Shown here piece after piece: positions 1 to 64,000 of a stretch of DNA of 64,000 nucleotides; positions within the stretch are counted from its first letter, which is position 1, and every line of letters starts with the position of its first letter. This DNA is from Candidatus Methanosuratincola mesotaenarum (lineage in GTDB: Archaea; Thermoproteota; Methanomethylicia; Methanomethylicales; Methanomethylicaceae): positions 323,127 through 387,126 of the forward strand of contig JAULTC010000002.1 in the NCBI GenBank assembly GCA_038801705.1, in the 5' to 3' direction. The notes under the pieces are model-generated. The model searched no databases and was not told the DNA's origin. It was given only the letters and a program-made list of their open reading frames with translations. A program made the position numbers and the translations under genes.

Positions 1-163
1 ATCTGACCACCGTCTCAGTCGCATCCATGCCGTCAATATCAATGTCGGCTACCGAGACCTTGAGTGGCCTGATACCCGCTGCGGTGAGCAGAACCATCTG
101 GGTCTTGCCTTTCTTGAATGGATTCACTTTCCCTCCGCAGACTGACATCGAAATGCGCTCCAC
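1..163 (-). CDS. DUF99-like (EndoV-fold) protein, 5' part only; runs off the window
   Basis: Manual translation from GTG at 163: MERISMSVCGGKVNPFKKGKTQMVLLTAAGIRPLKVSVADIDIDGMDATETVVR. The IDIDGMDATE motif resembles DUF99. Not in the ORF track. Confidence 0.45.
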   Translation of the reverse strand, partial: MERISMSVCGGKVNPFKKGKTQMVLLTAAGIRPLKVSVADIDIDGMDATETVVR

Positions 164-289
164 CCTGGACCATCCTCCTCGCCGTGCCTCTGATCAGGAA
201 CTTACGGCAATTATGCATTCTTTAGCTCTGATAATCAGTCTTTCGCATGCGAACCCCAAATCCCTGCACCGGAGCCAATCCCGTGCCCC

Positions 290-1480
290 TCACTTCTTGA
301 TCAGCGCCCCGAGCCTCTGGTCCTCCTGGAGCGCCTCCTTAAGGTTCTTCGTGGATATGCTTAGGCTCACGACCTTCGTCCTGCCGTACCTACCCTTGCT
401 GACGACCTTTGCATTTGCTATCCCGAGCATATCGAGCTCGTTTATCAGGTCGCTGACCCTCCTCTGGGTGAGAGGCTCTAGACACATGTTCTTAACGAGT
501 GTGCAGTATAAGTCGTAGAGCTCACCAGTCGAACCACCTTTGCCGAGGAGGTGGAGGCTCAGGATCAGGATCTTAGAATGGAGAGGCATCGTCCTGATCA
601 CCTCGACCACTCTGTCCTTCTCTATCTCCTTCTGGGCCATCCTGACGTGCTCCTCCATAACCTTGTTGTTCCCATTCCTCTCTGCTATCTCGCCCGAGAT
701 GCGGAGGAGATCGAGCGCCCTCCTGGCGTCCCCGTGCTCCTTAGCCGCCAGCGCGGCGCAGAGCTTGATCACACTCGCCTCGAACGTGTTCCGGTTGAAT
801 GCAAAGGACGCCCTCCTGCTGAGTATGTCCTCCAGCTCAGAGGCATCGTAAGGAGGGAAGACAAGCTCCTCCTCGCCAAGGCTGCTCCTGACCCTTGGGT
901 CGAGATACTCCATGAACTTGAGGTCGTTCGTAATCCCGACTATCGAGATCCTCGTCCTGCTCAGCCTCTGGTTTATCCTGGTGAGGTCGTAGAGAGCCTT
1001 GTCCCCTGTCTTCTTGACGAGTGCGTCCACCTCGTCCAGGATCGCAAAGATCATCCTTTCGGAGGAATCGACGAGGTTCACGAACCTCCTGAAGACCTCG
1101 GACGTAGAGAGTCCAGTGAAAGGGATCCTCTCACCCACCGACTCGCATAGGTCCGCTAGGACTCTGTAGTTCGTGTCATCATGTTTGCAGTTTATGTACG
1201 CGACCTCAAGGCTGATCCCGACCTTCCTCCCCTCGTCCTCGATCTTCTTCAGCACGTACTTGGTGACTGCGGTCTTCCCAGTCCCTGGCACCCCATAGAT
1301 GAATACATTTGAGGGCCTCGATCCCTTCAGGGAGGGCGCAAGTATCTCGGCGAGCCTGAGTATCTGATCCTCCCTATGCGGCAGGTCGTTCGGTATGTAG
1401 TCCGGCCTCATCATCTCCCTGTTGGCAAAGATCTTTGCACTGAGCACTCTGCTGAAAAGGTTGTCCAACTGATCTGTCAT
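290..1480 (-). CDS. cdc6: Orc1/Cdc6 replication initiator
   Basis: Walker A GVPGTGKT, Walker B LDEVD, HGDARRALDLLR, C-terminal winged helix (SKGRYGRT). Start set at ATG 1480 (MTDQLD). Confidence 0.95.
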   Translation of the reverse strand: MTDQLDNLFSRVLSAKIFANREMMRPDYIPNDLPHREDQILRLAEILAPSLKGSRPSNVFIYGVPGTGKTAVTKYVLKKIEDEGRKVGISLEVAYINCKHDDTNYRVLADLCESVGERIPFTGLSTSEVFRRFVNLVDSSERMIFAILDEVDALVKKTGDKALYDLTRINQRLSRTRISIVGITNDLKFMEYLDPRVRSSLGEEELVFPPYDASELEDILSRRASFAFNRNTFEASVIKLCAALAAKEHGDARRALDLLRISGEIAERNGNNKVMEEHVRMAQKEIEKDRVVEVIRTMPLHSKILILSLHLLGKGGSTGELYDLYCTLVKNMCLEPLTQRRVSDLINELDMLGIANAKVVSKGRYGRTKVVSLSISTKNLKEALQEDQRLGALIKK

Positions 1481-1610
1481 GGGGCTCTCTCCAGGGGATG
1501 CATTTGAATTAGTGGATCCAGTGGAAATATAAGCTCTTTCCACTGCCCTGCCATGGGGAATGGGGATCTTTTGTTGGGGAGCCTAACCCACAGCGCTTCC
1601 AGCGGCTCTG
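1481..1610. promoter_or_regulatory. cdc6 promoter with ORB-like boxes (possible oriC or autoregulatory site)
   Basis: TCCAGTGGAAA at 1517-1527 and inverted TTTCCACTG at 1537-1545 flank a TATA-like spacer. Related TCCAGGGGA (1490) and TTCCAGCGG (1597). Confidence 0.6.
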
Positions 1611-1814
1611 TGCCTTTTACATCCTGGTTTAAATTCTGGGCGAATGCCTCTTGCTTTTTTACCTGTCTCAAGATCGATCGAGCCCAAGATGGGGGCATCC
1701 CCTTCCTAACAAACGGTTGCCGGTGGCGTGGGCAAACGGGCCACGGAAGGGCAAGATTTGAGGCGACAGCAGGCTTTTTAAAAGCCCGAATGGCTATCTA
1801 CCCGATATGGATAG

Positions 1815-2960
1815 GTGGCGTGGTCCTTGATCTCTCAGGTGTGGCGTGTCAACCTAGCGACGATGCTCTTCTTCACTTTGATCCAAGTGGTCGTCCCGCT
1901 CATACCTAGATACGCCCTGACGGTCTCCGCCTCACCTTTCCTGATCGGTCTCGCCGTTTCCTCGATCTCCTTGACTGCGATCTTCCTCAGGCCCGTCTCA
2001 GGTTTCTTGAGCGATACATGGTTCAGGTCTAAGCTGATGGTGACTGGGCTAGCATTCGGGTCTGCTGCTTACATCGTACTCTACCTCTCAACCGACATCT
2101 ACCAGATAATGCTCGGAAGGCTTCTCGAGGGGGTGGCAGTCGCGCTCTTCGTGCCTTCATCAATAGCAAGCGCGGTGGACCAAGCACCGGCTGGAAAGGT
2201 GGGTGAGACCCTTGGGTGGAGGAGCCTGATGATCGGTCTAGGCTTCACGGCTGGACCGGCCCTTGGGGGTCTGCTTGCAGAGGCATTCGGCTACACTGCA
2301 ACCTTCGGGATGACCTCTGTAATGATCATTTTCCTCATCCCACTCGTGGTATATAAGGAGCCGAAGAGGGAGAAGGGGTCGTTCTCGGTCTCGATCAAAG
2401 GGCTGGCTGAGAGGCATTTTGTCGTCGCTTTCGTGAGCTATGTGTTCTATGCAGTTGCTTGGATGGGGCTGCTCACCTTCCTCTCGACTTACCTGAAGAT
2501 ACTTGGGTACGGAGACCTCCAGATCGGGCTCTTTGTTAGCATCCAGGCTGTCTCGAGCCTTGTCCTGAGGATATTCGCGGGAAGGGCTGCCGACAGGAAC
2601 CCTGCACTGATGACCTACCTGGGGCTCTTCATGATCTCCTTCGCTTTCCTTCTGATATCCCTCAACCAGGAGCCCGTCAAGCTCTACTTTGATGCATTGA
2701 TCTTCGGGCTCGGCCTCGGCGTCTTCGTGCCTGGATCGCAGACGCTCGCGCTGGCGCATGCGCACGCGGGGAGCAGGGGCTTCCTCTCGAGCATATACAC
2801 GATGGGGATGGACATAGGGAACATGGTGGGTCCGATGATATTCGGTGCAGTTATCCAGGCCTCCGGCAGTTACCCTAAGTCCTTCCTAATCGCACCTGTG
2901 CTGACATTCATCGCCGCGCTTGTTGTATTGGTTCCAGAGCGGATCGGCCGACTTACTTAA
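1815..2960 (+). CDS. MFS transporter
   Basis: 381 aa with about 12 hydrophobic segments; GFLSDTWFRSKL and GRAADR MFS loop motifs. Confidence 0.85.
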   Translation: MAWSLISQVWRVNLATMLFFTLIQVVVPLIPRYALTVSASPFLIGLAVSSISLTAIFLRPVSGFLSDTWFRSKLMVTGLAFGSAAYIVLYLSTDIYQIMLGRLLEGVAVALFVPSSIASAVDQAPAGKVGETLGWRSLMIGLGFTAGPALGGLLAEAFGYTATFGMTSVMIIFLIPLVVYKEPKREKGSFSVSIKGLAERHFVVAFVSYVFYAVAWMGLLTFLSTYLKILGYGDLQIGLFVSIQAVSSLVLRIFAGRAADRNPALMTYLGLFMISFAFLLISLNQEPVKLYFDALIFGLGLGVFVPGSQTLALAHAHAGSRGFLSSIYTMGMDIGNMVGPMIFGAVIQASGSYPKSFLIAPVLTFIAALVVLVPERIGRLT

Positions 2961-3008
2961 GGAAAAACTAAATTTATGCCAGTTGCTCCATAATCAACAG
3001 GGCTCCAG

Positions 3009-4343
3009 ATGTTGATCCTTCGTTATGAAAAGGGGACTGTGCTCTCAGGCAACGTCCGTGTGCCACACTCGAGCTGGGACTCGTCAGCGAAATCGCACCG
3101 GAGCCTGGCGATCCGCTACCCAGAGATCCTCCGTTACCTTAGGGAGAGCGGGATTCAGTTCGAGGACAGGGTTCTCGACCCGCCGCACCACCCTGATTTC
3201 AGGGCCGAGGTCGTCCCAAGGAGCTACCAGCTTGAGGCCCTAGACTCCTGGCTGGAGTCTGGTATGCGCGGGGTAGTGGTTCTCCCTACCGGTTCCGGTA
3301 AGACCATCCTCGGAATACTGGCGATACAGGAGGCTAACTGCCCGGCGATTGTGGTGGTTCCCACGATCGACCTCATGGACCAGTGGAGGATCAGGCTCTC
3401 GAGCGCCTTCCGGATGGAGGTGGGCGCATATGGCGGTGGCGAATCCACTTTGGGGCCGCTAACGGTGGCGACCTATGATACAGCATACCTGAGGGCTGAG
3501 GAGCTCGGCAACAGGTTCCCGCTGATCATATTCGACGAGGTCCACCACCTTCCCTCGGCTGGGTACTCACAGATAGCGGAACTATACGCCTCCCCATACA
3601 GGCTGGGCCTGACGGCGACCTATGAGAGAGAAGACGGGCTCCACAGCCGCCTCCCCGACTTGGTGGGGCCGAAGGTTTACGAAAGAAAGGTTAAGGAGAT
3701 GGCAGGAGTCCACCTGGCCAACTTCCGGATCGACCGTGTCCACGTTGACCTGCCGCCGACCGAGGCTGGGGAGTACCTGAAGGCAATGGGCGTTTACAGG
3801 GGCTTTTTGAAGAGGAGGAAGCTGAGGATGCGATCGCCTGAGGATTTCAAGCGCCTGGTGATTATGAGCGGGAGGGACCCAGAGGCTCGGCAGGCACTGC
3901 TCGCAAGGATGAGGGCTATGGAGGTCGCCCTCAACTCCAAGTCAAAATTGGAGGTACTGAGGAGGATCCTAGAGGAGAACCGCGGCGAGCGAACCCTGAT
4001 CTTCACCCATCACAACTCGCTCGTTTATGCGATAAGTTCCACATTCCTAATCCCCGCGATAACCCATGAGACGCCCAAAGATGAGCGGTCGAGGATACTG
4101 AGGAAGTTCAGAGAGGGTACTTACACTGTCTTGGTGACATCTCGAGTGCTGGACGAGGGTATCGATGTCCCCGAGGCGTCGCTGGGCATAATACTCAGCG
4201 GGACCGGATCGAAGAGGGAGTTCGTCCAGAGGCTCGGCAGGCTCCTTAGGAAGAGTGGCAAGAAGGAGGCCAGGCTGATCGAGATAGTTTCGAGGCTCAC
4301 CGACGAGTCGAGGATAAGCAGCAGGCGGAGGCGCGGCGTCTAA
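3009..4343 (+). CDS. xpb: XPB/Rad25 superfamily 2 helicase
   Basis: LPTGSGKT, DEVHH, LGLTAT, RED motif (YERED), VQRLGRLLR. Confidence 0.92.
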   Translation: MLILRYEKGTVLSGNVRVPHSSWDSSAKSHRSLAIRYPEILRYLRESGIQFEDRVLDPPHHPDFRAEVVPRSYQLEALDSWLESGMRGVVVLPTGSGKTILGILAIQEANCPAIVVVPTIDLMDQWRIRLSSAFRMEVGAYGGGESTLGPLTVATYDTAYLRAEELGNRFPLIIFDEVHHLPSAGYSQIAELYASPYRLGLTATYEREDGLHSRLPDLVGPKVYERKVKEMAGVHLANFRIDRVHVDLPPTEAGEYLKAMGVYRGFLKRRKLRMRSPEDFKRLVIMSGRDPEARQALLARMRAMEVALNSKSKLEVLRRILEENRGERTLIFTHHNSLVYAISSTFLIPAITHETPKDERSRILRKFREGTYTVLVTSRVLDEGIDVPEASLGIILSGTGSKREFVQRLGRLLRKSGKKEARLIEIVSRLTDESRISSRRRRGV

Positions 4344-5875
4344 TGCTCCCGTCCGAGCTGCTAGTCGCTAGGGTCAGGGGTGGAATGATATCACCGTGCT
4401 ACCTCAGCCCAGAGGGGCCCGAGAGGGCGCTCGCGAATAGGCTCATATCCCTATACTCTAAGAACATCGGGAAGAAGAAGTCCGAGATCCTTAGGGGCGC
4501 CCGGGAGATCGAATCAAATTGGAACGACTTCAGAGTGGTGAGGGGTTTGTGTGCCCTCCTCGACCGGTTGTCGGTCTTCGAGGTCAAGAGCCCCGTCGAT
4601 CCACCTGCATTCAGGGAATCCATATTCGAAGAAGGGATGCCAGTCCTGGATGAGGGAAAACGCCTCGAGGTGCTGGGCAGAGTCGCAGCGAGGTTCAGGC
4701 TGCGCCCAGAGGAGGTCCTCTCCCACCTCTGGGCCGACCTCCCGGAGGAAAGGGTACTCACATCTTTCTCGGAGCCATCCGATTCTGCCCTGATCTCCTC
4801 ATACAACCTCTCTTTGACCCAGACGCTCCTCTTCCGGGCAACGTTCCTCGAGGTCTCTTTGAAGGGGAATGCGCGCCCTGTACTCAGTGCGGTCAAGCGC
4901 TTTGGTCTCATGTACTCTATCAAGGCGGTGGAGGAGAACGCGGTATCGATAGCGATAGATGGCCCCGCGTCGATGATAAAGCTGACTGAGAGGTATGGCA
5001 CATCCTTGGCCAAGCTGATCCCCAAGGTCTTAGTATCTGGGCATTGGGAAATCCGCTCCCAGATCTCCAGGGGATCCTTCGGGAGGAAACGCCTCCTTGG
5101 CTTCAGCCTCTCCTCCTCTGACGGCGTCGTCTTCCCGGATGCCCCTCCCCAGGATGACGGGTATGACAGTTCTGTGGAAGAGTCCTTTTCGAGGCGGTTC
5201 AGGGCGCTGGAGACCCGGTGGAGGCTACTGCGGGAGCCGGGGCTAATCAAGACAGCATCTGGGATCCTCATACCAGATTTTGCATTTGAGACAGGCGGGC
5301 GCAGGGTCTACTTAGAGATAGTGGGGTTCTGGACTCCAGAGTACTTGGAGAAGAAGATCTCAAAGCTCAACTCCTTGCCCCCTGGGATCGAGTTCATAGT
5401 GGCGGTCAACAGGGCTCTGGCATCGACCGACCGTTTCCGGGGTAGGGTGGCAAAGGTCATCGAGTTCGATCGCGAGGTACCGCTTCAGCCCATACTCGAA
5501 GTGCTCGAGTCTGCCGAGAAATCCATCCTTAAGGAGGATGAGAAAAGGCTGGACGGGATCTCTATCGAGCCGAAATCAGATGTGGTCGATCTGGCTAAAA
5601 CCGCGGTGGAGCTTGGTGTTTCTTACGACGCACTTGCAGAGAAACTCTCCAAGTCGACAACCAAGGGATACCTCCTTGCTGGGAGGTACCTGATCTCCGA
5701 ACGGGTTGCCAGAGAGCTGCAGGATATACTCTCAAAGGAGCGGGGCCTTGGCGTAGTTGAGGAAAAGTTCAGGGCACTTGGGATCGCAGATCCGATCCCT
5801 GTCCTATCCCGGCTTGGCTATTCCGTCAGATGGGTCGGGCTATCGACCGATTCTGCTGAGGTCGTCAAAAAATGA
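4343..5875 (+). CDS. bax1: Bax1 (DUF790) nuclease, XPB partner
   Basis: Start overlaps the xpb stop; YNLSLTQTLL and PDF...LEIVGFWTPEYLEKK nuclease-like motif. Confidence 0.88.
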   Translation: MLPSELLVARVRGGMISPCYLSPEGPERALANRLISLYSKNIGKKKSEILRGAREIESNWNDFRVVRGLCALLDRLSVFEVKSPVDPPAFRESIFEEGMPVLDEGKRLEVLGRVAARFRLRPEEVLSHLWADLPEERVLTSFSEPSDSALISSYNLSLTQTLLFRATFLEVSLKGNARPVLSAVKRFGLMYSIKAVEENAVSIAIDGPASMIKLTERYGTSLAKLIPKVLVSGHWEIRSQISRGSFGRKRLLGFSLSSSDGVVFPDAPPQDDGYDSSVEESFSRRFRALETRWRLLREPGLIKTASGILIPDFAFETGGRRVYLEIVGFWTPEYLEKKISKLNSLPPGIEFIVAVNRALASTDRFRGRVAKVIEFDREVPLQPILEVLESAEKSILKEDEKRLDGISIEPKSDVVDLAKTAVELGVSYDALAEKLSKSTTKGYLLAGRYLISERVARELQDILSKERGLGVVEEKFRALGIADPIPVLSRLGYSVRWVGLSTDSAEVVKK

Positions 5876-5892
5876 TCTTGATGGATGGAGAC

Positions 5893-5987
5893 TGGTGCTC
5901 TGGCCGGGATTTGAACCCGGGTCACTGGCTCTCTTCGCCTCTGGGCACGAAAGGCCAGTATACTTGACCGGACTATACGACCAGAGC
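5893..5987 (-). tRNA. tRNA-Glu(TTC) with 17-nt intron (5931-5947)
   Basis: Acceptor GCTCTGG/CCAGAGC, T-loop TTCAAAT, encoded CCA; intron at 37/38 forms a clean BHB (CUUU/GAAG central helix). Confidence 0.95.
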
Positions 5988-6106
5988 ATCGTCGCACATA
6001 ATTCTCTGTAGCCTTTAATAATTTTTCCTTCGCCATGGACACAGCCCCAGTCCTCTTTTGGATCAGAAAAAAGTTAATAGTGTAGTCTGGACTGAAATCA
6101 ATAGTT

Positions 6107-6194
6107 GCGGGGGTCGCCAAGTCAGGTTAAAGGCGCAAGGCTTAGGACCTTGTGGCGAAGGCCTTCGTGGGTTCAAATCCCACTCCCCGCACCA
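6107..6194 (+). tRNA. tRNA-Leu(TAG)
   Basis: Anticodon arm CAAGG-CTTAGGA-CCTTG, long variable arm, GGTTCAAATCC, encoded CCA. Confidence 0.95.
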
Positions 6195-6796
6195 ACCCCT
6201 ATTATACAAAACGAGCAAAATTAAGTTTGAGTATTTGGCTCCACTAAGGACGATTTGAGCTCACATTCTTCAATTACTTGATTTAGAATAACTTTACCTT
6301 TGCAGTTCTTCTCGTTGCTTAACACCGTTTTATCAATGTTTTCCTGGCCCCTTCCGTTCTTTCGATTTCCCCTCTCCATCTCTTTTTCCTCCACGCCATC
6401 ATTTCTATCCTCATCGAGATCCTATGCTTGCATACGCTTATTCAGTGTGAGCATCTGCATCAGGTTGAAGCGGACCGGGAGAAGATCTTCTGCATCCTCA
6501 CCCTGGCAACGCCGTCACCAGCATGTGCCCAGCTTCATCAAATGTCCAAGCTCCCCTCACCTTCTATGCTTGAAGCTAAAGAACCTAAAGTTCCATCGAA
6601 TCTAAACGCGCTATCTATCAAAGTAAGATAGTCGAAGCGAATGGGCAACCCTCGAGCTCGGGTATTGGATGATTTAGTCATTGTTAATGGAAAAAAGGAA
6701 AGCAAATTTTAACTTTATCGCTAGGGCCCCGCTGATAGAGAGAGAAGGTAATTCATATAGGTATATTGTTTCCTAAATATGGGGTGACCAATTCTG

Positions 6797-7558
6797 GTGG
6801 AATGGATGCGAGACGATGTAAGAGATTTTGTCAGAACGAGGTACGGTAGGATAGCAAAATCTGGCGGCTCCTGTTGCCCTTCATGCGGGTGCGGGGATTC
6901 CGACGGGAACGCAAGGAGTATGAGCTACTCTGAGGATGACCTGAGGTCGGCGCCTCCTGAGTCAATGATGGGTCTTGGGTGTGGCAATCCCATCGCTTAC
7001 GCGGACCTAACGCCAGGCGAGGTGGTCTTGGATCTCGGATCCGGCGGGGGGATCGACGTTTTCTTGGCTGCAAAGAGAGTCGGCGAGAAGGGCAGGGTAA
7101 TTGGAGTGGACATGACCGATGAGATGCTGGGGCGGGCGAGGGATGCCGCGGTCCAGCACGGTTTCATGAACGTGGAGTTCAGGAAGGGGGAGATCGAATC
7201 CCTCCCTGTTGGTGACTCCTCAGTTGACGTTGTGATCAGCAACTGCGTGATAAACCTCTCGGTGGACAAAGCACGCGTCTTCAGGGAGATCCACCGGGTC
7301 CTCAAGCCAGGTGGAAGGATGGTGGTCTCCGACCTCGTCACAAACGGAGACCTGCCAGAGGACCTGAAGCGGAGCCTTGATGCTTGGGCCAGCTGTATTG
7401 CCGGAGCGGTTGAGAAGGAAGTCTACATCAGTCTAATTAGGGAATCCGGGCTCGAAGACATACGAATCATGGCAGAATCTGGATATTCAGGTGGCGTACC
7501 TGAATTTCTCACTAAGATCAAGAGCATAACAGTCTATGCTGCGAAGCCAAAGGTCTGA
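6797..7558 (+). CDS. arsM: Arsenite S-adenosylmethionine methyltransferase
   Basis: LGCGNP, VLDLGSGGGID, ISNCVINL, WASCIAGA; N-terminal CC motif. Confidence 0.9.
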   Translation: MEWMRDDVRDFVRTRYGRIAKSGGSCCPSCGCGDSDGNARSMSYSEDDLRSAPPESMMGLGCGNPIAYADLTPGEVVLDLGSGGGIDVFLAAKRVGEKGRVIGVDMTDEMLGRARDAAVQHGFMNVEFRKGEIESLPVGDSSVDVVISNCVINLSVDKARVFREIHRVLKPGGRMVVSDLVTNGDLPEDLKRSLDAWASCIAGAVEKEVYISLIRESGLEDIRIMAESGYSGGVPEFLTKIKSITVYAAKPKV

Positions 7559-7729
7559 TCCGATCCTGAAGACCTTACACCTCTCTTTTCGTTTTATCGT
7601 GTTTCAGGCGCGAAATGTGAATTCTTAAAAACTGCCATTGGAAAAGCTTTCTCATCTAGAAACATTTAAACGCTGGAAGGTTAAATCGGATAGCATTGCG
7701 GGGGTTGGGTTTGGGGGGCGAAGGATCTG

Positions 7730-10318
7730 ATGGGGATTCGAGTGGATCCGGAGGAAGTAGTGTGCGTACCGCCTTCCTTAAAGACCGAAGAGCTGGCAGC
7801 CCTCCCTATAGAAGAGATCTTCTCACAGCTTAGAACTGCCCCATCGGGACTCACATTTGCAGAGGCCGAGTCAAGGCTGCAGGTCTGCGGAAGGAACGAG
7901 ATTGTTAGAACGAAGAAGCGATCTGCGGTCATCGAGTTCCTGCTCCACCTCAAGAGCCCCCTGTTGATGATCCTGCTATTCGCTGCCTTGGTCTCGGGCA
8001 TCCTAGGGGAGCTAACCAACACTGGGATCATACTCTCAATTGTCTTCCTGAGCGTCGCGCTCGACTACTACCAGGAGTCAAAGGCTGAAAGTGCAGCCCA
8101 GCTTTTGAAAGAGAAGGTAACCACGACCGCCACAGTGATGAGGGACTCGAAGAAGCAGGAAGTGAGCATTGCCGAGATAGTGCCGGGCGATGTGATCTAC
8201 CTTTCGGCTGGGGACATCATTCCTGCGGACGCGAGGGTCATCACCGCCAAGGATCTCTTCGTCAACCAGTCCGCACTCACTGGGGAGTCGATTCCGGTCG
8301 AGAAGATGCCGGGGCAGGTATCCCTGACTACTACTCCTACGGGCGAGTGGAGCAACCTCCTCTTCATGGGGACCTCCGTCGTAAGCGGCACTGGGACGGC
8401 AGTCGTGGTCAGGACAGGCGCTAGCACCGAGTTCGGGAAGATTGCAAAGAAGCTGGTCGCCAAGGCACCTGAGACCGACTTCGAAAGAGGGCTGAGGAGC
8501 TTCGGATACATGATCATGCAGATTACGTTCGTGCTCGTGATCTTTGTATTCTTCATTAACGCCCTCTTCAAGCGCGACATTCTCGAGTCCCTCCTCTTCT
8601 CGGTGGCGCTGGCAGTGGGGCTCACGCCTGAGCTTCTTCCGATGATACTCTCGGTCAACCTCTCCAACGGTGCCCTCGCAATGTCGAAGCATGGGGTCAT
8701 AGTCAAGCGCCTTTCATCGATCCAGAACTTCGGGACGATGGACGTGCTCTGCACCGATAAGACTGGGACGCTTACCGAGAACAAGATCAAGCTGGTTCTC
8801 CACGTAAACCTCGAGGACGGGGAGGACGAGAGGGTTCTCCTCTTCTCATACCTGAACAGCTACTTTCAGACCGGCCTTAAGAGCCCTTTGGACGAGGCGA
8901 TCCTCGCGTACCGGGATCTAGACATCGGCCGCTACAGCAAAATCGACGAGATCCCCTTCGACTTCATGAGGCGCAGGGTCTCTGTGGTCATGGACTACGA
9001 GGATCAAGGGCTACTGATCACCAAGGGGGCCCCCGAAGCAGTACTCGCAATATGCTCCTACTGCGAATATGAGGATCGGACAATAGACCTGACACCTGAG
9101 CTCGCAGCAATGGTGGAAACCCAGTACAGGCGGCTGAGTGCAGAGGGCTTCAGGGTGCTCGCGGTTGCATACAGGAAGCTGAAGGAGAGGAAGCCTTCTT
9201 ACTCGATAAGCGACGAAGTGGGTATGGTCTTCCTTGGGCTTGTCGCGTTCCTGGATCCTCCCAAGGAAAGCGCCCGCGACTCCCTGAAGCTCCTGAAGAG
9301 TGCTGGCATAGAGCTCAAGATCCTGACTGGTGACAACGAGCTGGTCACCAAAAAGGTCTGCGACGACCTTGAATTCGAGATAAAGGGGCTCGTCTTGGGG
9401 AGTGAGATCTCCGAGCTGCACGACGATGCCCTGTCAAGGGTAGTCGAGGAGGCAAATGTCTTCGCTAGACTCACCCCAGGTCAGAAGGACAGGATAATCG
9501 TAGCACTGAGGCAAAATGGACACGTGGTCGGATTCTTGGGCGACGGCATAAACGATGCCCCTTCGATGCGGACCGCGGATGTCGCTATCTCGGTAGACAA
9601 CGCGGTGGACGTCGCGAAGGAGGCCGCGGACATAGTCCTGCTCAGGAAGAGCCTCACAGTCCTCGAGAAGGGGGTAATCGAGGGGAGGAAAGCGTTCGGG
9701 AACACAATGAAGTACATAATGATGAATGCCAGCTCGAACTTCGGGAACATGTTCAGCGTCGCGGGCGCCTCGCTCTTCCTCCCCTTCCTGCCGATGCTCC
9801 CCACCCAGATCCTCCTTAACAACCTTCTCTATGACTTCTCACAGTTCACGATCACGACCGATCACGTCGATAGGGACTACCTGGACAAGCCGAAGCGCTG
9901 GGACATCTCGTTCATCAAGAAGTTCATGCTTGTATTTGGGCCGGTCAGCTCACTCTTCGATTTCATAACCTTCTTCATAATGCTTTACGTCTTCAAGGCT
10001 GTCGAGCCGCTATTCCAGACAGCGTGGTTCACCGTCTCGCTCTGCACCCAGGTTCTTGTCGTATTTGCGATCAGGACAAGCGTGGTGCCATTCTTCAGGA
10101 GCCGTCCAAGCAAGACGCTGGCAGCAGGGAGCCTAGCAATCGTCGCAGTGGGGCTGTTGATTCCTTTCTTGCCAATAGGTCCACTCTTCAATTTCACCCA
10201 GCCGCCACTCGGGTTCTACGTCTTCCTAGCGCTGATCCTTGGTGCCTATTTCCTGCTCACGGAGTCCGTGAAGGCATGGTTCTACAGGCGGTATCACCTC
10301 GGCATTGCGAGAGAGTAG
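7730..10318 (+). CDS. mgtA: Mg2+-importing P-type ATPase
   Basis: TGES, LTPELLPMI, DKTGTLT, GDGINDAP, SSNFGNMFS (typical of P3B). Confidence 0.92.
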   Translation: MGIRVDPEEVVCVPPSLKTEELAALPIEEIFSQLRTAPSGLTFAEAESRLQVCGRNEIVRTKKRSAVIEFLLHLKSPLLMILLFAALVSGILGELTNTGIILSIVFLSVALDYYQESKAESAAQLLKEKVTTTATVMRDSKKQEVSIAEIVPGDVIYLSAGDIIPADARVITAKDLFVNQSALTGESIPVEKMPGQVSLTTTPTGEWSNLLFMGTSVVSGTGTAVVVRTGASTEFGKIAKKLVAKAPETDFERGLRSFGYMIMQITFVLVIFVFFINALFKRDILESLLFSVALAVGLTPELLPMILSVNLSNGALAMSKHGVIVKRLSSIQNFGTMDVLCTDKTGTLTENKIKLVLHVNLEDGEDERVLLFSYLNSYFQTGLKSPLDEAILAYRDLDIGRYSKIDEIPFDFMRRRVSVVMDYEDQGLLITKGAPEAVLAICSYCEYEDRTIDLTPELAAMVETQYRRLSAEGFRVLAVAYRKLKERKPSYSISDEVGMVFLGLVAFLDPPKESARDSLKLLKSAGIELKILTGDNELVTKKVCDDLEFEIKGLVLGSEISELHDDALSRVVEEANVFARLTPGQKDRIIVALRQNGHVVGFLGDGINDAPSMRTADVAISVDNAVDVAKEAADIVLLRKSLTVLEKGVIEGRKAFGNTMKYIMMNASSNFGNMFSVAGASLFLPFLPMLPTQILLNNLLYDFSQFTITTDHVDRDYLDKPKRWDISFIKKFMLVFGPVSSLFDFITFFIMLYVFKAVEPLFQTAWFTVSLCTQVLVVFAIRTSVVPFFRSRPSKTLAAGSLAIVAVGLLIPFLPIGPLFNFTQPPLGFYVFLALILGAYFLLTESVKAWFYRRYHLGIARE

Positions 10319-10463
10319 TGCCGCCTTGCCTTCCGCCATAGGATCAGGAAGACATAGGTGGCCTTCCAACCATAAAAAGACGAGTGGGGGCGGTTAGACA
10401 CCAGTAATCCAGCCATCTTTTTTTGGGAATGTTAAAATATACTCTCCCCATTAAAATAATCTG

Positions 10464-10904
10464 GTGCATTTTATGAAAGTGCCTGAAAACATCCGTGAGG
10501 CATATTCCAAGGCCCTCAAGTACAGGCGGGCCGTGGTGGGGACCGCCTCAAGGGACGGCGTGCCGAACGCGGTTCCAATAGGCGTCGGGAGATTCGTGGA
10601 TGAGGAGAGACTCGCGCTCGTAGACAACTACTTCCAGAAGACGAGGAAGAACCTTGAGGAGAACCCGTATGCCGCCGTTACGTTCTGGGTATCTGAAGAA
10701 AAGGAAGGCAAGATCGTGACAAACGAGGGTTACCAGCTGAAGGGGAGGGTAGAGATCCAGGAGACTGGAGAACTTTACGAGAGGATAAAGGCAGAGACGA
10801 AGGCAATAAGGGCAGACTTCCCGGTGAAAGCGATAGTCCTGCTGAGGGTAGAGGAGATCTACGACGTGAAGGCTGGACCCACCGCGGGAAAGAGGATACT
10901 GTAA
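10464..10904 (+). CDS. Pyridoxamine 5'-phosphate oxidase-like FMN-binding protein
   Basis: VGTASRDGVPNAVP, DNYFQKTRKNLEENP, GYQLKG. Confidence 0.8.
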   Translation: MHFMKVPENIREAYSKALKYRRAVVGTASRDGVPNAVPIGVGRFVDEERLALVDNYFQKTRKNLEENPYAAVTFWVSEEKEGKIVTNEGYQLKGRVEIQETGELYERIKAETKAIRADFPVKAIVLLRVEEIYDVKAGPTAGKRIL

Positions 10905-10930
10905 GGAAGCAGAGCGAGGAAGGCAGTGCT

Positions 10931-11308
10931 ATGGTTCCGCCCCCCTCAGAGCCCCCGAGCTTCTCCGACAGGACGGGGCACAGATTCAACCACATAGTTA
11001 AGACCCTCCCGGACGACCCGTCGAACGGCCTAACCATCGAAGAGCTTCTCCTCAAGCTCAGGAAAACGGGGTACAGGGGAGGCATAGAAGGGCTGAGGGT
11101 AGACCTTCAGGAACTACTCAGGAGGGGTGAGGTGACATCATTCGACCAGGACGGCAAGCTGGTTTACTGGCGCCTCCCGAGGGGAAGGTTGGAATACAGA
11201 AAGCGGTCTGCCCTGATAAAGCTTCACAACATGGAGCTCACCGAGGAGGACGTCAGGAAGCTGGAGGAGATCGTGGAAAAGCACCTTGGCACCCCGGCTC
11301 TGGAGTAG
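10931..11308 (+). CDS. Hypothetical protein, possible winged helix
   Basis: 125-aa ORF with genome-typical codons; helix-helix-beta-hairpin pattern (LQELLRRGEVTSFDQDGKLVYWRL). Confidence 0.55.
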   Translation: MVPPPSEPPSFSDRTGHRFNHIVKTLPDDPSNGLTIEELLLKLRKTGYRGGIEGLRVDLQELLRRGEVTSFDQDGKLVYWRLPRGRLEYRKRSALIKLHNMELTEEDVRKLEEIVEKHLGTPALE

Positions 11309-11363
11309 CAAAACTTATTTACCATCCTTGTCATGCCTCAAATCACTTGAGAGGTCTATCAAA

Positions 11364-11546
11364 ATGGTATCTGTAAAAGTTGATCCGGAAAAGTGCAACG
11401 GCGATGCAACATGCATCTCCATCTGCCCAACCAGCGTATTCGAACTAAATGACAACAAGGCAGTGCCAGTCAGGGAGCAGGACTGCATCCTCTGCATGGC
11501 CTGCGTTGTGCAGTGCCCGACCCAGGCGATAGACGTAAAAGAGTGA
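11364..11546 (+). CDS. Ferredoxin (two-cluster type, 60 aa)
   Basis: CNGDATCISICP and CILCMACVVQCP; start at ATG 11364. Confidence 0.9.
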   Translation: MVSVKVDPEKCNGDATCISICPTSVFELNDNKAVPVREQDCILCMACVVQCPTQAIDVKE

Positions 11547-12269
11547 TTAACACTCTTCCCCATCCATCCCCATCACTTTTTGCTCGATTCTTCCTGTTTG
11601 TTTCTCTTTCTTTGCCTCTGCTTGCTTACTTATGCTCCTATAGTGCCTGCAGGATCCCATGAGCGGGCAGCTTCCACACCTCGGCCCTACTGGTCTGCAA
11701 ATCTTCTTCCCAAACATCACGAATGTCTCATTGACCTCACTCCAGGCGCTCTTGGGGAAGATCTCCATCAGCCTGTTCTCTGTATCCTCAGGGGTCTTTG
11801 TTTCAACGATCCAGAGCCGGTTCGCGATCCTGTGGACGTGCGTGTCCACCGGGATGGCTTCCATTCCTAAGCCGTAGACCAAGACGCAGTTTGCGGTCTT
11901 CCTTCCGACCGATGGCAGATCCATAAGCTCCTTGAGAGTCCTCGGGACTTCCCCGCCATACTTCTTGGAGATTTCCCTTGCAATCCCTATCACTGCCCTC
12001 GCCTTGTTCCTGTAGAAGCCGACCCCCCGTATCAGCTCGGCAACCTCCCCCTCGTCGGCGGATGCGAGCTCCTGCGCCGTCCTGAATTTGCCGAAGAGTC
12101 TCATCGTCGCCTCAGAGGTCTTCTCGTCCTTGGTTCTGTGGGAGAGAACCGTAGCTATCAGGACCGCGAACGGGTCCCGGAGCCTCTCCTCCACCGCCGC
12201 TAGGGCGGTGCCACCTTCTCCTTCTTCGAGCGCACCCTTCATTGCACGCAGGATCTCTACCGGTTCCAA
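11547..12269 (-). CDS. nth: Endonuclease III
   Basis: HhH LPSVGRKTANCVL, VDTHVHRI, FeS motif CRPVGPRCGSCPLMGSC. Confidence 0.93.
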   Translation of the reverse strand: MEPVEILRAMKGALEEGEGGTALAAVEERLRDPFAVLIATVLSHRTKDEKTSEATMRLFGKFRTAQELASADEGEVAELIRGVGFYRNKARAVIGIAREISKKYGGEVPRTLKELMDLPSVGRKTANCVLVYGLGMEAIPVDTHVHRIANRLWIVETKTPEDTENRLMEIFPKSAWSEVNETFVMFGKKICRPVGPRCGSCPLMGSCRHYRSISKQAEAKKEKQTGRIEQKVMGMDGEEC

Positions 12270-12326
12270 GGCGCCACCAGCAGCTTTAATATCCCTCTGA
12301 AGTTAGCTATAAGCAGTGAACCTGCG

Positions 12327-12962
12327 ATGCCAGACAACATTTCTAATAAGTGGCAGAGACAGGAAAAGGAGTCTGCAGCAGACAAGGTAAGAGGGCAGAT
12401 CGTCCCACAGCCCCCGATGAGCGAACGCCTCGACCTGGCGAAGAGGAAGCTTCAGGAGCAGGTCCAGCACTTGGAGAGGGTCTCGCAGAGGCTGGCCGAG
12501 AAGGATAAGAAATTGTACGAGAAGATGGTGAAGGCTTACGGAGAGCACGACATCGAGAGAGCGCAGCTGCTCGCGAACGAGCTTGCAGAGCTGAGGAAGA
12601 TCGAGCAGAAGACCCAGTACGGGAAGTGCGCCCTCGAGAGCGCATACACGCGCATCGAGATGGCCAAGGACTTTGGGGACATGGTTGCCGCGCTCGCCCC
12701 AGTGGGGCAGGTCGTAAAGAGCGTCAAGGGCACGCTGGGAGAGTTCCTGCCTTCCTCAGACGCCGCCCTCGGCGAGCTGTCTGGGATAATGAACGACACA
12801 CTCGTCTCATTCTCGAACATAACCGGCGAGTCCATGATAACCGAATCGGTGAGCGAGGATGCGGAGAAGATACTGAAAGAGGCTGCCGCGGTCGCGGAGA
12901 GCAGGCTGAAGGACAAGCTCCCAGGCGCTGGGACGGATCTCCCGCTTACAGACACACAGTAA
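12327..12962 (+). CDS. ESCRT-III/Snf7-domain protein (CdvB paralogue)
   Basis: Coiled-coil with A-LLANELAELRK, DMVAALAPV and EDAEKILKEAAAVAE, typical of archaeal CdvB. Confidence 0.85.
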   Translation: MPDNISNKWQRQEKESAADKVRGQIVPQPPMSERLDLAKRKLQEQVQHLERVSQRLAEKDKKLYEKMVKAYGEHDIERAQLLANELAELRKIEQKTQYGKCALESAYTRIEMAKDFGDMVAALAPVGQVVKSVKGTLGEFLPSSDAALGELSGIMNDTLVSFSNITGESMITESVSEDAEKILKEAAAVAESRLKDKLPGAGTDLPLTDTQ

Positions 12963-13020
12963 AAATCACCTGTTTTTTACCCCCTTCGGCCCCTTCCCTA
13001 TTCCGTCTGAATATGGCTGG

Positions 13021-13920
13021 CTAGGTGGTCACAATCGATTCCTTGTCCGTCGTAATCACCGTATGCTCGGCCTGCGCTATGGGCATACCTGATGCCTCAA
13101 CCAGCACCGGGTACTCGTAGAGGAGTCTCTCTGCGAGCATGGTATTCACAGCCTTGCCGCTCCCCACGACCCACCTTCTCGCGAACGGCAGCGTCCTGAA
13201 CTTCCTGTAGATCTCGTCGTATGCCCCCATCTGCGGCTCCGTCTTTGGTCGCTTCAGCTTCACTAGGTGAAGGATGTTCCCAGGCTCCCTCTCCCTCACT
13301 TCGCCTGCCGCCTTGGGGAGCGTGGCGAAGGGCTCTATCGCATATACCGACCAAGGCTGGAACTTTCCGACCGACTCGGCGCCGGAGACGTTCGGTATGC
13401 TCAGCCCGCTGTGGATAGTGTACTGCTCTATTTGGTGACCTGTTAGGTTCCTGATCGGCCTGTAGCCCATAGACCTTATTGTCTTCTCGACGACCGGTCC
13501 GACATCCCCTATCCTCCCGCCGATCTTGACTGTTTGGATACCCCTCTCCAGCGCGAGCTCGACTGCCTTTATCATGTCTTCGAAGTCGGATCCGACCGAG
13601 ACAGTCACGGCAGTGTCGGCTATTAGACCCTCTATATGGACTCCGAGGTCGACCTTTACCAGCGACCCCGCCGGTACAACGGTCGTGTCAGACGGCGGTG
13701 ATGTATAGTGTGCACCTATATCGTTTATGCTGACGTTGCATGGAAAAGCCGGGCTGCCGCCCAGCCTGGCGATCTCGGACTCGACCCCGTCGCATATCCT
13801 GAGCACGCTCGCGCCCTCAAAGACCATGCTAGGGACGGCCTGCCTGACGATTTTGGCTATCTTCCCTGCAAGTAGCAGCTTTTCCATTTCCTCCTCATCG
13901 AACAATTCCAACCACCACAT
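13021..13920 (-). CDS. map: Methionine aminopeptidase type II
   Basis: AHYT, KVDLGVH..G.IADTA, GHQI, AIEPF, AQAEHTV; true start may be a few codons downstream. Confidence 0.93.
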   Translation of the reverse strand: MWWLELFDEEEMEKLLLAGKIAKIVRQAVPSMVFEGASVLRICDGVESEIARLGGSPAFPCNVSINDIGAHYTSPPSDTTVVPAGSLVKVDLGVHIEGLIADTAVTVSVGSDFEDMIKAVELALERGIQTVKIGGRIGDVGPVVEKTIRSMGYRPIRNLTGHQIEQYTIHSGLSIPNVSGAESVGKFQPWSVYAIEPFATLPKAAGEVREREPGNILHLVKLKRPKTEPQMGAYDEIYRKFRTLPFARRWVVGSGKAVNTMLAERLLYEYPVLVEASGMPIAQAEHTVITTDKESIVTT

Positions 13921-14102
13921 CCGCTGGGCGCGTTTTGCACCAGGCGGCGCCCTCCTCTATCCCGCTTGGTGCAAAAAAAGATTATCCCTTGCCTGACTCC
14001 ACCATCCCCCTCCCCCAGCCTACACGGCTCACGCTGGGGCGTTTTTCTAGCAGTCCGTTAGAGTTAAAAACACTGGGAACTCAAGAGGTAAGAGTGATTC
14101 TT

Positions 14103-14627
14103 ATGTGCGTGCTAGGCAGAGACCGCCTCGTAGAGATGAACAAGAAGTACAGGATCGTCGAGCCGTTCCTCGAGTCGCAGCTCGACGGCGATGGGTATAT
14201 ACTCACGGTTGGCGAGGATACAGAGCTCCAGTACTTGGAGCACCAGAATGTGATATCGAAGGAGATCGTCTTCACCCCCCCCGACTGTGTCGCGTACCTC
14301 ACGGCGAAGAGCAGGTACGGAAGGATGGGGCTATCATTCCTGAACGCCGCGAAGGTTCACAGCGGCTTTGTCGGGAGGCTCGCCCTCGAGATCGTAAACC
14401 TGAGCAACGACAGGAGGCCGATCACGATACGGGCCGGAGACCACTTCATGCACATCGAGTTCATGAGGAGGGAGGGTGCACCCTCGCCATACGTGGGCGA
14501 GTACCAGTTCCAGTATATGACGGAAGAGGAGATAAAGTCGTACATCCCGGTCTTGAGGCAGGTCTTCCCGAACTTCGGCGAACTCTCAAAGATCTGGCTG
14601 AGGAAGAAGCTGAACAACCAAAAATGA
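14103..14627 (+). CDS. dcd: dCTP deaminase/dUTPase family protein
   Basis: AKSRYGRMGL...GFVGRLALEIVNL pattern; start moved to ATG 14103 behind a TATA-like sequence. Confidence 0.72.
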   Translation: MCVLGRDRLVEMNKKYRIVEPFLESQLDGDGYILTVGEDTELQYLEHQNVISKEIVFTPPDCVAYLTAKSRYGRMGLSFLNAAKVHSGFVGRLALEIVNLSNDRRPITIRAGDHFMHIEFMRREGAPSPYVGEYQFQYMTEEEIKSYIPVLRQVFPNFGELSKIWLRKKLNNQK

Positions 14628-14640
14628 GCCCCGCCCCGCT

Positions 14641-15159
14641 TTAGAGTCTCACCTTTTTTGCTATCCCTAGGGCTATGCCCGCCTTCAGAAGATCGCCTGG
14701 GAGGAATGGTAAGACACCAGCCAAGAGGGCAGCATAAAAGTTCCACGCCATCCAGTATGAGAGCCAGATCCACCCCATAGTGAAGACAATCGCCATGCAA
14801 AGCGCGATAGCCAGGACATCTGCGTGCCTCTTCCCCCTCAAACTGGAGAGTAGCCACCCCGAGGCGATCGCCGACACTAGAAATCCGACGAGGAACCCTC
14901 CCGTTGGGCCTATGATGGTTGCGTATCCAGCCATACCCTTGGAGAATACAGGGAGGCCCGCAATGCCCATTGCAAGGTAAATCGCCTGGCCTAGAAATGC
15001 CCCCCTCCCAAGGAGGAGGACGCTGAGGTATAGGAAGAGGGTCTGGAGGCTGAGTGGCACAAGGAAGAACGGGATCGATATCATAGCGCCTGCAGCCATC
15101 ATGGCAGCGAATACCGCGGCCAGTGACAGCTCCCTTGCCCTCGACATGCTCCTCTCCAT
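14641..15159 (-). CDS. bioY: Biotin transporter BioY
   Basis: VPLSLQT, YLAMGIAGLPVFS, GPTGGFLVGF, PFLPGDLLK. Confidence 0.9.
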   Translation of the reverse strand: MERSMSRARELSLAAVFAAMMAAGAMISIPFFLVPLSLQTLFLYLSVLLLGRGAFLGQAIYLAMGIAGLPVFSKGMAGYATIIGPTGGFLVGFLVSAIASGWLLSSLRGKRHADVLAIALCMAIVFTMGWIWLSYWMAWNFYAALLAGVLPFLPGDLLKAGIALGIAKKVRL

Positions 15160-15519
15160 ATCAACACCGACGTCCCAATTCAGTTAACCATATTTATTCT
15201 TTGGGTTTACATCTTATAATTAGCAATAAGCAAAGGGGTAAGCCATTAAAATGCAGAAAAGTAAAATGGAGACATCGCCTATGCTGCTTTCTCAAACGGA
15301 TACTCAGGGGCTGCGCCAGGAAGGGAAACCCATGCGGGGGATCCGCGAGTTCATGATATCAAATTGCAAGAAAGGCGCCTATTCGCCTCATGACATCAAT
15401 TACCTTTAAACTCTGGGCTGCCAATTAATTCTTGGCGGATTTTACGAAAAAATTGGGGGAATGCTGCTCTGCACATTGTCGGCTTGATTTTTCTTTCTCA
15501 TGTGCTCGCTATACCCAAG

Positions 15520-16240
15520 TCCCCATCCAGACATGCGTAACTTGGGACTAGCTATGATAGTGAACCTCGAGAATGCTCATCCTGACTACACCGGCAAGAA
15601 CGTTTACATTGCAGTGCTCGACACGGGCTGGCCACTAACTGGAAAGATTACTTCCCCAAGGACAGTATCGCAACCGACCTCAGCAAGGGCTTCAAAGAGG
15701 TCTTGACTTGGGACCCGAAATCGGGCTTGTTCATCGAGCAGCAAAATCAGAGACCACCTTCATCGAGTCTACAGGCACAACACACGGCACGCATGTTGCC
15801 AGTAGTATGCTTGGGTACAACTACTCCGCACAAAACGACGCCATCGCCGGCTACCTGCTCCTCCCCGATCTTTGTCAATGGGATCGCATCCGGCAGCTGG
15901 GTCAGGGGCCCGTATCCGGGCTACCCTGACTCCTATCTCCCATGCTGGGGCAATGGCTACTGCGTTGTTGATTAGTATCAACCCGGGCAACTATTTTATC
16001 ATGTAGGCTGCACCAGTATGGCGACCCCCGCACGTTGCTGGGATCGTGGCGTAGATGCTCGAAAAGGACCCATCCTCAACTAGACCGAGGTCGAGGCGTT
16101 CTCAAAACAACCGTCCTCCCAACTGCAGCAGGCTCAGCCACAGTCTACGGCCTATCCCCTTGCCAGGCTTCTACAATGTCTTCTGGGTGGCAATGCAACT
16201 GGAGCAGGGCTTGTGCAGGCTGATAAAGCGCTCAGCAATA
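15520..16240 (+). pseudogene. Subtilisin-like S8 peptidase, frameshifted
   Basis: All three catalytic motifs are present but in different frames: AVLDTG (about 15610), HGTHVAS (about 15780), TSMATPHVAG-like (about 16010). Confidence 0.8.
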
Positions 16241-16514
16241 CAATAACCTCCTTTTTGTCAGTCCTGATTTTATCACTCCTTCCTTCCTTCCCTTTTCCCA
16301 AGGATCTATGGGCAAGGAGAGCCTGCGGAAGCCCTAGCCCTTCCCATACGATGTTTCGTCGTCCATGCACTCCCCTTCAACAGAAAAATGACGATATGGC
16401 ATGCCACGCCAGGATCATTACGAGGCCGCATCGGGAGCATCATCCTCCAAATATGGCACCTCGCCACCGCACCGCAATGTTTAAAATCCGTTTTCATGTA
16501 ATAACCACGGTATT

Positions 16515-17078
16515 ATGATTCCATCCATGGTGTTTTTCGTAAAAGGGACGGGTATCCATAGGGAGCGGCTTGCTGCATTTGAGCTCGCCCTCAGGGATGC
16601 CGGGATAGAAAAGTTCAATCTGGTGAACGTCTCCAGCATCTTCCCACCCAACTGCCAGATAATCACAAAGGAAGAGGGGCTAAGGCGTCTCTCCCCAGGC
16701 GGTATAGTCTATTGCGTAATGGCAAGGAATGAGACCAACGAGCCTAACCGCCTCATCTCTGCGGCTATCGGCTTGGCTGTCCCCCATGACAGGAACAGTT
16801 ACGGGTACCTGGCAGAGCACCACGACTACGGCATGAAGGGCGAGAATGCAGGTGAGTACGCTGAAGACTTGGCTGCCACCATGCTTGCTACCACCTTGGG
16901 GATACCCTTTGATCCGAATCAGGCATGGGAGGAAAGAGAGCAACTCTACAAGGCGAGCGGGCTTATAATCAGGACAACCCATATCGTTCAATCTGCCAAG
17001 GGCAACAAAGATGCACTCTGGACATGCGTCTTGGCTGCCGCCATATTTATAGTCGACCCCGCCAGCAAAACCGTCTGA
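16515..17078 (+). CDS. pdaD: Pyruvoyl-dependent arginine decarboxylase
   Basis: [10 protein letters not shown]-like start, [11 protein letters not shown] self-cleavage Ser-Ser, [14 protein letters not shown]. Confidence 0.88.
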
Positions 17079-17379
17079 GACAGGATGCGGAATATTTCTG
17101 AACCGAACAACGAATGGTCAACATGGTTTCCAACTAGTAATGTTCCAATTGCCATGAACTGTTGGCATGTTCGGACCCATCACAACAACGCTCTGGAAGG
17201 GACGAAAAGCTATTGTACATTCTTCGGGAGCTGCTTAAGGCCCTGGACGTGGAACCGTCGCTCTAGAAAATTGGTGTAGAACATAGGCAAAACAAGCAAC
17301 CCGTTTAGAATGGGGCGGTCCGGAAGCGTTCGTTTCAAGCTTATATACATCAACCATAAAAATATCATGGGGTGAAAAA

Positions 17380-17598
17380 ATGGAGAAGTTCATATTGGGG
17401 CACCTATTAAACGAAGAGATCGACGTTTACTGCGGATGGGATGACAAGTTTTCTGGGAAGGTCGTCGCCTGCGCTGATGGGGTTCTGACCTTGGAAACCG
17501 AAAAGGACGTCTACACGCACATTACAATCGATAAGATAATCGCCGTATGGAAGAAGAAGCAGCCTTGGACAGGCGGCGGCTTGCATTCAAACCCATAA
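17380..17598 (+). CDS. Small Sm-like protein (MM0924-like)
   Basis: IDVYCG...GKVVACADGVLTL...THI.IDKI pattern; TATA (CTTATATA) upstream. Confidence 0.65.
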   Translation: MEKFILGHLLNEEIDVYCGWDDKFSGKVVACADGVLTLETEKDVYTHITIDKIIAVWKKKQPWTGGGLHSNP

Positions 17599-17630
17599 AT
17601 CGATTAATGCCTTTTTGCCAAAAAAGTTCC

Positions 17631-17707
17631 TGGAGCCCTAGGGGGGATTTGAACCCCCGACCAACGGTTTACAAAACCGTCGCTCTGCCGGGCTGAGCTA
17701 CTAGGGC
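17631..17707 (-). tRNA. tRNA-Thr(TGT)
   Basis: GCCCTAG/CTAGGGC acceptor, ACGGT-TTTGTAA-ACCGT, encoded CCA. Confidence 0.96.
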
Positions 17708-18094
17708 TTTGATGCTTCGCACTTCCTCTAAAGCCGGATTCAATTTAAAAAAGATTTTGTCATCGCTGCATATCCATCTTCACCTCTGTTATATCCGAAA
17801 TACGACACAAACTATTTTCGCACGCCCAATCCCTGTCGTCAATACGATGTAAAACAAGAATATACTAGCGTCAATTGTCGAAGATCATTCATATAAGCGA
17901 GGTTTAAAATTAAAAATACCGCATCTGGAAAGAGCGCACCCCATTCGCCTCCATGGAAGCTACAATCCGATACTGCCCCTCACAGGCAGCGAATTGCCTT
18001 GCGCTTCCCGCCATTCTACCTCCTATATTGCTGATGCCCTGGCGCCTTCATGCGCTCATTCTCCGATGCCTAACAAGACAAGAGGTGGGAAGAT

Positions 18095-19234
18095 GTGGAA
18101 ATCTATAATAATGAGAAATATGGACACAAATTCCAGGTCGGGGAGGGACTGGACGAGAAGGTGAGGTCCAGCCTTCTGCGCGAGAAGATACGTCCAGTAG
18201 ACTTTGCGCAGATACACACAATCAGTGATCTCGTGGATGCTTGGGGTCGATGCGGGATCCAGTCTCGGAGGCTTTCGGAATGCGCCAAAGTTTATGAGAG
18301 CATGCTCACTGACAAGAGCAGACCAACAATCATGCTCGGTTTATCCGGTCCCCTCATTGCCGGCGGGATGCGAAAGATTATCCGAGACATGATCGCGGCT
18401 GCGATGGTGGACGTGATCGTTTCGACAGGGGCTATCCTATACCAGGATTATTATGCTGCGAAGGGCTATAGCCATTATCAAGGCGATTCTGAATCAGACG
18501 ACTCGCGGCTGCATGACCTTTACATCAATAGGATCTATGACACCTACGTGGATGAGATCGGTTTCATCGAGTGCGACAATTCCATTGCCGCCTTCTGTGA
18601 CTCGCTAGAAGTTAGGAGGTACTCCACAAGAGAGTTCCTTCATCTGCTTGGTGGGACCTTGAGCGACTCTGACTCTATACTTCACACTGCATTCTGCCAC
18701 AATGTGCCAATATTCTGCCCTGCCATCGCGGATAGCTCGATAGGAATCGGCATCACTCAGCATTATCGAAATGCTAGGGCAAGGGGCGTCCAGCCGATCA
18801 TTGTCGATACCGTCAGGGACAACTTTGAGATTGGACAGATCGTGCTAAAATCAAGAAAGACTGGCGCAATATACGTCGGTGGGGGCGTGCCGAAGAATTA
18901 CATAAACGACGCCACAGTCATGTTCGATGGTGCAAAAGGTCACTCGTACGCCTTCCAAATAACCGCCGACTCGCCACATTGGGGGGGTCTTTCTGGCAGC
19001 ACTCTTGACGAGGCCAAGTCGTGGGGCAAGGTCTCTACAGCCGCAGTTAGGGCAACCGTCTATGGGGAAGCAACTGTCATCTTGCCGATCATATTCGGGG
19101 CAATGCTCCAGAAAGATCTCCACAGATGCCGTCATAGGCTTGAGTTTTTGTGGGAAGGGGACTTACTCACGGCGATTCAAATAGCTTCCAATCCAGTGGA
19201 ATTCTCCCCCGGACCGGGGCAGGGTGCGATCTGA
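18095..19234 (+). CDS. Deoxyhypusine synthase-like protein
   Basis: IVSTGA, NRIYDT, CPAIADSSIG, GGGVPKN, GGLSGSTLDEAKSWGK with the active-site Lys retained. Confidence 0.85.
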   Translation: MEIYNNEKYGHKFQVGEGLDEKVRSSLLREKIRPVDFAQIHTISDLVDAWGRCGIQSRRLSECAKVYESMLTDKSRPTIMLGLSGPLIAGGMRKIIRDMIAAAMVDVIVSTGAILYQDYYAAKGYSHYQGDSESDDSRLHDLYINRIYDTYVDEIGFIECDNSIAAFCDSLEVRRYSTREFLHLLGGTLSDSDSILHTAFCHNVPIFCPAIADSSIGIGITQHYRNARARGVQPIIVDTVRDNFEIGQIVLKSRKTGAIYVGGGVPKNYINDATVMFDGAKGHSYAFQITADSPHWGGLSGSTLDEAKSWGKVSTAAVRATVYGEATVILPIIFGAMLQKDLHRCRHRLEFLWEGDLLTAIQIASNPVEFSPGPGQGAI

Positions 19235-19317
19235 AGTTCCACACCACGACACAACGCTATCCCTTTTTGTACAATCAGAAGGATTAAAATATCCGGTTGC
19301 TGTAAAAAAACTTCAAT

Positions 19318-19424
19318 GCCGGGGTGGCTCAGGCTGGCTAGAGCGCCGGACTCATAATCTCAGACCTGGACAAGGCGCTCGATGGGAGATCCGGAAATCG
19401 CGGGTTCGAGTCCCGTCCCCGGCA
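19318..19424 (+). tRNA. tRNA-Met(CAT), elongator, with 32-nt intron (19357-19388)
   Basis: G1-C72 acceptor GCCGGGG/CCCCGGC; CUCA/UGGG BHB helix; CCA not encoded. Confidence 0.92.
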
Positions 19425-19438
19425 CTACTGCGGTTCAT

Positions 19439-20125
19439 TTATCCCTTCCTGAGGATCCTGACCCCTGTGCTGTCGCCCAGATAAGCGCAGTGTGCTATCC
19501 CGACGAATAGACCGACCTCTACCACTCCGGGAATCATCTTGATCTCTAGTTCAAGCTTCTTTGGATCCCTGATCTCTCCGAATGCAGCATCGACTATGAA
19601 ATTCCCATTGTCAGTGACCAGCGGTCCATCCTTCCTGTCTCCTCCGTCCCGGAGCTTGGGCTCTCCGCCTATCTCTTCCAGATCCAGAATCACTTTGGCT
19701 CTAGCGAACGGCAGGATCTCGATCGGAAGCGGGAACTTCCCAAGATTCTCAACCAGCTTTTTGCTTTCCGCGATCACCACAAACCTCTTCGCAGACGAGT
19801 CCACAACCTTCTCTTTAGTCAGTGCCGCTCCCCCTCCCTTGATAAGGTTCAGACCTGGGTCGACCTCGTCGGTGCCGTCCACCGCTAGGTCCATAACCGG
19901 GTGCTCGTCGGACGTTGTCAGGCGGAGCCCATTCTCCACTGCCAGGTAAGCAGACTGGTATGAAGTTGGAACACAGGCAATCTCCCAGCCCTCTTCCTTG
20001 ACCTTCTTACCCAGGAGCCCTATGAAGACCGCCACTGTGGACCCAGTGCCTATCCCGAGTATCTGCCCATCCTTTACTTCCTTCAGTGCAGCCTCAGCCG
20101 CCCTCAACTTCTCAACAGGCGCCAT
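19439..20125 (-). CDS. rpiA: Ribose-5-phosphate isomerase A
   Basis: GIGTGST, DGTDEVD, IKGGGAAL..EK, TDNGNFI. Confidence 0.95.
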   Translation of the reverse strand: MAPVEKLRAAEAALKEVKDGQILGIGTGSTVAVFIGLLGKKVKEEGWEIACVPTSYQSAYLAVENGLRLTTSDEHPVMDLAVDGTDEVDPGLNLIKGGGAALTKEKVVDSSAKRFVVIAESKKLVENLGKFPLPIEILPFARAKVILDLEEIGGEPKLRDGGDRKDGPLVTDNGNFIVDAAFGEIRDPKKLELEIKMIPGVVEVGLFVGIAHCAYLGDSTGVRILRKG

Positions 20126-20278
20126 AGCAGGATCACTTCACTAATGATCGATGGGAGTATTTAACCCTGAACCACCACCTCCGTTATCGCTCAGTGCCTA
20201 CACGACGCCGGATAAGTCGATCTCAATGCTGCCTGTTTAGAAAAATGAGCGGGGTAAAATAAAAGATGGGACTTGTGC

Positions 20279-20662
20279 CTACTCGATGCCAATCCTCTTG
20301 GTGATCTTCACGATTATGAATATCACGAATGCAACGACGATGAATGTAATCACAGCGACTAGGAAGCTGCCGACGCGGAATATCTGGTTGCCCACGGCAA
20401 CCTCGAGTGTCGCCAGATCAGCCATTCCTGGCAGCGCCAGCCCGATCAGCGGCATCAGTATATCCTTAACTAGCGACTGCGTCAGCGCGCCCAAGTACAA
20501 GCCGAGGATGAACGCTACCGCCATCCCCATGACCTTATAGCTCTTGATGAACTCCTTGAACTCATTGATCAGCCCCTTGGGTGCAGGCGGCGGTGGAGGT
20601 GCAGGTTTCGGTTCGAGAAGCTTTCTTATCTGCTTCAGCTCTTCAAGCATTTCATCGGACAA
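20279..20662 (-). CDS. mscL: Large-conductance mechanosensitive channel family
   Basis: EFKEFI...VMGMAVAFILG, SLVKDILMP, GSFLVAVITF. Confidence 0.85.
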   Translation of the reverse strand: MSDEMLEELKQIRKLLEPKPAPPPPPAPKGLINEFKEFIKSYKVMGMAVAFILGLYLGALTQSLVKDILMPLIGLALPGMADLATLEVAVGNQIFRVGSFLVAVITFIVVAFVIFIIVKITKRIGIE

Positions 20663-22147
20663 ATTAATCCCTTATTTTATATTTATTATCTATTTTTATA
20701 TTTATGTACTCGGAATTACTACCGAGGTCGCCAATTTCAGGCGCGCTTCTGGAGCGCTGAGCGCGTCTTCAGCAGGGTTGAAGGCATCATTTCCACAGCC
20801 GCAGAATACATGGGCGGAGGTTGCAAAGCTACAATCCGGGATATGAGGACGTCTGCACCGGGATGATTGGTAATTTGCGATCGTCCAGGTGCTATACTGT
20901 CCTGGAAGTGCCGCTCATACAAAAGCCTGCTGGGCGTCTTGGAGGACCACGACCAAGCAGTCATGAACCGGCAGGGATCGAAAATCGGGTACCAGCACTG
21001 ATCGGCGATCGTCTACCGGTGCTGATCAGAGGAAGGCTGCGACAAGATTGAAGGAGACGCTCTGGAGGTCTGGCAGGTTCAGGAGGCCCAGCCAGAGACC
21101 GCCTAGCGTCGAAGTTTTATGGCCGAGGGGTGCAACCACCAGCACTCCAAAAAGCACTCTGCGCACCTTTGATGGACTTTTTTCTGTTAAACAACTAAAC
21201 AACTACAAGACAGGTAAAAAGGTTTTTATATTGATCATTATAAAATGTTTAATGGGAACCGGTTCAGGGATCTGACCGGGCATAGGTATGGGGTAAGGAA
21301 GGATGAGATTCAAGTTCATACGTGAGACTGGAACATTTGTGGATATCTACCTCATGAGCCAGTCCATTGCAGAGGTCACGGACAAGGTTCGAGAAATCTC
21401 TTCATTGCTCGAATCCTGAGCCTTACCATCTCCTCCGCATTTACTTATATGTTTTCTTCAGCGACCTCGAGCCAACATTTATAAATGCAGCCAAGCCGCT
21501 GGAACTTGTGGTAAACACCATGAACATGTTCAGGCTCGTCCTCGTATCTGCCATCATATTGATCATGATCATATCCATCTCCGGAACATTGGAACGCCCG
21601 GACATTGGAGTCCCCTCTTTCGTAGCCGGATTCATGATCGCCATCCTGGTCGTAAAGATCTTCAGAAGGTAGCCTACGCCGCCTCACTCATCCTGACCGA
21701 GCAGCTCATGCCTGCGCCCGACCAGGACACGAACATAGGGACAGCGCCTCTTACATAGGCTGTCTATAGCGCCATAGGATCGCCCCAATTCGTCCTTGTG
21801 ATCCGTTTCGTGGCAGGGAACACTGGCTGGGGCTATGCCTTGGATCAGGCCGCCCATGCCATGGCAGTACATGATATATGCTAGACGTGGAAAGTCGATT
21901 CCTGTGGCTGTTCCTGTTCTTGAACCTCGGAAGGCAATTCTGGGTCACATTTACCTAGGTCGGCTTCACAACCATAAAATTCAGCTAGGAATGATTTCTG
22001 GCGGTTCCCACTTCTGATAGTCCTATGTCTTTAGCTGCCTCGAGCATTCTGGCAACTTCGCCCTTTCATAACTGTGCCGTGCAATCAGCCTTTGAAACCA
22101 TTCAGAATAAGCTCTTTTTTGTTGAGCTTTTTTCTAAAAAAAGTTTC

Positions 22148-22194
22148 TGGAGCCTTAGGGGGATTTGAACCCCCGACCAACGGTTTACGAAACC
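22148..22194 (-). repeat. att site: 47-nt copy of the tRNA-Thr(CGT) 3' half
   Basis: TGGAGCCTTAG5ATTTGAACCCCCGACCAACGGTTTACGAAACC matches 26673-26720 except for one missing G. Confidence 0.93.
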
Positions 22195-22326
22195 TAAATA
22201 TGGACTATTTTGTGATTGACATTAATATTAGACCCTAGATTGAACATTTTTCAGATTCGGCAATGATTTTCAATTGCTCGTACAGGTCTGATGTACAGTA
22301 ACGGCGCTGTAGCCTCTGCGGGGCAT
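22195..22326 (-). pseudogene. int(N) remnant with RHH-like N-terminus
   Basis: With frameshifts it reads MP-RGYSAVTVH-DLYEQLKIIAESEKCSI and points into the partial att. Confidence 0.55.
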
Positions 22327-22397
22327 GATTTAGTATCTATTTTAACTATCGGTTATCCCTTGCGGTTCACTTTTGCCCTCTCCACACCCTGATCCCG

Positions 22398-22629
22398 GCT
22401 TCCGGAACCCTGGTAACGATGCGCCAGGTCGGGCAGACGCTGAGCATGGGGTTCGCAATGATGGTTCTGTCAGTCTACGTCTGGCCGGTCCAGATAAGCC
22501 CGCCCCTCTACCCGTCGTTCATGGGCACTCACTACGACCTTCGTTTTCTTTGCGGCGCTCTGCCTTGTCGGGATGGCGGCATCCCTTGCGAGAGGTAAGG
22601 TCATCGGCAATAATAGCCAGGGCATTTGA
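22398..22629 (+). pseudogene. MFS transporter C-terminal fragment
   Basis: ASGTLVTMRQVGQTLSMG, then a frameshift, then FFAALCLVGMAASLARGK; no 5' part. Confidence 0.65.
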
Positions 22630-22755
22630 TCCCGGTGGCGCCCGCCTGCTGAATAAAATAAAACGAAACCTGGAAGCCGCTGATTTCAATCGGTGGATGG
22701 CGTCATTGTCGTTATGCCTGATCGCCTCTTGTGGTTCTGCTTGAAAGCGGCGCCT

Positions 22756-24009
22756 CTATTTCTTCTTACTGATCCTCCCAATCAGTAGTCTGTCGGTCTT
22801 GAAGATATGAACCACCACGGCTACGGTTACCGCTGCAAACAGTGTGACATATAGAATGCCGCCAAGCACAAGCAGGTAGTCGTCGAACAAGAGCGCTCTC
22901 ATGGCCATCATCGGGTGGGAGAAAGGTATGGCAAACAAGAGACCCTGCAACACTACCGGCAGCGTGTTAAAGTCCTTGAACATTATGATAAGCATAGGGA
23001 TCATTGTGAGAGCTGTTATGGGGAGTATGAATGTCTGTGCGCTTTTGTAGTCCTTTGCGAAGGCTCCCAAAAGCATGCACAGAGACAGCCCGGCTAGCAA
23101 AGTTACAAACACAGACAGCCCAACCAACACATAGTCTTGGATCCCCAGCGCCAGTCCAAAATCCGCCAAGTTTACCTCTAAGCCCGTCGTTAAAGAATGC
23201 ATGTAGTACCCAAACCCTAACATGTATATGACCGCCATCAATAGTCCTACGACTGCGCTAGCAACGATTTTACCAGCGATTATGGAGCTCCTTTTTATGG
23301 GGAGCGTCAGCAGAGTCTCCAATGTTTTGTTCTCCTTCTCCATCCCCATCGATGATATGACGATGCTGCCCGCAGTTATTATTATCATCATCATGACTAC
23401 TGGGACGATTGTTGACTGCGAGGACAACATCCCCGTTATCGCTACAGGGGACAATCCTTCCATCTCCTTTCCTTTGAAAATGGTTGTTTCGTTTTTTATG
23501 GTTGGATTCAGGGCTATCTCAGGGTTAACCGAAATGTCCTGTTCAATCAGCTCTTTGGCTATCTCATGATTGATGGCTTGAATCAGAGCGTCAACAACGC
23601 CTGTGGATACGGAATCCATTATGCCTGCGCCTTTCATTATCCAATAGATTTGTATCTTCCCCGTGCTGTTCCCGTATATGCTATCACTGAAGCCCTCAGG
23701 GATTACAAGTACTGCTACGCCGTCTTTCTCCTTCACTTGCTCCAAAGCCGCCGGCACGTCGGCTCTGTCAGTAGAATTGTAGACGACCTCCGCCCGTCCG
23801 TTGAGAACCGCTGTAGCTATTCCAGATAGAGAGCCATCGTCCTCATTTATGATCCCTATAAGCGGATTTTTCGTTGCCTCCTCATTGATCCCTCCCGTCA
23901 CGCCTCCCATTCCGACAAATATGAGCGCCATGACCAGCATAGGAATTATTGTCTGAAGCGTAAGCAGCTCCCGAATTTCCTTCTTTATCATGTTGGTGAG
24001 GTCACTCAT
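22756..24009 (-). CDS. ABC-2 exporter permease (NatB-like)
   Basis: EKENKTLETLLTLP, AKDYKSAQ, IPFSHPMMA. Confidence 0.88.
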   Translation of the reverse strand: MSDLTNMIKKEIRELLTLQTIIPMLVMALIFVGMGGVTGGINEEATKNPLIGIINEDDGSLSGIATAVLNGRAEVVYNSTDRADVPAALEQVKEKDGVAVLVIPEGFSDSIYGNSTGKIQIYWIMKGAGIMDSVSTGVVDALIQAINHEIAKELIEQDISVNPEIALNPTIKNETTIFKGKEMEGLSPVAITGMLSSQSTIVPVVMMMIIITAGSIVISSMGMEKENKTLETLLTLPIKRSSIIAGKIVASAVVGLLMAVIYMLGFGYYMHSLTTGLEVNLADFGLALGIQDYVLVGLSVFVTLLAGLSLCMLLGAFAKDYKSAQTFILPITALTMIPMLIIMFKDFNTLPVVLQGLLFAIPFSHPMMAMRALLFDDYLLVLGGILYVTLFAAVTVAVVVHIFKTDRLLIGRISKKK

Positions 24010-24722
24010 TTGACCACCTCCGCGAATACCTCTTCAAGGTTGGCGGCATTGTACTTCTCCTTCAGCTCATGAGGGCTCCCCTCCTCGACTATTTTCCCCT
24101 CATTTATCAGGGCAATGTGACTGCACAAGAAATCTACTTCAAACATGTTATGCGAAGATAACAGAATCGTGGTCCCATCCTTGACCGCATCTTGTATTAT
24201 TTTTCTTACCTCTTGAGCATTAACCACGTCTAAACCGGAGGTTGGCTCGTCCAGCACCGCCAGCCTTGGCTGCATCATCAGGGCTCTCCCAACCAAGAGG
24301 CGCCTTATCATCCCCTTGCTGTAAGTATCCACCTTGTCGTTGATCCTTTCCCCCAGGTCCGCAATCTTCATTCCTCTCTCAACCATCTTCTTGGTCTTGT
24401 TGCCGTCTTTGAAGAAGGCTGCGATGAACTCCAGATAACGCTTGCCCGTGAGGTCTTTGTATGCTCCCGCATCTTCTGGCAAGTAGCTTATGAGCTGTCT
24501 AACTTGACCTGCTTCTTTGATCACGTCGTGACCAAACACCTTTACAGAGCCGGAGGTTATCTGCAGGAGTGTTGATATTATCCTCAATGCAGTCGTCTTA
24601 CCGGCGGCGTTCGGTCCTATCAGCCCGAATATCACCCCCTCGTCTACATCGAACGATATTCCTTTAAGTACCCTGAAACTTCCGTAATCTTTAACCAAAT
24701 CTTTAACTTCAACGGCTAACAT
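24006..24722 (-). CDS. ABC exporter ATPase (NatA-like)
   Basis: GPNAAGKTT, YSKGM signature, LDEPTSGLD, SSH. Confidence 0.9.
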   Translation of the reverse strand: MLAVEVKDLVKDYGSFRVLKGISFDVDEGVIFGLIGPNAAGKTTALRIISTLLQITSGSVKVFGHDVIKEAGQVRQLISYLPEDAGAYKDLTGKRYLEFIAAFFKDGNKTKKMVERGMKIADLGERINDKVDTYSKGMIRRLLVGRALMMQPRLAVLDEPTSGLDVVNAQEVRKIIQDAVKDGTTILLSSHNMFEVDFLCSHIALINEGKIVEEGSPHELKEKYNAANLEEVFAEVVK

Positions 24723-25799
24723 TTCTGCGCTGCTCCATCATTGGTTAACTGTTAACGTTGGCGATATTAATATGTCCTATGATTCAAATATCTTTCTTTC
24801 ATGAAAGACGCAATCCTTGGCTGGTGGCCCACATCTTCGAAGCTGGCGGTTGCTGCTTCATGCCACGCAGATTAACTTCTAATATCGCCTCTGGTTGGTA
24901 CGACAGTAATTCTCCCGGGGTTTGGCATTGCATATCGCGGTCCATTATTGCCATCGGTCTATCTATGTCGAAAGTCCATCGAGTATATCCCAATCTACTG
25001 CATAACAGGCAGTAACGATTCTCAACGCCGGGACGAACCACCAAAGAAGATGTCTTGCATCTGTCAGAGTCCAGGGCAAGACCGTGGCAAAGACCTACGC
25101 GCTGATAACGACGGACCCACTAGAAGAACAAGCTCATCGGAGTCAAGAGGAAAGTGGAGAGGGTCTGTGGGTTCACGCAGTGCATGGTCGAGGAGGACCT
25201 GCCCAAGCTGCTCCCCAAGAACCAGAGCAGGCTCTTGCAGTTCTGATGCGCAAGACGAAGCGGCCCCATGGCGGGCTGGCAAACAAAACAAAGGGTGAGG
25301 GGAGCGGGAATGGGAAAAGAGAGGGAAAAGAGGAGGGAAGAAAGGGCTCTGGAGGGGCGGGGGGTTGACCAACCTCAAGCCAGGACTCGACTTATTTGCC
25401 TTTTCTTCATCCACGTGGGGAGCCAACCGTCTGTCGATTCAACTTCTTTTCGAGCGCTCTGATCATTAGGTTGCTCAAGTAAGGTTCGCTCAATTCTAGG
25501 CCTTCTTCTGTCAGTGGGGCTCTGTGGACAAAGTCGCCCGCCTTTATTTCTATGTACTCTGCTGAGGGGGCGTTCTTCGGCTTGTTCTTCTTCAATCATT
25601 TCTTTTTCCTCAGCCTTCATAAATTTGACTTTGATTAAATTTGCGTCATCGTAAAAAGCCTCCGTAATGGGCCGCTCATTACTTTTTGCTACTGGCACCT
25701 CGCAACCTGCAATTAGCTGTAAACGCTGTTCCGGAACTCCGGAACCAGCACTCCCGCCCTCCTTGAGAGATACGACTTGTGAGGAGTCCAGATACGTCA

Positions 25800-26720
25800 G
25801 CCCATACGACAGCGCCTTCGGCCCCTCCTTGTCGTATATGGCCTTCAGCTTCTCAGGGCGGTAGTCGGTGTAGTGCCTGGCCAGGACTGACCAGGGGACC
25901 CTGCCGCAGAACGCATCTATGTAGCGCTCGGGGACGCCCAGGCCGCTCATTTCTTCAGCAAACCACTCCCTCAGGACTTGGGGGGGTTATCTCTAGGCAG
26001 GTCTTCTGCCTGGCTTCTTTCCATATTATTTTAACTTCTGCTTCTGATTGGATGAAAAAACCTCTTCTCTTCCCCCCTTATTTTTCAAGTATTCGTCGAG
26101 TGCCTCTTCTGTCTCTGAATTGTAGAACGCCACCCAGACATGCTTGTTTTTCCCTTCCTTTTTCGCCATCAGCATCCTCTTACTGAAGTCTATCTCGCCC
26201 ATCTTTAGGTCTAACAGCTTCCCCCTCAGGCCTGAAGAGGCAAACATCAAGAAGAGCGCTCTTTCCTTCGCGCTCCTGATTGAATCATAGAACTTTTAGG
26301 TCCTCCTTCGATGGTATGGGCTTGGGGGATATAGTGACAGACGGGAACTTGAACCCCGCAAAGTCCTCCATGCCCAAGACTTCGGAAGTATACCCTCAGT
26401 GTGGACAGATGGTTCCTGTATGTGCTCTTGCTCTTGAACTTGGAAAGGTACTTCTGCACTGCATCGGGGTTTACATCCATGCCATCAAACTCCATCAGGA
26501 ACCGCTTCAGGATATTGGCATAGCTCTGGACAGTCCTCCTAGTCAACAATTTCCTTTCCAGGATCTTGGTAAAACGGAAGACTTGTTCGTCACTGTACTG
26601 TACCATTAGCCCTGAACAACGTTCAGAAAAACCTTCTTTTGGTTGAGCTTTTCTTCCGAAGAAAAGGTCAAATGGAGCCTTAGGGGGGATTTGAACCCCC
26701 GACCAACGGTTTACGAAACC
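25800..26720 (-). pseudogene. Tyrosine recombinase int(C), multiply frameshifted
   Basis: SAM-like N-domain (26247-26606), ALFLMFASSGLR (about 26240), ITP-QVLREWF, and YIDAFCGRVPWSVLARHY with the catalytic Tyr. Confidence 0.85.
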
Positions 26721-26749
26721 GTCGCTCTGCCGGGCTGAGCCACTAAGGC
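26673..26749 (-). tRNA. tRNA-Thr(CGT)
   Basis: GCCTTAG/CTAAGGC acceptor, ACGGT-TTCGTAA-ACCGT, encoded CCA. Confidence 0.96.
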
Positions 26750-26832
26750 ATATCCCACCGGTCTAAAGGAATGCCAAAAAATAAATCCTTTTCCATCCAT
26801 TCTGTAACTGCAGGTTCGCTGGAGGCTTCTCG

Positions 26833-27846
26833 ATGGCGCGGTCTCGGGCACGGGATATCGGTGAGAGGGGGATCATCGATCTGATCTGGACGCTCGTCGA
26901 CCGTAAGTCCCCCCGCGCCCGCTTGGAAAGCCCCCTGCCCCACCCTGACGACGCCTCCGCCATCCCCCTCCAGGACGGGCGGTACTTGGTTCTCAAGACG
27001 GATATGTTCGTGAGGCGAACCGATGCACCGAAGGGGATGCACCACTCCCAGATGGGGAGGAAGTCCGTCGTGATGTGCGCAAGCGATCTCGCGGCGAAGG
27101 GAGCCATGCCGCATGCATTCATGCACTCGATGGGGATTCCGCCTGGGTACCGTTCCGGTAGCCTCATGGGTTTGGTCGATGGAATCCTCTCCGCATGCGA
27201 GGAGTATGACCTGAAGTTCCTCGGCGGAGACCTGGGCGAGTCTAGGGACCTCGTTGTGGCCGGATTCATGGTCGGGTTCGCCAACCGCCTCGTGAAGAGG
27301 TCTGGCGCGTCCCCAGGGGATCTGCTGGCAGTCACCGGTCTGTTCGGCGACACTGCCTCCGCCCTTGAGATCCTACTGAATGGGAAGTGCGCACCGAGCA
27401 AATTAAGGAGGAGGCTGCTCAGGAGCATCTACCACCCTGAAGCGAGGGTCAAGCTGGGCGTCGCCCTCGCCGAGACAGGGGCAGTCACCTCCTCGATGGA
27501 CTCGAGCGACGGGCTCGCTTTCACCCTCCACGAGCTCGCGAAGTCGAGCGGGGTCCGCCTTGTGCTCTCCAAGGTGCCCGTGTCCAGGGCAGCTGAAGAG
27601 TTCGCCTCGATCCACAAAATCTCGGCTGATGGACTTGCGCTCTACGGCGGTGAGGAATACGAAATCGTCCTGACAGTCAGGCCAGAGATGCTCGAGGAGG
27701 CTCAAAGGGTGGCAGCAGGGATCGGAGGTCGCCTTATCCAGATAGGCAATGTAGTTGAAGGTCAGGGCGTCTTCGTAAGCGACACAGGCGGCAGATCGGA
27801 GCTCCCCGTAGGGGCGAGAGGCTGGGAGCACCTGAGGTATCCATAG
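26833..27846 (+). CDS. thiL: Thiamine-monophosphate kinase
   Basis: GERGII, DDA, KTD, SDLAAKGA, GGD, DSSDGL, GGEEYE. Confidence 0.93.
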   Translation: MARSRARDIGERGIIDLIWTLVDRKSPRARLESPLPHPDDASAIPLQDGRYLVLKTDMFVRRTDAPKGMHHSQMGRKSVVMCASDLAAKGAMPHAFMHSMGIPPGYRSGSLMGLVDGILSACEEYDLKFLGGDLGESRDLVVAGFMVGFANRLVKRSGASPGDLLAVTGLFGDTASALEILLNGKCAPSKLRRRLLRSIYHPEARVKLGVALAETGAVTSSMDSSDGLAFTLHELAKSSGVRLVLSKVPVSRAAEEFASIHKISADGLALYGGEEYEIVLTVRPEMLEEAQRVAAGIGGRLIQIGNVVEGQGVFVSDTGGRSELPVGARGWEHLRYP

Positions 27847-27861
27847 GGGGCTGGCGAGCAG

Positions 27862-29565
27862 ATGCGCATCCTCATAATAGACGGCTACACCGACGAGCCT
27901 GCAGGGCTGGGCGTCCCGCCTTACATTGACATCTATCCCCGGTATATAGCCGGCGCGGTTTGGTGCGCCTCGCCCGAAGCTGAGATCCTCTATCTGACAA
28001 TAGACGCTGCGAGGCGGGACCGAGAAGGGCTCAGGCGCCTCTCCCAAGCCTCGGATCTCTCGGTCCTGATCGCCGGGGTTACCGTGCCGGGGAAGTACCT
28101 CTCGGGAGCGCCCGCAACCTACAACGACGCCGTCCGCCTGCCGGGGCTGCTAGGATCAAAGTACAAGGCGATCTGCGGTCCCGCCGCAAAGTTTGGCTTT
28201 GGGAGAGGTGGCGGAAGAAGATGCGTTTCGAAAGACCTTCGCGACCTCTATGACTTTGTGATAACCGGCGACCCCGAGGTGGTGGTTTACCGCCTGATGA
28301 AGGAGAAGTTCAGCGATAGGGTCGAACTCGACTCCGTCCGGGAGAGCGCCGGGGGATCAGACGCGTTCGCGGAAAGGGGCGCAAGGGTGATACGGCAGCA
28401 CCCGCTCTCCCCAGAAAGCCTCATCTGCGAGATCGAGACCTACCGGGGCTGCCCGCGCTCCATCGTAGGGGGATGCTCATTCTGCACAGAGCCGCTTCAC
28501 GGGTACCCTGAGTTCAGGAGCGTGAGGGGTATCGCCCGTGAGGTGGCCGCGCTCCACTCGGAGGGTGCTGTGAACTTCAGGATCGGGAGGCAGCCCGACC
28601 TCCTGATATATGGGTCCAAGGACACGGGCTTGGCGTGCCCAGCGCCGAACCCATCGGCGATACGACGCCTCTTCTCCTCGATCCGGAAGGCTGCCCCGTC
28701 GCTCCGGGTACTGCACATCGACAACTGCAACCCGGCTACGATAGCCGAGTACCCTGAGCTCTCCGAGAAGGCGCTGAGGGAGGTCGTAAGGCAACACACC
28801 TCTGGGGACACTGCCGCGCTGGGCATAGAATCTTTGGATGAGGAGGTGATCAGGAGGAATAACCTGAAGGTTGGGTACGATGGTGCAATGAGAGCTGTCT
28901 TGCTGATAAACAGGATCGGGGCGGAGAGAGGCGAGAGCGGTATGCCCCACCTGCTCCCTGGCCTGAACTTCGTCTACGGTCTCCCTGGGGAGACGAAGAG
29001 TACCTATGAAATGAACTTCGACTTCATGAAGGAGGCGCTCGATTCCGGGCTCCTCTTCAGGCGCGTGAACCTGAGGCAGGTGATGGTTATGCCTTCGACG
29101 AGAATGGAGTCAGCTGGGGACTACTTCGCGAGGAAGCATCGCCACCTATTCTTATCCCACAAGCTTAGGGTGAGGCAGGAGATCGACCTTCCCATGATGA
29201 GGCGGGTGGTTCCTGCCTTCACCGTCCTCAGAAGGGTGCGGACAGAGCTGATCCAGGGAGGGATGACTTGGGGTCGCCAGATCGGATCCTACCCCGTGCT
29301 GGTTGGGATCCCGAGGCAGGTCGGGGTGGGGTCGTTCCTGGACATCTTGGTAGTCTCGCACGGCCCGAGGTCTGTAGGGGGCATTCGCTTTCCAGTCAGG
29401 ATGAACGACCTCGCCCTCAGGGAGCTCGAGAGCATACCTGGCGTGGGTTCGAAGAGAGCCGCCTCGATCGTGCTGAGCCGCCCTTTCCCAGACCTCAACT
29501 CCTTCATGGAGAAGTTCGGAGATGTCCCAGCCCTCGCGCGGATGGCCCCGTTCTTGGAGTTTTGA
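27862..29565 (+). CDS. Radical SAM protein with C-terminal helix-hairpin-helix (COG1031-like)
   Basis: IIDGYTDEPAGLGVPPYI, ETYRGCPRSIVGGCSFCTEP, C-terminal IPGVGSKRA. Confidence 0.85.
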   Translation: MRILIIDGYTDEPAGLGVPPYIDIYPRYIAGAVWCASPEAEILYLTIDAARRDREGLRRLSQASDLSVLIAGVTVPGKYLSGAPATYNDAVRLPGLLGSKYKAICGPAAKFGFGRGGGRRCVSKDLRDLYDFVITGDPEVVVYRLMKEKFSDRVELDSVRESAGGSDAFAERGARVIRQHPLSPESLICEIETYRGCPRSIVGGCSFCTEPLHGYPEFRSVRGIAREVAALHSEGAVNFRIGRQPDLLIYGSKDTGLACPAPNPSAIRRLFSSIRKAAPSLRVLHIDNCNPATIAEYPELSEKALREVVRQHTSGDTAALGIESLDEEVIRRNNLKVGYDGAMRAVLLINRIGAERGESGMPHLLPGLNFVYGLPGETKSTYEMNFDFMKEALDSGLLFRRVNLRQVMVMPSTRMESAGDYFARKHRHLFLSHKLRVRQEIDLPMMRRVVPAFTVLRRVRTELIQGGMTWGRQIGSYPVLVGIPRQVGVGSFLDILVVSHGPRSVGGIRFPVRMNDLALRELESIPGVGSKRAASIVLSRPFPDLNSFMEKFGDVPALARMAPFLEF

Positions 29566-29605
29566 GGGCAAAACTCTTTAATCTGATGCGGGCAACTCAT
29601 TACCC

Positions 29606-30055
29606 ATGGAGATAAAGAAAATACTCGTGCCCGTGGATGGGTCGCCTGCCACCAGAAGGGTGGTTGAGTGGGCCTGCCACTTTGCGAGGATCTTCGGATC
29701 TGAGCTGCTGATCCTCCATGTAGTCTCGATCCCGCCGGTCCAAGACGTGAGCGGGATCCAGGTCGCGGCCAAGGAGCTCGAGGAGGCTGGGCAGTCGATC
29801 CTCAGCAGCGCCGTTAGGGTGGCCGAGGAAAGGTCCGTGCGCCCCACCGCGATTCTCGACTTCTCCGTCGGGAACGCCGGAATGCGAATCGCCCAGATAG
29901 CGAAGGACAAGTCCGCTGACATGATAGTGATAGGCGCGCGTGGCCAGAGCAGGATACGAATGCTCCTGATGGGGAGCGTTGCCAACAGTGTGGTCAACAA
30001 TGCCCCATGCCCGGTCTTCGTCGTGAGACCCTGCGGGGACCAGGATACTGTCTAA
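29606..30055 (+). CDS. Universal stress protein
   Basis: KKILVPVDGS, DMIVIGARG, LMGSVANSVV, PCPVFVV. Confidence 0.93.
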   Translation: MEIKKILVPVDGSPATRRVVEWACHFARIFGSELLILHVVSIPPVQDVSGIQVAAKELEEAGQSILSSAVRVAEERSVRPTAILDFSVGNAGMRIAQIAKDKSADMIVIGARGQSRIRMLLMGSVANSVVNNAPCPVFVVRPCGDQDTV

Positions 30056-30068
30056 GGCGGTTTTTGAC

Positions 30069-30839
30069 TTGGACCTTATACAGGCGATCGCGCTAGGCAT
30101 TGTCCAAGGCATCACAGAGTGGCTCCCGATATCCAGCTCCGGTCACCTCGTGCTCCTACAGGAGACGATGGGGCTGAGCGTCCCGATCCTTTTCGACCTT
30201 ACCCTCCACCTCGGAACACTAGTTGCGGTCTGCGCCTACTTCAGGGGGGAGATTATCTGGATCGTGCGGTCCGTCCTGAGGATGGAGACGAAGTCTGAGG
30301 GGTTCAGAACTGCAGTTCTCCTCGCCGTCGGCACGGTGCCCGCCGCCTTGGCAGGCTACTTCCTCAACGACCTCTTCGAGAACCTGTTCCAGAGCCTCTT
30401 AGCAGTCGGGATCGGCTTCCTGATCACCGCCGCTTCACTCGCCTTCTCAAAGGTCGTCGGTGGGGGGAAGAAAAGCGTGGACGCTGCGAGGGCGCTCCTC
30501 ATAGGCACATTCCAAGCACTCGCGATCGCCCCAGGCGTCTCGAGAAGCGGCATGACGATCTCCTCAGCGCTTCTATCCGGCGTAGAGAAGGGATCCGCCT
30601 TCAGGTTCTCATTCCTTCTTTCGATCCCCGTGATCCTTGGCGCATTTGTATTCGAACTCCCCGGGGTCCAGGCATTATCACTCGGGTGGGATTACCTCGC
30701 TGGCTTCTTGGCGTCTGCATTCGTCGGATACGCGTCCATAGGGATAGTGAAGCGGGCAGTCCTCTCGGATCGCTTCTCAATCTTCTCGGTCTACTGTGCC
30801 ATCCTCGGGGTCTCGCTCCTTGCTTACACGCTGGCTTGA
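30069..30839 (+). CDS. uppP: Undecaprenyl-diphosphate phosphatase (BacA family)
   Basis: QGITEWLPISSSGHL, LHLGT, PGVSRSG, FSFLLSIP. Confidence 0.93.
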   Translation: MDLIQAIALGIVQGITEWLPISSSGHLVLLQETMGLSVPILFDLTLHLGTLVAVCAYFRGEIIWIVRSVLRMETKSEGFRTAVLLAVGTVPAALAGYFLNDLFENLFQSLLAVGIGFLITAASLAFSKVVGGGKKSVDAARALLIGTFQALAIAPGVSRSGMTISSALLSGVEKGSAFRFSFLLSIPVILGAFVFELPGVQALSLGWDYLAGFLASAFVGYASIGIVKRAVLSDRFSIFSVYCAILGVSLLAYTLA

Positions 30840-31181
30840 CCTGCCGCTGCTAGGGCTATGATCCAGGGGTGCAACCCTGTGAAGCTCGACCTTCCTCCCC
30901 TCGAAGAACGCAGAGATCATCTTTTCCTTCCCACTCTCAACCAACCGCCAAATCGTATTCCTGGAGATCCCCATGACCATGCCCGCCTCGTCGTACGAGA
31001 GCTTCTCCAGCTCCACTAGCCGCATAGCCTCGAGCTCCGCTAGGTCGAGCTCGATCGGGGGCGCCCTCTCGACTGGGAATGGCACTAGGGCCTCAGCTAC
31101 AGGAACTTTCGAGATATTTACATTCTTGGGTATCCTTCCGACGCAGCCCCTCCTACACCTTTTGCAGAAACCCCGTGACAT
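30777..31181 (-). CDS. DUF134 DNA-binding protein
   Basis: ELEAMRLVELEKLSYDEAGMVMGISRNTIWRLV; start set at ATG 31181. Confidence 0.85.
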   Translation of the reverse strand: MSRGFCKRCRRGCVGRIPKNVNISKVPVAEALVPFPVERAPPIELDLAELEAMRLVELEKLSYDEAGMVMGISRNTIWRLVESGKEKMISAFFEGRKVELHRVAPLDHSPSSGRSSQRVSKERDPEDGTVDRED

Positions 31182-31228
31182 GAATATGTGATCTATCACA
31201 CAAATATAAATCGCTTATGGGAAAAGGA

Positions 31229-31633
31229 TCACGGATACGAGAGCCTGTGCCTCACGGCCGTACCCCTGTCAGTGACCAGGTATAGGAAGTAGTCTGCCCC
31301 CTCAGGGTCCAGGCTGAAACCGATTGGGATGTATGCCTGGGAATGCGCTTCGACCTGCCTCAATGGCTTGAATTCGGTCGACTCAACTGCGATGCCCGAC
31401 TGTATCTTGACCAGGCTCGCAGACTTTATCCCGACTGTCGAGTCCAGTGACGAGGTGATGTTCACCCCGACGAGGACATTCATCCTCCTGTTCAGCTCAA
31501 CACCAGTGACGCTGATCCCAGTCTCCTCTGCCAGCGCTGACTGTTTCCCCTTCAGGTAGAGCACGGTTGCCGCTGAGAGGATCAGCCCCGCAATGACCAC
31601 CGCAATTATTGCTGCAGCGCGCTTCGAGACCAT
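31229..31633 (-). CDS. Hypothetical membrane-anchored protein
   Basis: N-terminal hydrophobic helix followed by a beta-rich domain. Confidence 0.6.
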   Translation of the reverse strand: MVSKRAAAIIAVVIAGLILSAATVLYLKGKQSALAEETGISVTGVELNRRMNVLVGVNITSSLDSTVGIKSASLVKIQSGIAVESTEFKPLRQVEAHSQAYIPIGFSLDPEGADYFLYLVTDRGTAVRHRLSYP

Positions 31634-31643
31634 GCACCATCAC

Positions 31644-32435
31644 CTAGTGGAGGAGAGGCCCTCCGCCCAGCACCTGGATTATCGCCGGCACCAGCGCAAC
31701 CGTTCCGATTACCGCGAATACCAGCGCAACCGTGACGAGCTTCCTCGTTGCATCGTTCCCGACCGGCTCTATCTCCTTGACCCTCACTGTATAGTGCCTG
31801 ACAACAAATCCCCATAGCACGAGCGCGATCGAGAGCCCGTAGCTGATTATCACGACGAGGAACATTGGTGCGTCGTGGAAGATGAAGCAGTACGGGCAGG
31901 GGACCGGGGATGCCTCTGTGAAGACTGTCCTGCAGCAGGGGACGGTCACCGGGCTCACCGTGAAATAGAACGCCAAGTCTAGCATCGTATCCAGGAGCAG
32001 CAGTGGAACCAAGAGTATGAAGATCTTCGAGAGGGGTTGCAGCAGGGGGCTCCCCTTGACCCTCCGGTTGATGAGGTCGAGCACCAGCCATATCCCATAC
32101 GCGAAGATCACAACCAGCTTCACGCCGGTGTCTATCCACGAGTACGGGCTCCCGGCCTGGCTGACGCCGAACTGGCACATGGCCCCTGGTATCAGCGGTA
32201 TCAGGCTCTCGTTCGTAACCCAGAAGAGCCCGCCCGCGATTATCCTCGATACCAAGATAACCCAGACTACGGTCGATAGGAGGTAGTAGTTCTTCTCCAA
32301 GAGGTACTTCTCCTCGAGCCCAGCCTTGGCGATCCTCTTGTTGATTGTGTACGCCTTCCCGGAGGCGTATATGACCAGCACCAGCCCGAAGATGCCGAGT
32401 ACTGTCATCACTGTTGTGAGAGGTGTCCAGATCAT
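31644..32435 (-). CDS. Conserved polytopic membrane protein with Cys motifs
   Basis: About 6-7 TM segments; PGAMCQFGV, VPCC and CPYC; start set at ATG 32435. Confidence 0.7.
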   Translation of the reverse strand: MIWTPLTTVMTVLGIFGLVLVIYASGKAYTINKRIAKAGLEEKYLLEKNYYLLSTVVWVILVSRIIAGGLFWVTNESLIPLIPGAMCQFGVSQAGSPYSWIDTGVKLVVIFAYGIWLVLDLINRRVKGSPLLQPLSKIFILLVPLLLLDTMLDLAFYFTVSPVTVPCCRTVFTEASPVPCPYCFIFHDAPMFLVVIISYGLSIALVLWGFVVRHYTVRVKEIEPVGNDATRKLVTVALVFAVIGTVALVPAIIQVLGGGPLLH

Positions 32436-32571
32436 CTTTCGCTCTCCATGGTAAGTAACTGAGAGACTGGTATATATGTGTGGAGTTAAGGGCTGTGGAA
32501 TTGAACTCTGAAACAAAAAAGGGCGGTGGAAAGTTTATTTATCGTTGCCCTGAATCTATAGATGACAAAAA

Positions 32572-33054
32572 ATGGGACAGGTCTCACAACCCCTGAGGGT
32601 GATGTTTGTGGTGCTTACCGTGTCGACCGTGGGGATGGTCTCCCTCTTGGCAGTCTTCCTCAGCGCTCATCCTTATTTCAGCCCATTCCAGCCAGTAACG
32701 CTGCCGAAGGGATGGATCGACGATCAGACCTACGTCTCGGAGAACTTCACGATAGCGGCGGGGCAGACCGTAACGGACATCTTCGGATACGCAGGCGCGG
32801 GAGGGCAGTCAATAATGACCCTTGGGATCCAGCCACTCTTGATAAAGACTGCTGGTAATATCGACATAACTTTCAACGGGATACCTCTCGGAGAGACTTA
32901 CGTAAACCAAACGCTGGTTACCAACACATCCATAGCCTCCTGCTGCTTTGTCACGCTCATCCAGGCGGGCGTGGACAATGTTGTAGAGGTTGAATCGAAA
33001 GGGTTCGAGGGTGAATTCAGGTACATGATAATAATCCCGACGGGGGCACGATGA
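32572..33054 (+). CDS. Hypothetical secreted or membrane-anchored protein
   Basis: N-terminal TM helix, beta-rich domain with IASCCF; first gene of an apparent operon. Confidence 0.6.
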   Translation: MGQVSQPLRVMFVVLTVSTVGMVSLLAVFLSAHPYFSPFQPVTLPKGWIDDQTYVSENFTIAAGQTVTDIFGYAGAGGQSIMTLGIQPLLIKTAGNIDITFNGIPLGETYVNQTLVTNTSIASCCFVTLIQAGVDNVVEVESKGFEGEFRYMIIIPTGAR

Positions 33055-33378
33055 TTGAGGAAGGTGCTGGCTCTGCCTATCTTTGCGCTTGTTTTCACTA
33101 TCGCCCTCATCGCAGTCTCAGTCCATAGCGAGATTCAATGGTCCGGGAGAGAGTATGACAGAGCACTCAGAGAGAGCGTGGGCTTGCCGAGCATCGCGAT
33201 TGGGACGAACTACGAGGGGACCAGGAACCCGCTCATCGAGATCTTCGTTAGGTCCCTCTATGATATCCCAGGCGGCTACGATTACGTCGTATCCTCCAGT
33301 TTCATTGACACGCCGTTGAAACTCAAGGAATTCAGGGAGTCCATTCCTGGATTCAATTTCACCGCGATAAAGGGATGA
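33055..33378 (+). CDS. Hypothetical membrane-anchored protein
   Basis: Abuts both neighbours; N-terminal TM helix; RNPLIE...SLYDIPGGY. Confidence 0.6.
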   Translation: MRKVLALPIFALVFTIALIAVSVHSEIQWSGREYDRALRESVGLPSIAIGTNYEGTRNPLIEIFVRSLYDIPGGYDYVVSSSFIDTPLKLKEFRESIPGFNFTAIKG

Positions 33379-33384
33379 TTTTGA

Positions 33385-34575
33385 ATGATTCGGAAGCACA
33401 AAAACCTGCTGAACTATTCGTTCGATTGCCTAAGGAGATACCGCATGAGGACTGCAGTCATCCTGATCACTTTTCTGGTGGCAACCACGATGATCTCCGC
33501 GGTCCTATTCACGAAGGACGGCCTAGAGAGGGAAGCAGAGTTCAGCGTCGAGTCCGCCCCTGACCTTACCCTCCAGTACCTCAAGGGCGGTAGGGTCGAG
33601 CCAATAAATACCTCATACATCACTCTGATCTCTGAGATACCTGGGGTCGAGAAGGTCCTCAAGCGAACTTGGGGGTACGCCGGCATAGGCGATTACACCT
33701 TTGTCGTAATCGGGCTGGACCCCGAAGGGCTTGATTACTCGAGGGGCGTGATCACAGATCTCGAGGATGGGCGATTTTTGACACCAGCCGACGATGGCAC
33801 CGGTAACATCGTGATCGGCAAGCTGCTTGCATACATGCTCAATGTCAGGGTAGGTGACGACATTCTACTTCTGAGCGAGTCAGTTGAGGCCAATAAGTTC
33901 CACGTTGTTGGTCTCTTCTCGGATTCCTCGTCGATATACACCGCTGACATGATCGTTATGTCGCTGAGCGATGCTAACCGATTCTTCAGCATGCCAGAGG
34001 GTCAGGTCACCGACCTCTGCGTCTACGTCAGCCCCACCGAGGACCCTGTTACGGTCGCATCCAAGATGAATTGGATACCGAACCTCCGCGTTCTCGACCA
34101 GGACCTCCTGCTGAGGGGCTACAAGGCTGCCTACGGCGCCAGGGGAGGCATCTTCACCACGCTCTGGACGATACTGCTCGTCGCGGTCGCGCTGATCGCG
34201 TTCAGCCAGGCGATAGTCGTCGGGCACGAGTCCCAGTTCGAGGTCGGGCTCCTCAAGACCTTTGGCTTCTCTACGCTTGACATCATCGAGGTGAGGCTCG
34301 TCGAGAGCCTTGTGCTGGGGTTCTTGGCGACCTCGCTCGGTATGCTCCTCGGGTTCTCATACGCCGCGTTCTTCAATGCTCCAGGCCTCGTGGACATCCT
34401 GCTAGGTTGGGCGTACCTTCCTAGGGAGTTCCGCCTCCCGGTCTACGTGAGCCTTCAGTCGGTCTTTTCGATCTATGCGGTTACCATAATACCGCTGCTG
34501 ATCACGACCGTGGTGCCTGCGTGGCTCAATGCAATAACTGACCCTGAGCTCGCGATGAGGAGGGCTGCCGCATGA
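33385..34575 (+). CDS. ABC transporter permease, FtsX/MacB family
   Basis: N-terminal TM helix, periplasmic MacB-like domain (GRF, VGDDI, VVGLF), EVGLLKTFGFS, three C-terminal TMs. Confidence 0.85.
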   Translation: MIRKHKNLLNYSFDCLRRYRMRTAVILITFLVATTMISAVLFTKDGLEREAEFSVESAPDLTLQYLKGGRVEPINTSYITLISEIPGVEKVLKRTWGYAGIGDYTFVVIGLDPEGLDYSRGVITDLEDGRFLTPADDGTGNIVIGKLLAYMLNVRVGDDILLLSESVEANKFHVVGLFSDSSSIYTADMIVMSLSDANRFFSMPEGQVTDLCVYVSPTEDPVTVASKMNWIPNLRVLDQDLLLRGYKAAYGARGGIFTTLWTILLVAVALIAFSQAIVVGHESQFEVGLLKTFGFSTLDIIEVRLVESLVLGFLATSLGMLLGFSYAAFFNAPGLVDILLGWAYLPREFRLPVYVSLQSVFSIYAVTIIPLLITTVVPAWLNAITDPELAMRRAAA

Positions 34576-35234
34576 TAGAGGTGAAGAAACTAACGAAGAT
34601 ATTCAACAGGGGAAAGTTCAACGAGACTGCTGCGGTCGTCGACGTCAGCCTGAAGGTGAAAGACAACTCCATCGTGGCCCTTACCGGTCCGAGCGGCTGC
34701 GGGAAGACTACGCTCCTGAGCATGATCGGACTCATCCTCACCCCGACCTCCGGGGAGATTCTATATGACGGGGAGAATGTGCTCCTGGCGTCGGACCACT
34801 GGAAGACGATGTTCAGGAGGCAGAGTTTTGGATTCATCTTCCAGCACATCAACCTCCTGCCCCAGTACACGACGCTCGAGAACATCCTCCTCCCGCTCTA
34901 CTCATCGGACGTGGATCCATGGGCGTACGAGGGGAAGGCGAGGGAGTGGCTATTGAAGTTGGGGATTGCAGACCGGGCTGAGCACCTGGTCGAGCAGCTC
35001 TCCGGGGGGGAGCAGCAAAGGGCCGCCTTCGTCAGGGCACTGATCAAAGAGCCGAAGTACGTCTTCGCCGACGAGCCCACTGTGTTCGTCGACGAGGAAA
35101 CCTCACGCATCATCTACAATGTCTTCTCTTCCCTCAGGGACAGCGGCAAGACTGTCTTGCTCTCCACCCACGACCCCGAGCTGATAAAGATTGCGGACGA
35201 GACCTACCGCATCTGCAAGGGAAGGCTTACGTGA
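34572..35234 (+). CDS. ABC ATPase (LolD-like)
   Basis: GPSGCGKTT, LSGGEQQR, ADEPT, STHD. Confidence 0.9.
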   Translation: MIEVKKLTKIFNRGKFNETAAVVDVSLKVKDNSIVALTGPSGCGKTTLLSMIGLILTPTSGEILYDGENVLLASDHWKTMFRRQSFGFIFQHINLLPQYTTLENILLPLYSSDVDPWAYEGKAREWLLKLGIADRAEHLVEQLSGGEQQRAAFVRALIKEPKYVFADEPTVFVDEETSRIIYNVFSSLRDSGKTVLLSTHDPELIKIADETYRICKGRLT

Positions 35235-35666
35235 GAAGTCGTATGCAGCCACATCCACAGCCCACTATTATCCTGTTCTGCTTACGGCCTTCACATCTTC
35301 GGCAGCATAAGACTGTATTAATGGGCTTGTAGTTCCACTGGCAGTGCTGATCGAATATGTTGCACTCATTATCAACGGCCGCACCATCCATACACTCATC
35401 GCCGGCGGACCCACTGCCATCTAAGCTAAACCAGCGCGAACCTGGTAGGCTATCCATCATCTTGGGTGAACTTCAGGCGGGCGCAGTTTCTCGAGATTGT
35501 GAGGATCGCTAAGCAACCTCATTGTTGAAGCAGAACGCCTTCACCTTTCAGGGTAGGATAGTCCACTTACACAGAACTCCTGCAGCTCCTCTCAAAGCTA
35601 TGATTTTTTCCTGCCATTCTTGGAATCCTCTGGACTTTCCTTCAGCGGTTTCGTTGTTGCAACTAT

Positions 35667-37023
35667 GTTTTGTTTTCTCATCCTTTTCGGAGTCATTGAA
35701 ACGACAATTCATTACGCTGAACCTAGAGATGGCATTAGTTTCAGTCTTCTCATCCTTTTCGGAGTCATTGAAACAAGATTATAAAAAATCACGCACCAAG
35801 ATACTTAATGTTTCAGTCTTCTCATCCTTTTCGGAGTCATTGAAACTATTTTTGAGGAAGAGCGGCGATCGGTACCTCTTCCGTTTCAGTCTTCTCATCC
35901 TTTTCGGAGTCATTGAAACCTGGTTGGTTTAGGGGTTATTAAACACCAGACAAGAAGTTTCAGTCTTCTCATCCTTTTCGGAGTCATTGAAACAAGGTGA
36001 CATCTATACCAAGGAAGAGTGGAAGGCAAGTTTCAGTCTTCTCATCCTTTTCGGAGTCATTGAAACTGAAGGTATTGAAAGGGAGGAATGAAAGCCAGTA
36101 TGAGTTTCAGTCTTCTCATCCTTTTCGGAGTCATTGAAACTCAGGACACTCGCCGACGAGCTTGCAAAAGCTCGTGAGTTTCAGTCTTCTCATCCTTTTC
36201 GGAGTCATTGAAACCCCAAGGTCGGCGAGTGGCAGGACTTGGGGATATACAAGTTTCAGTCTTCTCATCCTTTTCGGAGTCATTGAAACTACGTATTCAT
36301 ATAGATACCCCTATAGAAAAATAATAAGTTTCAGTCTTCTCATCCTTTTCGGAGTCATTGAAACCGCCAGCCTTCATGGTGATCGCAATGCGCTGCACTG
36401 GTTTCAGTCTTCTCATCCTTTTCGGAGTCATTGAAACTAAAGAATTATTGTAATAATACCAAGTCGATAATAGTTTCAGTCTTCTCATCCTTTTCGGAGT
36501 CATTGAAACACCCATTCTATGGAATGGGCTGACTTACAATTATGAAGTTTCAGTCTTCTCATCCTTTTCGGAGTCATTGAAACGTTTTCACTTATCGAAC
36601 CAGATGTATCAAGTAAGATGTGTTTCAGTCTTCTCATCCTTTTCGGAGTCATTGAAACTTCCTATTTTTGCAAGTATAAAGCCAGCCCATTATAGTTTCA
36701 GTCTTCTCATCCTTTTCGGAGTCATTGAAACGAGGATCAGTTTTTTACTTCGAAGGACGAGGTGTAGTTTCAGTCTTCTCATCCTTTTCGGAGTCATTGA
36801 AACGCATGCTCGACGCAATGCGCAAAGAAGAGGGTGAAGTTTCAGTCTTCTCATCCTTTTCGGAGTCATTGAAACCCTAAATGCGGGGAATGGGAGTCCA
36901 TCGGAATTTACAAGTTTCAGTCTTCTCATCCTTTTCGGAGTCATTGAAACCTTCTAATCGTTCAGGTATGCTTATGAACAACTCATGTTTCAGTCTTCTC
37001 ATCCTTTTCGGAGTCATTGAAAC
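35667..37023 (-). CRISPR. CRISPR array: 19 repeats (37 nt), 18 spacers (35-38 nt)
   Basis: Repeat on + strand GTTTCAGTCTTCTCATCCTTTTCGGAGTCATTGAAAC; 18 exact copies plus one degenerate copy at 35667-35702. Minus-strand transcription is inferred from the degenerate end and the promoter-like right flank; both orientations end in TGAAAC, so strand is less certain than the array itself. Confidence 0.97.
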
Positions 37024-37125
37024 CGTAAGGATTTTTCCTCCTAATGCTAAAAAAGCTTTGTTCTCGACTTGTTTAGGCAGCCAAGCGTGAATGTCAAAAA
37101 ATCCCCCGTAGGCATATAAACAGGT
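37024..37125 (-). promoter_or_regulatory. Putative CRISPR leader and promoter
   Basis: AT-rich; on the minus strand AAAGCTTTTTTAG (BRE/TATA-like) lies about 25-35 nt before the first repeat. Confidence 0.55.
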
Positions 37126-38433
37126 TCACGCCCTCGAGGGCCATTTAATAAATTTCGAACTCTCCAAGAGTTTGTCTAGGTCATTAACCGCCACCTTGGC
37201 CAATGCCCTGACCTTCTTGTCCAGTTTTATGTACGTTCCCTCATCCACGGGCTGCAGACCATGTGCCAATATCGAAAGATTCCTGGTCTTGAGTAACTCC
37301 TTCATCTCATGATCCTCGCAGTACAGGCCACCCAGTTCATCCCCGAACGCATGCAGGAGCTCGTAATCTTTTTTCAAATCTATCTTCATCGGCTCAATAG
37401 ATGGAACCCTGCCCGCCCCCGCAGAGCTTTTTGCCTGTTCAGCCCCTCCCTTTGCCCCCACGGTCTCTTGTGCGGGTATCAGCTGAAGCCCCCACCAGCG
37501 GCTGCGCAGTTCTTCTGGTATCCGCCTTGGGTCGACTGAGGACGTTTCTATGTCGTATTTCTTTTTCAGGCGGTACTGGGCGGTAAGCTCTGCAGTCCTG
37601 TAGAGCCTGGCGACGGCATCGTCGTACTTCTTTTCTTCGGCTCCCCGCCGCTCTGAGTTGTTGATGAGGTCCGCGATCATGTACGGTTCAGGGTATCCCT
37701 TATCCGGGGACTGCGTTTTCTCGAGCTGTTCCATGAGCTTTCCGAGGAACTCCTTATTTTTTTCAGTCCCGGGGATTTTTAAAGTCGACAGCTTTCCATA
37801 AGCCTCTTTGTGGCGGAACTTGTCCCAGAGCGAGTACGCTTCCGCCATGGAGTCCAACGGCTTCATCATGTCTTCCAGGGTTTTGTCCCTGTGCTTGATC
37901 AGGATGCTATTTATTATGGATCTTGCAGCATCGTACTTGGTATTGTTGAAATAGCCCACGGCCATCATGTATTTATGTGCAGCCGCGGCTAAGTACGGCC
38001 TTAGCATGACGATTTGCTCTGTTCCCTGCTGGACCAATGCGGGGCTCCTCTTTCCGGATATGTAGCTCAGCGTGTCGGCTTCAAAGTTGACTCCCAGCGT
38101 GGCCAAGGCGGCTGAAATTGGCTTCGTCCCAGAAGTATAATCTATTGCGAGGTTGTCGTAGCTGTTTCTGAGGGCCTCTATTTTGAGAGAGAGGGATTCG
38201 TATATGCTATTGAAGTTGTCCGGATCATCCACCTCCATTATCTCGTTCTCGTAATCGAGCCCGTCCAGGATAAGGGGCAGCGTGACCTCTCTGCTTTCCT
38301 TGGTAACCACAAAGAAGACCTTTGTGGGGTTGTGCTGGGCAATGCTGAATTTTATCGCTTCTGCAAGGCTAGGCGTCCCGCTTCTGTCTTTACCTGTCCC
38401 GACCGAAATTACGAGCGCTTTAGATGTAGGCAT
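37126..38433 (-). CDS. CARF-HEPN ancillary protein (TIGR02710-like)
   Basis: LVISVGTG, DYTSGTKPISAAL CARF motif, YDDAVARLYR, RNLSILAHG (RX6H HEPN-type). Confidence 0.82.
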   Translation of the reverse strand: MPTSKALVISVGTGKDRSGTPSLAEAIKFSIAQHNPTKVFFVVTKESREVTLPLILDGLDYENEIMEVDDPDNFNSIYESLSLKIEALRNSYDNLAIDYTSGTKPISAALATLGVNFEADTLSYISGKRSPALVQQGTEQIVMLRPYLAAAAHKYMMAVGYFNNTKYDAARSIINSILIKHRDKTLEDMMKPLDSMAEAYSLWDKFRHKEAYGKLSTLKIPGTEKNKEFLGKLMEQLEKTQSPDKGYPEPYMIADLINNSERRGAEEKKYDDAVARLYRTAELTAQYRLKKKYDIETSSVDPRRIPEELRSRWWGLQLIPAQETVGAKGGAEQAKSSAGAGRVPSIEPMKIDLKKDYELLHAFGDELGGLYCEDHEMKELLKTRNLSILAHGLQPVDEGTYIKLDKKVRALAKVAVNDLDKLLESSKFIKWPSRA

Positions 38434-38578
38434 GTAAAAGCTCCTTTTGTATATCCTTTTCTTTTTCAGTATTTAAGTCCTCGACATCCCTTTGTCGGCG
38501 ACCGGGCAGTTTAGCCGAGGTTCCAGCCCGCGAGGCCCGGCCGACCCATTTGACCTTGAGGGCGCGTGCCGGATCCGG

Positions 38579-39751
38579 TCAGTTCACCCCCAAGGACTTT
38601 ATGCCGAGCTGACCGCAGCCGTGGGGTTTGTAGGCGCCTATGGCATAATACTCCAGCGCGGCAAGCCCGACCGCAAGCTCCCTGCTCCTTGCATTGGAAG
38701 CGAATTCAAAGACAGACCCAGCCGAAAAGGCCGCCTCTATGGCCCTCCGCCTGTCCGATCTAAGCGACCATCCGCTGAACGCCTCGCCTTCTACGGCGTA
38801 TGACTTGAGCGCCATCTCTGGTAACACTGGTTTACCTTCCTTCATTGCCATGGTGTAGGCCCTCCTCGCCCCTTCGAGTAGGGTCTGAGGGTCAAGGAGC
38901 TTTCCGTCGAGGATCATTGGCGAGAACACGTCTACCCTGAAGTGCGTCGTATCGATTTCATTCGCGCGGTCTTCCACCGTCCCCACCTCGACTGGTTCGA
39001 TCTTTAGGTCTTCCACTTCGACCTTGCCGAACCCGCGCGACTTCGACCCTCCGACCCCCTCGTCTGGCAGGGCACGAACGACCACATTACTTATGAGATT
39101 CAGGGTCGCTTCGTCTGCGCCGTATGCGATTGCCTCGAAACGGAACCTCGATCCCGCGGAAATGACCTCTGGAATGTGGATCGTCCCAGCCATGCCGCCC
39201 TGGGCCTGCACTTGGGCAGCCGCGCAAGTCGACCTGTCGACGGAGGTCATCACGACCCTGGAAACCCTGACGGGGGTGCGCTCGATCGACCCACACCGGT
39301 CGCAGCGGAACCCGCGGACAGCCTTCACCGACTCACCGCAGACACCGCACTTCTCGCCCGGCTCGAACGCCTCGAACGCCTTGCGGCACTGCGGGTTCAC
39401 GCAGCGGTAAAGCGACTTGGGCGCGGGCCTGAAGACGCCCCCGCACCCGAGGTGTATTGGATAAGCGTACCTGAAGAAGATCTTTGATGCCCTGCCGAAC
39501 TCCTCGCCGAAGAGTTGGGCGTATCTGCAGTCGTTGAAGTATTCGCACTTCTCGTGATCCGCCAAGGGGGTCTCGCGTTTGCAGACCAGCTTTATCAGCG
39601 AGGTGCCGACAGCGCCACGCATGACCGCGCCGTTAAGGTATGGCCTGGAATGCTTGATGACGCCTGTCCTCGATCCTGTGCCGACGTGAAGGGGGGTCGC
39701 TGCCCTGATCACCCCAACGATCCTATGGCAGTATGGGTCCATCGGCATCAC
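38579..39751 (-). CDS. RAMP Cas7-Cas5 fusion (Csx10-like) with Cys-rich insertion
   Basis: TPLHVG...YLNGAVMRGA; G-loop GVGGSKSRGFG at mid-protein; then a second RAMP (SPMIL, SGWS, AGSVF, IG...HGCG). Confidence 0.75.
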   Translation of the reverse strand: MMPMDPYCHRIVGVIRAATPLHVGTGSRTGVIKHSRPYLNGAVMRGAVGTSLIKLVCKRETPLADHEKCEYFNDCRYAQLFGEEFGRASKIFFRYAYPIHLGCGGVFRPAPKSLYRCVNPQCRKAFEAFEPGEKCGVCGESVKAVRGFRCDRCGSIERTPVRVSRVVMTSVDRSTCAAAQVQAQGGMAGTIHIPEVISAGSRFRFEAIAYGADEATLNLISNVVVRALPDEGVGGSKSRGFGKVEVEDLKIEPVEVGTVEDRANEIDTTHFRVDVFSPMILDGKLLDPQTLLEGARRAYTMAMKEGKPVLPEMALKSYAVEGEAFSGWSLRSDRRRAIEAAFSAGSVFEFASNARSRELAVGLAALEYYAIGAYKPHGCGQLGIKSLGVN

Positions 39752-40458
39752 TTGCTGAGCCAGTCCTTGCCCTGCACTACTTTTTCCTCCTCTTCGGCGA
39801 GGTAGTACTTTGCGGTCCGCTCTTTCACCGCGTCGATCTGGATCCTTGCCTTGCCGAACCCCCTCGACGAAGAGCCGCCTACTGACGAGTCTTCAACCGA
39901 CTTGAGGGCAGCCTTCAGGAGCCGGATCTCTTCGTCGGAAAGGTTCTCGCCGACGATCTCGAGCGCGAATTTTGTGCCTGCAGGTACCGCCTGTATCGTA
40001 TATAGCGCCCCACGGGCGACCGTACCCTTGTTCCTGTCGATCGCTATCCCTGTGCGCTCGAGCAGGGAATCCACCTTTCCGATCGGGAGCGCGTCCCGAA
40101 ACTTCACCTTGCTGGCAACCGAGATCCTTCCAGCCGTGCCAAAGATCCGACAGCAGATGCAAAAGTCCTCCGGATCGCTCTTGCGGCTCCCACACATGTT
40201 GTTGACATCCGGTGGCGTGCAGACCTCCATCTTCTGCCTTGCTATGCGCTCAGCCTCTGCCCTAACGCGGCCTTTTAGGGAGGACCCCGGTATGTACGGC
40301 TTCCCTTCCGGATCGGTTAAAACCGGGAGGTCCGGCTGGCCTATTTCTGCTTCGGACTTGCCAGATCCGATGTGTATCGGGGTCACGGCCTCCAGCGTGC
40401 CAGAGACGATGACCCTCTTTTCCAATTTCTCGAATACCAATTTTTTCACCTCCGTCAT
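39748..40458 (-). CDS. csm3: Cas7 backbone subunit (Csm3-like)
   Basis: TPIHIGSG...PDLPV (catalytic Asp position), PYIPGSSLKG, CICCRIFG, VGGSSSRGFG. Confidence 0.9.
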   Translation of the reverse strand: MTEVKKLVFEKLEKRVIVSGTLEAVTPIHIGSGKSEAEIGQPDLPVLTDPEGKPYIPGSSLKGRVRAEAERIARQKMEVCTPPDVNNMCGSRKSDPEDFCICCRIFGTAGRISVASKVKFRDALPIGKVDSLLERTGIAIDRNKGTVARGALYTIQAVPAGTKFALEIVGENLSDEEIRLLKAALKSVEDSSVGGSSSRGFGKARIQIDAVKERTAKYYLAEEEEKVVQGKDWLSK

Positions 40459-40994
40459 CTTTGAATCCAAACCTTTAGGTTGTAGCCAAACAATTCCTGC
40501 TTCTTCATCAGGGCATCCTTAATGTTCACAGCCAGGTCCCTAGGATTCCCTGCGAAACCTGGCACATGTACGTTAATACAAACTTCGTTCCCTTGGATCT
40601 GAGGGTCAATTTTGCCGCAAGTATACCCTGACTTCTCTACTTCTTTCCTGACCACGGGCTCTGCAATCGACGGTATTCTCATGAGTGGCTCCTTCTCGTA
40701 GTAGTCATAGAGCATGACCGCATACATGAGTATTTTCTGTAGCTTCGGCTTTTGCCCATCGTATTTGCTGATCAGTTCCGAAACATAAGCAAACGTATCC
40801 CTCCCGCTCAAGGTGCCTTCGAGAGTCCTAGAGAACTGCCTCTTCGCATAGGCATCGAGATATTCGATAGGCTTGACCTTAGACAGGCGGTACAGTTCAG
40901 TCAGCTGTTTCCTGCCCATCCCCGACTCCACGGCTTTCTTCGCAAGCGTTTCGCCTTCCATCTTCAGATCTTTCTCTTCAGACATTTGGATCAC
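40455..40994 (-). CDS. Putative Cas11 small subunit with extra C-terminal domain
   Basis: Lies between cas10 and csm3 with overlapping stop and start codons; helical N-terminal about 100 aa (QLTELYRL, YLDAYAKRQFSR, LMYAVMLYDY). Confidence 0.6.
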   Translation of the reverse strand: MIQMSEEKDLKMEGETLAKKAVESGMGRKQLTELYRLSKVKPIEYLDAYAKRQFSRTLEGTLSGRDTFAYVSELISKYDGQKPKLQKILMYAVMLYDYYEKEPLMRIPSIAEPVVRKEVEKSGYTCGKIDPQIQGNEVCINVHVPGFAGNPRDLAVNIKDALMKKQELFGYNLKVWIQR

Positions 40995-42877
40995 CTTGAA
41001 AGATTATACAGTGAAAACGCGTCCTTGATCAGACCGGAGCCGATCGCGGAAAGGATCCGCTCGCCCTCGCTCCAGCTTATAGTGCCCCTCCCCATCCGGC
41101 TTTTCAGGATGGCTTCTGCCATGACCGGGTTTTTAGCGTTGACCGTAGCGATGTTCCTGAGCTGGCCCGAGGCGACGCCGCCCTTCTCCATCGAGGCAGC
41201 CAAATCGATCAGTTCCTTCAGTTCGTCCCAGCTCCTCGAATCGAATCTGTAGAGGCTTTCCTCGTCTGCGGACGTGCTACCAAGGATCGCGAAAGCAACC
41301 CTGTTCTTCCCCTCTTCCTTTGCCCTCTGGAGGAGCCTAGCGGAAGATTCAAGGCCTACGTAGATTGGGAGCTGATACTGAAACATAGAGACGCCCGCAG
41401 ACATCGTGCACGCGCCCGCCGTAGCCTCGTTGAACTTATGCGCGACCTCCATAGCTGTCTCGAGGGCTACTTGGCCCGGGACCAAGGCGAGCAGGTCGTC
41501 CCCACCGGCAAAGACTATGCTGTTCGAAGTCGCACGGCGCGAGATCACCGGTCCGAATTCCTGTTCGCAGGTCCTGTGTATCAGACCGCTGACGGTCGAG
41601 ACCCTCGAAGGCGTGCTCGCTTTCCCAAGTTCCTTAAAGACCTTCCCCGCAAAGACCTGCCCTATACGGTCACCGTCTGCCCTGATGCAGCCCACGAGGT
41701 TGTTCTTGTCTTTGAGGTCGTCCAGCCAGATCCCTTTCCCCTTCTGCCGCATTTCCCAGCAGACGTCGCATAGCCTTTCAGGCCTGGGCGAAGCGTCGAT
41801 CGGCAGTATCCTTAGGTCGTCGTCCTTCGAAGCTTGGCGGGACCCGCAGACGTCGCAGGCTTCAGCCCCCTCAGGCACATCGATCCTCGGCAGGTGGATC
41901 CTCTTCCCCTTCTCTATGCGCATATTTGCCATCGCCTTTTCCCAGAGGCTGCCAAAGTTGCGCATGAAGGCATTCCCATCCGCTGTGATGCTGGCGACGG
42001 TCATTGTTGCCCTGCCCGAGGTGGCTTCCTCGAAGCTCTGCTTCATGGTTTCCATAACCTCTTCTTTGCGCGATGTAGGCGAAAGTACGAGGGCACTGCC
42101 CCCCGCAGCGAACAGGACGCACTCTGGCCCCAGCTTCTCTGCCATGGCGTTTCTAACTTCTTCCGTTGCATATTTGATGAGCGCGCTCCTTGAATTCAGG
42201 TCGGGGAGGCGCTTTGATTCATTGATGAACCCAGAGATCCGGTCCGCATCCCCGCTAATGAGGGCAAAATTATAACAGCTCAAGTTTGTGCCGTTCGACC
42301 CATCAAGGTAAATGCAGGTCGAAAAAGCTGCAGTCAGTTTGAGATGATCCCACAGCGAAACATCGTTATTCGGCTTTCTGGTGTCCGCAGGAACTTTGTG
42401 GAGCCTGGATTTCCTGAGCGCCTCAAAGACCTTGGTGTAGCAACCCTTCGGATCTTTCCTGAGCTCGCCCTCAAGACTCCCAAGGCTAGCGGCTATCTCC
42501 TGGGAAATATAAGCCAAATCCCGTGCTTCGAGTTTTCCGGCGGTCTTGTCCTTAGAGAGTATGTGAGCCAACTCTATAGGCGGGGTCGGAAGCGGGGTGC
42601 CGGGCATATGGGCTTCTGACCTGTCAGATCCGGCTGCAATGTTGTCCGCTAGAGCGATTATCCACTGCAAACGGTTCTCCGGGTGATACATTTCAGGATA
42701 AGAAGGCCCCGTGTGGTGCTTGCACGCATTTTCAGCTATTTCTTCACCGAGGCACCTCTTGACGAATGATCGGGTGTATGAAACATGCTTTGACCACCCT
42801 TCTCTGTTGGCCCAGCACTCCAGCTTGCCTATATCGTGCAGCAGGGCTGAAAGCCGGACCGTTTCAAGCTCGCTCAT
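40991..42877 (-). CDS. cas10: Cas10 (HD nuclease plus Palm/cyclase), compact 628 aa
   Basis: LLHDIGK, ADNIAAGSDR, VSLWDHLK, FAAGGS, CDVC/CDVC Zn finger, ADGD, FAGGDDLL. Confidence 0.92.
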   Translation of the reverse strand: MSELETVRLSALLHDIGKLECWANREGWSKHVSYTRSFVKRCLGEEIAENACKHHTGPSYPEMYHPENRLQWIIALADNIAAGSDRSEAHMPGTPLPTPPIELAHILSKDKTAGKLEARDLAYISQEIAASLGSLEGELRKDPKGCYTKVFEALRKSRLHKVPADTRKPNNDVSLWDHLKLTAAFSTCIYLDGSNGTNLSCYNFALISGDADRISGFINESKRLPDLNSRSALIKYATEEVRNAMAEKLGPECVLFAAGGSALVLSPTSRKEEVMETMKQSFEEATSGRATMTVASITADGNAFMRNFGSLWEKAMANMRIEKGKRIHLPRIDVPEGAEACDVCGSRQASKDDDLRILPIDASPRPERLCDVCWEMRQKGKGIWLDDLKDKNNLVGCIRADGDRIGQVFAGKVFKELGKASTPSRVSTVSGLIHRTCEQEFGPVISRRATSNSIVFAGGDDLLALVPGQVALETAMEVAHKFNEATAGACTMSAGVSMFQYQLPIYVGLESSARLLQRAKEEGKNRVAFAILGSTSADEESLYRFDSRSWDELKELIDLAASMEKGGVASGQLRNIATVNAKNPVMAEAILKSRMGRGTISWSEGERILSAIGSGLIKDAFSLYNLSR

Positions 42878-43093
42878 AACAAAGTTTACCTTAAAATAAT
42901 ATGAAGTTATAGCTTAAAAAGCTATTTGGTATATTTCATATCTCAAACTGATTATGTTTAACAACAATAGGGCATTTCCTGTTTATTTTTTGATTAAAAT
43001 TTACAACATTATAAATTATCCGAACCACTATTTGTAACTACAAACCGTAGCATTGCTTTCTTTTGCCGTAATCGTGTAAATTTCATGCGGTGA

Positions 43094-43648
43094 ATGTTTT
43101 TGGCAAGGAAGCAGAACAGCTTTTACGCTTATGTATGCATGGCGATAACCCTCGTTGTTCTCCTTGCAATAGCGGTTGTGGCGTTCAACTACATCGCCCC
43201 GGGGCTTTCAGGCATTGATGTCGGCGCCGGGCAGCAGGAGCCCGGACTCGTGCCGGTGAAGATAGTCAACAAGCCAACCCTGACAATAACGGCCATGGAC
43301 CGCAACGGCAACATCATCAGCGACTCGGGCCCGTTCAACATGATCGGCCTCGCGGGCGCCCAGTTCACGGTCAACGTCGTCAACACCGAAGCCGACAGCG
43401 GCTGGAATGCCACCTGCAGCCCGATTGACAGGGCCAACCTCGGCCTGGCGGCAGTGACGACACCCAGCAGAACTCCTGCAGCCCCTTCTTTGAGTAGGGC
43501 CGAGGCGGAGGAGGCGTTTGTCATCTTCGGTCAGTTGCTCCATCAGTTGCCACACGAGCCTGCCCCTCCGGCGACCGCGCCGGCAGTCCGTTGCGGCATG
43601 AGACACATGACCGCCAAGGCAAGGCGCTACTTGTTGTGGGCTTTGTAG
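43094..43648 (+). CDS. Hypothetical membrane-anchored protein, possibly a fragment
   Basis: N-terminal TM helix and plausible beta-rich sequence up to about 43465; low-complexity tail afterwards. Confidence 0.35.
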
Positions 43649-44115
43649 TAATTTACGAGCCCGCCGCTTTTGAGTATTTCCTGCAGGAAGGGCGGCAGCG
43701 GCGCGGACCTTAGCGCCCCATTCTTGGTCTTCACGCCCCCGGAGTCCAGGTCGATCTCGATGACGTCCCCCTCCCCTACCGCCTTGCTGATGCCCTTCGC
43801 CTCTATCAGTGGCAGGCCGTTGTTTATCGCGTTCCGGAAGAATATCCTCGCGAACGACTCAGCGACGACAGCCGCCGCGCCTGCCCACTTTATCGCGAGC
43901 GCCGCCTGCTCCCTGCTTGATCCGCAGCCGAAGTTCTTGCCGGCAACGATTATGTCGCCCGGCTTTATCTTGGAGCTGAACTCCGGATCCAGCCCCTCGA
44001 GCACGTGCTTCGGCCAGACGGTCTTGTCGACCGACCTTAGGTACTTGGCAGGGATTATGACGTCGGTGTCGACGTCGTCCCCGAACTTCCACACCCTCCC
44101 CTTGAGCACTACCAT
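43627..44115 (-). CDS. leuD: 3-isopropylmalate dehydratase/homoaconitase small subunit
   Basis: [39 protein letters not shown]. Confidence 0.93.
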
Positions 44116-44117
44116 CA

Positions 44118-45353
44118 CTAAACCCTCCTCGGATCAGTTATCTTGCCCTCTATGGCGGATGCCGCGACCGCCTGCGGCGACGCAAGGTAGACGGAGGAGC
44201 TCCTCGCCCCCATGCGGCCTATGAAGTTCCGGTTGGACGTCGATATGCAGACCTCGTTCTCTCCTATGACGCCCATGTGTACGCCGAGGCAAGGTCCGCA
44301 GCCGGTGACCCCTATTATTGCGCCCGCCTCGAGGAATACGTCCAGGAGGCCGTCCCTCTGAGCGTCGATATAGGTCTCCTTCGACGCAGGGATCACGATC
44401 ATGCGGGTGTCGCGGTGTATCTTCCTGTGCCGGAGCAGCCGCGCCGCCTCGTAGAGGTCCTCGTACCTGCCGTTGGTGCAGGAGCCGAGGAACGCCTGGT
44501 CTATGTGGACGCCCTCGACCTCGGATATCGGCTTGACGTTGGCGACGCTCCCGGGGCACGCAACCTGCGGCTCCAGCCTTCCGGCGTCGACCTCGATCTT
44601 CGGAACGGGGTGGTCGGTCTTGAACCTCTTGCCGTCAGGCCGGTTGAGGAAGACCGCGGTCTTGTCGTCGGCTTCGATGAAGCCGGTCTTTGCACCCATC
44701 TCGACCGCCATGTTGGACATGGTCATCCTTGATGCCTGGGACATCGCCTTGACCGCCCCACCGGCGAACTCCAGCGCCTTGTATGTCGCGCCGTCTGTGC
44801 CTATGACCCTGACGATCTCGAGGATCAGGTCCTTCGATGACACTCGGTCGTCCAGGACGCCCGCGCACTCCACCATGAGCGTCTCGGGAACCTTCATCCA
44901 CGTCTTGCCGGTCGCGAGTATGTAGGCAAGGTCGGTCGCGCCGACGCCGGTCGAGAAGATGCCGAAAGCCCCAAGGGTGCACGTGTGCGAGTCCGCGCCG
45001 AAGACGATCTGCCCAGGAGCAACATAGCCCTTCTCAGGTATGACCTGGTGGCATATCCCGTCGCCGAGGTCGTGGAAGCGCGGAATCCCCTGGGCGCGCG
45101 CGAACCGCCTGACCTTCGCCTGTAGGGTCGCGCCTTGGTCGTTGTACGGTGGCACGGAGTGGTCGAAGACGATGCCGACCTTCTCCTTGTCATTTATCCG
45201 GTCTACGCCCATCTCATCGAGGGCGTCGATGACGAGCGGCCCGGTCCCGTCGTGGAAGTATGCGAAGTCGACGGGGGCATCGACGAACTCCCCTTCGCTG
45301 ACCTTCCTTCCGAGGGCGCTCGAGATGATCTTTTCGACAGCCGTGCTGCCCAT
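44118..45353 (-). CDS. leuC: 3-isopropylmalate dehydratase/homoaconitase large subunit
   Basis: DSHTCT.GA, GSCTNGR, GCGPCLG, STSNRNF.GRMG; start set at ATG 45353. Confidence 0.93.
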
Positions 45354-45475
45354 TGCAATTACCCCACGTATAGAGCGCCGGTCGAATATTTCTAGTTGTT
45401 GATTCTGCAACTGCCGAACCGGCTGCGGGGGGCGCATTGATTCAGGGGAACGCCATTATTACATTTTATTATGCG

Positions 45476-45492
45476 TTATGACAGCATCATAA
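45476..45492. promoter_or_regulatory. Palindrome TTATGA-N5-TCATAA upstream of the glutamate synthase operon
   Basis: Perfect inverted repeat just 5' of a BRE/TATA-like AAATAGGTCTTTATA. Confidence 0.55.
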
Positions 45493-45551
45493 ATAGGTCT
45501 TTATAGCCTGATGCGGAGTCTGCATTGCTTCATCAAAAAGAGGCGGTTCTA

Positions 45552-46463
45552 ATGTGCGGAATAGCAGGAGTCGTGTTCGACGGCACCGGCGAGACAGGAA
45601 CCCTACTTATGACGATGCTCAGGGGGCTGCAGCACAGGGGATTGGATTCGGCAGGCGCAGCGTTCTTCAACACTGAGGTCAGGGGCGATGACGAGTATGT
45701 CATAAGGGTCTTCACGAAGGACGCCGTTGGTGTCATCAGCAAAGTATCCACAGCGATTGCTGAGGCGGGCGGCGACATCCGGAACATCAGCATAAAGACG
45801 ATGAACGGCTATGGCTTCGACAGGTACATCATTAAGGCAAAGGATGTAGATGTGAGGCGCATCGTTGATAAAATCAACGGCACCGAGGTCTCCAAGGTCC
45901 TGAGCGCGGGCAGGAGGATGGACATAATCAAGGACGCGACGACCGTAGACGAGCTGGACAGCAACTTTGAGCTCAGCAAGTTCTCTGGGACCCATGCGAT
46001 AGGGCACGTCCGGTTCTCCACCGAGAGCAAGGTGGACCTGCTGCATGCCCACCCGTTCCAGTCGTTCGACCACCTTGACGTGGCGCTGGTCCACAATGGC
46101 CAGATAACCAACTACTGGAAGAGCAGGGAGAGGCTTGAGAGGCGGGGGTTCAAGTTCCAGACTAACAACGACTCCGAGCTGATAGTCCACTACATAATCG
46201 AGAAGCTGAACGAAGGGGATGGGCTCTCGGACGCGCTTGAGGCGTCCGTGGCTGACCTTGACGGGCCTTTCTCGTACATCGTGTCCACCGGCACCGAGGT
46301 CGGCATGGTCAGAGACAAGCTAGGGCTCAGGCCGATGGTGCTCCTGGAGGGGGGCAGCATAAGAGCCGTAGCGTCGGAGGAGAGCGCCCTGAGGATGCTA
46401 GGCAAGGGAGGTACCGTGAGGAACGTAAAGCCGGGGGAGGCGGTCGTATGGTCAGCGAGGTGA
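45552..46463 (+). CDS. Class II glutamine amidotransferase (GltB1/GlxB) with ACT-like insert
   Basis: MCGIAG N-terminal Cys, HRG.DSAG, GHVRFST, AHPF, HNGQITN, DSE. Confidence 0.9.
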   Translation: MCGIAGVVFDGTGETGTLLMTMLRGLQHRGLDSAGAAFFNTEVRGDDEYVIRVFTKDAVGVISKVSTAIAEAGGDIRNISIKTMNGYGFDRYIIKAKDVDVRRIVDKINGTEVSKVLSAGRRMDIIKDATTVDELDSNFELSKFSGTHAIGHVRFSTESKVDLLHAHPFQSFDHLDVALVHNGQITNYWKSRERLERRGFKFQTNNDSELIVHYIIEKLNEGDGLSDALEASVADLDGPFSYIVSTGTEVGMVRDKLGLRPMVLLEGGSIRAVASEESALRMLGKGGTVRNVKPGEAVVWSAR

Positions 46464-48583
46464 AGGTCATAGACGGGGCAAGGGGCACGACGCGCGAGCT
46501 GAACGAGGCGCTCAGGGCGGTTGCCGGCGCACTCGGGACCGGCGAGGCGGAGGCGGTTGCGATAAATGAGCCTGGGGGCCGCCACCACATAGCGGCCGGG
46601 CTTACGGGGCGGCTCTTGATAGAGGTCAGAGGCCCGGTCGGATACTTCGCAGGGACGATGATAGACGGCCCAAATCTGACAATCAGTGGCAACGCGGGAT
46701 GGTTCCTCGGAGACAACATGACCCGGGGTAGCATAAGCGTCGGCGGGCACGCCGGGAATGGTGCGGGCCAGGGCATCTACGGAGGCAAGATCGTGGTCAC
46801 GGGTGACGCCGGCGACAGGGTCGGTGCGCTCATGAAAGGTGGGACCGTCATAGTCGGTGGAGGCACGGGGATAATGACGGGGCTTTACATGATGGGCGGG
46901 GAGGTGATAGTGCTGGGCAGGCTGGGTGACTACGCCGGCGAGTCCATCATGGGCGGCAGGATCTTCTTCGGTGGCGGGGTTCCGGTGCTAGGTAAGAACG
47001 CGAAGGTGGAGGCCGCGACCCGTGATGAGGTGGACCACGTGGCGTCGGTCGTCTCGGGCACGGGGCTGATGGTCCCTGACGACCTCAGCAAGATAGTGCC
47101 GGAGAACCCAAGGTACTTCGTGAAGATGGATAGCGGCGCCATTAACGGCAGGAGGGAGAGGCTGAGGCACATGGTCACGATAGACCACGGCGTCTGCAGG
47201 GCCTGCGGGGTGTGCCAGAAGGTCTGCCCGCAGGGCGTCTTCAGGATGGCCAAGCCGGACTACATGGCGCCCGTCAACGACATGGAGTGCGTCGGCTGCG
47301 AGGTCTGCGTCGAGCTGTGCACCTCAAGGGCGATCAGGGTGATGCCGGTGCCGGAGCCGCCCAAGGGGAACTGGAGCGGGCGCGACATCAACGACCTGCA
47401 GCTCAAGGCGTCGAAGGGCCACACCCCGGTGAGGGGGATGGGGGCGTGGCAGAGGTTCCCGCACTTTGACGACCTTGTATTCCTCTGCGCCCAGAACTCG
47501 AGGCCGCCAATCGACCACTACAGGGAGCCGTGCAGCACCGAGGTTGTCCTTGGGGCGAGGTTTGCTGAGAGACCGCTCAGGCTGAAGGCGCCTATAATAA
47601 TTGGGGCGATGTCGTTCGGGGCGGTGAGCAGGGAGGTAAAGCTCGCAGTGGCGAGGGCGGCGACGAGGGTCGGGATAGCGACCAACACCGGAGAGGGGGG
47701 CATGCTGAAGGACGAGAGGGGGGCTGCATCGACTCTGATAGCGCAGTATGCCTCCGGCAGGTTCGGGGTTTCGGCTGCCTACCTGCAGATGGCGGATGCC
47801 ATAGAGATAAAGATCGGGCAGGGGGCGAAGGGCGGGCAGGGGGGGCTCCTCATGGGGGAGAAGGTCACGGAGGAGGTCGCGCAGGTGAGAGGCATACCCA
47901 TCGGGGCGGATGCGGTGAGCCCTGCGCGGCACCTAGATATCGTCGGACCGGAGGACCTCAAGATGAAGATAGAGCAGCTAAGGGAGATAACCGACTGGAA
48001 GGTCCCCATAGCGGTCAAGTACTCTGCGGGCAGGGCGGGTGACGACGCCAAGATTGCGGCGAAGGCCGGTGCAGACATAATAGTAATCGATGGAAAGCAG
48101 GGAGGGACTGGCGCAGCTCCCGAAATAGTCATAGAGCATGCAGGTCTGCCAACGCTGCCTGCCCTCGTCGAGGCGGAGAGGGGGCTGAAGGAGGTGGGCT
48201 TGAGGGATGAGGTGAACCTCGTGATCTCCGGTGCGATAAGGAACGGGGCTGACATCGCGAAGGCGATTGCGCTCGGGGCGGACGCCGTAGCGATGTCGAC
48301 CGGCGTGCTCGTAGCTATGGGATGCAGGATATGCGGCCTCTGCTCAACCGGCAGGTGCCCGCGCGGTATAGCCACGCAGGACCCGGCGCTTAGGAGGAGG
48401 CTGAGGGTCGACGATGCCGCCCAGAGGGTTGAGAACTACCTGAACGCGACGATAGAGGAGCTCGAGATGTTCACGCAGCTCTCCGGGAAGACCTGCGCGA
48501 GCAACCTGGACCGTGATGACCTGAGGGCACTGACTGCGGACGCTGCAGCCATCTCCGGAGTCAGGCTTGCTGGCACTGATTAG
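46448..48583 (+). CDS. Glutamate synthase fusion: GXGXG domain + ferredoxin + FMN-binding domain
   Basis: GXGXG repeats in the first 220 aa, CRACGVC/CVGCEVC, AMSFGA, NTGEGG, EIKIGQGAKGGQGG, CRICGLCSTGRC. Confidence 0.9.
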   Translation: MVSEVKVIDGARGTTRELNEALRAVAGALGTGEAEAVAINEPGGRHHIAAGLTGRLLIEVRGPVGYFAGTMIDGPNLTISGNAGWFLGDNMTRGSISVGGHAGNGAGQGIYGGKIVVTGDAGDRVGALMKGGTVIVGGGTGIMTGLYMMGGEVIVLGRLGDYAGESIMGGRIFFGGGVPVLGKNAKVEAATRDEVDHVASVVSGTGLMVPDDLSKIVPENPRYFVKMDSGAINGRRERLRHMVTIDHGVCRACGVCQKVCPQGVFRMAKPDYMAPVNDMECVGCEVCVELCTSRAIRVMPVPEPPKGNWSGRDINDLQLKASKGHTPVRGMGAWQRFPHFDDLVFLCAQNSRPPIDHYREPCSTEVVLGARFAERPLRLKAPIIIGAMSFGAVSREVKLAVARAATRVGIATNTGEGGMLKDERGAASTLIAQYASGRFGVSAAYLQMADAIEIKIGQGAKGGQGGLLMGEKVTEEVAQVRGIPIGADAVSPARHLDIVGPEDLKMKIEQLREITDWKVPIAVKYSAGRAGDDAKIAAKAGADIIVIDGKQGGTGAAPEIVIEHAGLPTLPALVEAERGLKEVGLRDEVNLVISGAIRNGADIAKAIALGADAVAMSTGVLVAMGCRICGLCSTGRCPRGIATQDPALRRRLRVDDAAQRVENYLNATIEELEMFTQLSGKTCASNLDRDDLRALTADAAAISGVRLAGTD

Positions 48584-48640
48584 CCCAGCATTGACGCAGG
48601 CACCGCCTTTTTTTATTCGCCTACGCCTAGCCTATGGCGG

Positions 48641-49168
48641 CTACCTCACGATGATGCGCAGCTTGGTCAGGTCTTCTTTTATCTCGCATTCCTTGTGTAT
48701 GGCGCGGAGCACCTCCTCAAGGAAGGTCTTGGTGAAGCGCTTCAGCTCGTCGCTCCCGAATACCAATATGAAGTTGTCGCCGGACTGGGAGAGCCTGAAG
48801 AAGTTGCATGCCTCAAGACGCTCAAGAATCTGCCTAACGCTCATCCCCCGAAACTGCTCCGAGTGGTTCCTCGCCACGGTCCGGTGCGAGGCGTCCCAGA
48901 CCTTTGAGGTCTCGCTCGATCCTTCCGCTATCTTGAGGAGCGTGATAAGGTGGTCGAGGTCCAGTATGACGTGCTCGCCGCTGGAGAGCATGTCGTAGTA
49001 GACCCTCACGTTTCCCAGATCGTGCTCGTCCATCCCTTTAAAGGAGTGGTAGAGCTTTAGGGCCTTCCTTATTATGCTGCTTTGCGACTCTCCGCCCTTC
49101 ACTAGCTCTTCAAAATACTTCTCAGTAGCCTCGTCAAGGGCAATGCTAGTTCTTCGGGGAGGTGCCAT
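48641..49168 (-). CDS. Ribbon-helix-helix (CopG-like) regulator with C-terminal ligand-type domain
   Basis: RTSIALDE...SQSSIIRKAL RHH pattern; divergent from amt. Confidence 0.8.
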   Translation of the reverse strand: MAPPRRTSIALDEATEKYFEELVKGGESQSSIIRKALKLYHSFKGMDEHDLGNVRVYYDMLSSGEHVILDLDHLITLLKIAEGSSETSKVWDASHRTVARNHSEQFRGMSVRQILERLEACNFFRLSQSGDNFILVFGSDELKRFTKTFLEEVLRAIHKECEIKEDLTKLRIIVR

Positions 49169-49201
49169 AGAATATTAGGTCACCAATCTCCCATAAATAT
49201 T

Positions 49202-49218
49202 TTATTATTTTTTCATAA
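49202..49218. promoter_or_regulatory. TTATTA-N5-TCATAA, second copy of the candidate operator
   Basis: One mismatch from the 45476 palindrome; in the RHH/amt divergent promoter region. Confidence 0.45.
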
Positions 49219-49321
49219 AAAATATGAACCGTTATCTAAAAATAAACCGTTTTAATAAATATTCTTTTATATTTTGTAGCTTATCTTCGATAGAATGTCA
49301 TAATGGAATGAAGGTTGGATA

Positions 49322-50659
49322 ATGAAATACAAACTATTGAAGATAGCGGCCATCAGTCTCCCGGTCATGTGCATACCAGGGACGGTCTCCGCCGCTGAAT
49401 ATGGTCCAGTGAACGCGATAGACAACACATGGATACTCTTGGCGGCATTCCTAGTCTTCTTCATGAACTTGGGGTTTGCCATGCTGGAGACGGGGATGCA
49501 ACGGGCCAAGAACGCCAGCAACATATGCATGAAGAACCTGATCACGCCGGTCATAGGCGCCATAACGTTCTTCATAGTAGGGTTCACGCTGGCATTCGGC
49601 ACGGACATCGCAGGATTCACGGGCAGCATTGCAGACTTTCCATTGCTCAACGCGATTTCGACGGGCGACATATGGACGGGCACGAACGTTACAACGTATG
49701 CGTTCTTTGTCTTCCAGACGATGTTCGCCGCGACGGCAGCTACCATAGTGTCCGGCGCAGTCGGCGAGAGGATCAGGTTCTCAGCCTACCTGCTGTTCAC
49801 GGCAGTCATCCTTGCCGGAATCTACCCCTTTGTCGCCCACTGGATATGGGGAGGCGGGTGGCTCTTCGACCTTGGGATGATCGACTTCGCGGGCTCCACC
49901 GTCGTGCACCTCGTGGGGGGAGGGGCGGGGCTGGCGGGCGCCATCGCCCTCGGTCCGAGAATCGGCAAATACTTCAACGGCAAGGTCAACATCATACCAG
50001 GCCACAGCATCACGCTTGCGACGATAGGAGGGCTTGTGCTATGGTTCGGTTGGTTCGGGTTCAATCCGGGCAGCACCGCGTCTGCGTCTGTGCCTAGCAT
50101 AGCGACTATCGCGATCACCACAAACATAGCGGCTGCCGGTGGAGCGATTGCGGCAATGGCAACGTCGTGGATAAGGAGCGGCAAGCCTGATGTAGGCATG
50201 ACCATAAACGGCCTCCTCGTGGGGTTGGTTGCCATCACTGCAGGCTGCGCTAGCGTCAGCCCAGCGAGCGCCCTCATAATAGGCCTCATCGCAGGCGTGC
50301 TGGTCGTGCTCGCCGTTGACTTCATAGACAGGGTGCTCCGGATTGACGACCCGGTCGGTGCGGTATCGGTCCACGGCGTAGGAGGTGCCTTCGGGACGCT
50401 CATGGTAGGAATCTTCGCGGATGCCACATACACGGGTGGCGCAAGCGGGCTCCTCTTCGGCGGCGGATTGGCGCAGCTGGGGGTGCAAGCGCTGGGGGTC
50501 GCATCGGTCTTCGCCTTCGTCTTCGCGAGTTCGTACATCGTCTTCAAAATTATAGACAAGGTCATGGGACTCAGGGTCAGCGAGGAGGACGAGATCAGGG
50601 GGCTCGACGTATCGGAGCACGGCATGGTCGCCTATCCGGACTTCGAGGTTCCGTCTTGA
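49322..50659 (+). CDS. amt: Ammonium transporter
   Basis: FQTMFAA, DFAGSTVVH, WFGWFGFN, DDPVGAVSVHG (twin His intact). Confidence 0.96.
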   Translation: MKYKLLKIAAISLPVMCIPGTVSAAEYGPVNAIDNTWILLAAFLVFFMNLGFAMLETGMQRAKNASNICMKNLITPVIGAITFFIVGFTLAFGTDIAGFTGSIADFPLLNAISTGDIWTGTNVTTYAFFVFQTMFAATAATIVSGAVGERIRFSAYLLFTAVILAGIYPFVAHWIWGGGWLFDLGMIDFAGSTVVHLVGGGAGLAGAIALGPRIGKYFNGKVNIIPGHSITLATIGGLVLWFGWFGFNPGSTASASVPSIATIAITTNIAAAGGAIAAMATSWIRSGKPDVGMTINGLLVGLVAITAGCASVSPASALIIGLIAGVLVVLAVDFIDRVLRIDDPVGAVSVHGVGGAFGTLMVGIFADATYTGGASGLLFGGGLAQLGVQALGVASVFAFVFASSYIVFKIIDKVMGLRVSEEDEIRGLDVSEHGMVAYPDFEVPS

Positions 50660-50666
50660 GGGGGTG

Positions 50667-51071
50667 ATGAGAGTGAAGCTGATAATCGCGTACATCAAGC
50701 CTGAGAAGCTGGAGGACGTCAAGAAGGAGCTCAGCGCAAGGGAGGTCTTCAGGATGAGCGTCTCCAAGGCGAAGGGATGCGGCGAGACCAGGGGCTATGT
50801 CGCCAGCTACAGGGGCATTAAGAAGGACGTCTACCTGCTCCCGAAGCTGAGGATCGAGATCGCCGTCAATGACGACTTCGTGGACGTCGTGACCGATGGC
50901 ATCCTCAAGGCGGCGAAGACCGGGACCATTGGCGACGGGAAGATCTTCGTGGTGCCCATGGAGGAGTGCATCCGGATAAGGACCGGCGAGCGCGGACCCA
51001 ACGCAATAGGCGGTAGGAGCAAGTTTGCGACCAAGTTCAACGGAGAGGCGCATGGTCAGACGGCAAATTGA
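50667..51071 (+). CDS. glnK: PII nitrogen regulatory protein
   Basis: AYIKPEKL, GCG T-loop, LLPKLRIEI, TGTIGDGKIFV, RIRTGERG. Confidence 0.95.
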   Translation: MRVKLIIAYIKPEKLEDVKKELSAREVFRMSVSKAKGCGETRGYVASYRGIKKDVYLLPKLRIEIAVNDDFVDVVTDGILKAAKTGTIGDGKIFVVPMEECIRIRTGERGPNAIGGRSKFATKFNGEAHGQTAN

Positions 51072-51251
51072 GGCGTAGCACTGCATAAATGTCCGGGACG
51101 CGGAGGGGCGCGCAGGCGTGCTGAGCTTAGGGTCTTGGCGCATCGGCAGATGCGTTTCAGCCGCCGGTTCAGCTTCCGTCGTCCCCGGACTCCTTTTTGT
51201 CGTCATGAGCAATAGCATTTCAGTTATTAAAACGCTTAGACTCTGCATCTT

Positions 51252-52007
51252 TTAGAAATTAAAAAGTTTGCTCTCGAAGCACTGGATCACTTGATTCTTC
51301 CCCTTTTTGACAACGGAGTGACCCTCTGCCTCCAAAAGCCGCTTCTGGGACTCTACACCCCCGGGGTATTTCTCGTTAATAGCCCCCCCGCTCTTCAGTG
51401 TCCTCCAGTATGGGATGCTCTCTGAGGCGCCCTTCTGCTTGGCCTCCTCTGCGGCATTTGCGGCGACCCACGCGAATATCCCGGTCGAGACAAGCAGGGA
51501 CTTGGGGCACTCCGGCTTCTCCTCGAACCCGATGATCTTCGAGGAGCTGTCGATGGTGACGCATGCATACTTCTTTGCTAGCTCCTTGCTGCGGACGTTA
51601 TAGAGGGCGACGACGGGTGATCGGACGGTCTTGAAGAACGCGGCCATCTTGACCAGGTCTAGCGAGAAGAGGTTGTCGCCTGCAGCTATTAGGTAGTCAT
51701 CGGGCACGGCGCCCCTCATTATGATGCTGAGCGCCTTCGTCGGACCCAGCTTCTCCTCCTCGCTCGCCGACGGCTCCACTACGACCCTGGCGTTATTGAT
51801 GCCCCGGAGCCCTATCCACTCAGCAAACTTTCCTTCGAACTTCTTGTTCGTCGAGATTATGGTCTCTTCGGGTTTGAGGGGCTTGATCTTTGCCATTATG
51901 AAGTCAAGGATCGTTCCGTCTCCAATAGGCAGGAGGGGCTTCGGCGTATCCAGAGTGAGGGGCCAGAGCCGCTTGGCGTATCCGCCTGCTAGGATTATGG
52001 TTCTCAT
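51252..52007 (-). CDS. Chimeric ORF: sugar-phosphate nucleotidyltransferase N-part + alkyltransferase-like (MGMT family) C-part
   Basis: ILAGGYAKRLWPLT..PKPLL through EEKP...STGIF, then AWVAANAAEE...PYWRTLK.GG.INEKYPGG...LLEAEG. Confidence 0.7.
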   Translation of the reverse strand: MRTIILAGGYAKRLWPLTLDTPKPLLPIGDGTILDFIMAKIKPLKPEETIISTNKKFEGKFAEWIGLRGINNARVVVEPSASEEEKLGPTKALSIIMRGAVPDDYLIAAGDNLFSLDLVKMAAFFKTVRSPVVALYNVRSKELAKKYACVTIDSSSKIIGFEEKPECPKSLLVSTGIFAWVAANAAEEAKQKGASESIPYWRTLKSGGAINEKYPGGVESQKRLLEAEGHSVVKKGKNQVIQCFESKLFNF

Positions 52008-52184
52008 GACATCTGCCCACCTGGTTAATCTCAGGCGCAGATGGTATAAATCTGTGATGGGGTGCAGCGGGGAGCCCGTTGCCGGAGGGGCGGAATCTCT
52101 TTAAGGGCGGGCGGCGTTGGGGGATAGCGGTGCCCATCAGGAAGGGTGCACGTAAGTAAGTAAGTCACTGAAAGGCGAAGATCG

Positions 52185-52655
52185 ATGGCGGACCTCTCCC
52201 AACTGTTCAACATCTTCATTCTCGCTATATCTCCGGTCGTCGAGTGCAGGGGGTCGATACCGTACGGCATAGTTGCCGGGGTAGACCTCCCGACCGTGCT
52301 GCTCGTCACTCTGGTTGGGAACTGCCTGCCGGTGCCTTTCCTGCTCCTCTTGCTGAAGACCGTGGAGGGGTGGCTGATGCGGAGGGGAGACTCGAACCCA
52401 CTTAAGCGCCTATTCATAAGGTATGTGGAGTCGCTTCGGAGGAGGAGCCGCGACCAAGTTGAGAAGTATGGGTTCTTGGGGCTAGTGCTCTTCGTTGCGA
52501 TTCCTGTGCCTGGGACTGGGGCATGGACCAGCAGCATCGTCGCATACCTCTTCGGCATGGAGTGGAAGAGGTCGCTTGCTGCGATAGTCATTGGCGTGTT
52601 ATGCGCAATGGCTATAGTGACCGTGCTCACGCTCGCGGTAGGCGTCGTTTTGTAG
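52185..52655 (+). CDS. COG2426 small membrane protein (putative small multidrug export family)
   Basis: PVVECRGSIP, FVAIPVPGTGAWT. Confidence 0.85.
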   Translation: MADLSQLFNIFILAISPVVECRGSIPYGIVAGVDLPTVLLVTLVGNCLPVPFLLLLLKTVEGWLMRRGDSNPLKRLFIRYVESLRRRSRDQVEKYGFLGLVLFVAIPVPGTGAWTSSIVAYLFGMEWKRSLAAIVIGVLCAMAIVTVLTLAVGVVL

Positions 52656-52844
52656 CCCTGCTTAACTTGATTTTTCTTACGGCGTTTGAGCTGTCAAGAG
52701 CGCCGCTAAGCGTCGTGCGGTTTTAGGAGCGCGGCGCCGCGCAAATGCCGGGACCGTAAGGGTTGGCGTTCACAACGGTCAGGCTTGTGCATAAAGGCAG
52801 GGTTATGCCCTTAGGTGGATGGTAAATCTAAGGGGGGGCGCCGG

Positions 52845-53942
52845 TCAGATCTTATCGACGACCTCGACCCATAGGCGCATCTTTTCTAGCTGGAGCGCCA
52901 TGAATTTTCGATAGTTCTCGTCGGAGATGGCGCGCATTCCCTTCTCCAGCAACCCTGCCAACGATAGGTAGGCGTCGGCGTAGGTCTTGCCGGTCAGGTC
53001 GCCGTCCACTATCTGCCATAGGCTCTCGTTCAGGATCATGCCGTCCATCTCCTTCTTAAGGTCCTTGAAGACGCTGCGGGGCCGCTTGTCGTGCGTCCCG
53101 GCTGGCTTGCCTAGAGAGACCTTGTCTCCAAGGTGGTCGGCGATGCGCTTGACGAATATGCCGGACCATATGTCGTCGAACCGGTCAATGCCCATGGTGT
53201 TCATATATAGCTGGTAGAAGGCGGGGATTACCTTGGGGACGAAGGATGTGTTCATGCTGCAGACTGCGAAGTATGTCCCCCCATCTGCTATGACCTTATC
53301 ACGGTTGAGCGAGACCCCCTTTACACCGCATCTGCCGTCCATGCCGCCGTTGTAAAGGATCGTCAGCGCATCGAAGTCAGGATTCCCGAGCCAGTGCCCC
53401 ATGTTGACGACGCATCTGCCGCCCGAGGACCGCCACTCGTAATTCTCTGCCCTCTGCTCGCGGGAGTAAGGGTGCCCTCGGGGGAAGAACCTCCCGGGCG
53501 CGCCCATAGCGATCATGTCTAGGGAGTTGTACCACCTCGATGGCGAAGAGACGGTCACGCCGCCATCCCCGAAGAGGTTCTCCCTATGCCCTGCGATGAG
53601 GTTGCTTATGATGACGTCGTCGTCCAGCTCGACGATGAAGTCCGCCCCCTCCTCGAGGGCAACCAGAAAGCCGAAGGACGTCTCGGCGTGCGCCCTCTCC
53701 GGGATGACGGAGAGGTATCGGCAGTAAGGCGCCCCGAACCGCTCCTTGAACCAGTCGGCGCGCTCGGAAGGACCGTAGTACTCGATCGGGACGCCGCTCA
53801 GTATGCGGCTGTTACGCTCCCGCATGGCGGCGCTGCCCTCGTCTACGACCACAACGCGGGTTCCCGTCGCCATTAATTCGTCGGTCAGCCCCCTCAGGTT
53901 GTCGAGCTCATTGATGGTGGCTACGACCAGGAACGGCTTCAT
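52845..53942 (-). CDS. Reversibly glycosylated polypeptide / UDP-sugar mutase (GT75-like)
   Basis: SFGFL, LDDD, FPRGHPY, NMGHW, CSMNTSF, RFDDIWSG. Confidence 0.78.
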   Translation of the reverse strand: MKPFLVVATINELDNLRGLTDELMATGTRVVVVDEGSAAMRERNSRILSGVPIEYYGPSERADWFKERFGAPYCRYLSVIPERAHAETSFGFLVALEEGADFIVELDDDVIISNLIAGHRENLFGDGGVTVSSPSRWYNSLDMIAMGAPGRFFPRGHPYSREQRAENYEWRSSGGRCVVNMGHWLGNPDFDALTILYNGGMDGRCGVKGVSLNRDKVIADGGTYFAVCSMNTSFVPKVIPAFYQLYMNTMGIDRFDDIWSGIFVKRIADHLGDKVSLGKPAGTHDKRPRSVFKDLKKEMDGMILNESLWQIVDGDLTGKTYADAYLSLAGLLEKGMRAISDENYRKFMALQLEKMRLWVEVVDKI

Positions 53943-53974
53943 GCAAAAAAGAAGGGCTGAGGGAGATTAAAAGA

Positions 53975-55159
53975 CTATCCTATCAGTTTGACAAGAACAT
54001 CCCTCAGGTGCTCCAGGTCGCTAAGGTGGACGAACTCGTCGGTCCCGTGGAACTGTGTGTCGTCAGCGATTGCGCCATAGCTGACCACAGGTATCCCGCG
54101 CTCAGACAGAAACTTGCCGTCGTCGCCGCCCAGCGATGCGGCTATCGGCAGAGGCTGCCCGAAGACGGCGGAGGCGGCCTCTGAGAACGCCCTCACGAAA
54201 GGCGTGGATGCCGCGGTTACGAAGCCGGGGTCTTCGTAGTCGAACGTCAGCGCGGCATTCATGCCAAGCCTCTCCTTGGCCCTCTCGAAGTAATCCAAGA
54301 ACTCTGACTTCGCCTCGAGCGGCTCTTCGTCTGGCAGGAGGCGCAGGTCGAACCGTGTCCACGCCAGGGCGGGCACAACGTTCTCCTTCTCCCCACCTCC
54401 TATCACCGTGAAGGATATCCGGCCCCAGAGCTTCTTCTTGGGCGACATGGGAGGGGCGTCTATGGCTGAGAGCTTCTGCTCCCGCTGCTTTACGAAGCCC
54501 TCGAGCTCGACGAGCAGTCTCGCCAGCTTTGGTATGGGGTTGTCCGCAAGGTAATTGTAGCCCGCGTGCCCCTGCTTGCCGAAGACCTTGATCTCGCCGG
54601 TCATTCTGCCGCAGGCGCCGATCCCCACCATGTTAGGCATCGAGTCTACAACTACGCCGCAGTCCATCTTGAGCCGGACGTCCCTCATGAGGTAGCCGAT
54701 CCCCCAAACGCCGCCTATCTCCTCGTCCGGGGATGCCGCCATCAGGACGTTGTACTTCACGCCCTTGCCAAGCAACCTAAGCGCGCCGAGCGATGCGGCA
54801 ATTGCGGACTTGCCCTCGGCCACGTTGCCCGTCTTAAAATCGTGGTGCGCCTTGGCAGCCTTGATGTAGTTGTTGGCATGGCCCCTGTCGACCGAGCGGA
54901 GGGACTTCCTGATCGATTCTGGTGTCACTTCCGGGCCTACTGCCTCAGGCAGGCGCCTGACCTTTGCGCGGTACTGCAGAGCCGTGACTCTGGCGAGTCC
55001 CAGATCCACGGTGCAGAAGTCCACGAATCTATCCAGCTTTTGTACTGTAGTCAATTTTGTTTGGGGTCCTTTTTTGATGAAACTTTTTTCATTTGGGATG
55101 TAAGAAAGGGCTAAAAAAGTTTCAATGGCGGGCCTGAAGGGATTTGAACCCTTGGCCAA
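53975..55159 (-). pseudogene. Chimeric ORF: integrase int(C) fragment fused to an N-truncated M20 (ArgE/DapE) peptidase
   Basis: Starts inside tRNA-Lys; SAM-like integrase sequence to about 54812, then KSAIAA, DEEIGG, GHA, FDLR, FHGTDE. Confidence 0.7.
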
Positions 55160-55202
55160 TGGGTTAAGAGCCCATCGCTCTACCGTACTGAGCTACAGGC
55201 CC
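55126..55202 (-). tRNA. tRNA-Lys(CTT)
   Basis: GGGCCTG/CAGGCCC acceptor, ATGGG-CTCTTAA-CCCAT, encoded CCA. Confidence 0.96.
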
Positions 55203-55271
55203 GTCCGACTTTTCCATTCAGGAGGAGTAATTTAAAAGTATCGCTCTATCTGATAACCATTCATTGAGCAA

Positions 55272-56081
55272 TTGGTGAGTGAAAGAAAGATGCCTTCCCT
55301 GACATTTGTAGGGCTTGGGCTCAACGACGAGAGGGGTATTAGCCTCCACGGGCTAGAGCGCGCCAGGGCCGCGGATCTTGTATTGCTTGAACACTATACG
55401 AACGTGATGCCCGGCCTGAGCCTGGAATCCTTGGGCAAGCTGGTCGGTAAAGAGATCCGGGTGGTCGGCAGAAGGGAAGTCGAGGATGGCAGGGAGATCC
55501 TGGATGCCGCCTCCAGAAGCGAGGTCGCGCTGTTGGTTGCCGGCGACCCATTTGTTGCGACCACCCACGTCGATCTGAGGCTCAGGGCGATCAAGAGGGG
55601 CATACGGATTGAGGTGGTGAACGCTCCCTCGATCATTTCCGTCGCGCCGGGCGCCGTGGGGCTGCAGAACTACAAGTTCGGGCGGTCCGCCACGATCACG
55701 TTCCCCGAACCGCTCTCCTTCGTCCCATACGATGTCCTCAGGGTCAACAGGGATCTAAGGCTGCACACGCTCTTCTTCCTCGACCTCCGCCTGGAGGAGG
55801 GCAGGTTCATGAGGGCAGGCGAGGCGGTCCGCCTCCTCCTCGAAATGGAGGCACAGCAGAAGGGCGGCGTCGTCTCGGAAGGCATGCTCATGGTCGTCCT
55901 GGCTAGGGCTGGGTCTCCATCCCAGATCGTTCGAGCAGGGAGGGCTATCCAACTTGCGGACTTGGACTTCGGTCCCCCTCCCCACTCGCTAATAGTCCCT
56001 GGGCGCCTCCACTTCATGGAGGCAGAGGCACTGGTACTCATCGCCGGCGCAGACGAAGACCTCGTGAGGGGATGCCTGTGA
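55272..56081 (+). CDS. dph5: Diphthine synthase
   Basis: FVGLGL, LEHYT, GDPFVATTH, LQNYKFGRSATI, HTLFFLD, PPHSLIVPG.LHF.E. Confidence 0.95.
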   Translation: MVSERKMPSLTFVGLGLNDERGISLHGLERARAADLVLLEHYTNVMPGLSLESLGKLVGKEIRVVGRREVEDGREILDAASRSEVALLVAGDPFVATTHVDLRLRAIKRGIRIEVVNAPSIISVAPGAVGLQNYKFGRSATITFPEPLSFVPYDVLRVNRDLRLHTLFFLDLRLEEGRFMRAGEAVRLLLEMEAQQKGGVVSEGMLMVVLARAGSPSQIVRAGRAIQLADLDFGPPPHSLIVPGRLHFMEAEALVLIAGADEDLVRGCL

Positions 56082-56368
56082 GCTTTGAGGAGGACGCTAG
56101 AAAGAAGCTCGAGAGGTACATCGCAGCGACGGAGAGGGTCTTCAGGACGATGGAAGTCCTGTTTCCCGAGGACGCTTCACTGAGGAAGCAAGCCAAAGAG
56201 AACCTCAGGCTCTCCAGAATCTACTTCGAGGACAGCAAGTATTATTTCGGGAAGCAGGACTATATTACTGCGCTTGTCTGCATAGCTTACTGCGAGGGAA
56301 TAATCGATGCGTGCAGGAACATGGGCTGGCTTAGATACGAGTGGACCTTCGGGGCCACGCCCAATTGA
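56072..56368 (+). CDS. DUF357 protein
   Basis: YFEDSKYY, ALVCIAYCEGIIDA. Confidence 0.85.
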   Translation: MPVSFEEDARKKLERYIAATERVFRTMEVLFPEDASLRKQAKENLRLSRIYFEDSKYYFGKQDYITALVCIAYCEGIIDACRNMGWLRYEWTFGATPN

Positions 56369-56414
56369 GCAGATTTCCGGATTGGTGGGGGTGGACTGAA
56401 CGGGGAAGCGCGTC

Positions 56415-56825
56415 TTGGCAGCGGGGTGCTTCGATCTCCTTCACTATGGGCACCTGCGTTACCTCGAGGAAGCCAAGAAGCTTGCGGGCGAGGGCGGTGA
56501 GCTGATAGTGGTCGTGGCCAGGGATGCGACGATTCTGAAGAGGAAGGGTCGACCCCCAGTGATGGGTGAGGAGCACAGGCGGGAGCTGGTCGAGGCGCTG
56601 AAGCCGGTCGACCGCGCGTTCCTAGGTAGCGTCGACTTCGACACTAAGGCAGTCCTGGAGTCGATAGCGCCGAATGTCATCGCCCTCGGGTATGACCAGG
56701 AGGACCTGTCCGACCTACTCAGGAGTGGGGGATTCAGGGGTGAGATCGTCCGACTGGGGAAGTACGGCGACATCAGTTCCTCGAAGATAAGGGCGCTCCT
56801 GAACTCCGCGGCGAAGCTTAGATGA
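56415..56825 (+). CDS. ribL: FAD synthase (cytidylyltransferase family)
   Basis: GCFDLLHYGH, VVVARD, LKPVD, IALGYDQ, SSSKI; next to riboflavin kinase. Confidence 0.85.
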   Translation: MAAGCFDLLHYGHLRYLEEAKKLAGEGGELIVVVARDATILKRKGRPPVMGEEHRRELVEALKPVDRAFLGSVDFDTKAVLESIAPNVIALGYDQEDLSDLLRSGGFRGEIVRLGKYGDISSSKIRALLNSAAKLR

Positions 56826-56831
56826 TCTTTC

Positions 56832-57524
56832 TTACTGCACGTGGTCGCGGCTCAGGTAGACCTTCAGTTGGACCATGTCCCCATCCCTGAGCCCTAACCT
56901 CTTCCTCAGGTTATCCGGGGCGATTATCTCCAACACTTCCTTCCCGTAGTGTGTCCGGTGTATCATCAGTACCGCCCCGTCCACAGCGTCGTTCACCTTC
57001 GCTAGGAAGCACTTCACGTCACCGTAGGTCCTCTCCGAGTTCGTGAAGCCCTTGATCGTGATCCCGGGCAGCGCCTCGAGCTCCGCCCTCGCCCTTATGT
57101 CTGCCGCGGACCTGAGCCTAAGGTTCAGCGTACCTGGGAACGGGGCGAAACCGAGCTTCTCGGAGAACTGCTCCCTGTAGCCGTTCTTCGTGACGTAGTA
57201 GGCACCCTCGCCGAAGCCAGAGAAGACGTTGCCGTTGAGGAACTTGACGTTATCAACGCCCTCCAGTCCCATCCTGAGGGTGTCGTAGACCTCCCTTATC
57301 GCGCCAATCCCCTTCTCGGTTATCATCACAAGCTGCCCGTCGGGCGTCAGTTCCCTGGTCACGAACCCCCTTTCCGCGAGCTCCAGGAGGCGCCTCGAGG
57401 CTGTCTGCTGCGAGATGCCAATCATCCTCCCAAAGTCCGAGGTGCCGATCAGTATCTGCCTTGTGTGCCCCCCCATCCTGAAGATCTGGAGGAGCGCGAA
57501 CCAGAGATCACCTTCCAGCTCCAA
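56832..57524 (-). CDS. ribK: CTP-dependent riboflavin kinase with N-terminal wHTH
   Basis: SQQTASRRL, SGFGEGAYY, PFPGTLN, RTHY, LEIIA...LR. Confidence 0.93.
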   Translation of the reverse strand: MELEGDLWFALLQIFRMGGHTRQILIGTSDFGRMIGISQQTASRRLLELAERGFVTRELTPDGQLVMITEKGIGAIREVYDTLRMGLEGVDNVKFLNGNVFSGFGEGAYYVTKNGYREQFSEKLGFAPFPGTLNLRLRSAADIRARAELEALPGITIKGFTNSERTYGDVKCFLAKVNDAVDGAVLMIHRTHYGKEVLEIIAPDNLRKRLGLRDGDMVQLKVYLSRDHVQ

Positions 57525-57525
57525 T

Positions 57526-58128
57526 TCAGGGTCTGCCCTCCATGGCTCGCTTACTGTAGAGATCCGCGAGAAATAAAGGCTCTGGTAGCCGGTGCCCCCT
57601 CATGCATGCCCTCGCCACCTCCTCCGCGAGTCTTGGGCTCATCCTGTGACCCACAGAGACGAAGACCTTCCTTCCGCTCCGTGTCCGGATGACTGCCCCG
57701 ACCTCCCTCCCGTCTGCAACAAGGCGGTCCCCCTCCACCGATCCGCCGCTGAACGAGAGTGGGGAGAGGCAGACGCCGATTGTGGGTATATCGAAGGCGA
57801 TGCCGAAATGCGACGCAGCCCCGAGCCCCTCTGGGTGGAATGTCCCGTGTCCGTTCACCATGTAGACCGAAGCCCTCGTCCTGAGCTTCCTGAAGAGCGG
57901 GACGAGGAACCGCATCTCCCTGAAGGCGAGAAAATAAGGCATGTACGGGACTAATGCCATCCCCGTGTCGGTCGAGACCTCGACCTCATCTAGGCCCGGG
58001 TACCTCAGCACTACGCCTGCGGCGAAGCCCTCCTCGCCCCTGTACGCGATATCCATGCCGCAGACCGAGGAAACCTCCCCGGGAGGCGAGAACGAGACCT
58101 TCCTAGCAAGGAGGCGCTGGGCGTTCAC
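57526..58128 (-). CDS. nfi: Endonuclease V
   Basis: GMDIAY, PY.PYFLAFRE, VNGHG.FHP, G.ASHFG, FVSVGH, PEPL..AD. Confidence 0.88.
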   Translation of the reverse strand: MNAQRLLARKVSFSPPGEVSSVCGMDIAYRGEEGFAAGVVLRYPGLDEVEVSTDTGMALVPYMPYFLAFREMRFLVPLFRKLRTRASVYMVNGHGTFHPEGLGAASHFGIAFDIPTIGVCLSPLSFSGGSVEGDRLVADGREVGAVIRTRSGRKVFVSVGHRMSPRLAEEVARACMRGHRLPEPLFLADLYSKRAMEGRP

Positions 58129-58235
58129 GGCCTTCTGAAGATTGAAAGGGAATTTGATCCCCCTCTTTTATTTTTTCTTTTCTTTTTTCTTTCTTCCTGT
58201 TCTATTCAGATGAATAGCTGCCCGCTCGCCCGCTC

Positions 58236-59816
58236 CTACTTCCCTGCCTGCATCAATTCCGACCTCACCCCAATGAACGCTGGGCCCCTCACATCTATCT
58301 TCCCCTGCCTGCTCGATATGTACCTCAGCCCGACATCCGAGATCCTCAGGTTTATGTCGCTCAGGAGCTTCACAACCCTCACCCTTAGGTTTGTCTGCCC
58401 GTCCCTTTCGATCCTCGCTGCAGCCATTTTCGCAACCGCATCGACGTACCTTATGCCCGTCTTTGCCCCGACAGACCTGGCAGCCCTCACAAGCTCGACA
58501 TTTTCCATCCCCTGGGGAGGGATCCCGAGTATATTCGCCCTGTAAACCACAATCTCATTGAAAGCGGCGGGCCCGACCAGCCTAACGTTGGGGTCTGGCT
58601 CGTAGACCCGCACCCTGACCCACCTCCCGGAGACTGTGCCCTCATACGCCAAGAACTCACACGGGCTCTCCGCATCTCTGTGCCTCTCGATCGCCTCGAC
58701 TATTGCCCTCTCCACCGCCCTCCCCTCTTCCGTTGACGGCTCCTCGATGAACGAGAGCTGTTTGGCGAGGGAGTGATCCGAGAGCACCCAGGCGCCGTAG
58801 AACTGCGGGTAGACAAGCTCCCTGACGTCATTGTAACCATGTAGGAGCATCGCCACTCTCTCGACCCCGATCCCGATGTTCAGTACAGGGTATTCGATCC
58901 CATACTGCGCCAATGCCAAAGGGCTGTAGAGCCCAAAGTCCATCAGCTCGATCCACCCTGACCCGCTGACTTTTGCAAAGACCTCATGCTCTGTCTCGGG
59001 CGCATAGTACTTAGCCGTGACCTTCTTTCTCTCGATCCTCACTTCTCCGAAGCCGAGCCGTTTGAGGACCTCCTCGGAGACCCGCTTCCCGTCCTCAGCT
59101 GAGACCTCCTCGTCCATTATTATCGAGGATGCCGCGTGGTGGAACCTCAGGTGCGTCGCGTCTTCCTGCTGCTCCCTCCTTGCCCTGAGCCCTACCGAGA
59201 ATAGCATCACCGGCATCTCGAGCTTGTGCTGGACCGCCGCGCAGGTGAGGAACCAGGTGCTTGTCATGTGCGACCTGAGCAGTAGCTTCGTGGGCACCGG
59301 CTCGAGCATCCTGAGCTCTGGGAATACATCGTTAAGTATCCTGAGCGCAACCGTATCCGAGATGCCGAGCCCCTCCGCTACCTTCTCGACTAGGTCGTCC
59401 CCGTCCACCTTCCCCTTTTTGTAGTCGTGGAAGACCTCCCTCAGCCTTGAGAGCGAGGGCTCATCTGTCGACACCCCGAGCTCCCTGATCTTGGATATCT
59501 TCTCCGCGCTGATCCCGATGTCCGGACGCGGGAGCGTCGCTAGGTAGTAACACCTGTCAAGTATTGCCGGAGCCTCGTGGCCATACTGCTTGTAGAGGTC
59601 CGCCTCGTCGACGATCATCGGGTTCAATGCCTCGTCGAACCCTAGCTCGAGGTAGATCTCCCTGAGCCTATTCGAGGTCTCGGTGAGCAGGTGCCTCGTC
59701 CCATTCTTCCCGGGACTGAATGCGCCCTTCCCTCCGACTAGCGGGCCAGTCTCCCTCCATGCCCCCTCGAAGTCCTTCTCGGCCTTCTCGAGCACTTCCT
59801 TGATCCTGATCCTCAT
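58236..59816 (-). CDS. sepS: O-phosphoseryl-tRNA(Cys) synthetase
   Basis: ILDRCYYLA.LPRPDIG, LRSHMTSTWF, RREQQEDATHL, YYAPETEHEV, NIGIGVER. Confidence 0.92.
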   Translation of the reverse strand: MRIRIKEVLEKAEKDFEGAWRETGPLVGGKGAFSPGKNGTRHLLTETSNRLREIYLELGFDEALNPMIVDEADLYKQYGHEAPAILDRCYYLATLPRPDIGISAEKISKIRELGVSTDEPSLSRLREVFHDYKKGKVDGDDLVEKVAEGLGISDTVALRILNDVFPELRMLEPVPTKLLLRSHMTSTWFLTCAAVQHKLEMPVMLFSVGLRARREQQEDATHLRFHHAASSIIMDEEVSAEDGKRVSEEVLKRLGFGEVRIERKKVTAKYYAPETEHEVFAKVSGSGWIELMDFGLYSPLALAQYGIEYPVLNIGIGVERVAMLLHGYNDVRELVYPQFYGAWVLSDHSLAKQLSFIEEPSTEEGRAVERAIVEAIERHRDAESPCEFLAYEGTVSGRWVRVRVYEPDPNVRLVGPAAFNEIVVYRANILGIPPQGMENVELVRAARSVGAKTGIRYVDAVAKMAAARIERDGQTNLRVRVVKLLSDINLRISDVGLRYISSRQGKIDVRGPAFIGVRSELMQAGK

Positions 59817-60463
59817 GCGCCTTTCCTTCCTCCCCTTTCAGAGGAGGCCCACTCGATCCCCCTCCTTATCATGAGGCCTTGATGGGCGAGCGTGACGTCC
59901 CCCCTTGTCTCCTCGACCAGCCTCCTCATCACGTCCACCTTCCTCCTCAGGTTCGGTACTACTGCCCTCGGGTAGTCTATCGCTTTCAGGATCGTGTATG
60001 CCTCCTCCATCAGTTCGAGTGCCCTCCACGCCTCGTCGATGTTGTCCCTCCTGATCGAGTCGAGAGCGTACCTTCTGAGCTCCCCAGCCGCGTCCGCCAC
60101 CCCTGTGAGGTACGGCTCCGGCGGGATGCCTAGACCCGCTGGCTTAGGGACCTCTCGATCCCTTATGAGCGCGAGGAGGATCCTCGCCTCCGCGTACTCT
60201 TGAAACGCCTGGGGGAGCGGTCCCGTGTAGTAGAATTCCGGGAAGTCCACGCATGCACAGCGCGCGCCATCAAGCGCTGCCCTCGCCGCCTCGAGGTGCT
60301 CCTCCGCTGTCGCATAGTCTCCTCTGTGGATCGAGAGTACAGCGCTCCCTGCCCTCCTAATGATCTCCCTCGATTGCAAAATTATATTCTCCCTCTTTGC
60401 GTCCTTAGCCTTGAGGGACCTGTCGATCTCTTCCATGATGCCCTCGAACTTCAATGGAGCCAC
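59813..60463 (-). CDS. Translin/Trax family protein
   Basis: SREIIR, QEYAEA, YLTGVADAAGELRRY, LRRKVD. Confidence 0.88.
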   Translation of the reverse strand: MAPLKFEGIMEEIDRSLKAKDAKRENIILQSREIIRRAGSAVLSIHRGDYATAEEHLEAARAALDGARCACVDFPEFYYTGPLPQAFQEYAEARILLALIRDREVPKPAGLGIPPEPYLTGVADAAGELRRYALDSIRRDNIDEAWRALELMEEAYTILKAIDYPRAVVPNLRRKVDVMRRLVEETRGDVTLAHQGLMIRRGIEWASSERGGRKGA

Positions 60464-60500
60464 CTTGTTTAGATGGATGCCGAGAGCTTTTTAGTTTTTT

Positions 60501-61460
60501 CTAACCTATACTGCTGAGCAGCGCGACCCTGCTGATCGGGACTTCTTTCACCAGCTCATATCCAGTTCTTTTCGCGATCTCCCTTGCGAACTGGATGACC
60601 TCCTCGTGGCTGGGCATGCACTCGTAGCCGAGTCTCGTTACCGAGAACCCGACGTGCATATACGCCTTCACCTCGACGTACGTCGGCGATGACTTGGATA
60701 TTATCCTTGAGTACCCCTCCGGGTCAACCATGTTCAACCCCCTGATTGCAGTCATCCTGATGACCGTGGGGCAGGAGAACGACCTGAGTAGCGATAGCGA
60801 CTCCATCAGCTTCCCCCAGCTCCCGCCCAAGGTCGGCCTGCAGACCGACCGGTACACTTCCTCAGATGGTGCGCTCAGCGAGACGTAGAGCTGCGTCGGC
60901 TCCGTGATCTCCATGAGCCTCCCCGGGTTCGTGCCGTTGGTGACCAAGAATGTGGTCATGCCCCTCCGTCCGAACTCGCATATGAGCCCATCAAGCATAG
61001 AGTATTCGGTCGGCTCGCCGCTGAGGCTTATCGCTGCGTGCTTCGGTGCTAGGGCCTCTTGGAATCTGACCATGTTCACCCTCCGGTTCCCCTTGAAGCC
61101 GATGAGCGCACTCTTCTGAGCGGCGATCACCCTCTCGACAATCTCCTCGGGCGAATCTTCCCCCCGGTCGTCGACCGAAGGGAAACCGTGCTCATGCGGG
61201 AGGACCCTCCAGCAGTACACACACATGTTCGGGCACCTACTCACTGCTGGCGTCATCTGGAGGCACCTGTGGCTTTCTATCCCGTAGAACTTTCCCTTGT
61301 AGCAGTGCTCCCCCCCAAGGATGGCCTCCTTCGTCCAGTGGCAGGTCTTCACCGCCGAGTGCCTGCCCACTATATGGTAGCCCTGTGCCCTCAGAACCTT
61401 GTACTCCCCTTCAAAGGTGCCCGCAGCTCGCTCGGGGCTCTCATTCATTATTATATTCAT
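60501..61460 (-). CDS. taw1: 4-demethylwyosine synthase TYW1
   Basis: HSAVKTCHW, YGIESHRCLQMTP, CPNMCVYCWR, AISLSGEPT, EVKAYMHVG. Confidence 0.95.
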   Translation of the reverse strand: MNIIMNESPERAAGTFEGEYKVLRAQGYHIVGRHSAVKTCHWTKEAILGGEHCYKGKFYGIESHRCLQMTPAVSRCPNMCVYCWRVLPHEHGFPSVDDRGEDSPEEIVERVIAAQKSALIGFKGNRRVNMVRFQEALAPKHAAISLSGEPTEYSMLDGLICEFGRRGMTTFLVTNGTNPGRLMEITEPTQLYVSLSAPSEEVYRSVCRPTLGGSWGKLMESLSLLRSFSCPTVIRMTAIRGLNMVDPEGYSRIISKSSPTYVEVKAYMHVGFSVTRLGYECMPSHEEVIQFAREIAKRTGYELVKEVPISRVALLSSIG

Positions 61461-61468
61461 CCGTCAAT

Positions 61469-62083
61469 TCATTTTGCAGGCAACGTCTCTTCTCTGACCT
61501 CTTGCCTAGATATAACCAGCACATCCACACCGTCGCCCGAGGCCACATCCCTGGCTATCGCAGCCCTGACCGCCCTGACCGCTAGGTCCTTCCCTTCCTC
61601 GACGGTCATCTCCGGAGAATACGACGCCTCTACTATCCCGATTGCTATTGCGCCTCCGGTCCCCAGCGCAGCATACCTATCCTCGATCATCGATCCCAGC
61701 GGGTCCAGCACGAAGAGCTTCGCACCCTCCTCGTCTATCCCCCCAATCATCGTCTCGGTGAAAACTGGGTAAACCCTCTGCGAGTAGAGTATATTCGCGA
61801 GGATCTTTGCTGTTGACCTGACGCTCATTGGCTTGTGGGTCTCGAGTTCGTACAGGTTGCTCTCCGCGGAGATCCTCCTCAGCACCGCCTGAGAATCTGA
61901 GATCAACCCGGCGAAGGCTACTCCAAGCCTGTTATTGATCGCGAAGACCTTCTTGCCAGCCTTCGTCATTATCGAGAATCCATATGTGACCCTCTTCTCC
62001 GATGCCAGGACCACGCCGTCCTTGCAGGCGATCCCAACGGTTGTGGCACCGGTGACAGGGTATCCGAACTGCGCCTCAGGCAA
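61469..62083 (-). CDS. psmB: Proteasome beta subunit
   Basis: Propeptide then GAT-TVG, LASEKR, AGLISD, GTGG, RDVASGDG. Confidence 0.95.
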   Translation of the reverse strand: MPEAQFGYPVTGATTVGIACKDGVVLASEKRVTYGFSIMTKAGKKVFAINNRLGVAFAGLISDSQAVLRRISAESNLYELETHKPMSVRSTAKILANILYSQRVYPVFTETMIGGIDEEGAKLFVLDPLGSMIEDRYAALGTGGAIAIGIVEASYSPEMTVEEGKDLAVRAVRAAIARDVASGDGVDVLVISRQEVREETLPAK

Positions 62084-62150
62084 ACTTTAAAACCTCCACT
62101 TGCACTTTCTCGTTGAGAAGAGAATTAAATAAGCTTTTACCCATTTCGAG

Positions 62151-62471
62151 ATGACAACGATAAGAGAGATGCTGAACAGGATAAGGTGGTCCGATGAGGG
62201 TGGCCTGAGCGGGTACGGCATAGTAATCGTCCACCGCGGGGCACCCGGAAACCGTAGGGTGATAAGAGGGGATGATGTCACCGACATCGCTCCGAGGGCG
62301 ATAATCTGCCGCGATCGGGGATGTGTGGAGGGTAACCGAGGCGGAGAAGGAAAAGGAGAAGGAGAGAGCGAAGGGGAAGGGGAAGGATGGGAGCTGGTGA
62401 TCCCCTACCACCGCGTGGTTGCATTAATGAAGGACGGTAGCGTAGTGTGGGAGAGGGGGACCAAGGAGTGA
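62151..62471 (+). CDS. DUF504 (MJ1316-like) protein
   Basis: IREMLNRIRW, IVHRGAPG, IPYHRV; Gly/Glu-rich insertion. Confidence 0.8.
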   Translation: MTTIREMLNRIRWSDEGGLSGYGIVIVHRGAPGNRRVIRGDDVTDIAPRAIICRDRGCVEGNRGGEGKGEGESEGEGEGWELVIPYHRVVALMKDGSVVWERGTKE

Positions 62472-63499
62472 AGCAGCCTTTCGAGACGATGCCAACCGTG
62501 CTCACCGCAGAAGAGATCGTGGGCAAGATGATCAGGGAATCGGAGAAGACCGAAGTTGCGCTCCCGCAGCGCCTCCCTGCGATAACAAAGGCAAAGCGGA
62601 GGGAGGCCTCCAGGGTCAAGGTATGCGAGCGCGCCTCCGCTGGGTACCTGGAAACGTTGGTTCACTCGGTCCCAACGATAGAGCGCCTTCACCCATTCTA
62701 CAGAGAGATCCTCGAGATCCAGTCTGGGGTGGCTGAGATCAAGTCTGCCCTCGGGAGGCTGAGCCGAGCGGCTAGGATAATCCGTGAGGTCGCGAGGGAG
62801 AGCGGCAGGAAGATAAGGTTCGCGAAGACTCCACAGGAGGCGGGCAAGGTGAGGCGGGCATTCATTGGCCGTGCCGCCTCGATAGTGAGGGGAGCCAGGG
62901 AGGACCTTGAGTTGATCGCTGAGATGAGGGAGAAGATGAAAGACCTGCCCGCTGCGGATCCTTCTGTCCCAACTGTCGTCCTTGCTGGGTACCCTGGCGT
63001 TGGCAAGTCCACAATCCTGCGGGCAATATCCAAGGCAAAGCCCGAGGTGAGACCCTACCCCTTCACAACAAAGGAGCTGATGATAGGCCACGTTCTGATC
63101 GGTCGCAGGCTTGTCCAAGTAGTCGACACGCCTGGCGTTTTGGACCGCCTTGTCGTGGAGATGAACCCTACCGAGCGCCTCTCGATCATCGCCCTTGGGA
63201 GCCTTGCCAACCTGATTGCGTTCATCGTCGACGCCTCGGAGGCGAACGGGTTCTCACTCGAGAGCCAGCGGTCACTGAGGGACGTGATATCCAGTGCCTT
63301 TCCCGGAAAGAAGATATTGACCTTCCTCAACAAGTCTGACATTGCGAGCCAAGATCAGCTCTCGCGGGCCGTCGCCCTCCTTGGAGAGTCCGAACTCATG
63401 GTTGCCGCGAAGGGTGAGGGCCTGGACGAATTCAAAAAGCGGGTGATCGGTGCCCTTGGGACCTTTGAAGGCCCGGAGTGGAGAGGCGAAGGTTTCTAG
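62447..63499 (+). CDS. NOG1 family GTPase
   Basis: LHPFYRE, AGYPGVGKS, PYPFTT, DTPG.LDR, NKSD. Confidence 0.92.
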   Translation: MGEGDQGVKQPFETMPTVLTAEEIVGKMIRESEKTEVALPQRLPAITKAKRREASRVKVCERASAGYLETLVHSVPTIERLHPFYREILEIQSGVAEIKSALGRLSRAARIIREVARESGRKIRFAKTPQEAGKVRRAFIGRAASIVRGAREDLELIAEMREKMKDLPAADPSVPTVVLAGYPGVGKSTILRAISKAKPEVRPYPFTTKELMIGHVLIGRRLVQVVDTPGVLDRLVVEMNPTERLSIIALGSLANLIAFIVDASEANGFSLESQRSLRDVISSAFPGKKILTFLNKSDIASQDQLSRAVALLGESELMVAAKGEGLDEFKKRVIGALGTFEGPEWRGEGF

Positions 63500-63674
63500 G
63501 CTAAACGCCCAATTAATCAATCATCCGATCATGAACCAAGCAGACAGACAAACAAACAAACAAGCAACCGATCAAGCACTGAGGCACTCAGTGGACTGCC
63601 CTACCCTGAATGTAGGGCTTCCTGCCGAACAGGTTAAATCATTCAAAAAGCATATAATCAAGCAAACACGCAAT

Positions 63675-64000
63675 TTACATCCTGGACGGCGGCTTCCCCT
63701 CGACCTTTACGACCGCCCCGCCCCCCTTCAGACTCTCTACCTCGAAGCTGCTCCCGAGGAACTTGGAGCAGAGCCAGATCATAGTCTCCGAGTGGGGCGT
63801 GATCTTTGAGACGCCGATTTTTGAGAACCCGTTCGCGAGGGCGGTTAGAGGGATCAGCATGTCAGCCAGATGTGAGTCCAACGCCATCCCACTCTGTAGC
63901 TCCTCCAGTAGCTTCCTCGCCGCGAGGTTCCCGACCTCCTCAGCCCTCCTCTCCCTTGATCCGAGTGCGTCGGCCCCGACCCTGAAACCCGTCCCTGTCT
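63675..64000 (-). CDS. rtcA: RNA 3'-terminal phosphate cyclase, 3' part
   Basis: Open frame from the window end: GADALG...AEEVG...ALDSHLADMLIP...ITPHSET.IW. Confidence 0.85.
   Translation of the reverse strand, partial: TGTGFRVGADALGSRERRAEEVGNLAARKLLEELQSGMALDSHLADMLIPLTALANGFSKIGVSKITPHSETMIWLCSKFLGSSFEVESLKGGGAVVKVEGKPPSRM

Follow-up and report, generated by a model that had tools for sequence, protein, structure and literature searches.

Spacers 8 and 17 of a type III-associated archaeal CRISPR array probably sample the same position in two diverged homologous coding sequences, within collinear three-spacer blocks

We analysed a stretch of 64,000 nucleotides from Candidatus Methanosuratincola mesotaenarum, here called the window. 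It contains an array at 35666-37023, in which 19 repeats, each 37 nt long, enclose 18 spacers of 35-38 nt. The identical direct repeats alternate with unique spacers of uniform length, the pattern that characterises a CRISPR array. On the plus strand the repeat unit reads GTTTCAGTCTTCTCATCCTTTTCGGAGTCATTGAAAC, and 18 of the 19 copies are identical. The sole exception is the degenerate terminal copy at the left end (35666..35702), whose five mismatches all fall within the outer 9 nt; this copy marks the trailer, i.e. the oldest end of the array. Because the degenerate repeat marks the trailer at the left, we infer a probable leader at 37024..37125, oriented on the minus strand, in the gap that separates the csm6 stop codon from the first repeat. 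An archaeal TATA-like sequence, TTTATATG, is read directly on the minus strand of this interval (37113-37120). The repeat matched none of the Rfam CRISPR-DR families, hence no orientation call was obtained from Rfam. A sigma-70 promoter scan was uninformative, the host being archaeal.

The array lies downstream of a type III cas operon that ends 102 nt from it, and all of the operon genes are on the minus strand. The CARF-HEPN effector at 37126..38433 is of the Csm6/TIGR02710 family. It is followed by a RAMP protein of the Cas5 group that is weakly Csx10-like (38579..39751), a Cas7-family RAMP (Csx7/Csm3; 39748..40470; 148.5 bits with the Csx7 model, cut-off 108), a putative small subunit recognised by its position (40455..40994) and Cas10 (40991..42877). 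Cas10 obtains 230 bits with the model TIGR02578 (cut-off 170) and carries an HD motif (LLHDIGK), zinc-finger cysteines and a GGDD motif (FAGGDDLL), both motifs being read in the translation. According to this predicted content, a Cas10 with HD and GGDD motifs and a Cas7-type RAMP backbone, the locus is of type III. The marker of subtype III-D, Csx10 (TIGR02674), reaches 50 bits against a cut-off of 177 in the RAMP protein at 38579..39751, and the small subunit matches no family.

The genes that flank the array and the cas operon are housekeeping genes: ABC transporters, an archaeal-type glutamate synthase, an ammonium transporter and a LeuC-like protein. Two tRNA genes, of 92-95 and 107 nt, exceed the size of an uninterrupted tRNA, which indicates introns and an archaeal host.

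For the adaptation genes, family models were run on about two-thirds of the long ORFs within ~15 kb. The main ORFs over this distance on both sides of the array yielded no cas1, cas2, cas3, cas4 or cas6 and no reverse transcriptase. Neither a type I interference module nor the cas1-cas2 genes that primed adaptation would use were found among the ORFs screened in the window. Since no adaptation gene was found among the scanned ORFs within ~15 kb, the genes on which adaptation depends are probably located in other parts of the genome.

Two spacers on the plus strand, both 38 nt long, resemble each other. Spacer 8 (36215..36252) reads PKVGEWQDLGIY when translated in frame 0 and is the centre of an older block of spacers, and spacer 17 (36876..36913) reads PKCGEWESIGIY in the same frame and is the centre of the leader-proximal block. 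They are identical at 25 of 38 positions in an ungapped alignment at offset 0, and 7 of the 13 mismatches are at third codon positions. The coordinates, lengths, identity, translations and third-position count given by the sequence-only reading, from which the pair was known, were all reproduced. That reading had also proposed a shuffled all-versus-all test of the spacers, which we performed over all 153 spacer pairs, both strands and every offset. The best ungapped match in the array reached 25 in only 1 of 1000 mononucleotide shuffles, with a shuffle mean of 18.8. Using dinucleotide-preserving shuffles, spacers 8 and 17 at offset 0 obtain P = 2e-5 as a single test. When scores are corrected for composition and all offsets and both strands are considered, the pair reaches 6.45, compared with a shuffled 95th percentile of 4.7, and it is the only pair to exceed that percentile. 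The similarity of spacers 8 and 17 is beyond chance, with a family-wise P of about 0.001.

The differences between the two spacers have a codon structure. A frame with conserved residues and without a stop exists on the plus strand only, and in this frame the translations share the residue at 8 of 12 codons. Six of the eight conserved residues are encoded by different synonymous codons, the remainder being TGG, which has no synonym, and TAC, which is unchanged. The enrichment of mismatches at third positions has P = 0.04. When 13 random substitutions are introduced, at least 8 of 12 residues are retained in 0.24% of trials in frame 0, and in 4.6% of trials if any of the six frames is allowed. 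Taken alone, the codon evidence is modest, with a P of about 0.05 after correction for the choice of frame. The differences fit evolution of the targets, in coding sequence, and not decay inside the array. Slow decay of a duplicated spacer is ruled out by the 18 identical repeats together with the codon-structured differences. The earlier interpretation is supported in part: the six synonymous changes, the unchanged TGG and TAC codons and the identical repeats agree with its proposal that the targets, not the spacers, have diverged.

The spacers on either side of this pair also match. Spacer 7 (36141..36177, plus strand), which has a perfect 8-bp hairpin inside, is identical to its counterpart, spacer 16 (36804..36838, plus strand), at 18 of 34 positions with an offset of 3. 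Spacer 9 (36290..36327, plus strand) is identical to spacer 18 (36951..36986, plus strand), which adjoins the probable leader, at 19 of 36 positions with an offset of 0, and this offset forms a sharp peak (P = 0.001). Ranked by the composition-corrected score near zero offset among the 153 pairs, 8/17 is first, 7/16 second and 9/18 fourth. The probability that two random disjoint pairs both score as high as 7/16 and 9/18 is 5e-4. Both pairs fall within noise once all offsets and both strands are allowed; their significance holds only under the hypothesis of same site and same order, which was formed after the lag-9 pattern had been seen.

The order of the matches was evaluated by permuting the spacers and counting similar pairs whose neighbours are also similar. 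This diagonal adjacency has P = 0.005, 0.0007, 0.01 and 0.02 for the top 5, 7, 10 and 15 pairs, and P = 0.01 in a threshold-free version. If a single nucleotide is placed between spacers 7 and 8, the joined spacers 7-8-9 align without gaps to the joined spacers 16-17-18, with 62 of 109 positions identical. Between spacers 8+9 and 17+18 the mismatches are distributed 9/5/16 over the three codon positions (P = 0.0018, in the chosen frame). On these statistics spacers 7-8-9 and 16-17-18 look like two collinear blocks over about 110 nt. The sequence-only reading had described a single pair from the same site; the pair is real, and the description was incomplete, as the flanking pairs 7/16 and 9/18 are alike in the same order.

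The coding reading does not continue cleanly into the last spacers, as spacer 18 has an in-frame TAA two codons past its junction with spacer 17. Judging from this stop codon, the third tile (spacers 9 and 18) is probably the end of a gene plus downstream sequence. A possible third, weaker block is formed by spacers 12 and 13 (36510..36621, plus strand). Spacer 12 is identical to spacers 8 and 17 at 17 of 37 positions each, at offset 0, and spacer 13 to spacer 9 at 18 of 35 positions, with an offset of 3; neither similarity is significant alone. The sampled unit looks like a region of roughly 110 nt taken several times, rather than a single site.

The array is probably transcribed on the minus strand, which is the direction of the cas operon and of the TATA-like sequence. 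Against this, the repeat in plus orientation ends in the canonical ATTGAAAC tag, while in minus orientation it ends in ACTGAAAC; the candidate 5' tag of the crRNAs may be ACUGAAAC or AUUGAAAC. Type III interference needs crRNAs that are antisense to the target transcripts. Transcription on the minus strand would make the crRNAs antisense to the plus strand reading frame deduced above, and transcription on the plus strand, if real, would make them sense to it. The plus strand of the spacers is purine-rich (0.565, P = 0.012), with 13 of 18 spacers above 0.5. For comparison, the sense strands of host genes have a purine fraction of 0.54, and 69% of their 37-nt windows are above 0.5. By this composition the plus strand looks like the sense strand for most spacers.

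The spacers are biased at one end. On the plus strand the 3' base is A in 13 of 18 spacers (P = 8e-4) and the last two bases are AA in 7 of 18, while the other end is unbiased. [quoted passage not shown] Such a bias agrees with uptake whose register is set by a sequence motif and sometimes slips by 1-2 nt. The boundary differences of 0-3 nt in pairs 7/16 and 9/18 are about the size of such slippage. A fixed register, for instance one set by a PAM, had been suggested before as a reason for the identical end points; the A bias makes it plausible.

We also looked for signs that the spacers of a block are adjacent in the target. A perfect inverted repeat of 11 nt joins spacers 7 and 8 (CACTCGCCGAC / GTCGGCGAGTG), covering positions 7-17 of spacer 8. 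It is the longest word common to any pair of spacers (adjacent-pair null about 0.01), and it is partly retained in spacers 16 and 17, with six shared pairs of which two are compensatory. A 10-nt palindrome, AATACGTATT, is read only across the junction of spacers 8 and 9. The reconstructed older target (spacer 7, 1 nt, spacers 8+9) has a folding z of -4.1, and the reconstructed newer target has z = +0.4, i.e. it is without excess structure. The folding gain when spacers 7 and 8 are joined ranks 37th of 306. A conserved hairpin as the cause of a hot spot was not favoured: strong structure is seen in the older block alone, and pairing between spacers brings no remarkable gain in folding. The tiles are plausibly adjacent in the target, and may be exactly contiguous.

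As proposed by the sequence-only reading, the targets of the spacers were sought in viral and metagenomic contigs, and also in phage, plasmid and protein collections; none of the collections searched yielded a protospacer. The codon-degenerate pattern P-K-x-G-E-W-x3-G-I-Y gave no match in viral contigs and six in metagenome contigs, three of them one identical sequence. Two of these matches lie out of frame (L005, within an EF-G-like gene, and L006, within an HsdS-like gene); L002 and L004 were judged to be chance matches. Given the size of the collection, we estimate that roughly ten or more such matches would occur. Wobble-tolerant patterns for spacers 16, 7 and 5, the junction-spanning pattern and the hairpin arms had no matches. 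Against phages and plasmids, blastn with the whole array gave a best E of only about 4, and tblastn with the concatenated spacer peptides gave nothing.

At the protein level, a peptide word search of 5.8 billion proteins gave no candidate, and the PDB peptide search gave E values of 1.4 or worse. A joined query of all spacer translations gave nothing at E <= 10, at a query length for which even a perfect match of 12 residues may just miss this threshold. A phage NlpC/P60 lysin family (LPRxGDWxAxGLY), to which 8 of 18 matches to a relaxed motif belong, was considered as the target and rejected, since its free positions disagree and we estimate the count to be about that of chance. About eight unrelated GEWxxxGIYN proteins were rejected as artefacts of the forced motif. 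Inside the window the spacers have no self-target.

A check of arrays in related strains, also proposed earlier, detected no related array; the exact repeat sequence is absent from the genome collection, in which we found no Cas10 relative either. Words from spurious ORFs derived from the repeats recovered only the ORF of the window itself. Two Logan contigs carry the locus, and in them the array is collapsed or cut off.

Our preferred explanation, to which we give a probability of about 0.68, is that spacers 8 and 17 were acquired separately from two diverged homologous coding sequences, at the same position in each, and as members of collinear three-spacer blocks. The two targets would share about 66% of their DNA and 8 of 12 residues, a homology read from 38 nt, or from 74-109 nt counting the neighbours. 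Their carriers would be related mobile elements that none of the searched collections contains. The blocks 7-8-9 and 16-17-18 would each sample the same ~110-nt region, with boundaries within 0-3 nt, and the array would have immunised its host at least twice, possibly three times if spacers 12-13 are included, against variants of one family of elements. It would serve the type III effector formed by Cas10, the Csx7/Csm3 RAMP, the Csx10-like RAMP and the CARF-HEPN protein. With 13 of 38 positions mismatched, the newer variant would probably escape the older crRNA, and the second spacer would renew immunity; more generally the older spacers, 34-47% mismatched, probably give little cover against the newer variants. 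A Cas1-Cas2(-Cas4) module, encoded elsewhere, would recognise a sequence motif and thereby fix the register. Either a local hot spot of uptake or selection for a well-expressed transcript, or both, would account for the focus on one region. The region may have been chosen because usable sites are limited by a motif, because structured or nicked DNA attracts uptake, or through selection for a strongly expressed transcript.

The explanation that competes most directly is coupled or processive uptake, in which a stretch of ~110 nt of the invader is cut at fixed points into three contiguous tiles that are integrated in order. In that case a defined end, nick or hairpin, rather than a separate PAM for each site, would set the shared boundaries. 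The internal boundaries do coincide (both ends of 8/17, the left end of 9/18) while the outer ends vary by 2-3 nt, and order and orientation are alike in both blocks. In the ungapped alignment over 109 positions spacers 16, 17 and 18 abut directly, and both codons that span the junction, AA|T and AA|C, specify Asn; the inverted repeat connecting spacers 7 and 8 and the palindrome across 8/9 point the same way. However, a gap of 1 nt has to be assumed in one block, the search with the junction-spanning pattern was empty, and the joining of spacers 7 and 8 ranks only 37th of 306 in folding gain. The continuity of the reading frame across abutted spacers was dropped as evidence, as it is no better than in shuffled spacer orders. 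The mechanism is also without precedent: we know of no described Cas1-Cas2 system, and of no adaptation mechanism, that takes up several spacers in order. We consider it unlikely, roughly a one-in-five matter, that uptake of this kind took place, and did so independently for each of two or perhaps three diverged relatives of one element.

Both blocks could also come from a single element with a diverged paralogous duplication. The content of the array fits this equally well, and tandem copies would give the same order and orientation of the blocks. However, the six unrelated spacers between the blocks (10-15) imply separate acquisition episodes, and the GC content at third positions, 10/12 against 7/12, is a weak hint of different genomic backgrounds; we regard a single element as rather improbable. 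Slightly less probable still is that the blocks were acquired in different host lineages and later joined by recombination between the identical repeats. In Thermus, strains are documented to exchange blocks of spacers (PMC6452258), and the lack of adaptation genes among the ORFs screened in the window agrees with this, but no related array was found and the same sites would still have been sampled twice, so that recombination accounts only for the presence of both blocks in one array. A segmental duplication within the array, followed by drift of the spacers, is suggested by the lag of exactly 9 units between the collinear blocks, half the array. It is already contradicted by the 18 identical repeats, which have zero changes next to spacers that differ by 34-47% (identity 53-66%), by the concentration of differences at third codon positions, including the six synonymous codon changes, and by the lack of similarity in pairs 1/10 to 6/15; we give it hardly any weight. 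The same small weight falls to chance resemblance of unrelated spacers. Sliding spacers along unrelated DNA of a few hundred kb often produces matches of 25/38, but the comparison space within the array is small, with a family-wise P of about 0.001, and the identical end points, the codon-structured differences and the matching neighbours speak against chance.

The core finding, separate acquisition from the same position of related targets, is a fresh case of a documented phenomenon, the recurrent sampling of the same locus in related mobile elements. Separate acquisitions at the same or overlapping protospacers have been described in natural Thermus arrays (PMC6452258) and in laboratory experiments with the type I-C system of Legionella (PMC5071653). 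Those cases involve identical or overlapping copies of one sequence, usually in different arrays or clones. In contrast, here there is one array, the targets are 34% apart, the end points are exactly the same and the neighbours match in order. To our knowledge, no earlier description exists of two diverged targets sampled at the same three sites, with order and internal boundaries shared. Natural spacer choice by type III-associated arrays, especially archaeal ones, is as far as we know poorly known.

[quoted passage not shown] Our locus resembles this system in that uptake appears to fall on a narrow region and in that the older reconstructed target is strongly structured (z = -4.1). It differs in the newer target, which has z = +0.4, and in that cas1/cas2 were not found near the locus; moreover, uptake in S. 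thermophilus is independent of PAM and orientation and without fixed end points (PMC8860593). In the type III system of T. thermophilus, spacers are selected against early or strongly transcribed phage regions; uptake is random, no spacers are repeated and the surviving spacers are complementary to transcripts (PMC7515739). As there, several spacers of our array would cluster in a small region, and the plus strand looks like the sense strand for most of them, but the T. thermophilus model predicts neither identical boundaries nor conserved order. Laboratory type III uptake is in general near-random and PAM-free, followed by selection (PMC7515739, PMC8860593). With such PAM-independent and nearly random uptake, the identical end points are less easily accounted for if no type I-like adaptation module works in trans.

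Primed adaptation, studied by Fineran and co-workers in 2014 and in related work, is said to let an old, mismatched type I spacer trigger bursts of new spacers near the old site, and 13 mismatches is reportedly about the tolerance. For priming, both Cas3 and an interference complex of type I are required, and the resulting sites are PAM-flanked and scattered around the primer. In our array, unlike in type I priming, the same three sites appear to be re-sampled in order, and no type I module was found among the screened ORFs. In Pyrococcus furiosus, the Cas4-Cas1-Cas2 module shared by type I and type III arrays reportedly defines both PAM and spacer length, as described by Shiimori and co-workers in 2018. 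Such a module would fix the register and explain the A in 13 of 18 spacers; it was not found among the screened ORFs.

If the blocks are as we propose, up to 8 of the 18 spacers come from one region of ~110 nt in two or three diverged relatives, with boundaries and order preserved, which would be very focused sampling in the wild and would point to a specific vulnerable or uptake-prone feature of the family of mobile elements. The contiguous tiles, if true, would mean ordered uptake of several spacers. If only the pair 8/17 is real, the array records an ordinary renewal of immunity against a drifted invader. The paired spacers provide a short protein and DNA signature with which the element may be found in source samples.

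The locus lies in a contig with two tRNA genes, one at 5893-5987 (92-95 nt) and one at 19318-19424 (107 nt), the latter detected by Rfam only. Both are longer than an uninterrupted tRNA, which suggests introns and an archaeal host. The type III operon (37126-42877, minus strand) next to the CRISPR array is compact, with cas10, a putative small subunit, one Cas7, one Cas5-like RAMP and a CARF-HEPN protein. Among the ORFs screened in the window no cas6, cas1 or cas2 was found, and the small subunit (179 aa) matched no Pfam or NCBIfam model. Three ORFs of 184, 160 and 107 aa adjoin the CRISPR-Cas locus (43094-43648 and 32572-33378). None of them matched an NCBIfam family, and a Pfam scan of the 160- and 107-aa ORFs matched no family either.

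The same locus is present in two public sequencing runs, as Logan contigs L007 (SRR25293830) and L008 (SRR17347038). The array of L007 is collapsed: its first and last repeats enclose a single spacer. We take this collapse to be an assembly artefact. L008 terminates about 530 bp beyond the ABC gene, by coordinates just inside the array. Four spurious ORFs of 84-136 aa cross the array (35522-35932, 36162-36434, 36577-36837 and 36690-36944). One array-spanning product, P0001 (72 aa), occurs in the public protein collection, so array-derived "proteins" do get catalogued and can be used for finding related arrays.

Searching with a relaxed form of the motif from the peptide of spacers 8 and 17 also returned a phage NlpC/P60 lysin family of about 145 aa (L009, L011, L012, L017 and L022-L025), in which an LPRxGDWxAxGLY motif is conserved after the catalytic Cys. 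This family turned up solely because the search pattern had been relaxed.

On the plus strand, the 3' terminal base is A in 13 of the 18 spacers (35703-36986) and the last two are AA in seven; the 5' end shows no base bias across the 18. The 3' A could derive from a PAM or reflect a cleavage preference. No other spacers of the array are as structured as 7 and 8. Spacer 7 (36141-36177) contains a perfect 8-bp hairpin, ACGAGCTT-GCAA-AAGCTCGT, and over positions 7-17 it is reverse-complementary, without a mismatch, to positions 7-17 of spacer 8 (36215-36252).

Further likenesses were seen among the spacers. Spacer 10 (36365-36400), the immediate successor of the older block (7-8-9), shares the 10-nt word CGCAATGCGC with spacer 16 (36804-36838); their identity of 16/27 at offset 9 is inside the noise of an all-offset comparison. 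In the region of spacers 12-13 (36510-36621), spacer 12 translates as THSMEWADLQL* and has EW.DL in common with the translation of spacer 8, at the same offset, and spacer 13 is similar to spacer 9. With spacers 12-13, the same region may have been sampled a third time, now in a more distant relative.

Follow-up and report, generated by a model that had tools for sequence, protein, structure and literature searches.

Introduction

Type III effectors are normally built from five or more different subunits. Their small subunit of the Csm2/Cmr5 class, Cas11, is recognized as a compact all-α bundle of about 100-140 residues, and the D4 domain of Cas10 is a Cas11-like domain that starts the minor filament. 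It has been described that the C-terminus of Cas10 resembles the canonical small subunits (PMC11026444; PMC12669027). Several Cas7 paralogues are the rule in complexes of the III-D type, and Csx19, a β-rich subunit that is essential for the assembly of III-Dv (PMC11026444), is often present as well (PMC11026444; PMC9945777). Additions to small subunits are known as well: Csa5, the small subunit of type I-A, has a weakly conserved β insertion and multimerises into threads (PMC3737334), and in I-E3 a nuclease is fused to Cas11 (PMC12669027).

The locus described here lies in the window, which is the whole stretch of 64,000 nucleotides that was analysed. It is an unclassified minimal III-D-like module with a conserved two-domain Cas11, the C-terminal domain of which is a family-specific addition. 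No description of this domain or of the two-domain family was found in the libraries and literature searched.

Organization of the locus

The features of the locus, in coordinates of the window, are the following:

35666..37023, strand not given: CRISPR array, 19 copies of the 37-nt repeat GTTTCAGTCTTCTCATCCTTTTCGGAGTCATTGAAAC, spacers of 35-38 nt
37126..38433, minus strand: CARF-HEPN effector of the Csm6-Csx1 family (TIGR02710)
38579..39751, minus strand: cas5, Csx10-like (III-D type), with a Cys-rich insertion (PADLOC Cas5_IIId)
39748..40458, minus strand: cas7, Csx7/Csm3-type RAMP (TIGR02581, 148 bits)
40455..40985, minus strand: cas11-CTD gene, 176 aa from the ATG at 40985, stop codon at 40455-40457
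40458..40685, minus strand: C-terminal α-β-β-α-β domain of Cas11-CTD, residues 101-176 (AF2 model, alignment)
40686..40985, minus strand: N-terminal Cas11 domain of Cas11-CTD, residues 1-100, five-helix bundle (AF2, HHalign, PADLOC, Foldseek)
40991..40996, minus strand: AGGTGA, Shine-Dalgarno-like motif
40991..42877, minus strand: cas10, 628 aa, HD motif and palm2 with GGDD (TIGR02578, 230 bits)

The cas11-CTD gene is flanked by cas10 and a cas7 of the csm3/csx7 type. An alternative GTG start at 40994 gives 179 aa (open reading frame 40455-40994, minus strand); the 176-aa product (40455-40985) is the most likely one, because all homologues start with MSEEK and the ATG at 40985 is preceded, at a distance of 5 nt, by the AGGTGA motif, which was read directly from the sequence and shares positions 40991-40993 with the stop codon of cas10. 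The same 5 nt separate the stop codon of cas10 from the start of cas11-CTD, and the stop codon of cas11-CTD overlaps the ATG of cas7 (ATGA); the genes thus form one operon with tight coupling between them.

The cas7 gene at 39748..40458 is the sole Cas7-type gene of the operon. The product of cas5 matches PADLOC Cas5_IIId from end to end (E 8e-16) and stays below the cut-off of TIGR02674 (50 vs 177 bits). Cas10 ends in a short D4 domain, a paralogue of the N-terminal domain of Cas11, at residues ~558-628. These cas7 and cas5 genes are the only two PF03787 RAMP genes of the whole host genome (1.46 Mb, 93% complete), and a third RAMP gene of the Csm5/Cmr1/Cmr6 type was found neither in the operon nor in the genome, which bears out the original prediction that a Csm5-type subunit is missing. 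It is well supported that the protein is the Cas11 of a minimal type III module, the effector genes of which encode Cas10, Cas11-CTD, one Cas7 and one Csx10-like Cas5. PF03750 Csm2 and Cas1 were not found in the genome, and there is no cas6, cas1 or cas2 within the window. A Cas6 (PF10040, E 9e-16) is located on another contig, in a type I locus with a Cas3 helicase and a Cas3 HD, and therefore processing can be supplied in trans.

Distribution and gene order of the family

Only five relatives were found with a single sequence as query, and a profile search was needed to reach the wider family, which comprises at least 125 clusters at 90% identity. The 120 matches listed are 133-192 aa long, mostly 170-180; among them there is no Pfam domain, and all source names given read 'hypothetical protein'. 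HMMER was run exhaustively over 1.84 billion representatives and yielded 42 representatives at 50% identity. The full-length representatives (165-205 aa) align end to end with both halves conserved, and considering that this holds in at least 125 clusters and 42 representatives, the two-domain feature is not due to chance. Two candidates for a natural version without the C-terminal domain were rejected: the 114-aa representative P0151 is a frameshifted copy, the domain being readable in the other frames of its locus (L027), and P0156 sits on a contig of 688 nt. Evidence for intact versions without the C-terminal domain was therefore not found.

The named hosts belong to Bathyarchaeia, Methanomethylicaceae, Nitrososphaerota (including Terraquivivens) and Norongarragalinales; they can be summed up as thermophilic Thermoproteota. 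The family is present in nine of the 401 sampled genomes of the phylum; eight further genomes of the host's genus were sampled, and none of them has it. This patchy distribution is that of a mobile defence module.

The gene order is constant. In all 15 related loci cas10 directly precedes the cas11-CTD gene, and the order cas10, cas11-CTD, cas7, cas5 recurs in all 13 related loci that are long enough, in addition to the window. No Csm5/Cmr1-type cap, Csx19, further RAMP or further small gene is present in the operon in these 13 loci. In at least six related loci a PF13482 exonuclease gene (RNase H fold) is located just upstream of cas10; it is absent from the window, where the C-terminal domain is intact. 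Among the four proteins, the product of cas11-CTD shows the lowest conservation (35-47% identity, vs 63-79% for Cas7), as is typical of small subunits.

The N-terminal domain

The original prediction described about 100 helical residues followed by an α-β-β-α-β pattern, and the AF2 model of the full-length protein (64-sequence alignment; pLDDT 92.1, pTM 0.73) agrees with it. Helices occupy residues 3-20, 25-37, 40-55, 62-74 and 79-118; after the bundle DSSP assigns strands to 126-131 and 134-140, a helix to 148-160 and a strand to 169-175. The fifth helix of the bundle extends into the first helix of the α/β domain. In 15 of the 97 relatives this extension is interrupted by an insertion at the junction, a variable linker of up to 25 residues, and the two halves are therefore separable domains. 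Modelled alone, the N-domain retains its five helices (pLDDT 94.7, pTM 0.85). It thus has the compact all-α form by which Cas11 of the Csm2/Cmr5 class is recognized, to which the full-length protein adds a non-helical domain, and its gene is part of the effector operon, together with cas10, cas7 and cas5, as is expected of a Cas11.

The N-domain is related to a domain encoded by the neighbouring gene. In HHalign the profile of 97 N-domain sequences matches the 11 cognate Cas10s with a probability of 95.9% (E 5e-9, 71 columns), residues 13-97 being mapped onto Cas10 558-628, the extreme C-terminal D4; against D4 alone the probability is 97.2% (E 4e-11). The observed scores of 62-63 are to be compared with 15.8 for reversed D4 and 17.3+/-4.2 (maximum 33.3) for 100 block-shuffles, which corresponds to a z of about 10. 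The relationship to Csm2 is more distant. Against an alignment of 91 PF03750 Csm2 sequences the score is 26.7 (E 6e-4), a value reached by one of 100 shuffles (empirical p about 0.01), and in a relaxed alignment (low mact) the two are collinear across all five helices. When the N-domain alignment is shallow (Neff 2.6), the match with 6 or 91 Csm2 sequences covers the QLR helix only (E 0.016-0.03); divergent representatives had to be added to lengthen it. Cas10 D4 itself matches Csm2 at E 1.2e-3, about the same distance as the N-domain. In this lineage, therefore, the distance between Cas11 and Cas10 D4 is smaller than that of either to canonical Csm2.

The best PDB profile match is Csm2 of T. 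maritima (5an6; E 0.19-0.38). In the Foldseek comparison that had been proposed for each half of the protein, the top matches of the N-domain are the A chains (Csm1/Cas10) of S. thermophilus Csm complexes (6ifk, 9no4, 6ify, 6ifu and 6ifn), with 24-25% identity and an rmsd of about 4 Å over ~75 columns, at an E of about 1 that is non-significant alone; the matches of the C-terminal half are non-significant and spread over several unrelated families. When 64 members were compared singly with PADLOC, the commonest matches were Csm2 small-subunit models, all of them sub-threshold (best E about 1e-3), among which PDLC01503 (III-D Csm2) was matched by eight members. In P0107 the match runs from residue 17 to residue 96 and takes up positions 17-97 of the III-D Csm2 model, which has 116; the known model therefore covers the N-domain and ends there. 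The window protein has no match at E<=1 with the curated Csm2/Cmr5 models (Pfam PF03750, PF09701, NCBIfam), and its direct Pfam, NCBIfam, PADLOC and PDB phmmer searches gave nothing meaningful. Likewise, the N-domain HMM matched nothing in nine genomes, six of which have a PF03750 Csm2 above the family cut-off, so that the relation to Csm2 is visible only from profile to profile.

The conserved motifs of the N-domain are GE-LA--AV, KQL--(I/L)Y, (F/Y)VEA--(K/Q)RQ-GR and LMYA-MLYDY. Taken together, it is well supported that residues 1-100 constitute a Cas11 that is a sequence-detectable paralogue of the cognate Cas10 D4 and a distant relative of Csm2. The N-domain is a true Cas11 homologue, though it lies below every curated threshold, and the Cas11 fold anticipated for this half is thereby confirmed. 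The further claim that such small subunits are usually shorter holds in part: the PF03750 Csm2 proteins retrieved are 92-201 aa long, mostly about 135-165, but the III-D Csm2 model that matches the N-domain has only 116 positions.

The reading according to which the protein is not a small subunit, but an unrelated accessory encoded between cas10 and cas7, can be considered at this point. The missing threshold matches to curated Cas11 models and the empty N-domain HMM search would suit it; yet it is opposed by the homology to Cas10 D4 with a probability of 96-97%, by the fold with its five helices, by motifs that are collinear with those of Csm2, by repeated sub-threshold matches to Csm2, by the fixed and translationally coupled operon position and by the operon having no second Cas11 candidate. 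It is scarcely credible.

The C-terminal domain

[quoted passage not shown] As had been predicted, known Cas11 families do not explain it: in sequence searches of Pfam, NCBIfam, PADLOC and PDB with the window protein and 64 members no relatives of the domain were found, and HHalign detected no similarity to Cas10, Cas7, Cas5, Csm2 or the N-domain.

On the one hand, the domain is less conserved than the N-domain, with a mean column entropy of 2.34 vs 1.78 and with 6 of 71 low-entropy columns vs 22 of 94. On the other hand, some of its characteristics are retained. The strongly conserved positions belong mostly to a hydrophobic core (V139, L151, I155, W173 and I174), Gly120 being conserved in addition, and are not residues of a catalytic type; a conserved His, Cys or acidic cluster that would suggest catalysis or metal binding is not present in the alignment of the domain. 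The N-terminus of its second helix carries the loop motif F144-x-G146-(N/D)-P148-(K/R/G). With a mean net charge of +4.3 the domain is basic; Lys or Arg predominates at positions 113, 140, 149 and 171, and in many members the chain terminates in R or RR.

The fold gives no unequivocal assignment. Foldseek searches of the PDB with the full-length protein place YiiP/ZnT and MamM on top with non-significant E-values of 0.009-0.15; since these matches have an rmsd of 10 Å or more (E>=0.009), the resemblance to YiiP and ZnT transporters was rejected as an artefact of an architecture of helices plus an α/β domain. The CDF cytoplasmic domains of these proteins (YiiP/ZnT, MamM) reach a TM of 0.43-0.51 on the 80-residue target. 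Such domains have conserved His/Asp/Glu metal sites. Identity with the CDF cytoplasmic domain (ZT_dimer) was rejected as well, because the topology fits but there is neither a conserved His/Asp/Cys nor a Pfam match.

The original prediction called the domain KH/RbfA-like. The resemblance stands as one of topology: the KH-like domain of Der/EngA (6xrs) is matched with an rmsd of 2.9 Å over 76 columns (E 0.15) and, in BFVD, where nothing significant was found, a phage S3 with 3.2 Å over 71 columns (E 0.43). Type II KH domains have the order α-β-β-α-α-β, in which a GXXG loop joins the two adjacent helices. Compared with this order the domain is short of one helix, the window protein has G-N-P-K in place of GXXG, and Gly is present at the fourth loop position in only 13 of 97 members. 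There is no match to Pfam KH, RbfA or ZT_dimer, and OsmC and CDF cytoplasmic domains match as well as the KH-like domains do, all of them non-significantly. Because the tests of topology and motif fail, the label is unjustified as a statement of membership, and a likeness to KH/RbfA is possible as an analogy.

Functional implications

We favour, somewhat above even chance, the reading that the protein is the small subunit of a minimal four-gene type III effector, in which its basic C-terminal domain is a putative clamp. If the complex follows the known architecture of type III effectors, the minor filament would be a stack of several N-domain copies that begins at Cas10 D4, runs along the backbone of Cas7 and lines the channel of the target RNA. 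The C-terminal domain could then clamp the RNA backbone and/or a neighbouring subunit, such as the thumb of Cas7 or the next Cas11, which is the weakest step of the proposal. The clamp might stabilise the minor filament and the open 3' end, where dedicated cap and base-stabilising subunits are missing; it is plausible that, as originally suggested, the domain makes up for the absent cap subunit. Such a role is proposed because the domain is basic with conserved Lys/Arg positions, its conserved core is hydrophobic and not of a catalytic type, and Csx19 is absent. TIGR03984, which we take to be the Csx19 model of NCBIfam, has no match in the window protein or in 64 relatives, and it is matched in none of the 401 genomes nor in the controls, the comparison with Csx19 thus being based on absence in NCBIfam only; Csx19 is also not among the top 50 Foldseek matches. 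The domain would be carried by every copy of Cas11, and a clamp that acts along the filament therefore fits better than a single terminal cap. The non-significance of the fold matches and the lack of sequence similarity to Cas7, Cas5, Cas10, Csm2 and Csx19 models speak against a clamp.

Alternatively, the C-terminal domain might be a pure protein-protein adaptor that makes no contact with RNA and serves in head-to-tail polymerisation of Cas11 or in docking of the CARF-HEPN nuclease or the RNase H-fold exonuclease. That the conserved positions are mostly core positions while the surface evolves fast would be in agreement with this, as would the open three-stranded sheet, which can pair with a strand of a partner; Csa5 with its weakly conserved β insertion multimerises (PMC3737334), and the exonuclease gene lies just upstream of cas10 in the at least six loci mentioned. 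However, the domain is basic throughout and has conserved Lys/Arg positions as well as an Arg tail, and it is intact in the window although the exonuclease gene is absent there. We regard the adaptor as somewhat unlikely.

The clamp can be extended to a more comprehensive proposal. By clamping, the C-terminal domain would replace both the RAMP that caps the 3' end (Csm5/Cmr1/Cmr6) and the stabiliser of the Csx19 type, which would result in a four-protein effector competent in signalling; this effector would represent a minimal type III variant of thermophilic archaea, distinct and so far outside the classification, and its Cas11 would derive from the C-terminal domain of the cognate Cas10. In this full form the proposal is unlikely.

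[quoted passage not shown] The two KH-like Foldseek matches, the G-N-P-(K/R/G) loop at the N-terminus of the second helix, where GXXG is located in KH domains, and the absence of a cap RAMP from operon and genome are compatible with it. Against it are the E-values of 0.15-0.43, the one helix by which the domain falls short of type II KH, the scarcity of GXXG, the empty Pfam comparison and the equally good fit of CDF and OsmC domains, and a domain that is present on each Cas11 copy is not a unique cap.

A Cas6-like role, in which the domain takes over repeat binding or processing of pre-crRNA, is highly improbable: the lack of cas6 near the array, and of cas6, cas1 and cas2 within the window, and a truncated ferredoxin-like look as in halves of RAMP/Cas6 proteins could be read in its favour, but a conserved His/Tyr/Lys catalytic set is missing, HHalign detects no RAMP similarity, and the Cas6 of the type I locus on another contig speaks against a replacement of Cas6 in this genome.

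Our results also have some practical aspects. First, few multi-subunit type III machines that have HD, cyclase and CARF-HEPN signalling would be simpler than a conserved complex of Cas10, a two-domain Cas11, a single Cas7 and a single Cas5, and such simplicity would be useful for reconstitution, structural work and RNA-sensing applications. Second, adding this unnamed family of at least 125 clusters to the Cas11 profile sets would mean that such loci are no longer scored as 'Cas11 missing'. The clear sequence link between Cas11 and the C-terminus of its own Cas10 gives, in addition, direct support for a shared origin of the small subunits and the C-terminus of the large subunit.

Comparison with known systems

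Several described proteins share single characteristics with the C-terminal domain. The KH-like domains of Der/EngA and S3 are two-layer α/β sandwiches of similar size, from which the domain differs by the lack of GXXG and of the second KH-core helix. The cytoplasmic domain of CDF proteins (YiiP, MamM) has exactly the same α-β-β-α-β order, whereas the conserved metal ligands are not present in the domain. Csa5 shows that small subunits can carry non-helical additions; however, its β element is inserted and not placed as a domain at the C-terminus, Csa5 is a protein of type I and not type III, and no match to it in sequence or fold was obtained.

In the effectors of type III-D, several distinct Cas7 genes and often Csx19 are present, whereas the operon described here has one Cas7 and no Csx19. 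Csx19 is a small β-containing part of III-D-type complexes with a Csx10-type Cas5, in which it contacts the crRNA; it differs from the C-terminal domain in being a separate single-copy subunit between Cas5 and Cas10. Since the Csx19 gene is missing here, the C-terminal domain could be its functional stand-in.

The protein can also be compared with the small subunits themselves. Csm2/Cas11 of III-A and III-D (PF03750; PDLC01503) is likewise a five-helix bundle of ~100 residues that is encoded beside cas10 and cas7, and the QLR-type helix 2, the (A/R)(Y/Q)xGR of helix 3 and the aromatic-rich last helix are common to both. In comparison with the III-D Csm2 model of 116 positions, the Cas11 of the window adds an α/β domain of 75 residues, and in sequence it is nearer to its own Cas10 D4 than to Csm2. 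With D4 of Cas10 (Csm1/Cmr2) it shares homology at the level of profiles, but it is a free-standing gene product to which a C-terminal domain has been added.

Cas10 and its relation to the free small subunit

The Cas10 of the window is short (628 aa), and its C-terminal Cas11-like domain (D4) spans only about 70 residues, yet resembles free Cas11 in sequence:

40991-41203 of the window, Cas10 D4 domain (Cas11-like), Cas10 residues ~558-628

That so short a D4 is still similar in sequence to free Cas11 suggests that the two are related by duplication or split in this lineage.

In one metagenomic relative (locus L027, 3782-5040), frameshifts interrupt the Cas11 C-terminal domain, the pieces of which are legible in three frames, and the gene caller therefore gives Cas11 as 114 aa and Cas7 as 277 aa, the latter too long; the frameshifts stem either from a fault in the assembly or from decay of this copy. 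Residues 65-162 of a single member of the Cas11 family, P0098, have a weak PADLOC match (E 0.017) to Csx21, a protein associated with types III-A and III-D that has no assigned function, and this match is probably noise.

Type I locus in the same genome

A second CRISPR-Cas locus of the source genome is of type I and lies on another contig (C14, about 6129-10861; locus L028):

Cas3 helicase, 537 aa
Cas3 HD, 239 aa
Cas6, 256 aa (PF10040, E 2e-15)
two ORFs without annotation, 173 and 386 aa

Cas6 can be supplied in trans from this locus to the CRISPR array of the window. Cas1 (PF01867) was not found anywhere in the genome, which is 93% complete.

Accessory genes of related loci

Many related loci encode, directly upstream of cas10, an RNase H-fold/DEDD-like exonuclease about 215-230 aa long that matches PF13482 (E 4e-10):

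L002, 788-1441
L003, 127-780
L005, 566-1213
L017, 5402-6052
L018, 1773-2456
L019, 5400-6038
L023, 2370-3020

The window is without this gene, the product of which may be an accessory nuclease of the type III variant with the two-domain Cas11.

Several related loci also keep a conserved protein gene that is transcribed divergently from the operon:

L015, 5057-5956, minus strand
L017, 4584-5288, minus strand
L019, 4589-5281, minus strand
L025, 5161-5880, minus strand

Its product has a weak MarR/ArsR-like winged-HTH match and a C-terminal MDCTSATKP motif reminiscent of CARF domains, and it is likely a Csa3-like, cOA-responsive regulator of the operon.

Follow-up and report, generated by a model that had tools for sequence, protein, structure and literature searches.

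Gene organization of the locus

The window (the whole 64,000-nucleotide stretch of DNA that was analyzed) is part of a 1.46-Mb archaeal genome and contains a glutamate synthase (gltB) region, a gene for a predicted ribbon-helix-helix (RHH) regulator named P0001, and the divergently oriented amt and glnK genes:

45553..46463, plus strand: glutamate synthase amidotransferase subunit (class-II GATase, N-terminus MCGIAG, inserted ACT domain; Pfam GATase_6/7 and ACT)
46448..48583, plus strand: glutamate synthase GXGXG, 4Fe-4S and FMN (Glu_synthase) subunit (Pfam Glu_synthase 1e-121, GXGXG, Fer4)
48641..49168, minus strand: RHH regulator P0001, 175 aa (RHH residues 1-46, helical linker, alpha/beta C-terminal domain)
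49322..50659, plus strand: ammonium transporter Amt (Pfam Ammonium_transp 3.8e-126)
50664..51071, plus strand: PII protein GlnK (Pfam P-II 4.7e-23), the sole PII gene detected across the genome

The ATG at 45553 was assigned as the start of the amidotransferase subunit from the N-terminal Cys rule.

Half-site arrays at the gltB and RHH/amt promoters

Two predicted operator arrays and the promoter elements around them were located as follows:

45456..45492, no strand: gltB operator array with half-sites TTATTA (45456), TTATTA (45466), TTATGA (45476), and TCATAA (45487), spaced 10-11 bp
45500..45506, plus strand: putative gltB TATA box TTTATAG, 7 nt past the last half-site, read from the sequence
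49194..49201, minus strand: putative RHH-gene TATA box ATATTTAT (minus-strand reading), 26-33 nt before the ATG, read from the sequence
49202..49237, no strand: RHH/amt spacer operator array with half-sites TTATTA (49202), TTCATA (49212), TATGAA (49223), and TTATCT (49232)
49255..49272, plus strand: candidate amt BRE/TATA AATAAATATTCTTTTATAT, about 27-36 nt beyond the core dyad, from sequence and conservation in relatives
49298..49303, plus strand: lone half-site TCATAA

The last two half-sites of the gltB array form the perfect palindrome TTATGA-N5-TCATAA (TTATGAcagcaTCATAA, 45476-45492), which a preliminary description of this DNA had placed upstream of the glutamate synthase TATA box and which was confirmed there as the single perfect copy in the genome; the BRE position between its last half-site and the TATA box is filled by AATAGGTC. 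The one-mismatch copy in the divergent spacer (TTATTAtttttTCATAA, 49202-49218) and the overlapping palindrome TTCATA-N5-TATGAA (TTCATAaaaaaTATGAA, 49212-49228) from the same description were also found in place, the latter being single-copy in its perfect form, and the perfect shorter form TCATA-N5-TATGA is likewise unique in the genome. The half-site at 49202 sits on the BRE of the RHH promoter, and the distance of 26-33 nt from the putative TATA box to the ATG suggests that the RHH mRNA is probably leaderless. An alternative TATA-like sequence, AAAAATAAA at 49238-49246, directly adjoins the fourth half-site and is a second candidate for amt. The TCATAA at 49298, formerly counted as a further half-site, is present but is not conserved in the relatives compared and lies near chance expectation (an estimated 0.2 such hexamers or so in the AT-rich RHH/amt spacer), which leaves it without support as an operator part.

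In the window, TTATGA-N5-TCATAA with up to 2 mismatches was matched 5 times vs 1.31 expected (1 of 100 shuffles reached 5), and in the whole genome two Y/R-degenerate patterns had 3 and 8 matches vs about 4.1 and 3.3 in shuffles; only two of these genome matches are in AT-rich intergenic DNA, and both are the nitrogen-gene sites. By numbers alone, this single genome thus gives near-chance counts, and the weight of the argument rests on position and on conservation in other genomes. The spacer array was the top genome-wide match of two PWMs, with 24.1 bits for the PWM derived from RHH operators of other genomes and 20.1 bits for a Bathyarchaeia-only PWM; the gltB site ranked sixth with the former (11.8 bits) and was not picked up by the latter in the genome scan.

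Conservation of the operator in other genomes

When every 5-mer dyad preceding an RHH gene was counted without bias, TCACA-N5-TGTGA led the non-low-complexity dyads (8 loci vs 0.0 expected). The degenerate dyad is found in 8/13 Methanomethylicia loci (0.7 in shuffles) and 15/32 Archaeoglobi loci (1.5 in shuffles), and 20 of the 23 dyad loci of these two groups have the core dyad 57-59 nt upstream of the RHH start codon; a recognizable dyad was not found in Hadarchaeota and several Archaeoglobi loci. Twenty-one operator sites can be aligned without gaps, with the third half-site abutting the TATA box and the putative RHH-gene TATA box kept in every one, and a conserved fourth half-site, TTATC(A/T), runs the array towards the amt promoter in divergent loci. 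The operator thus conserved comprises three or four TCAYA/TRTGA half-sites arrayed 10 bp apart. The operator TTATGA-N5-TCATAA that had been proposed earlier is the other register of the same 10-bp array, but the conserved core is TTCAYA-N5-TRTGAA plus flanking half-sites. G002, G004, and G010 each have a single copy of the 17-bp dyad, located in all three at the RHH/amt spacer.

The PWM built from RHH operators also gave matches of about 11-27 bits in 24 Bathyarchaeia loci, where the gene order differs: in 23/24 the match is located 3' of the RHH stop codon, at a distance of 50-70 nt (about 440 nt in L101), and the following genes are amt, a KaiC-like ATPase then amt, an amino-acid permease, or an Lrp gene. 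These arrays are immediately upstream of the TATA box, at a constant distance from TTTATAT. A CitMHS transporter also carries the operator in Bathyarchaeia. An operator that is conserved at a constant position in two phyla and recurs before amt in a third lineage with another gene order supports the assignment of the RHH protein to this operator. The earlier suggestion that the RHH protein acts on gltB and on the divergent promoter that it shares with amt-glnK thus gains support from gene linkage, co-occurrence (see below), and the conserved, fixed-position operator.

The position of the dyad at amt bears on the sign of regulation. In divergent Methanomethylicia and Archaeoglobi loci, about 20-36 nt separate the end of the core dyad from the best amt TATA candidate downstream of it, and in A. 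sulfaticallidus, where the spacer is long, the dyad remains with the amt promoter. Archaeal activators, e.g. Ptr2, bind just upstream of the BRE, and this location is as compatible with activation as with repression: P0001 could activate amt by binding upstream of the BRE/TATA and recruiting TBP/TFB when nitrogen is limiting, yet repress its own gene and possibly also gltB, whose BRE is overlapped by the array. We consider this unlikely, since the Bathyarchaeia and Geoglobus arrays directly abut the amt TATA box (in Geoglobus the dyad is in the register seen at gltB here), which is repressor geometry, and since the fourth half-site carries the array towards the amt promoter in divergent loci. 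Repression of amt is the preferred reading.

Phylogenetic footprinting at glt, amt, and glnA, proposed in the preliminary description, recovered the site at amt in several lineages and at gltB in a narrow clade; upstream of glnA no site was found in six genomes, so the predicted regulon would be local, not global. Judged by sequence comparison, the gltB site is limited to that narrow clade: it is perfect only here and in G018, has 1 mismatch in G024 and 3 in G009 (the flanks are equally conserved), and was not found in the gltB promoters of Methanosuratincola, Archaeoglobi, and Hadarchaeota; a site was likewise absent from other lineages whose gltB is separate. This degeneration and absence, the failure of the Bathyarchaeia-only PWM to match there, and an estimated 0.8 or so perfect copies expected genome-wide from base composition would all agree with a chance feature of an AT-rich promoter, in which case the RHH/amt spacer would be the only true target and the "regulon" a single divergent locus. 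We consider this the less likely reading. The gltB site is one of just two intergenic dyads in the genome; its distance of 7 nt to a putative TATA box that is invariant across four genomes equals that of 23 Bathyarchaeia promoters, whose geometry is matched by TCATAA-ATAG-TTTATA; and the composite pattern (dyad plus TATA within 3-10 nt) has its sole genome-wide match here. In Methanosuratincola, gltB is downstream of amt-glnK in the same orientation (directly so in G021, with a 43-nt gap), and a separate site as found here would retain gltB in the regulon after rearrangement.

Gene linkage and co-occurrence with amt

The amt gene is within 6 kb of the RHH gene in 46/79 family loci, often together with glnK, gltB, or glnA, and 49/79 carry some nitrogen-assimilation gene. 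This linkage spans Methanomethylicia, Archaeoglobi, Bathyarchaeia, and Hadarchaeota, with Archaeoglobus veneficus and A. sulfaticallidus as cultured examples. RHH and amt share their presence and absence within the family: amt is missing from all five RHH-negative relatives, which are 90-97% complete, and a diverged Methanomethylicia subclade (G011, G013, and G014) has the RHH gene and neither dyad nor amt. Searches of this genome and of 16 RHH-positive relatives turned up no NrpR domain.

The dyad could also belong to another factor, e.g. an Lrp/AsnC protein, with the RHH gene a mere neighbor: an Lrp/AsnC gene directly precedes the RHH gene in Bathyarchaeia, and in G019 an Lrp-like gene is divergent from the adjoining amt. 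We regard this as very improbable. G019 has Lrp but lacks both RHH and dyad, the Methanomethylicia and Archaeoglobi dyad loci have no adjacent Lrp gene, and the dyad follows the RHH gene however the genes are arranged, overlapping the RHH promoter. RHH proteins (Arc, MetJ, CopG, and omega) typically recognize half-sites that are one DNA turn apart and may face either way, in keeping with P0001 as the predicted binder.

The RHH protein family

The RHH family comprises about 215 clusters of uniform length, distributed in the four lineages named above. All 79 members examined match PF01402 RHH_1 (best E 3.4e-10); P0001, scored by itself, has E 0.0028 and 18 bits, under the 20.5-bit Pfam cut-off. 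The family profile matches CopG, SeqA-N, and ParD-type PDB chains (CopG 1b01/2cpg, E 0.0055). In the predicted structure of P0001 (pLDDT 90.7), residues 1-50 align to the PutA RHH domain 2rbf (Z 5.7, rmsd 2.6, 43 residues) and also to the RHH domains of AmrZ, CopA-SO, SvtR, NikR, and CopG; the RHH strand is rendered as coil in the monomer model. By profile and modelled fold, the family is assigned to the ribbon-helix-helix (CopG/Arc/MetJ) superfamily, and the conserved half-site arrays lend indirect support to dimerization and sequence-specific DNA binding by P0001.

The C-terminal domain is conserved, yet no Pfam model matches it (in a library without PF27313), and Pfam V4R or HNOB matches were absent among the 79 members. 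The C-terminal 110-125 residues of the model align to H-NOX 4u99 (Z 7.0, rmsd 3.3, 89 residues), DmpR 6iy8 (Z 7.0, rmsd 3.8, 121 residues), Bet3 2cfh (Z 6.9), PoxR 5fru (Z 6.2), and MJ1460 2oso (Z 5.3), where alignments over 89-124 residues with Z 5.3-7.0 possibly reflect a mere common arrangement by the scale of the tool. Foldseek gave E 2e-3 to 2e-2 against these sensor folds, and an Atlas HNOB cluster gave TM 0.47. Another Atlas cluster, 49% of whose members are AF_0136_C (PF27313, Pfam 38.1), matched the model with TM 0.69 over 161 residues, a match of shape alone; AF_0136_C consists of uncharacterized archaeal proteins whose modelled likeness to P0001 is in overall shape, and we found no paper on this family. 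Invariant residues in the 79-sequence alignment include E65, H66, D70, H73, H102, and C121; such His, Cys, Asp, and Glu residues point to a metal or cofactor at least as much as to 2-oxoglutarate or glutamine, and sensing of the latter two by P0001, as suggested previously, would be pure conjecture.

These residues could bind a metal, and the half-site TATGA is similar to the E. coli NikR operator; P0001 could accordingly be a NikR-like metal sensor or, on a weak NCBIfam ParD match (E 0.0044), a CopG/ParD-type antitoxin, its place beside amt being incidental. There is little to recommend either identity: NikR_C is matched by 0/79 members, the spacing is N5 and not N16, no toxin gene was found beside the RHH gene at this locus or in A. 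veneficus and A. sulfaticallidus, and linkage to amt in four lineages with joint absence argues against an incidental position. In A. veneficus, a ParE gene is located 2 kb from the RHH gene, beyond amt-glnK and not adjacent to it.

Proposed mechanism

From the conserved sites and where they lie, the linkage of the genes, the joint occurrence of RHH and amt, and the fold, we infer that P0001 binds the operator, represses, and is nitrogen-controlled. We propose that the RHH protein probably represses its own gene and amt-glnK, and in this genome gltB as well, through half-site arrays under control of nitrogen status. P0001 would bind the arrays of three or four TCAYA/TRTGA half-sites (in the form TTATKA in this genome), one DNA turn apart, as a dimer of dimers or a larger assembly. 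The spacer array would cover the BRE/TATA of the RHH gene, giving autorepression, and extend towards the amt-glnK promoter, and the copy at gltB would stop just short of the TATA box; denial of TFB/TBP access is the most likely mechanism. The sensor-like C-terminal domain may change its state with cell nitrogen status and so relieve repression.

What is known of transcriptional nitrogen control in archaea comes mainly from NrpR (together with NrpA) in methanogens and from a few haloarchaeal factors, and we know of no described nitrogen regulator in TACK-side lineages, e.g. Methanomethylicia (Verstraetearchaeota) and Bathyarchaeia. No paper describing this RHH regulator or its operator was found, and, going by the genomes compared, archaea without NrpR probably have in it a nitrogen-uptake regulator that has so far gone undescribed. 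The work offers a candidate protein, a defined operator, and a small predicted regulon for archaeal nitrogen control; the operator may serve as a predictor of nitrogen-uptake genes in uncultured archaea (e.g. the KaiC-like ATPase, the amino-acid permease, and the CitMHS transporter), and the C-terminal domain would be a new sensor module whose ligand would reveal the nitrogen signal read by these organisms. A bolder reading, which we advance tentatively as possible rather than probable, is that the family supplies the missing regulator by which archaea without NrpR (Methanomethylicia, Bathyarchaeia, and also Archaeoglobi) respond to nitrogen status, with a new H-NOX/V4R-like metal or cofactor sensor domain and a phased array that switches ammonium uptake and GOGAT; it would then be a second archaeal nitrogen switch, of independent origin, that moves together with the genes it controls, even on a transferred island.

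Comparison with known systems

NrpR represses genes of nitrogen assimilation in archaea (nif, glnA, and amt) and binds palindromic promoter operators; it would be a functional analogue of P0001 in its proposed role. The two are unrelated: NrpR is a euryarchaeal, 2-oxoglutarate-responsive protein with an HTH and the NRD domain PF01995 and the operator GGAA-N6-TTCC, whereas P0001 has an RHH and a new domain. Identity with NrpR was rejected on the absence of PF01995 from P0001, the genome, and the 16 RHH-positive relatives. The targets of NrpR include glnA, which is outside the predicted P0001 regulon.

NikR, the nickel-responsive RHH repressor of E. coli and H. pylori, resembles P0001 in joining an N-terminal RHH to a C-terminal effector-binding domain in one small protein (by analogy, P0001 may also bind an effector) and in repressing the uptake system of the nutrient sensed, as proposed for P0001; the model RHH aligns to apo-NikR 1q5v (Z 5.1, rmsd 2.9, 44 residues). 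The E. coli NikR operator is GTATGA-N16-TCATAC, with half-sites very similar to those of the palindromic operator of the P0001 family (PMC7055735). Membership in NikR was rejected because NikR_C gave no match at E up to 5 and the fold match covers the RHH part only, and a NikR-type operator was rejected because NikR half-sites are two turns apart while those found here form N5 arrays of three or four. NikR targets nickel transport, in contrast to the predicted amt-glnK and gltB targets, and no NikR_C/ACT-type domain was detected in P0001, whose C-domain fold matches are of another kind.

A type II antitoxin (CopG/ParD) was rejected as well: the neighbors are gltB and amt, and the ParD model gives 17 bits vs a 46.2 cut-off. 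The RHH repressors Arc, MetJ, CopG, and omega act as dimers, bind short repeats at successive turns in a cooperative manner, and often autoregulate, as proposed by analogy for P0001; omega accepts direct and inverted repeats, and both orientations are present in the P0001 arrays. These classical proteins have 45-105 residues and either no sensor domain or a co-repressor at the RHH itself (MetJ), whereas the P0001 family has an extra conserved module of about 125 residues and predicted chromosomal nitrogen-gene targets in archaea.

Gene organization of the locus

The genes of the locus, assigned from Pfam matches except for P0001, a 175-aa ribbon-helix-helix (RHH) protein, are as follows.

Genes of the locus (window positions, strand)
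44118-45437, minus: aconitase-family gene
45553-46463, plus: split glutamate synthase (gltB), GATase part with an ACT domain inserted
46448-48583, plus: split glutamate synthase (gltB), GXGXG + 4Fe-4S + FMN part
48641-49168, minus: 175-aa protein P0001 (weak RHH_1 match)
49322-50659, plus: amt
50664-51071, plus: glnK

The ACT domain occupies residues 58-96 of the glutamate synthase amidotransferase subunit, near the N-terminus, and hints at allosteric control of that subunit by an amino acid; the domains of the large subunit follow the order GXGXG, Fer4, FMN. A search of the amt/RHH locus and the glnA locus against Rfam gave no match.

The host belongs to the Methanomethylicia (Verstraetearchaeota), and the nearest copy of the locus is found in a Candidatus Methanomethylicus oleisabuli MAG (98%), followed by those in Candidatus Methanosuratincola genomes (about 60%). 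At the DNA level the aconitase-gltB-RHH-amt-glnK block (about 43504-54820) is 97-99% identical to the same MAG (G018), positions 55125-57900 are 80% identical to the Methanosuratincola genomes G002 and G004, and glnA on the same contig encodes a protein 94% identical to theirs. Contig C13 of the source genome carries a decayed Methanosuratincola-type copy (L034, 7055-9459) made up of an aconitase gene, a gltB tail and that part of the RHH gene which encodes the C-terminal two-fifths of the protein. The mixed identities reflect either chimerism of the MAG contig or the recent transfer of a nitrogen island beside the tRNA-Lys/integrase remnant.

The RHH protein and its family

Alone, P0001 matches RHH_1 weakly (E 0.0028); all 79 aligned relatives match it, with a best E of 3.4e-10. 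The structure predicted from the 79 sequences (pLDDT 90.7), which superseded a poor model from 11 sequences (pLDDT 64), matches the RHH domains of PutA, AmrZ, CopG-type antitoxins and NikR over residues 1-50, and the remainder is a helical linker followed by an alpha/beta unit. Matches of the C-terminal part to H-NOX, the DmpR/PoxR V4R sensors, Bet3 and MJ1460 were middling (Z 5.3-7.0, a range that may mean only a common arrangement), and Foldseek against the PDB returned mostly designed proteins, plus Bet3 and H-NOX at weak E-values. No model in the local Pfam library or NCBIfam matched the C-domain, and a PDB sequence search with the family gave RHH matches only. Residues E65, H66, D70, H73, H102 and C121 are among those invariant across the 79-sequence alignment, a pattern that hints at a site for a metal or a cofactor. 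With 215 clusters (E up to 0.001) in a search of 1.84 billion representatives, the family is small, and it is also uniform: full-length clusters measure about 170-200 residues, shorter matches span only part of the profile, and none of the 215 shows fusion to another domain. A predicted RHH-GlnK complex scored 0.00 in a run without controls and counts neither way.

Distribution and gene linkage

Scanning the genomes of 185,579 species yielded 112 relatives, and 79 loci from Methanomethylicia, Archaeoglobi, Bathyarchaeia and Hadarchaeota were retained. Although many of the contigs are truncated, 46 of the 79 loci have amt within 6 kb of the RHH gene and 49 have at least one nitrogen-assimilation gene nearby. 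Within the taxonomic family of the host the protein is present in 15 of 24 genomes; most of these have its gene divergent to amt-glnK, next to gltB and the aconitase gene. Two isolates, Archaeoglobus veneficus and A. sulfaticallidus, share the divergent arrangement with amt-glnK; in A. veneficus the RHH gene occupies 5001-5531 of locus L133 (CP002588.1). Amt is missing altogether from five genomes of the family that lack RHH (90-97% complete). One further genome, G019, has amt without RHH, and an Lrp-like gene takes the place of RHH; no dyad precedes its amt, and the spacer between amt and the divergent Lrp-like HTH gene (L131, 1262-1480) bears another palindrome, GGAAATGT-N6-ACATTTCC. The Lrp-like gene may have taken over from the RHH regulator as a non-orthologous substitute.

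Several variants of the family were observed. In three Archaeoglobaceae loci (L061, L069, L072) a second RHH paralogue lies beyond amt-glnK, so that family members flank the operon on both sides. The RHH orthologues of G014 (L027, about 1725-2225) and G021 (L033, 8357-8645) contain an in-frame TAG, which could reflect a pseudogene, read-through or pyrrolysine; the G021 gene is additionally truncated, with the adjoining amt-glnK-gltB intact. A diverged Methanomethylicia subclade (G011, L030 6719-10211; G013; G014) shows 47-49% identity and has no dyad; amt was not found in these three genomes (79-92% complete), and the RHH neighbours in G011 are AIM24, NUDIX and Obg-like GTPase genes. This subclade must have different targets.

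The predicted operator upstream of the RHH gene

The four sequence elements listed in the preliminary description, namely the palindrome TTATGA-N5-TCATAA, its one-mismatch copy, the palindrome TTCATA-N5-TATGAA and the half-site TCATAA, are all present exactly where it had placed them. The "one-mismatch copy" and the "second palindrome" are two registers of one array of TCAYA/TRTGA half-sites 10 bp apart; relatives do not conserve the half-site at 49298.

Array half-sites in the RHH/amt spacer, 49169-49321 (window positions)
49202: TTATTA
49212: TTCATA
49223: TATGAA
49232: TTATCT

Within this single genome the motif is only just above chance. The perfect forms TTATGA-N5-TCATAA and TCATA-N5-TATGA occur once each in 1.46 Mb, base composition alone predicts about one such perfect site per genome, and degenerate dyads (half-site pairs with N5) number 3 and 8 genome-wide vs 4.1 and 3.3 in shuffles, which is shuffle level. 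Notably, only two dyads fall in AT-rich intergenic DNA, one ahead of gltB and the other in the RHH/amt spacer.

Conservation in other genomes is the more decisive test. When all 5-mer dyads within 200 nt upstream of RHH genes were tallied without bias, TCACA-N5-TGTGA ranked first among non-low-complexity dyads (8 loci vs 0.0 expected), and its reverse register TGTGA-N5-TCACA was found in 5 loci. With Y/R degeneracy and one mismatch allowed, the dyad occurs in 8 of 13 Methanomethylicia loci (0.7 in shuffles) and 15 of 32 Archaeoglobi loci (1.5 in shuffles), and in 20 of these 23 dyad-bearing loci it lies 57-59 nt upstream of the RHH start codon. Twenty-one sites align without gaps as ATAA, three bases, TTCAYA, N5, TRTGA, N5, TC(A/G)YAAAA and the RHH TATA box, and the third half-site thus falls on the BRE/TATA of the RHH gene itself, the mRNA of which is probably leaderless. 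On the amt side, both phyla also conserve a fourth element, TTATC(A/T), one turn past the dyad. The 17-bp dyad is found once per genome in the relatives G002, G004 and G010, at the RHH/amt spacer.

Bathyarchaeia as an independent lineage

The RHH gene of Bathyarchaeia comes second, behind an Lrp/AsnC gene, and a dyad search upstream of it found no site, as expected from this gene order. The first PWM, built from Methanomethylicia and Archaeoglobi RHH operators, matched 24 Bathyarchaeia loci with scores of about 11-27 bits; in 23 of them the match follows the RHH stop codon by 50-70 nt, or by about 440 nt in L101. The gene behind the site is amt, a KaiC-like ATPase (PF06745) gene followed by amt, an amino-acid permease gene or another Lrp gene. 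Twenty-three of these promoters share one fixed plan, TTTCATA-N5-TATGAAC-AAA-TCAYAA-CTAT-N2-TTTATAT. When a second PWM was made from Bathyarchaeia only, the RHH/amt spacer of the window ranked first genome-wide at 20.1 bits. One Bathyarchaeia locus (L089, 5509-9686) carries a second strong site (24.8 bits at 8330) ahead of a CitMHS-type transporter gene.

The gltB promoter and other candidate sites

For the array at the gltB promoter as a predicted target, support from sequence is weaker but real. The promoter, where the array spans 45456-45492, reads TATGA-cagca-TCATAA-ATAGgtc-TTTATAG, in which the half-site-to-TATA geometry is that of the Bathyarchaeia targets and the dyad register is that of the Geoglobus amt promoters. 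The gltB site is the only dyad in the genome with a TATA-like box 3-10 nt away; the first PWM places this site sixth in the genome and the Bathyarchaeia-only PWM gives no match. In the footprinting proposed by the preliminary description the RHH/amt dyad was conserved, the gltB site was confined to three relatives (identical in G018, one mismatch in G024, three in G009) that conserve the block holding it anyway, and glnA had no dyad in the upstream regions of six genomes. In Methanosuratincola genomes gltB follows amt-glnK on the same strand; one reading is that it relocated in the clade represented by the window, where a copied array would have preserved its shared control.

As a regulon member glnA was thus rejected; its score with the Bathyarchaeia-only PWM is only 7.4 bits. 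The glnA leader past the TATA box (G000:C2 248182-248260 of the source genome, L035; L120-L124) contains a block of about 35 nt, AGAAAGATGTTGTT.GGATTGTT.TTTGATCGGTGG, near-identical in three Methanosuratincola-type genomes and partly conserved in the other three. Other PWM matches were also set aside: the second-ranked hit of the first PWM (G000:C2:27015) is the palindrome GGAATTCATATAATTCATGAAT between thiD-like and divergent HTH regulator-like genes, identified from ORF translations, and is probably that regulator's own thiamine-regulator site; G000:C1:26328 and G000:C13:10904 fall within open reading frames, and C4:50432 lies in GC-rich, probably coding, DNA.

Predicted mode of action

We consider it likely that the RHH protein binds the array sites and controls the adjoining genes; that it does so as a repressor is part of this prediction and is held a little less firmly, though still favored. 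The array abuts the TATA box at the RHH gene's own promoter in two phyla, at Bathyarchaeia and Geoglobus amt and uptake genes, and at gltB here, and a protein bound in this position could block TFB/TBP. At the divergent amt promoters the protein may activate instead, because the best TATA candidate there is 20-36 nt past the core dyad; the TATA-abutting position elsewhere fits a repressor.

Comparison with known systems

Searches of the literature turned up no account of an archaeal CopG/RHH protein connected with amt, GlnK, nitrogen control or NrpR, and nothing relevant on AF_0136. Of 16 RHH-positive relatives searched, two closed genomes among them, none gave a match to the NrpR domain. In architecture and half-site the closest analogue of the RHH protein is NikR (PMC7055735), and in role it is NrpR; the protein lacks the defining features of either. 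What is new here is a predicted RHH repressor with a new putative sensor domain, together with its predicted nitrogen-uptake regulon.
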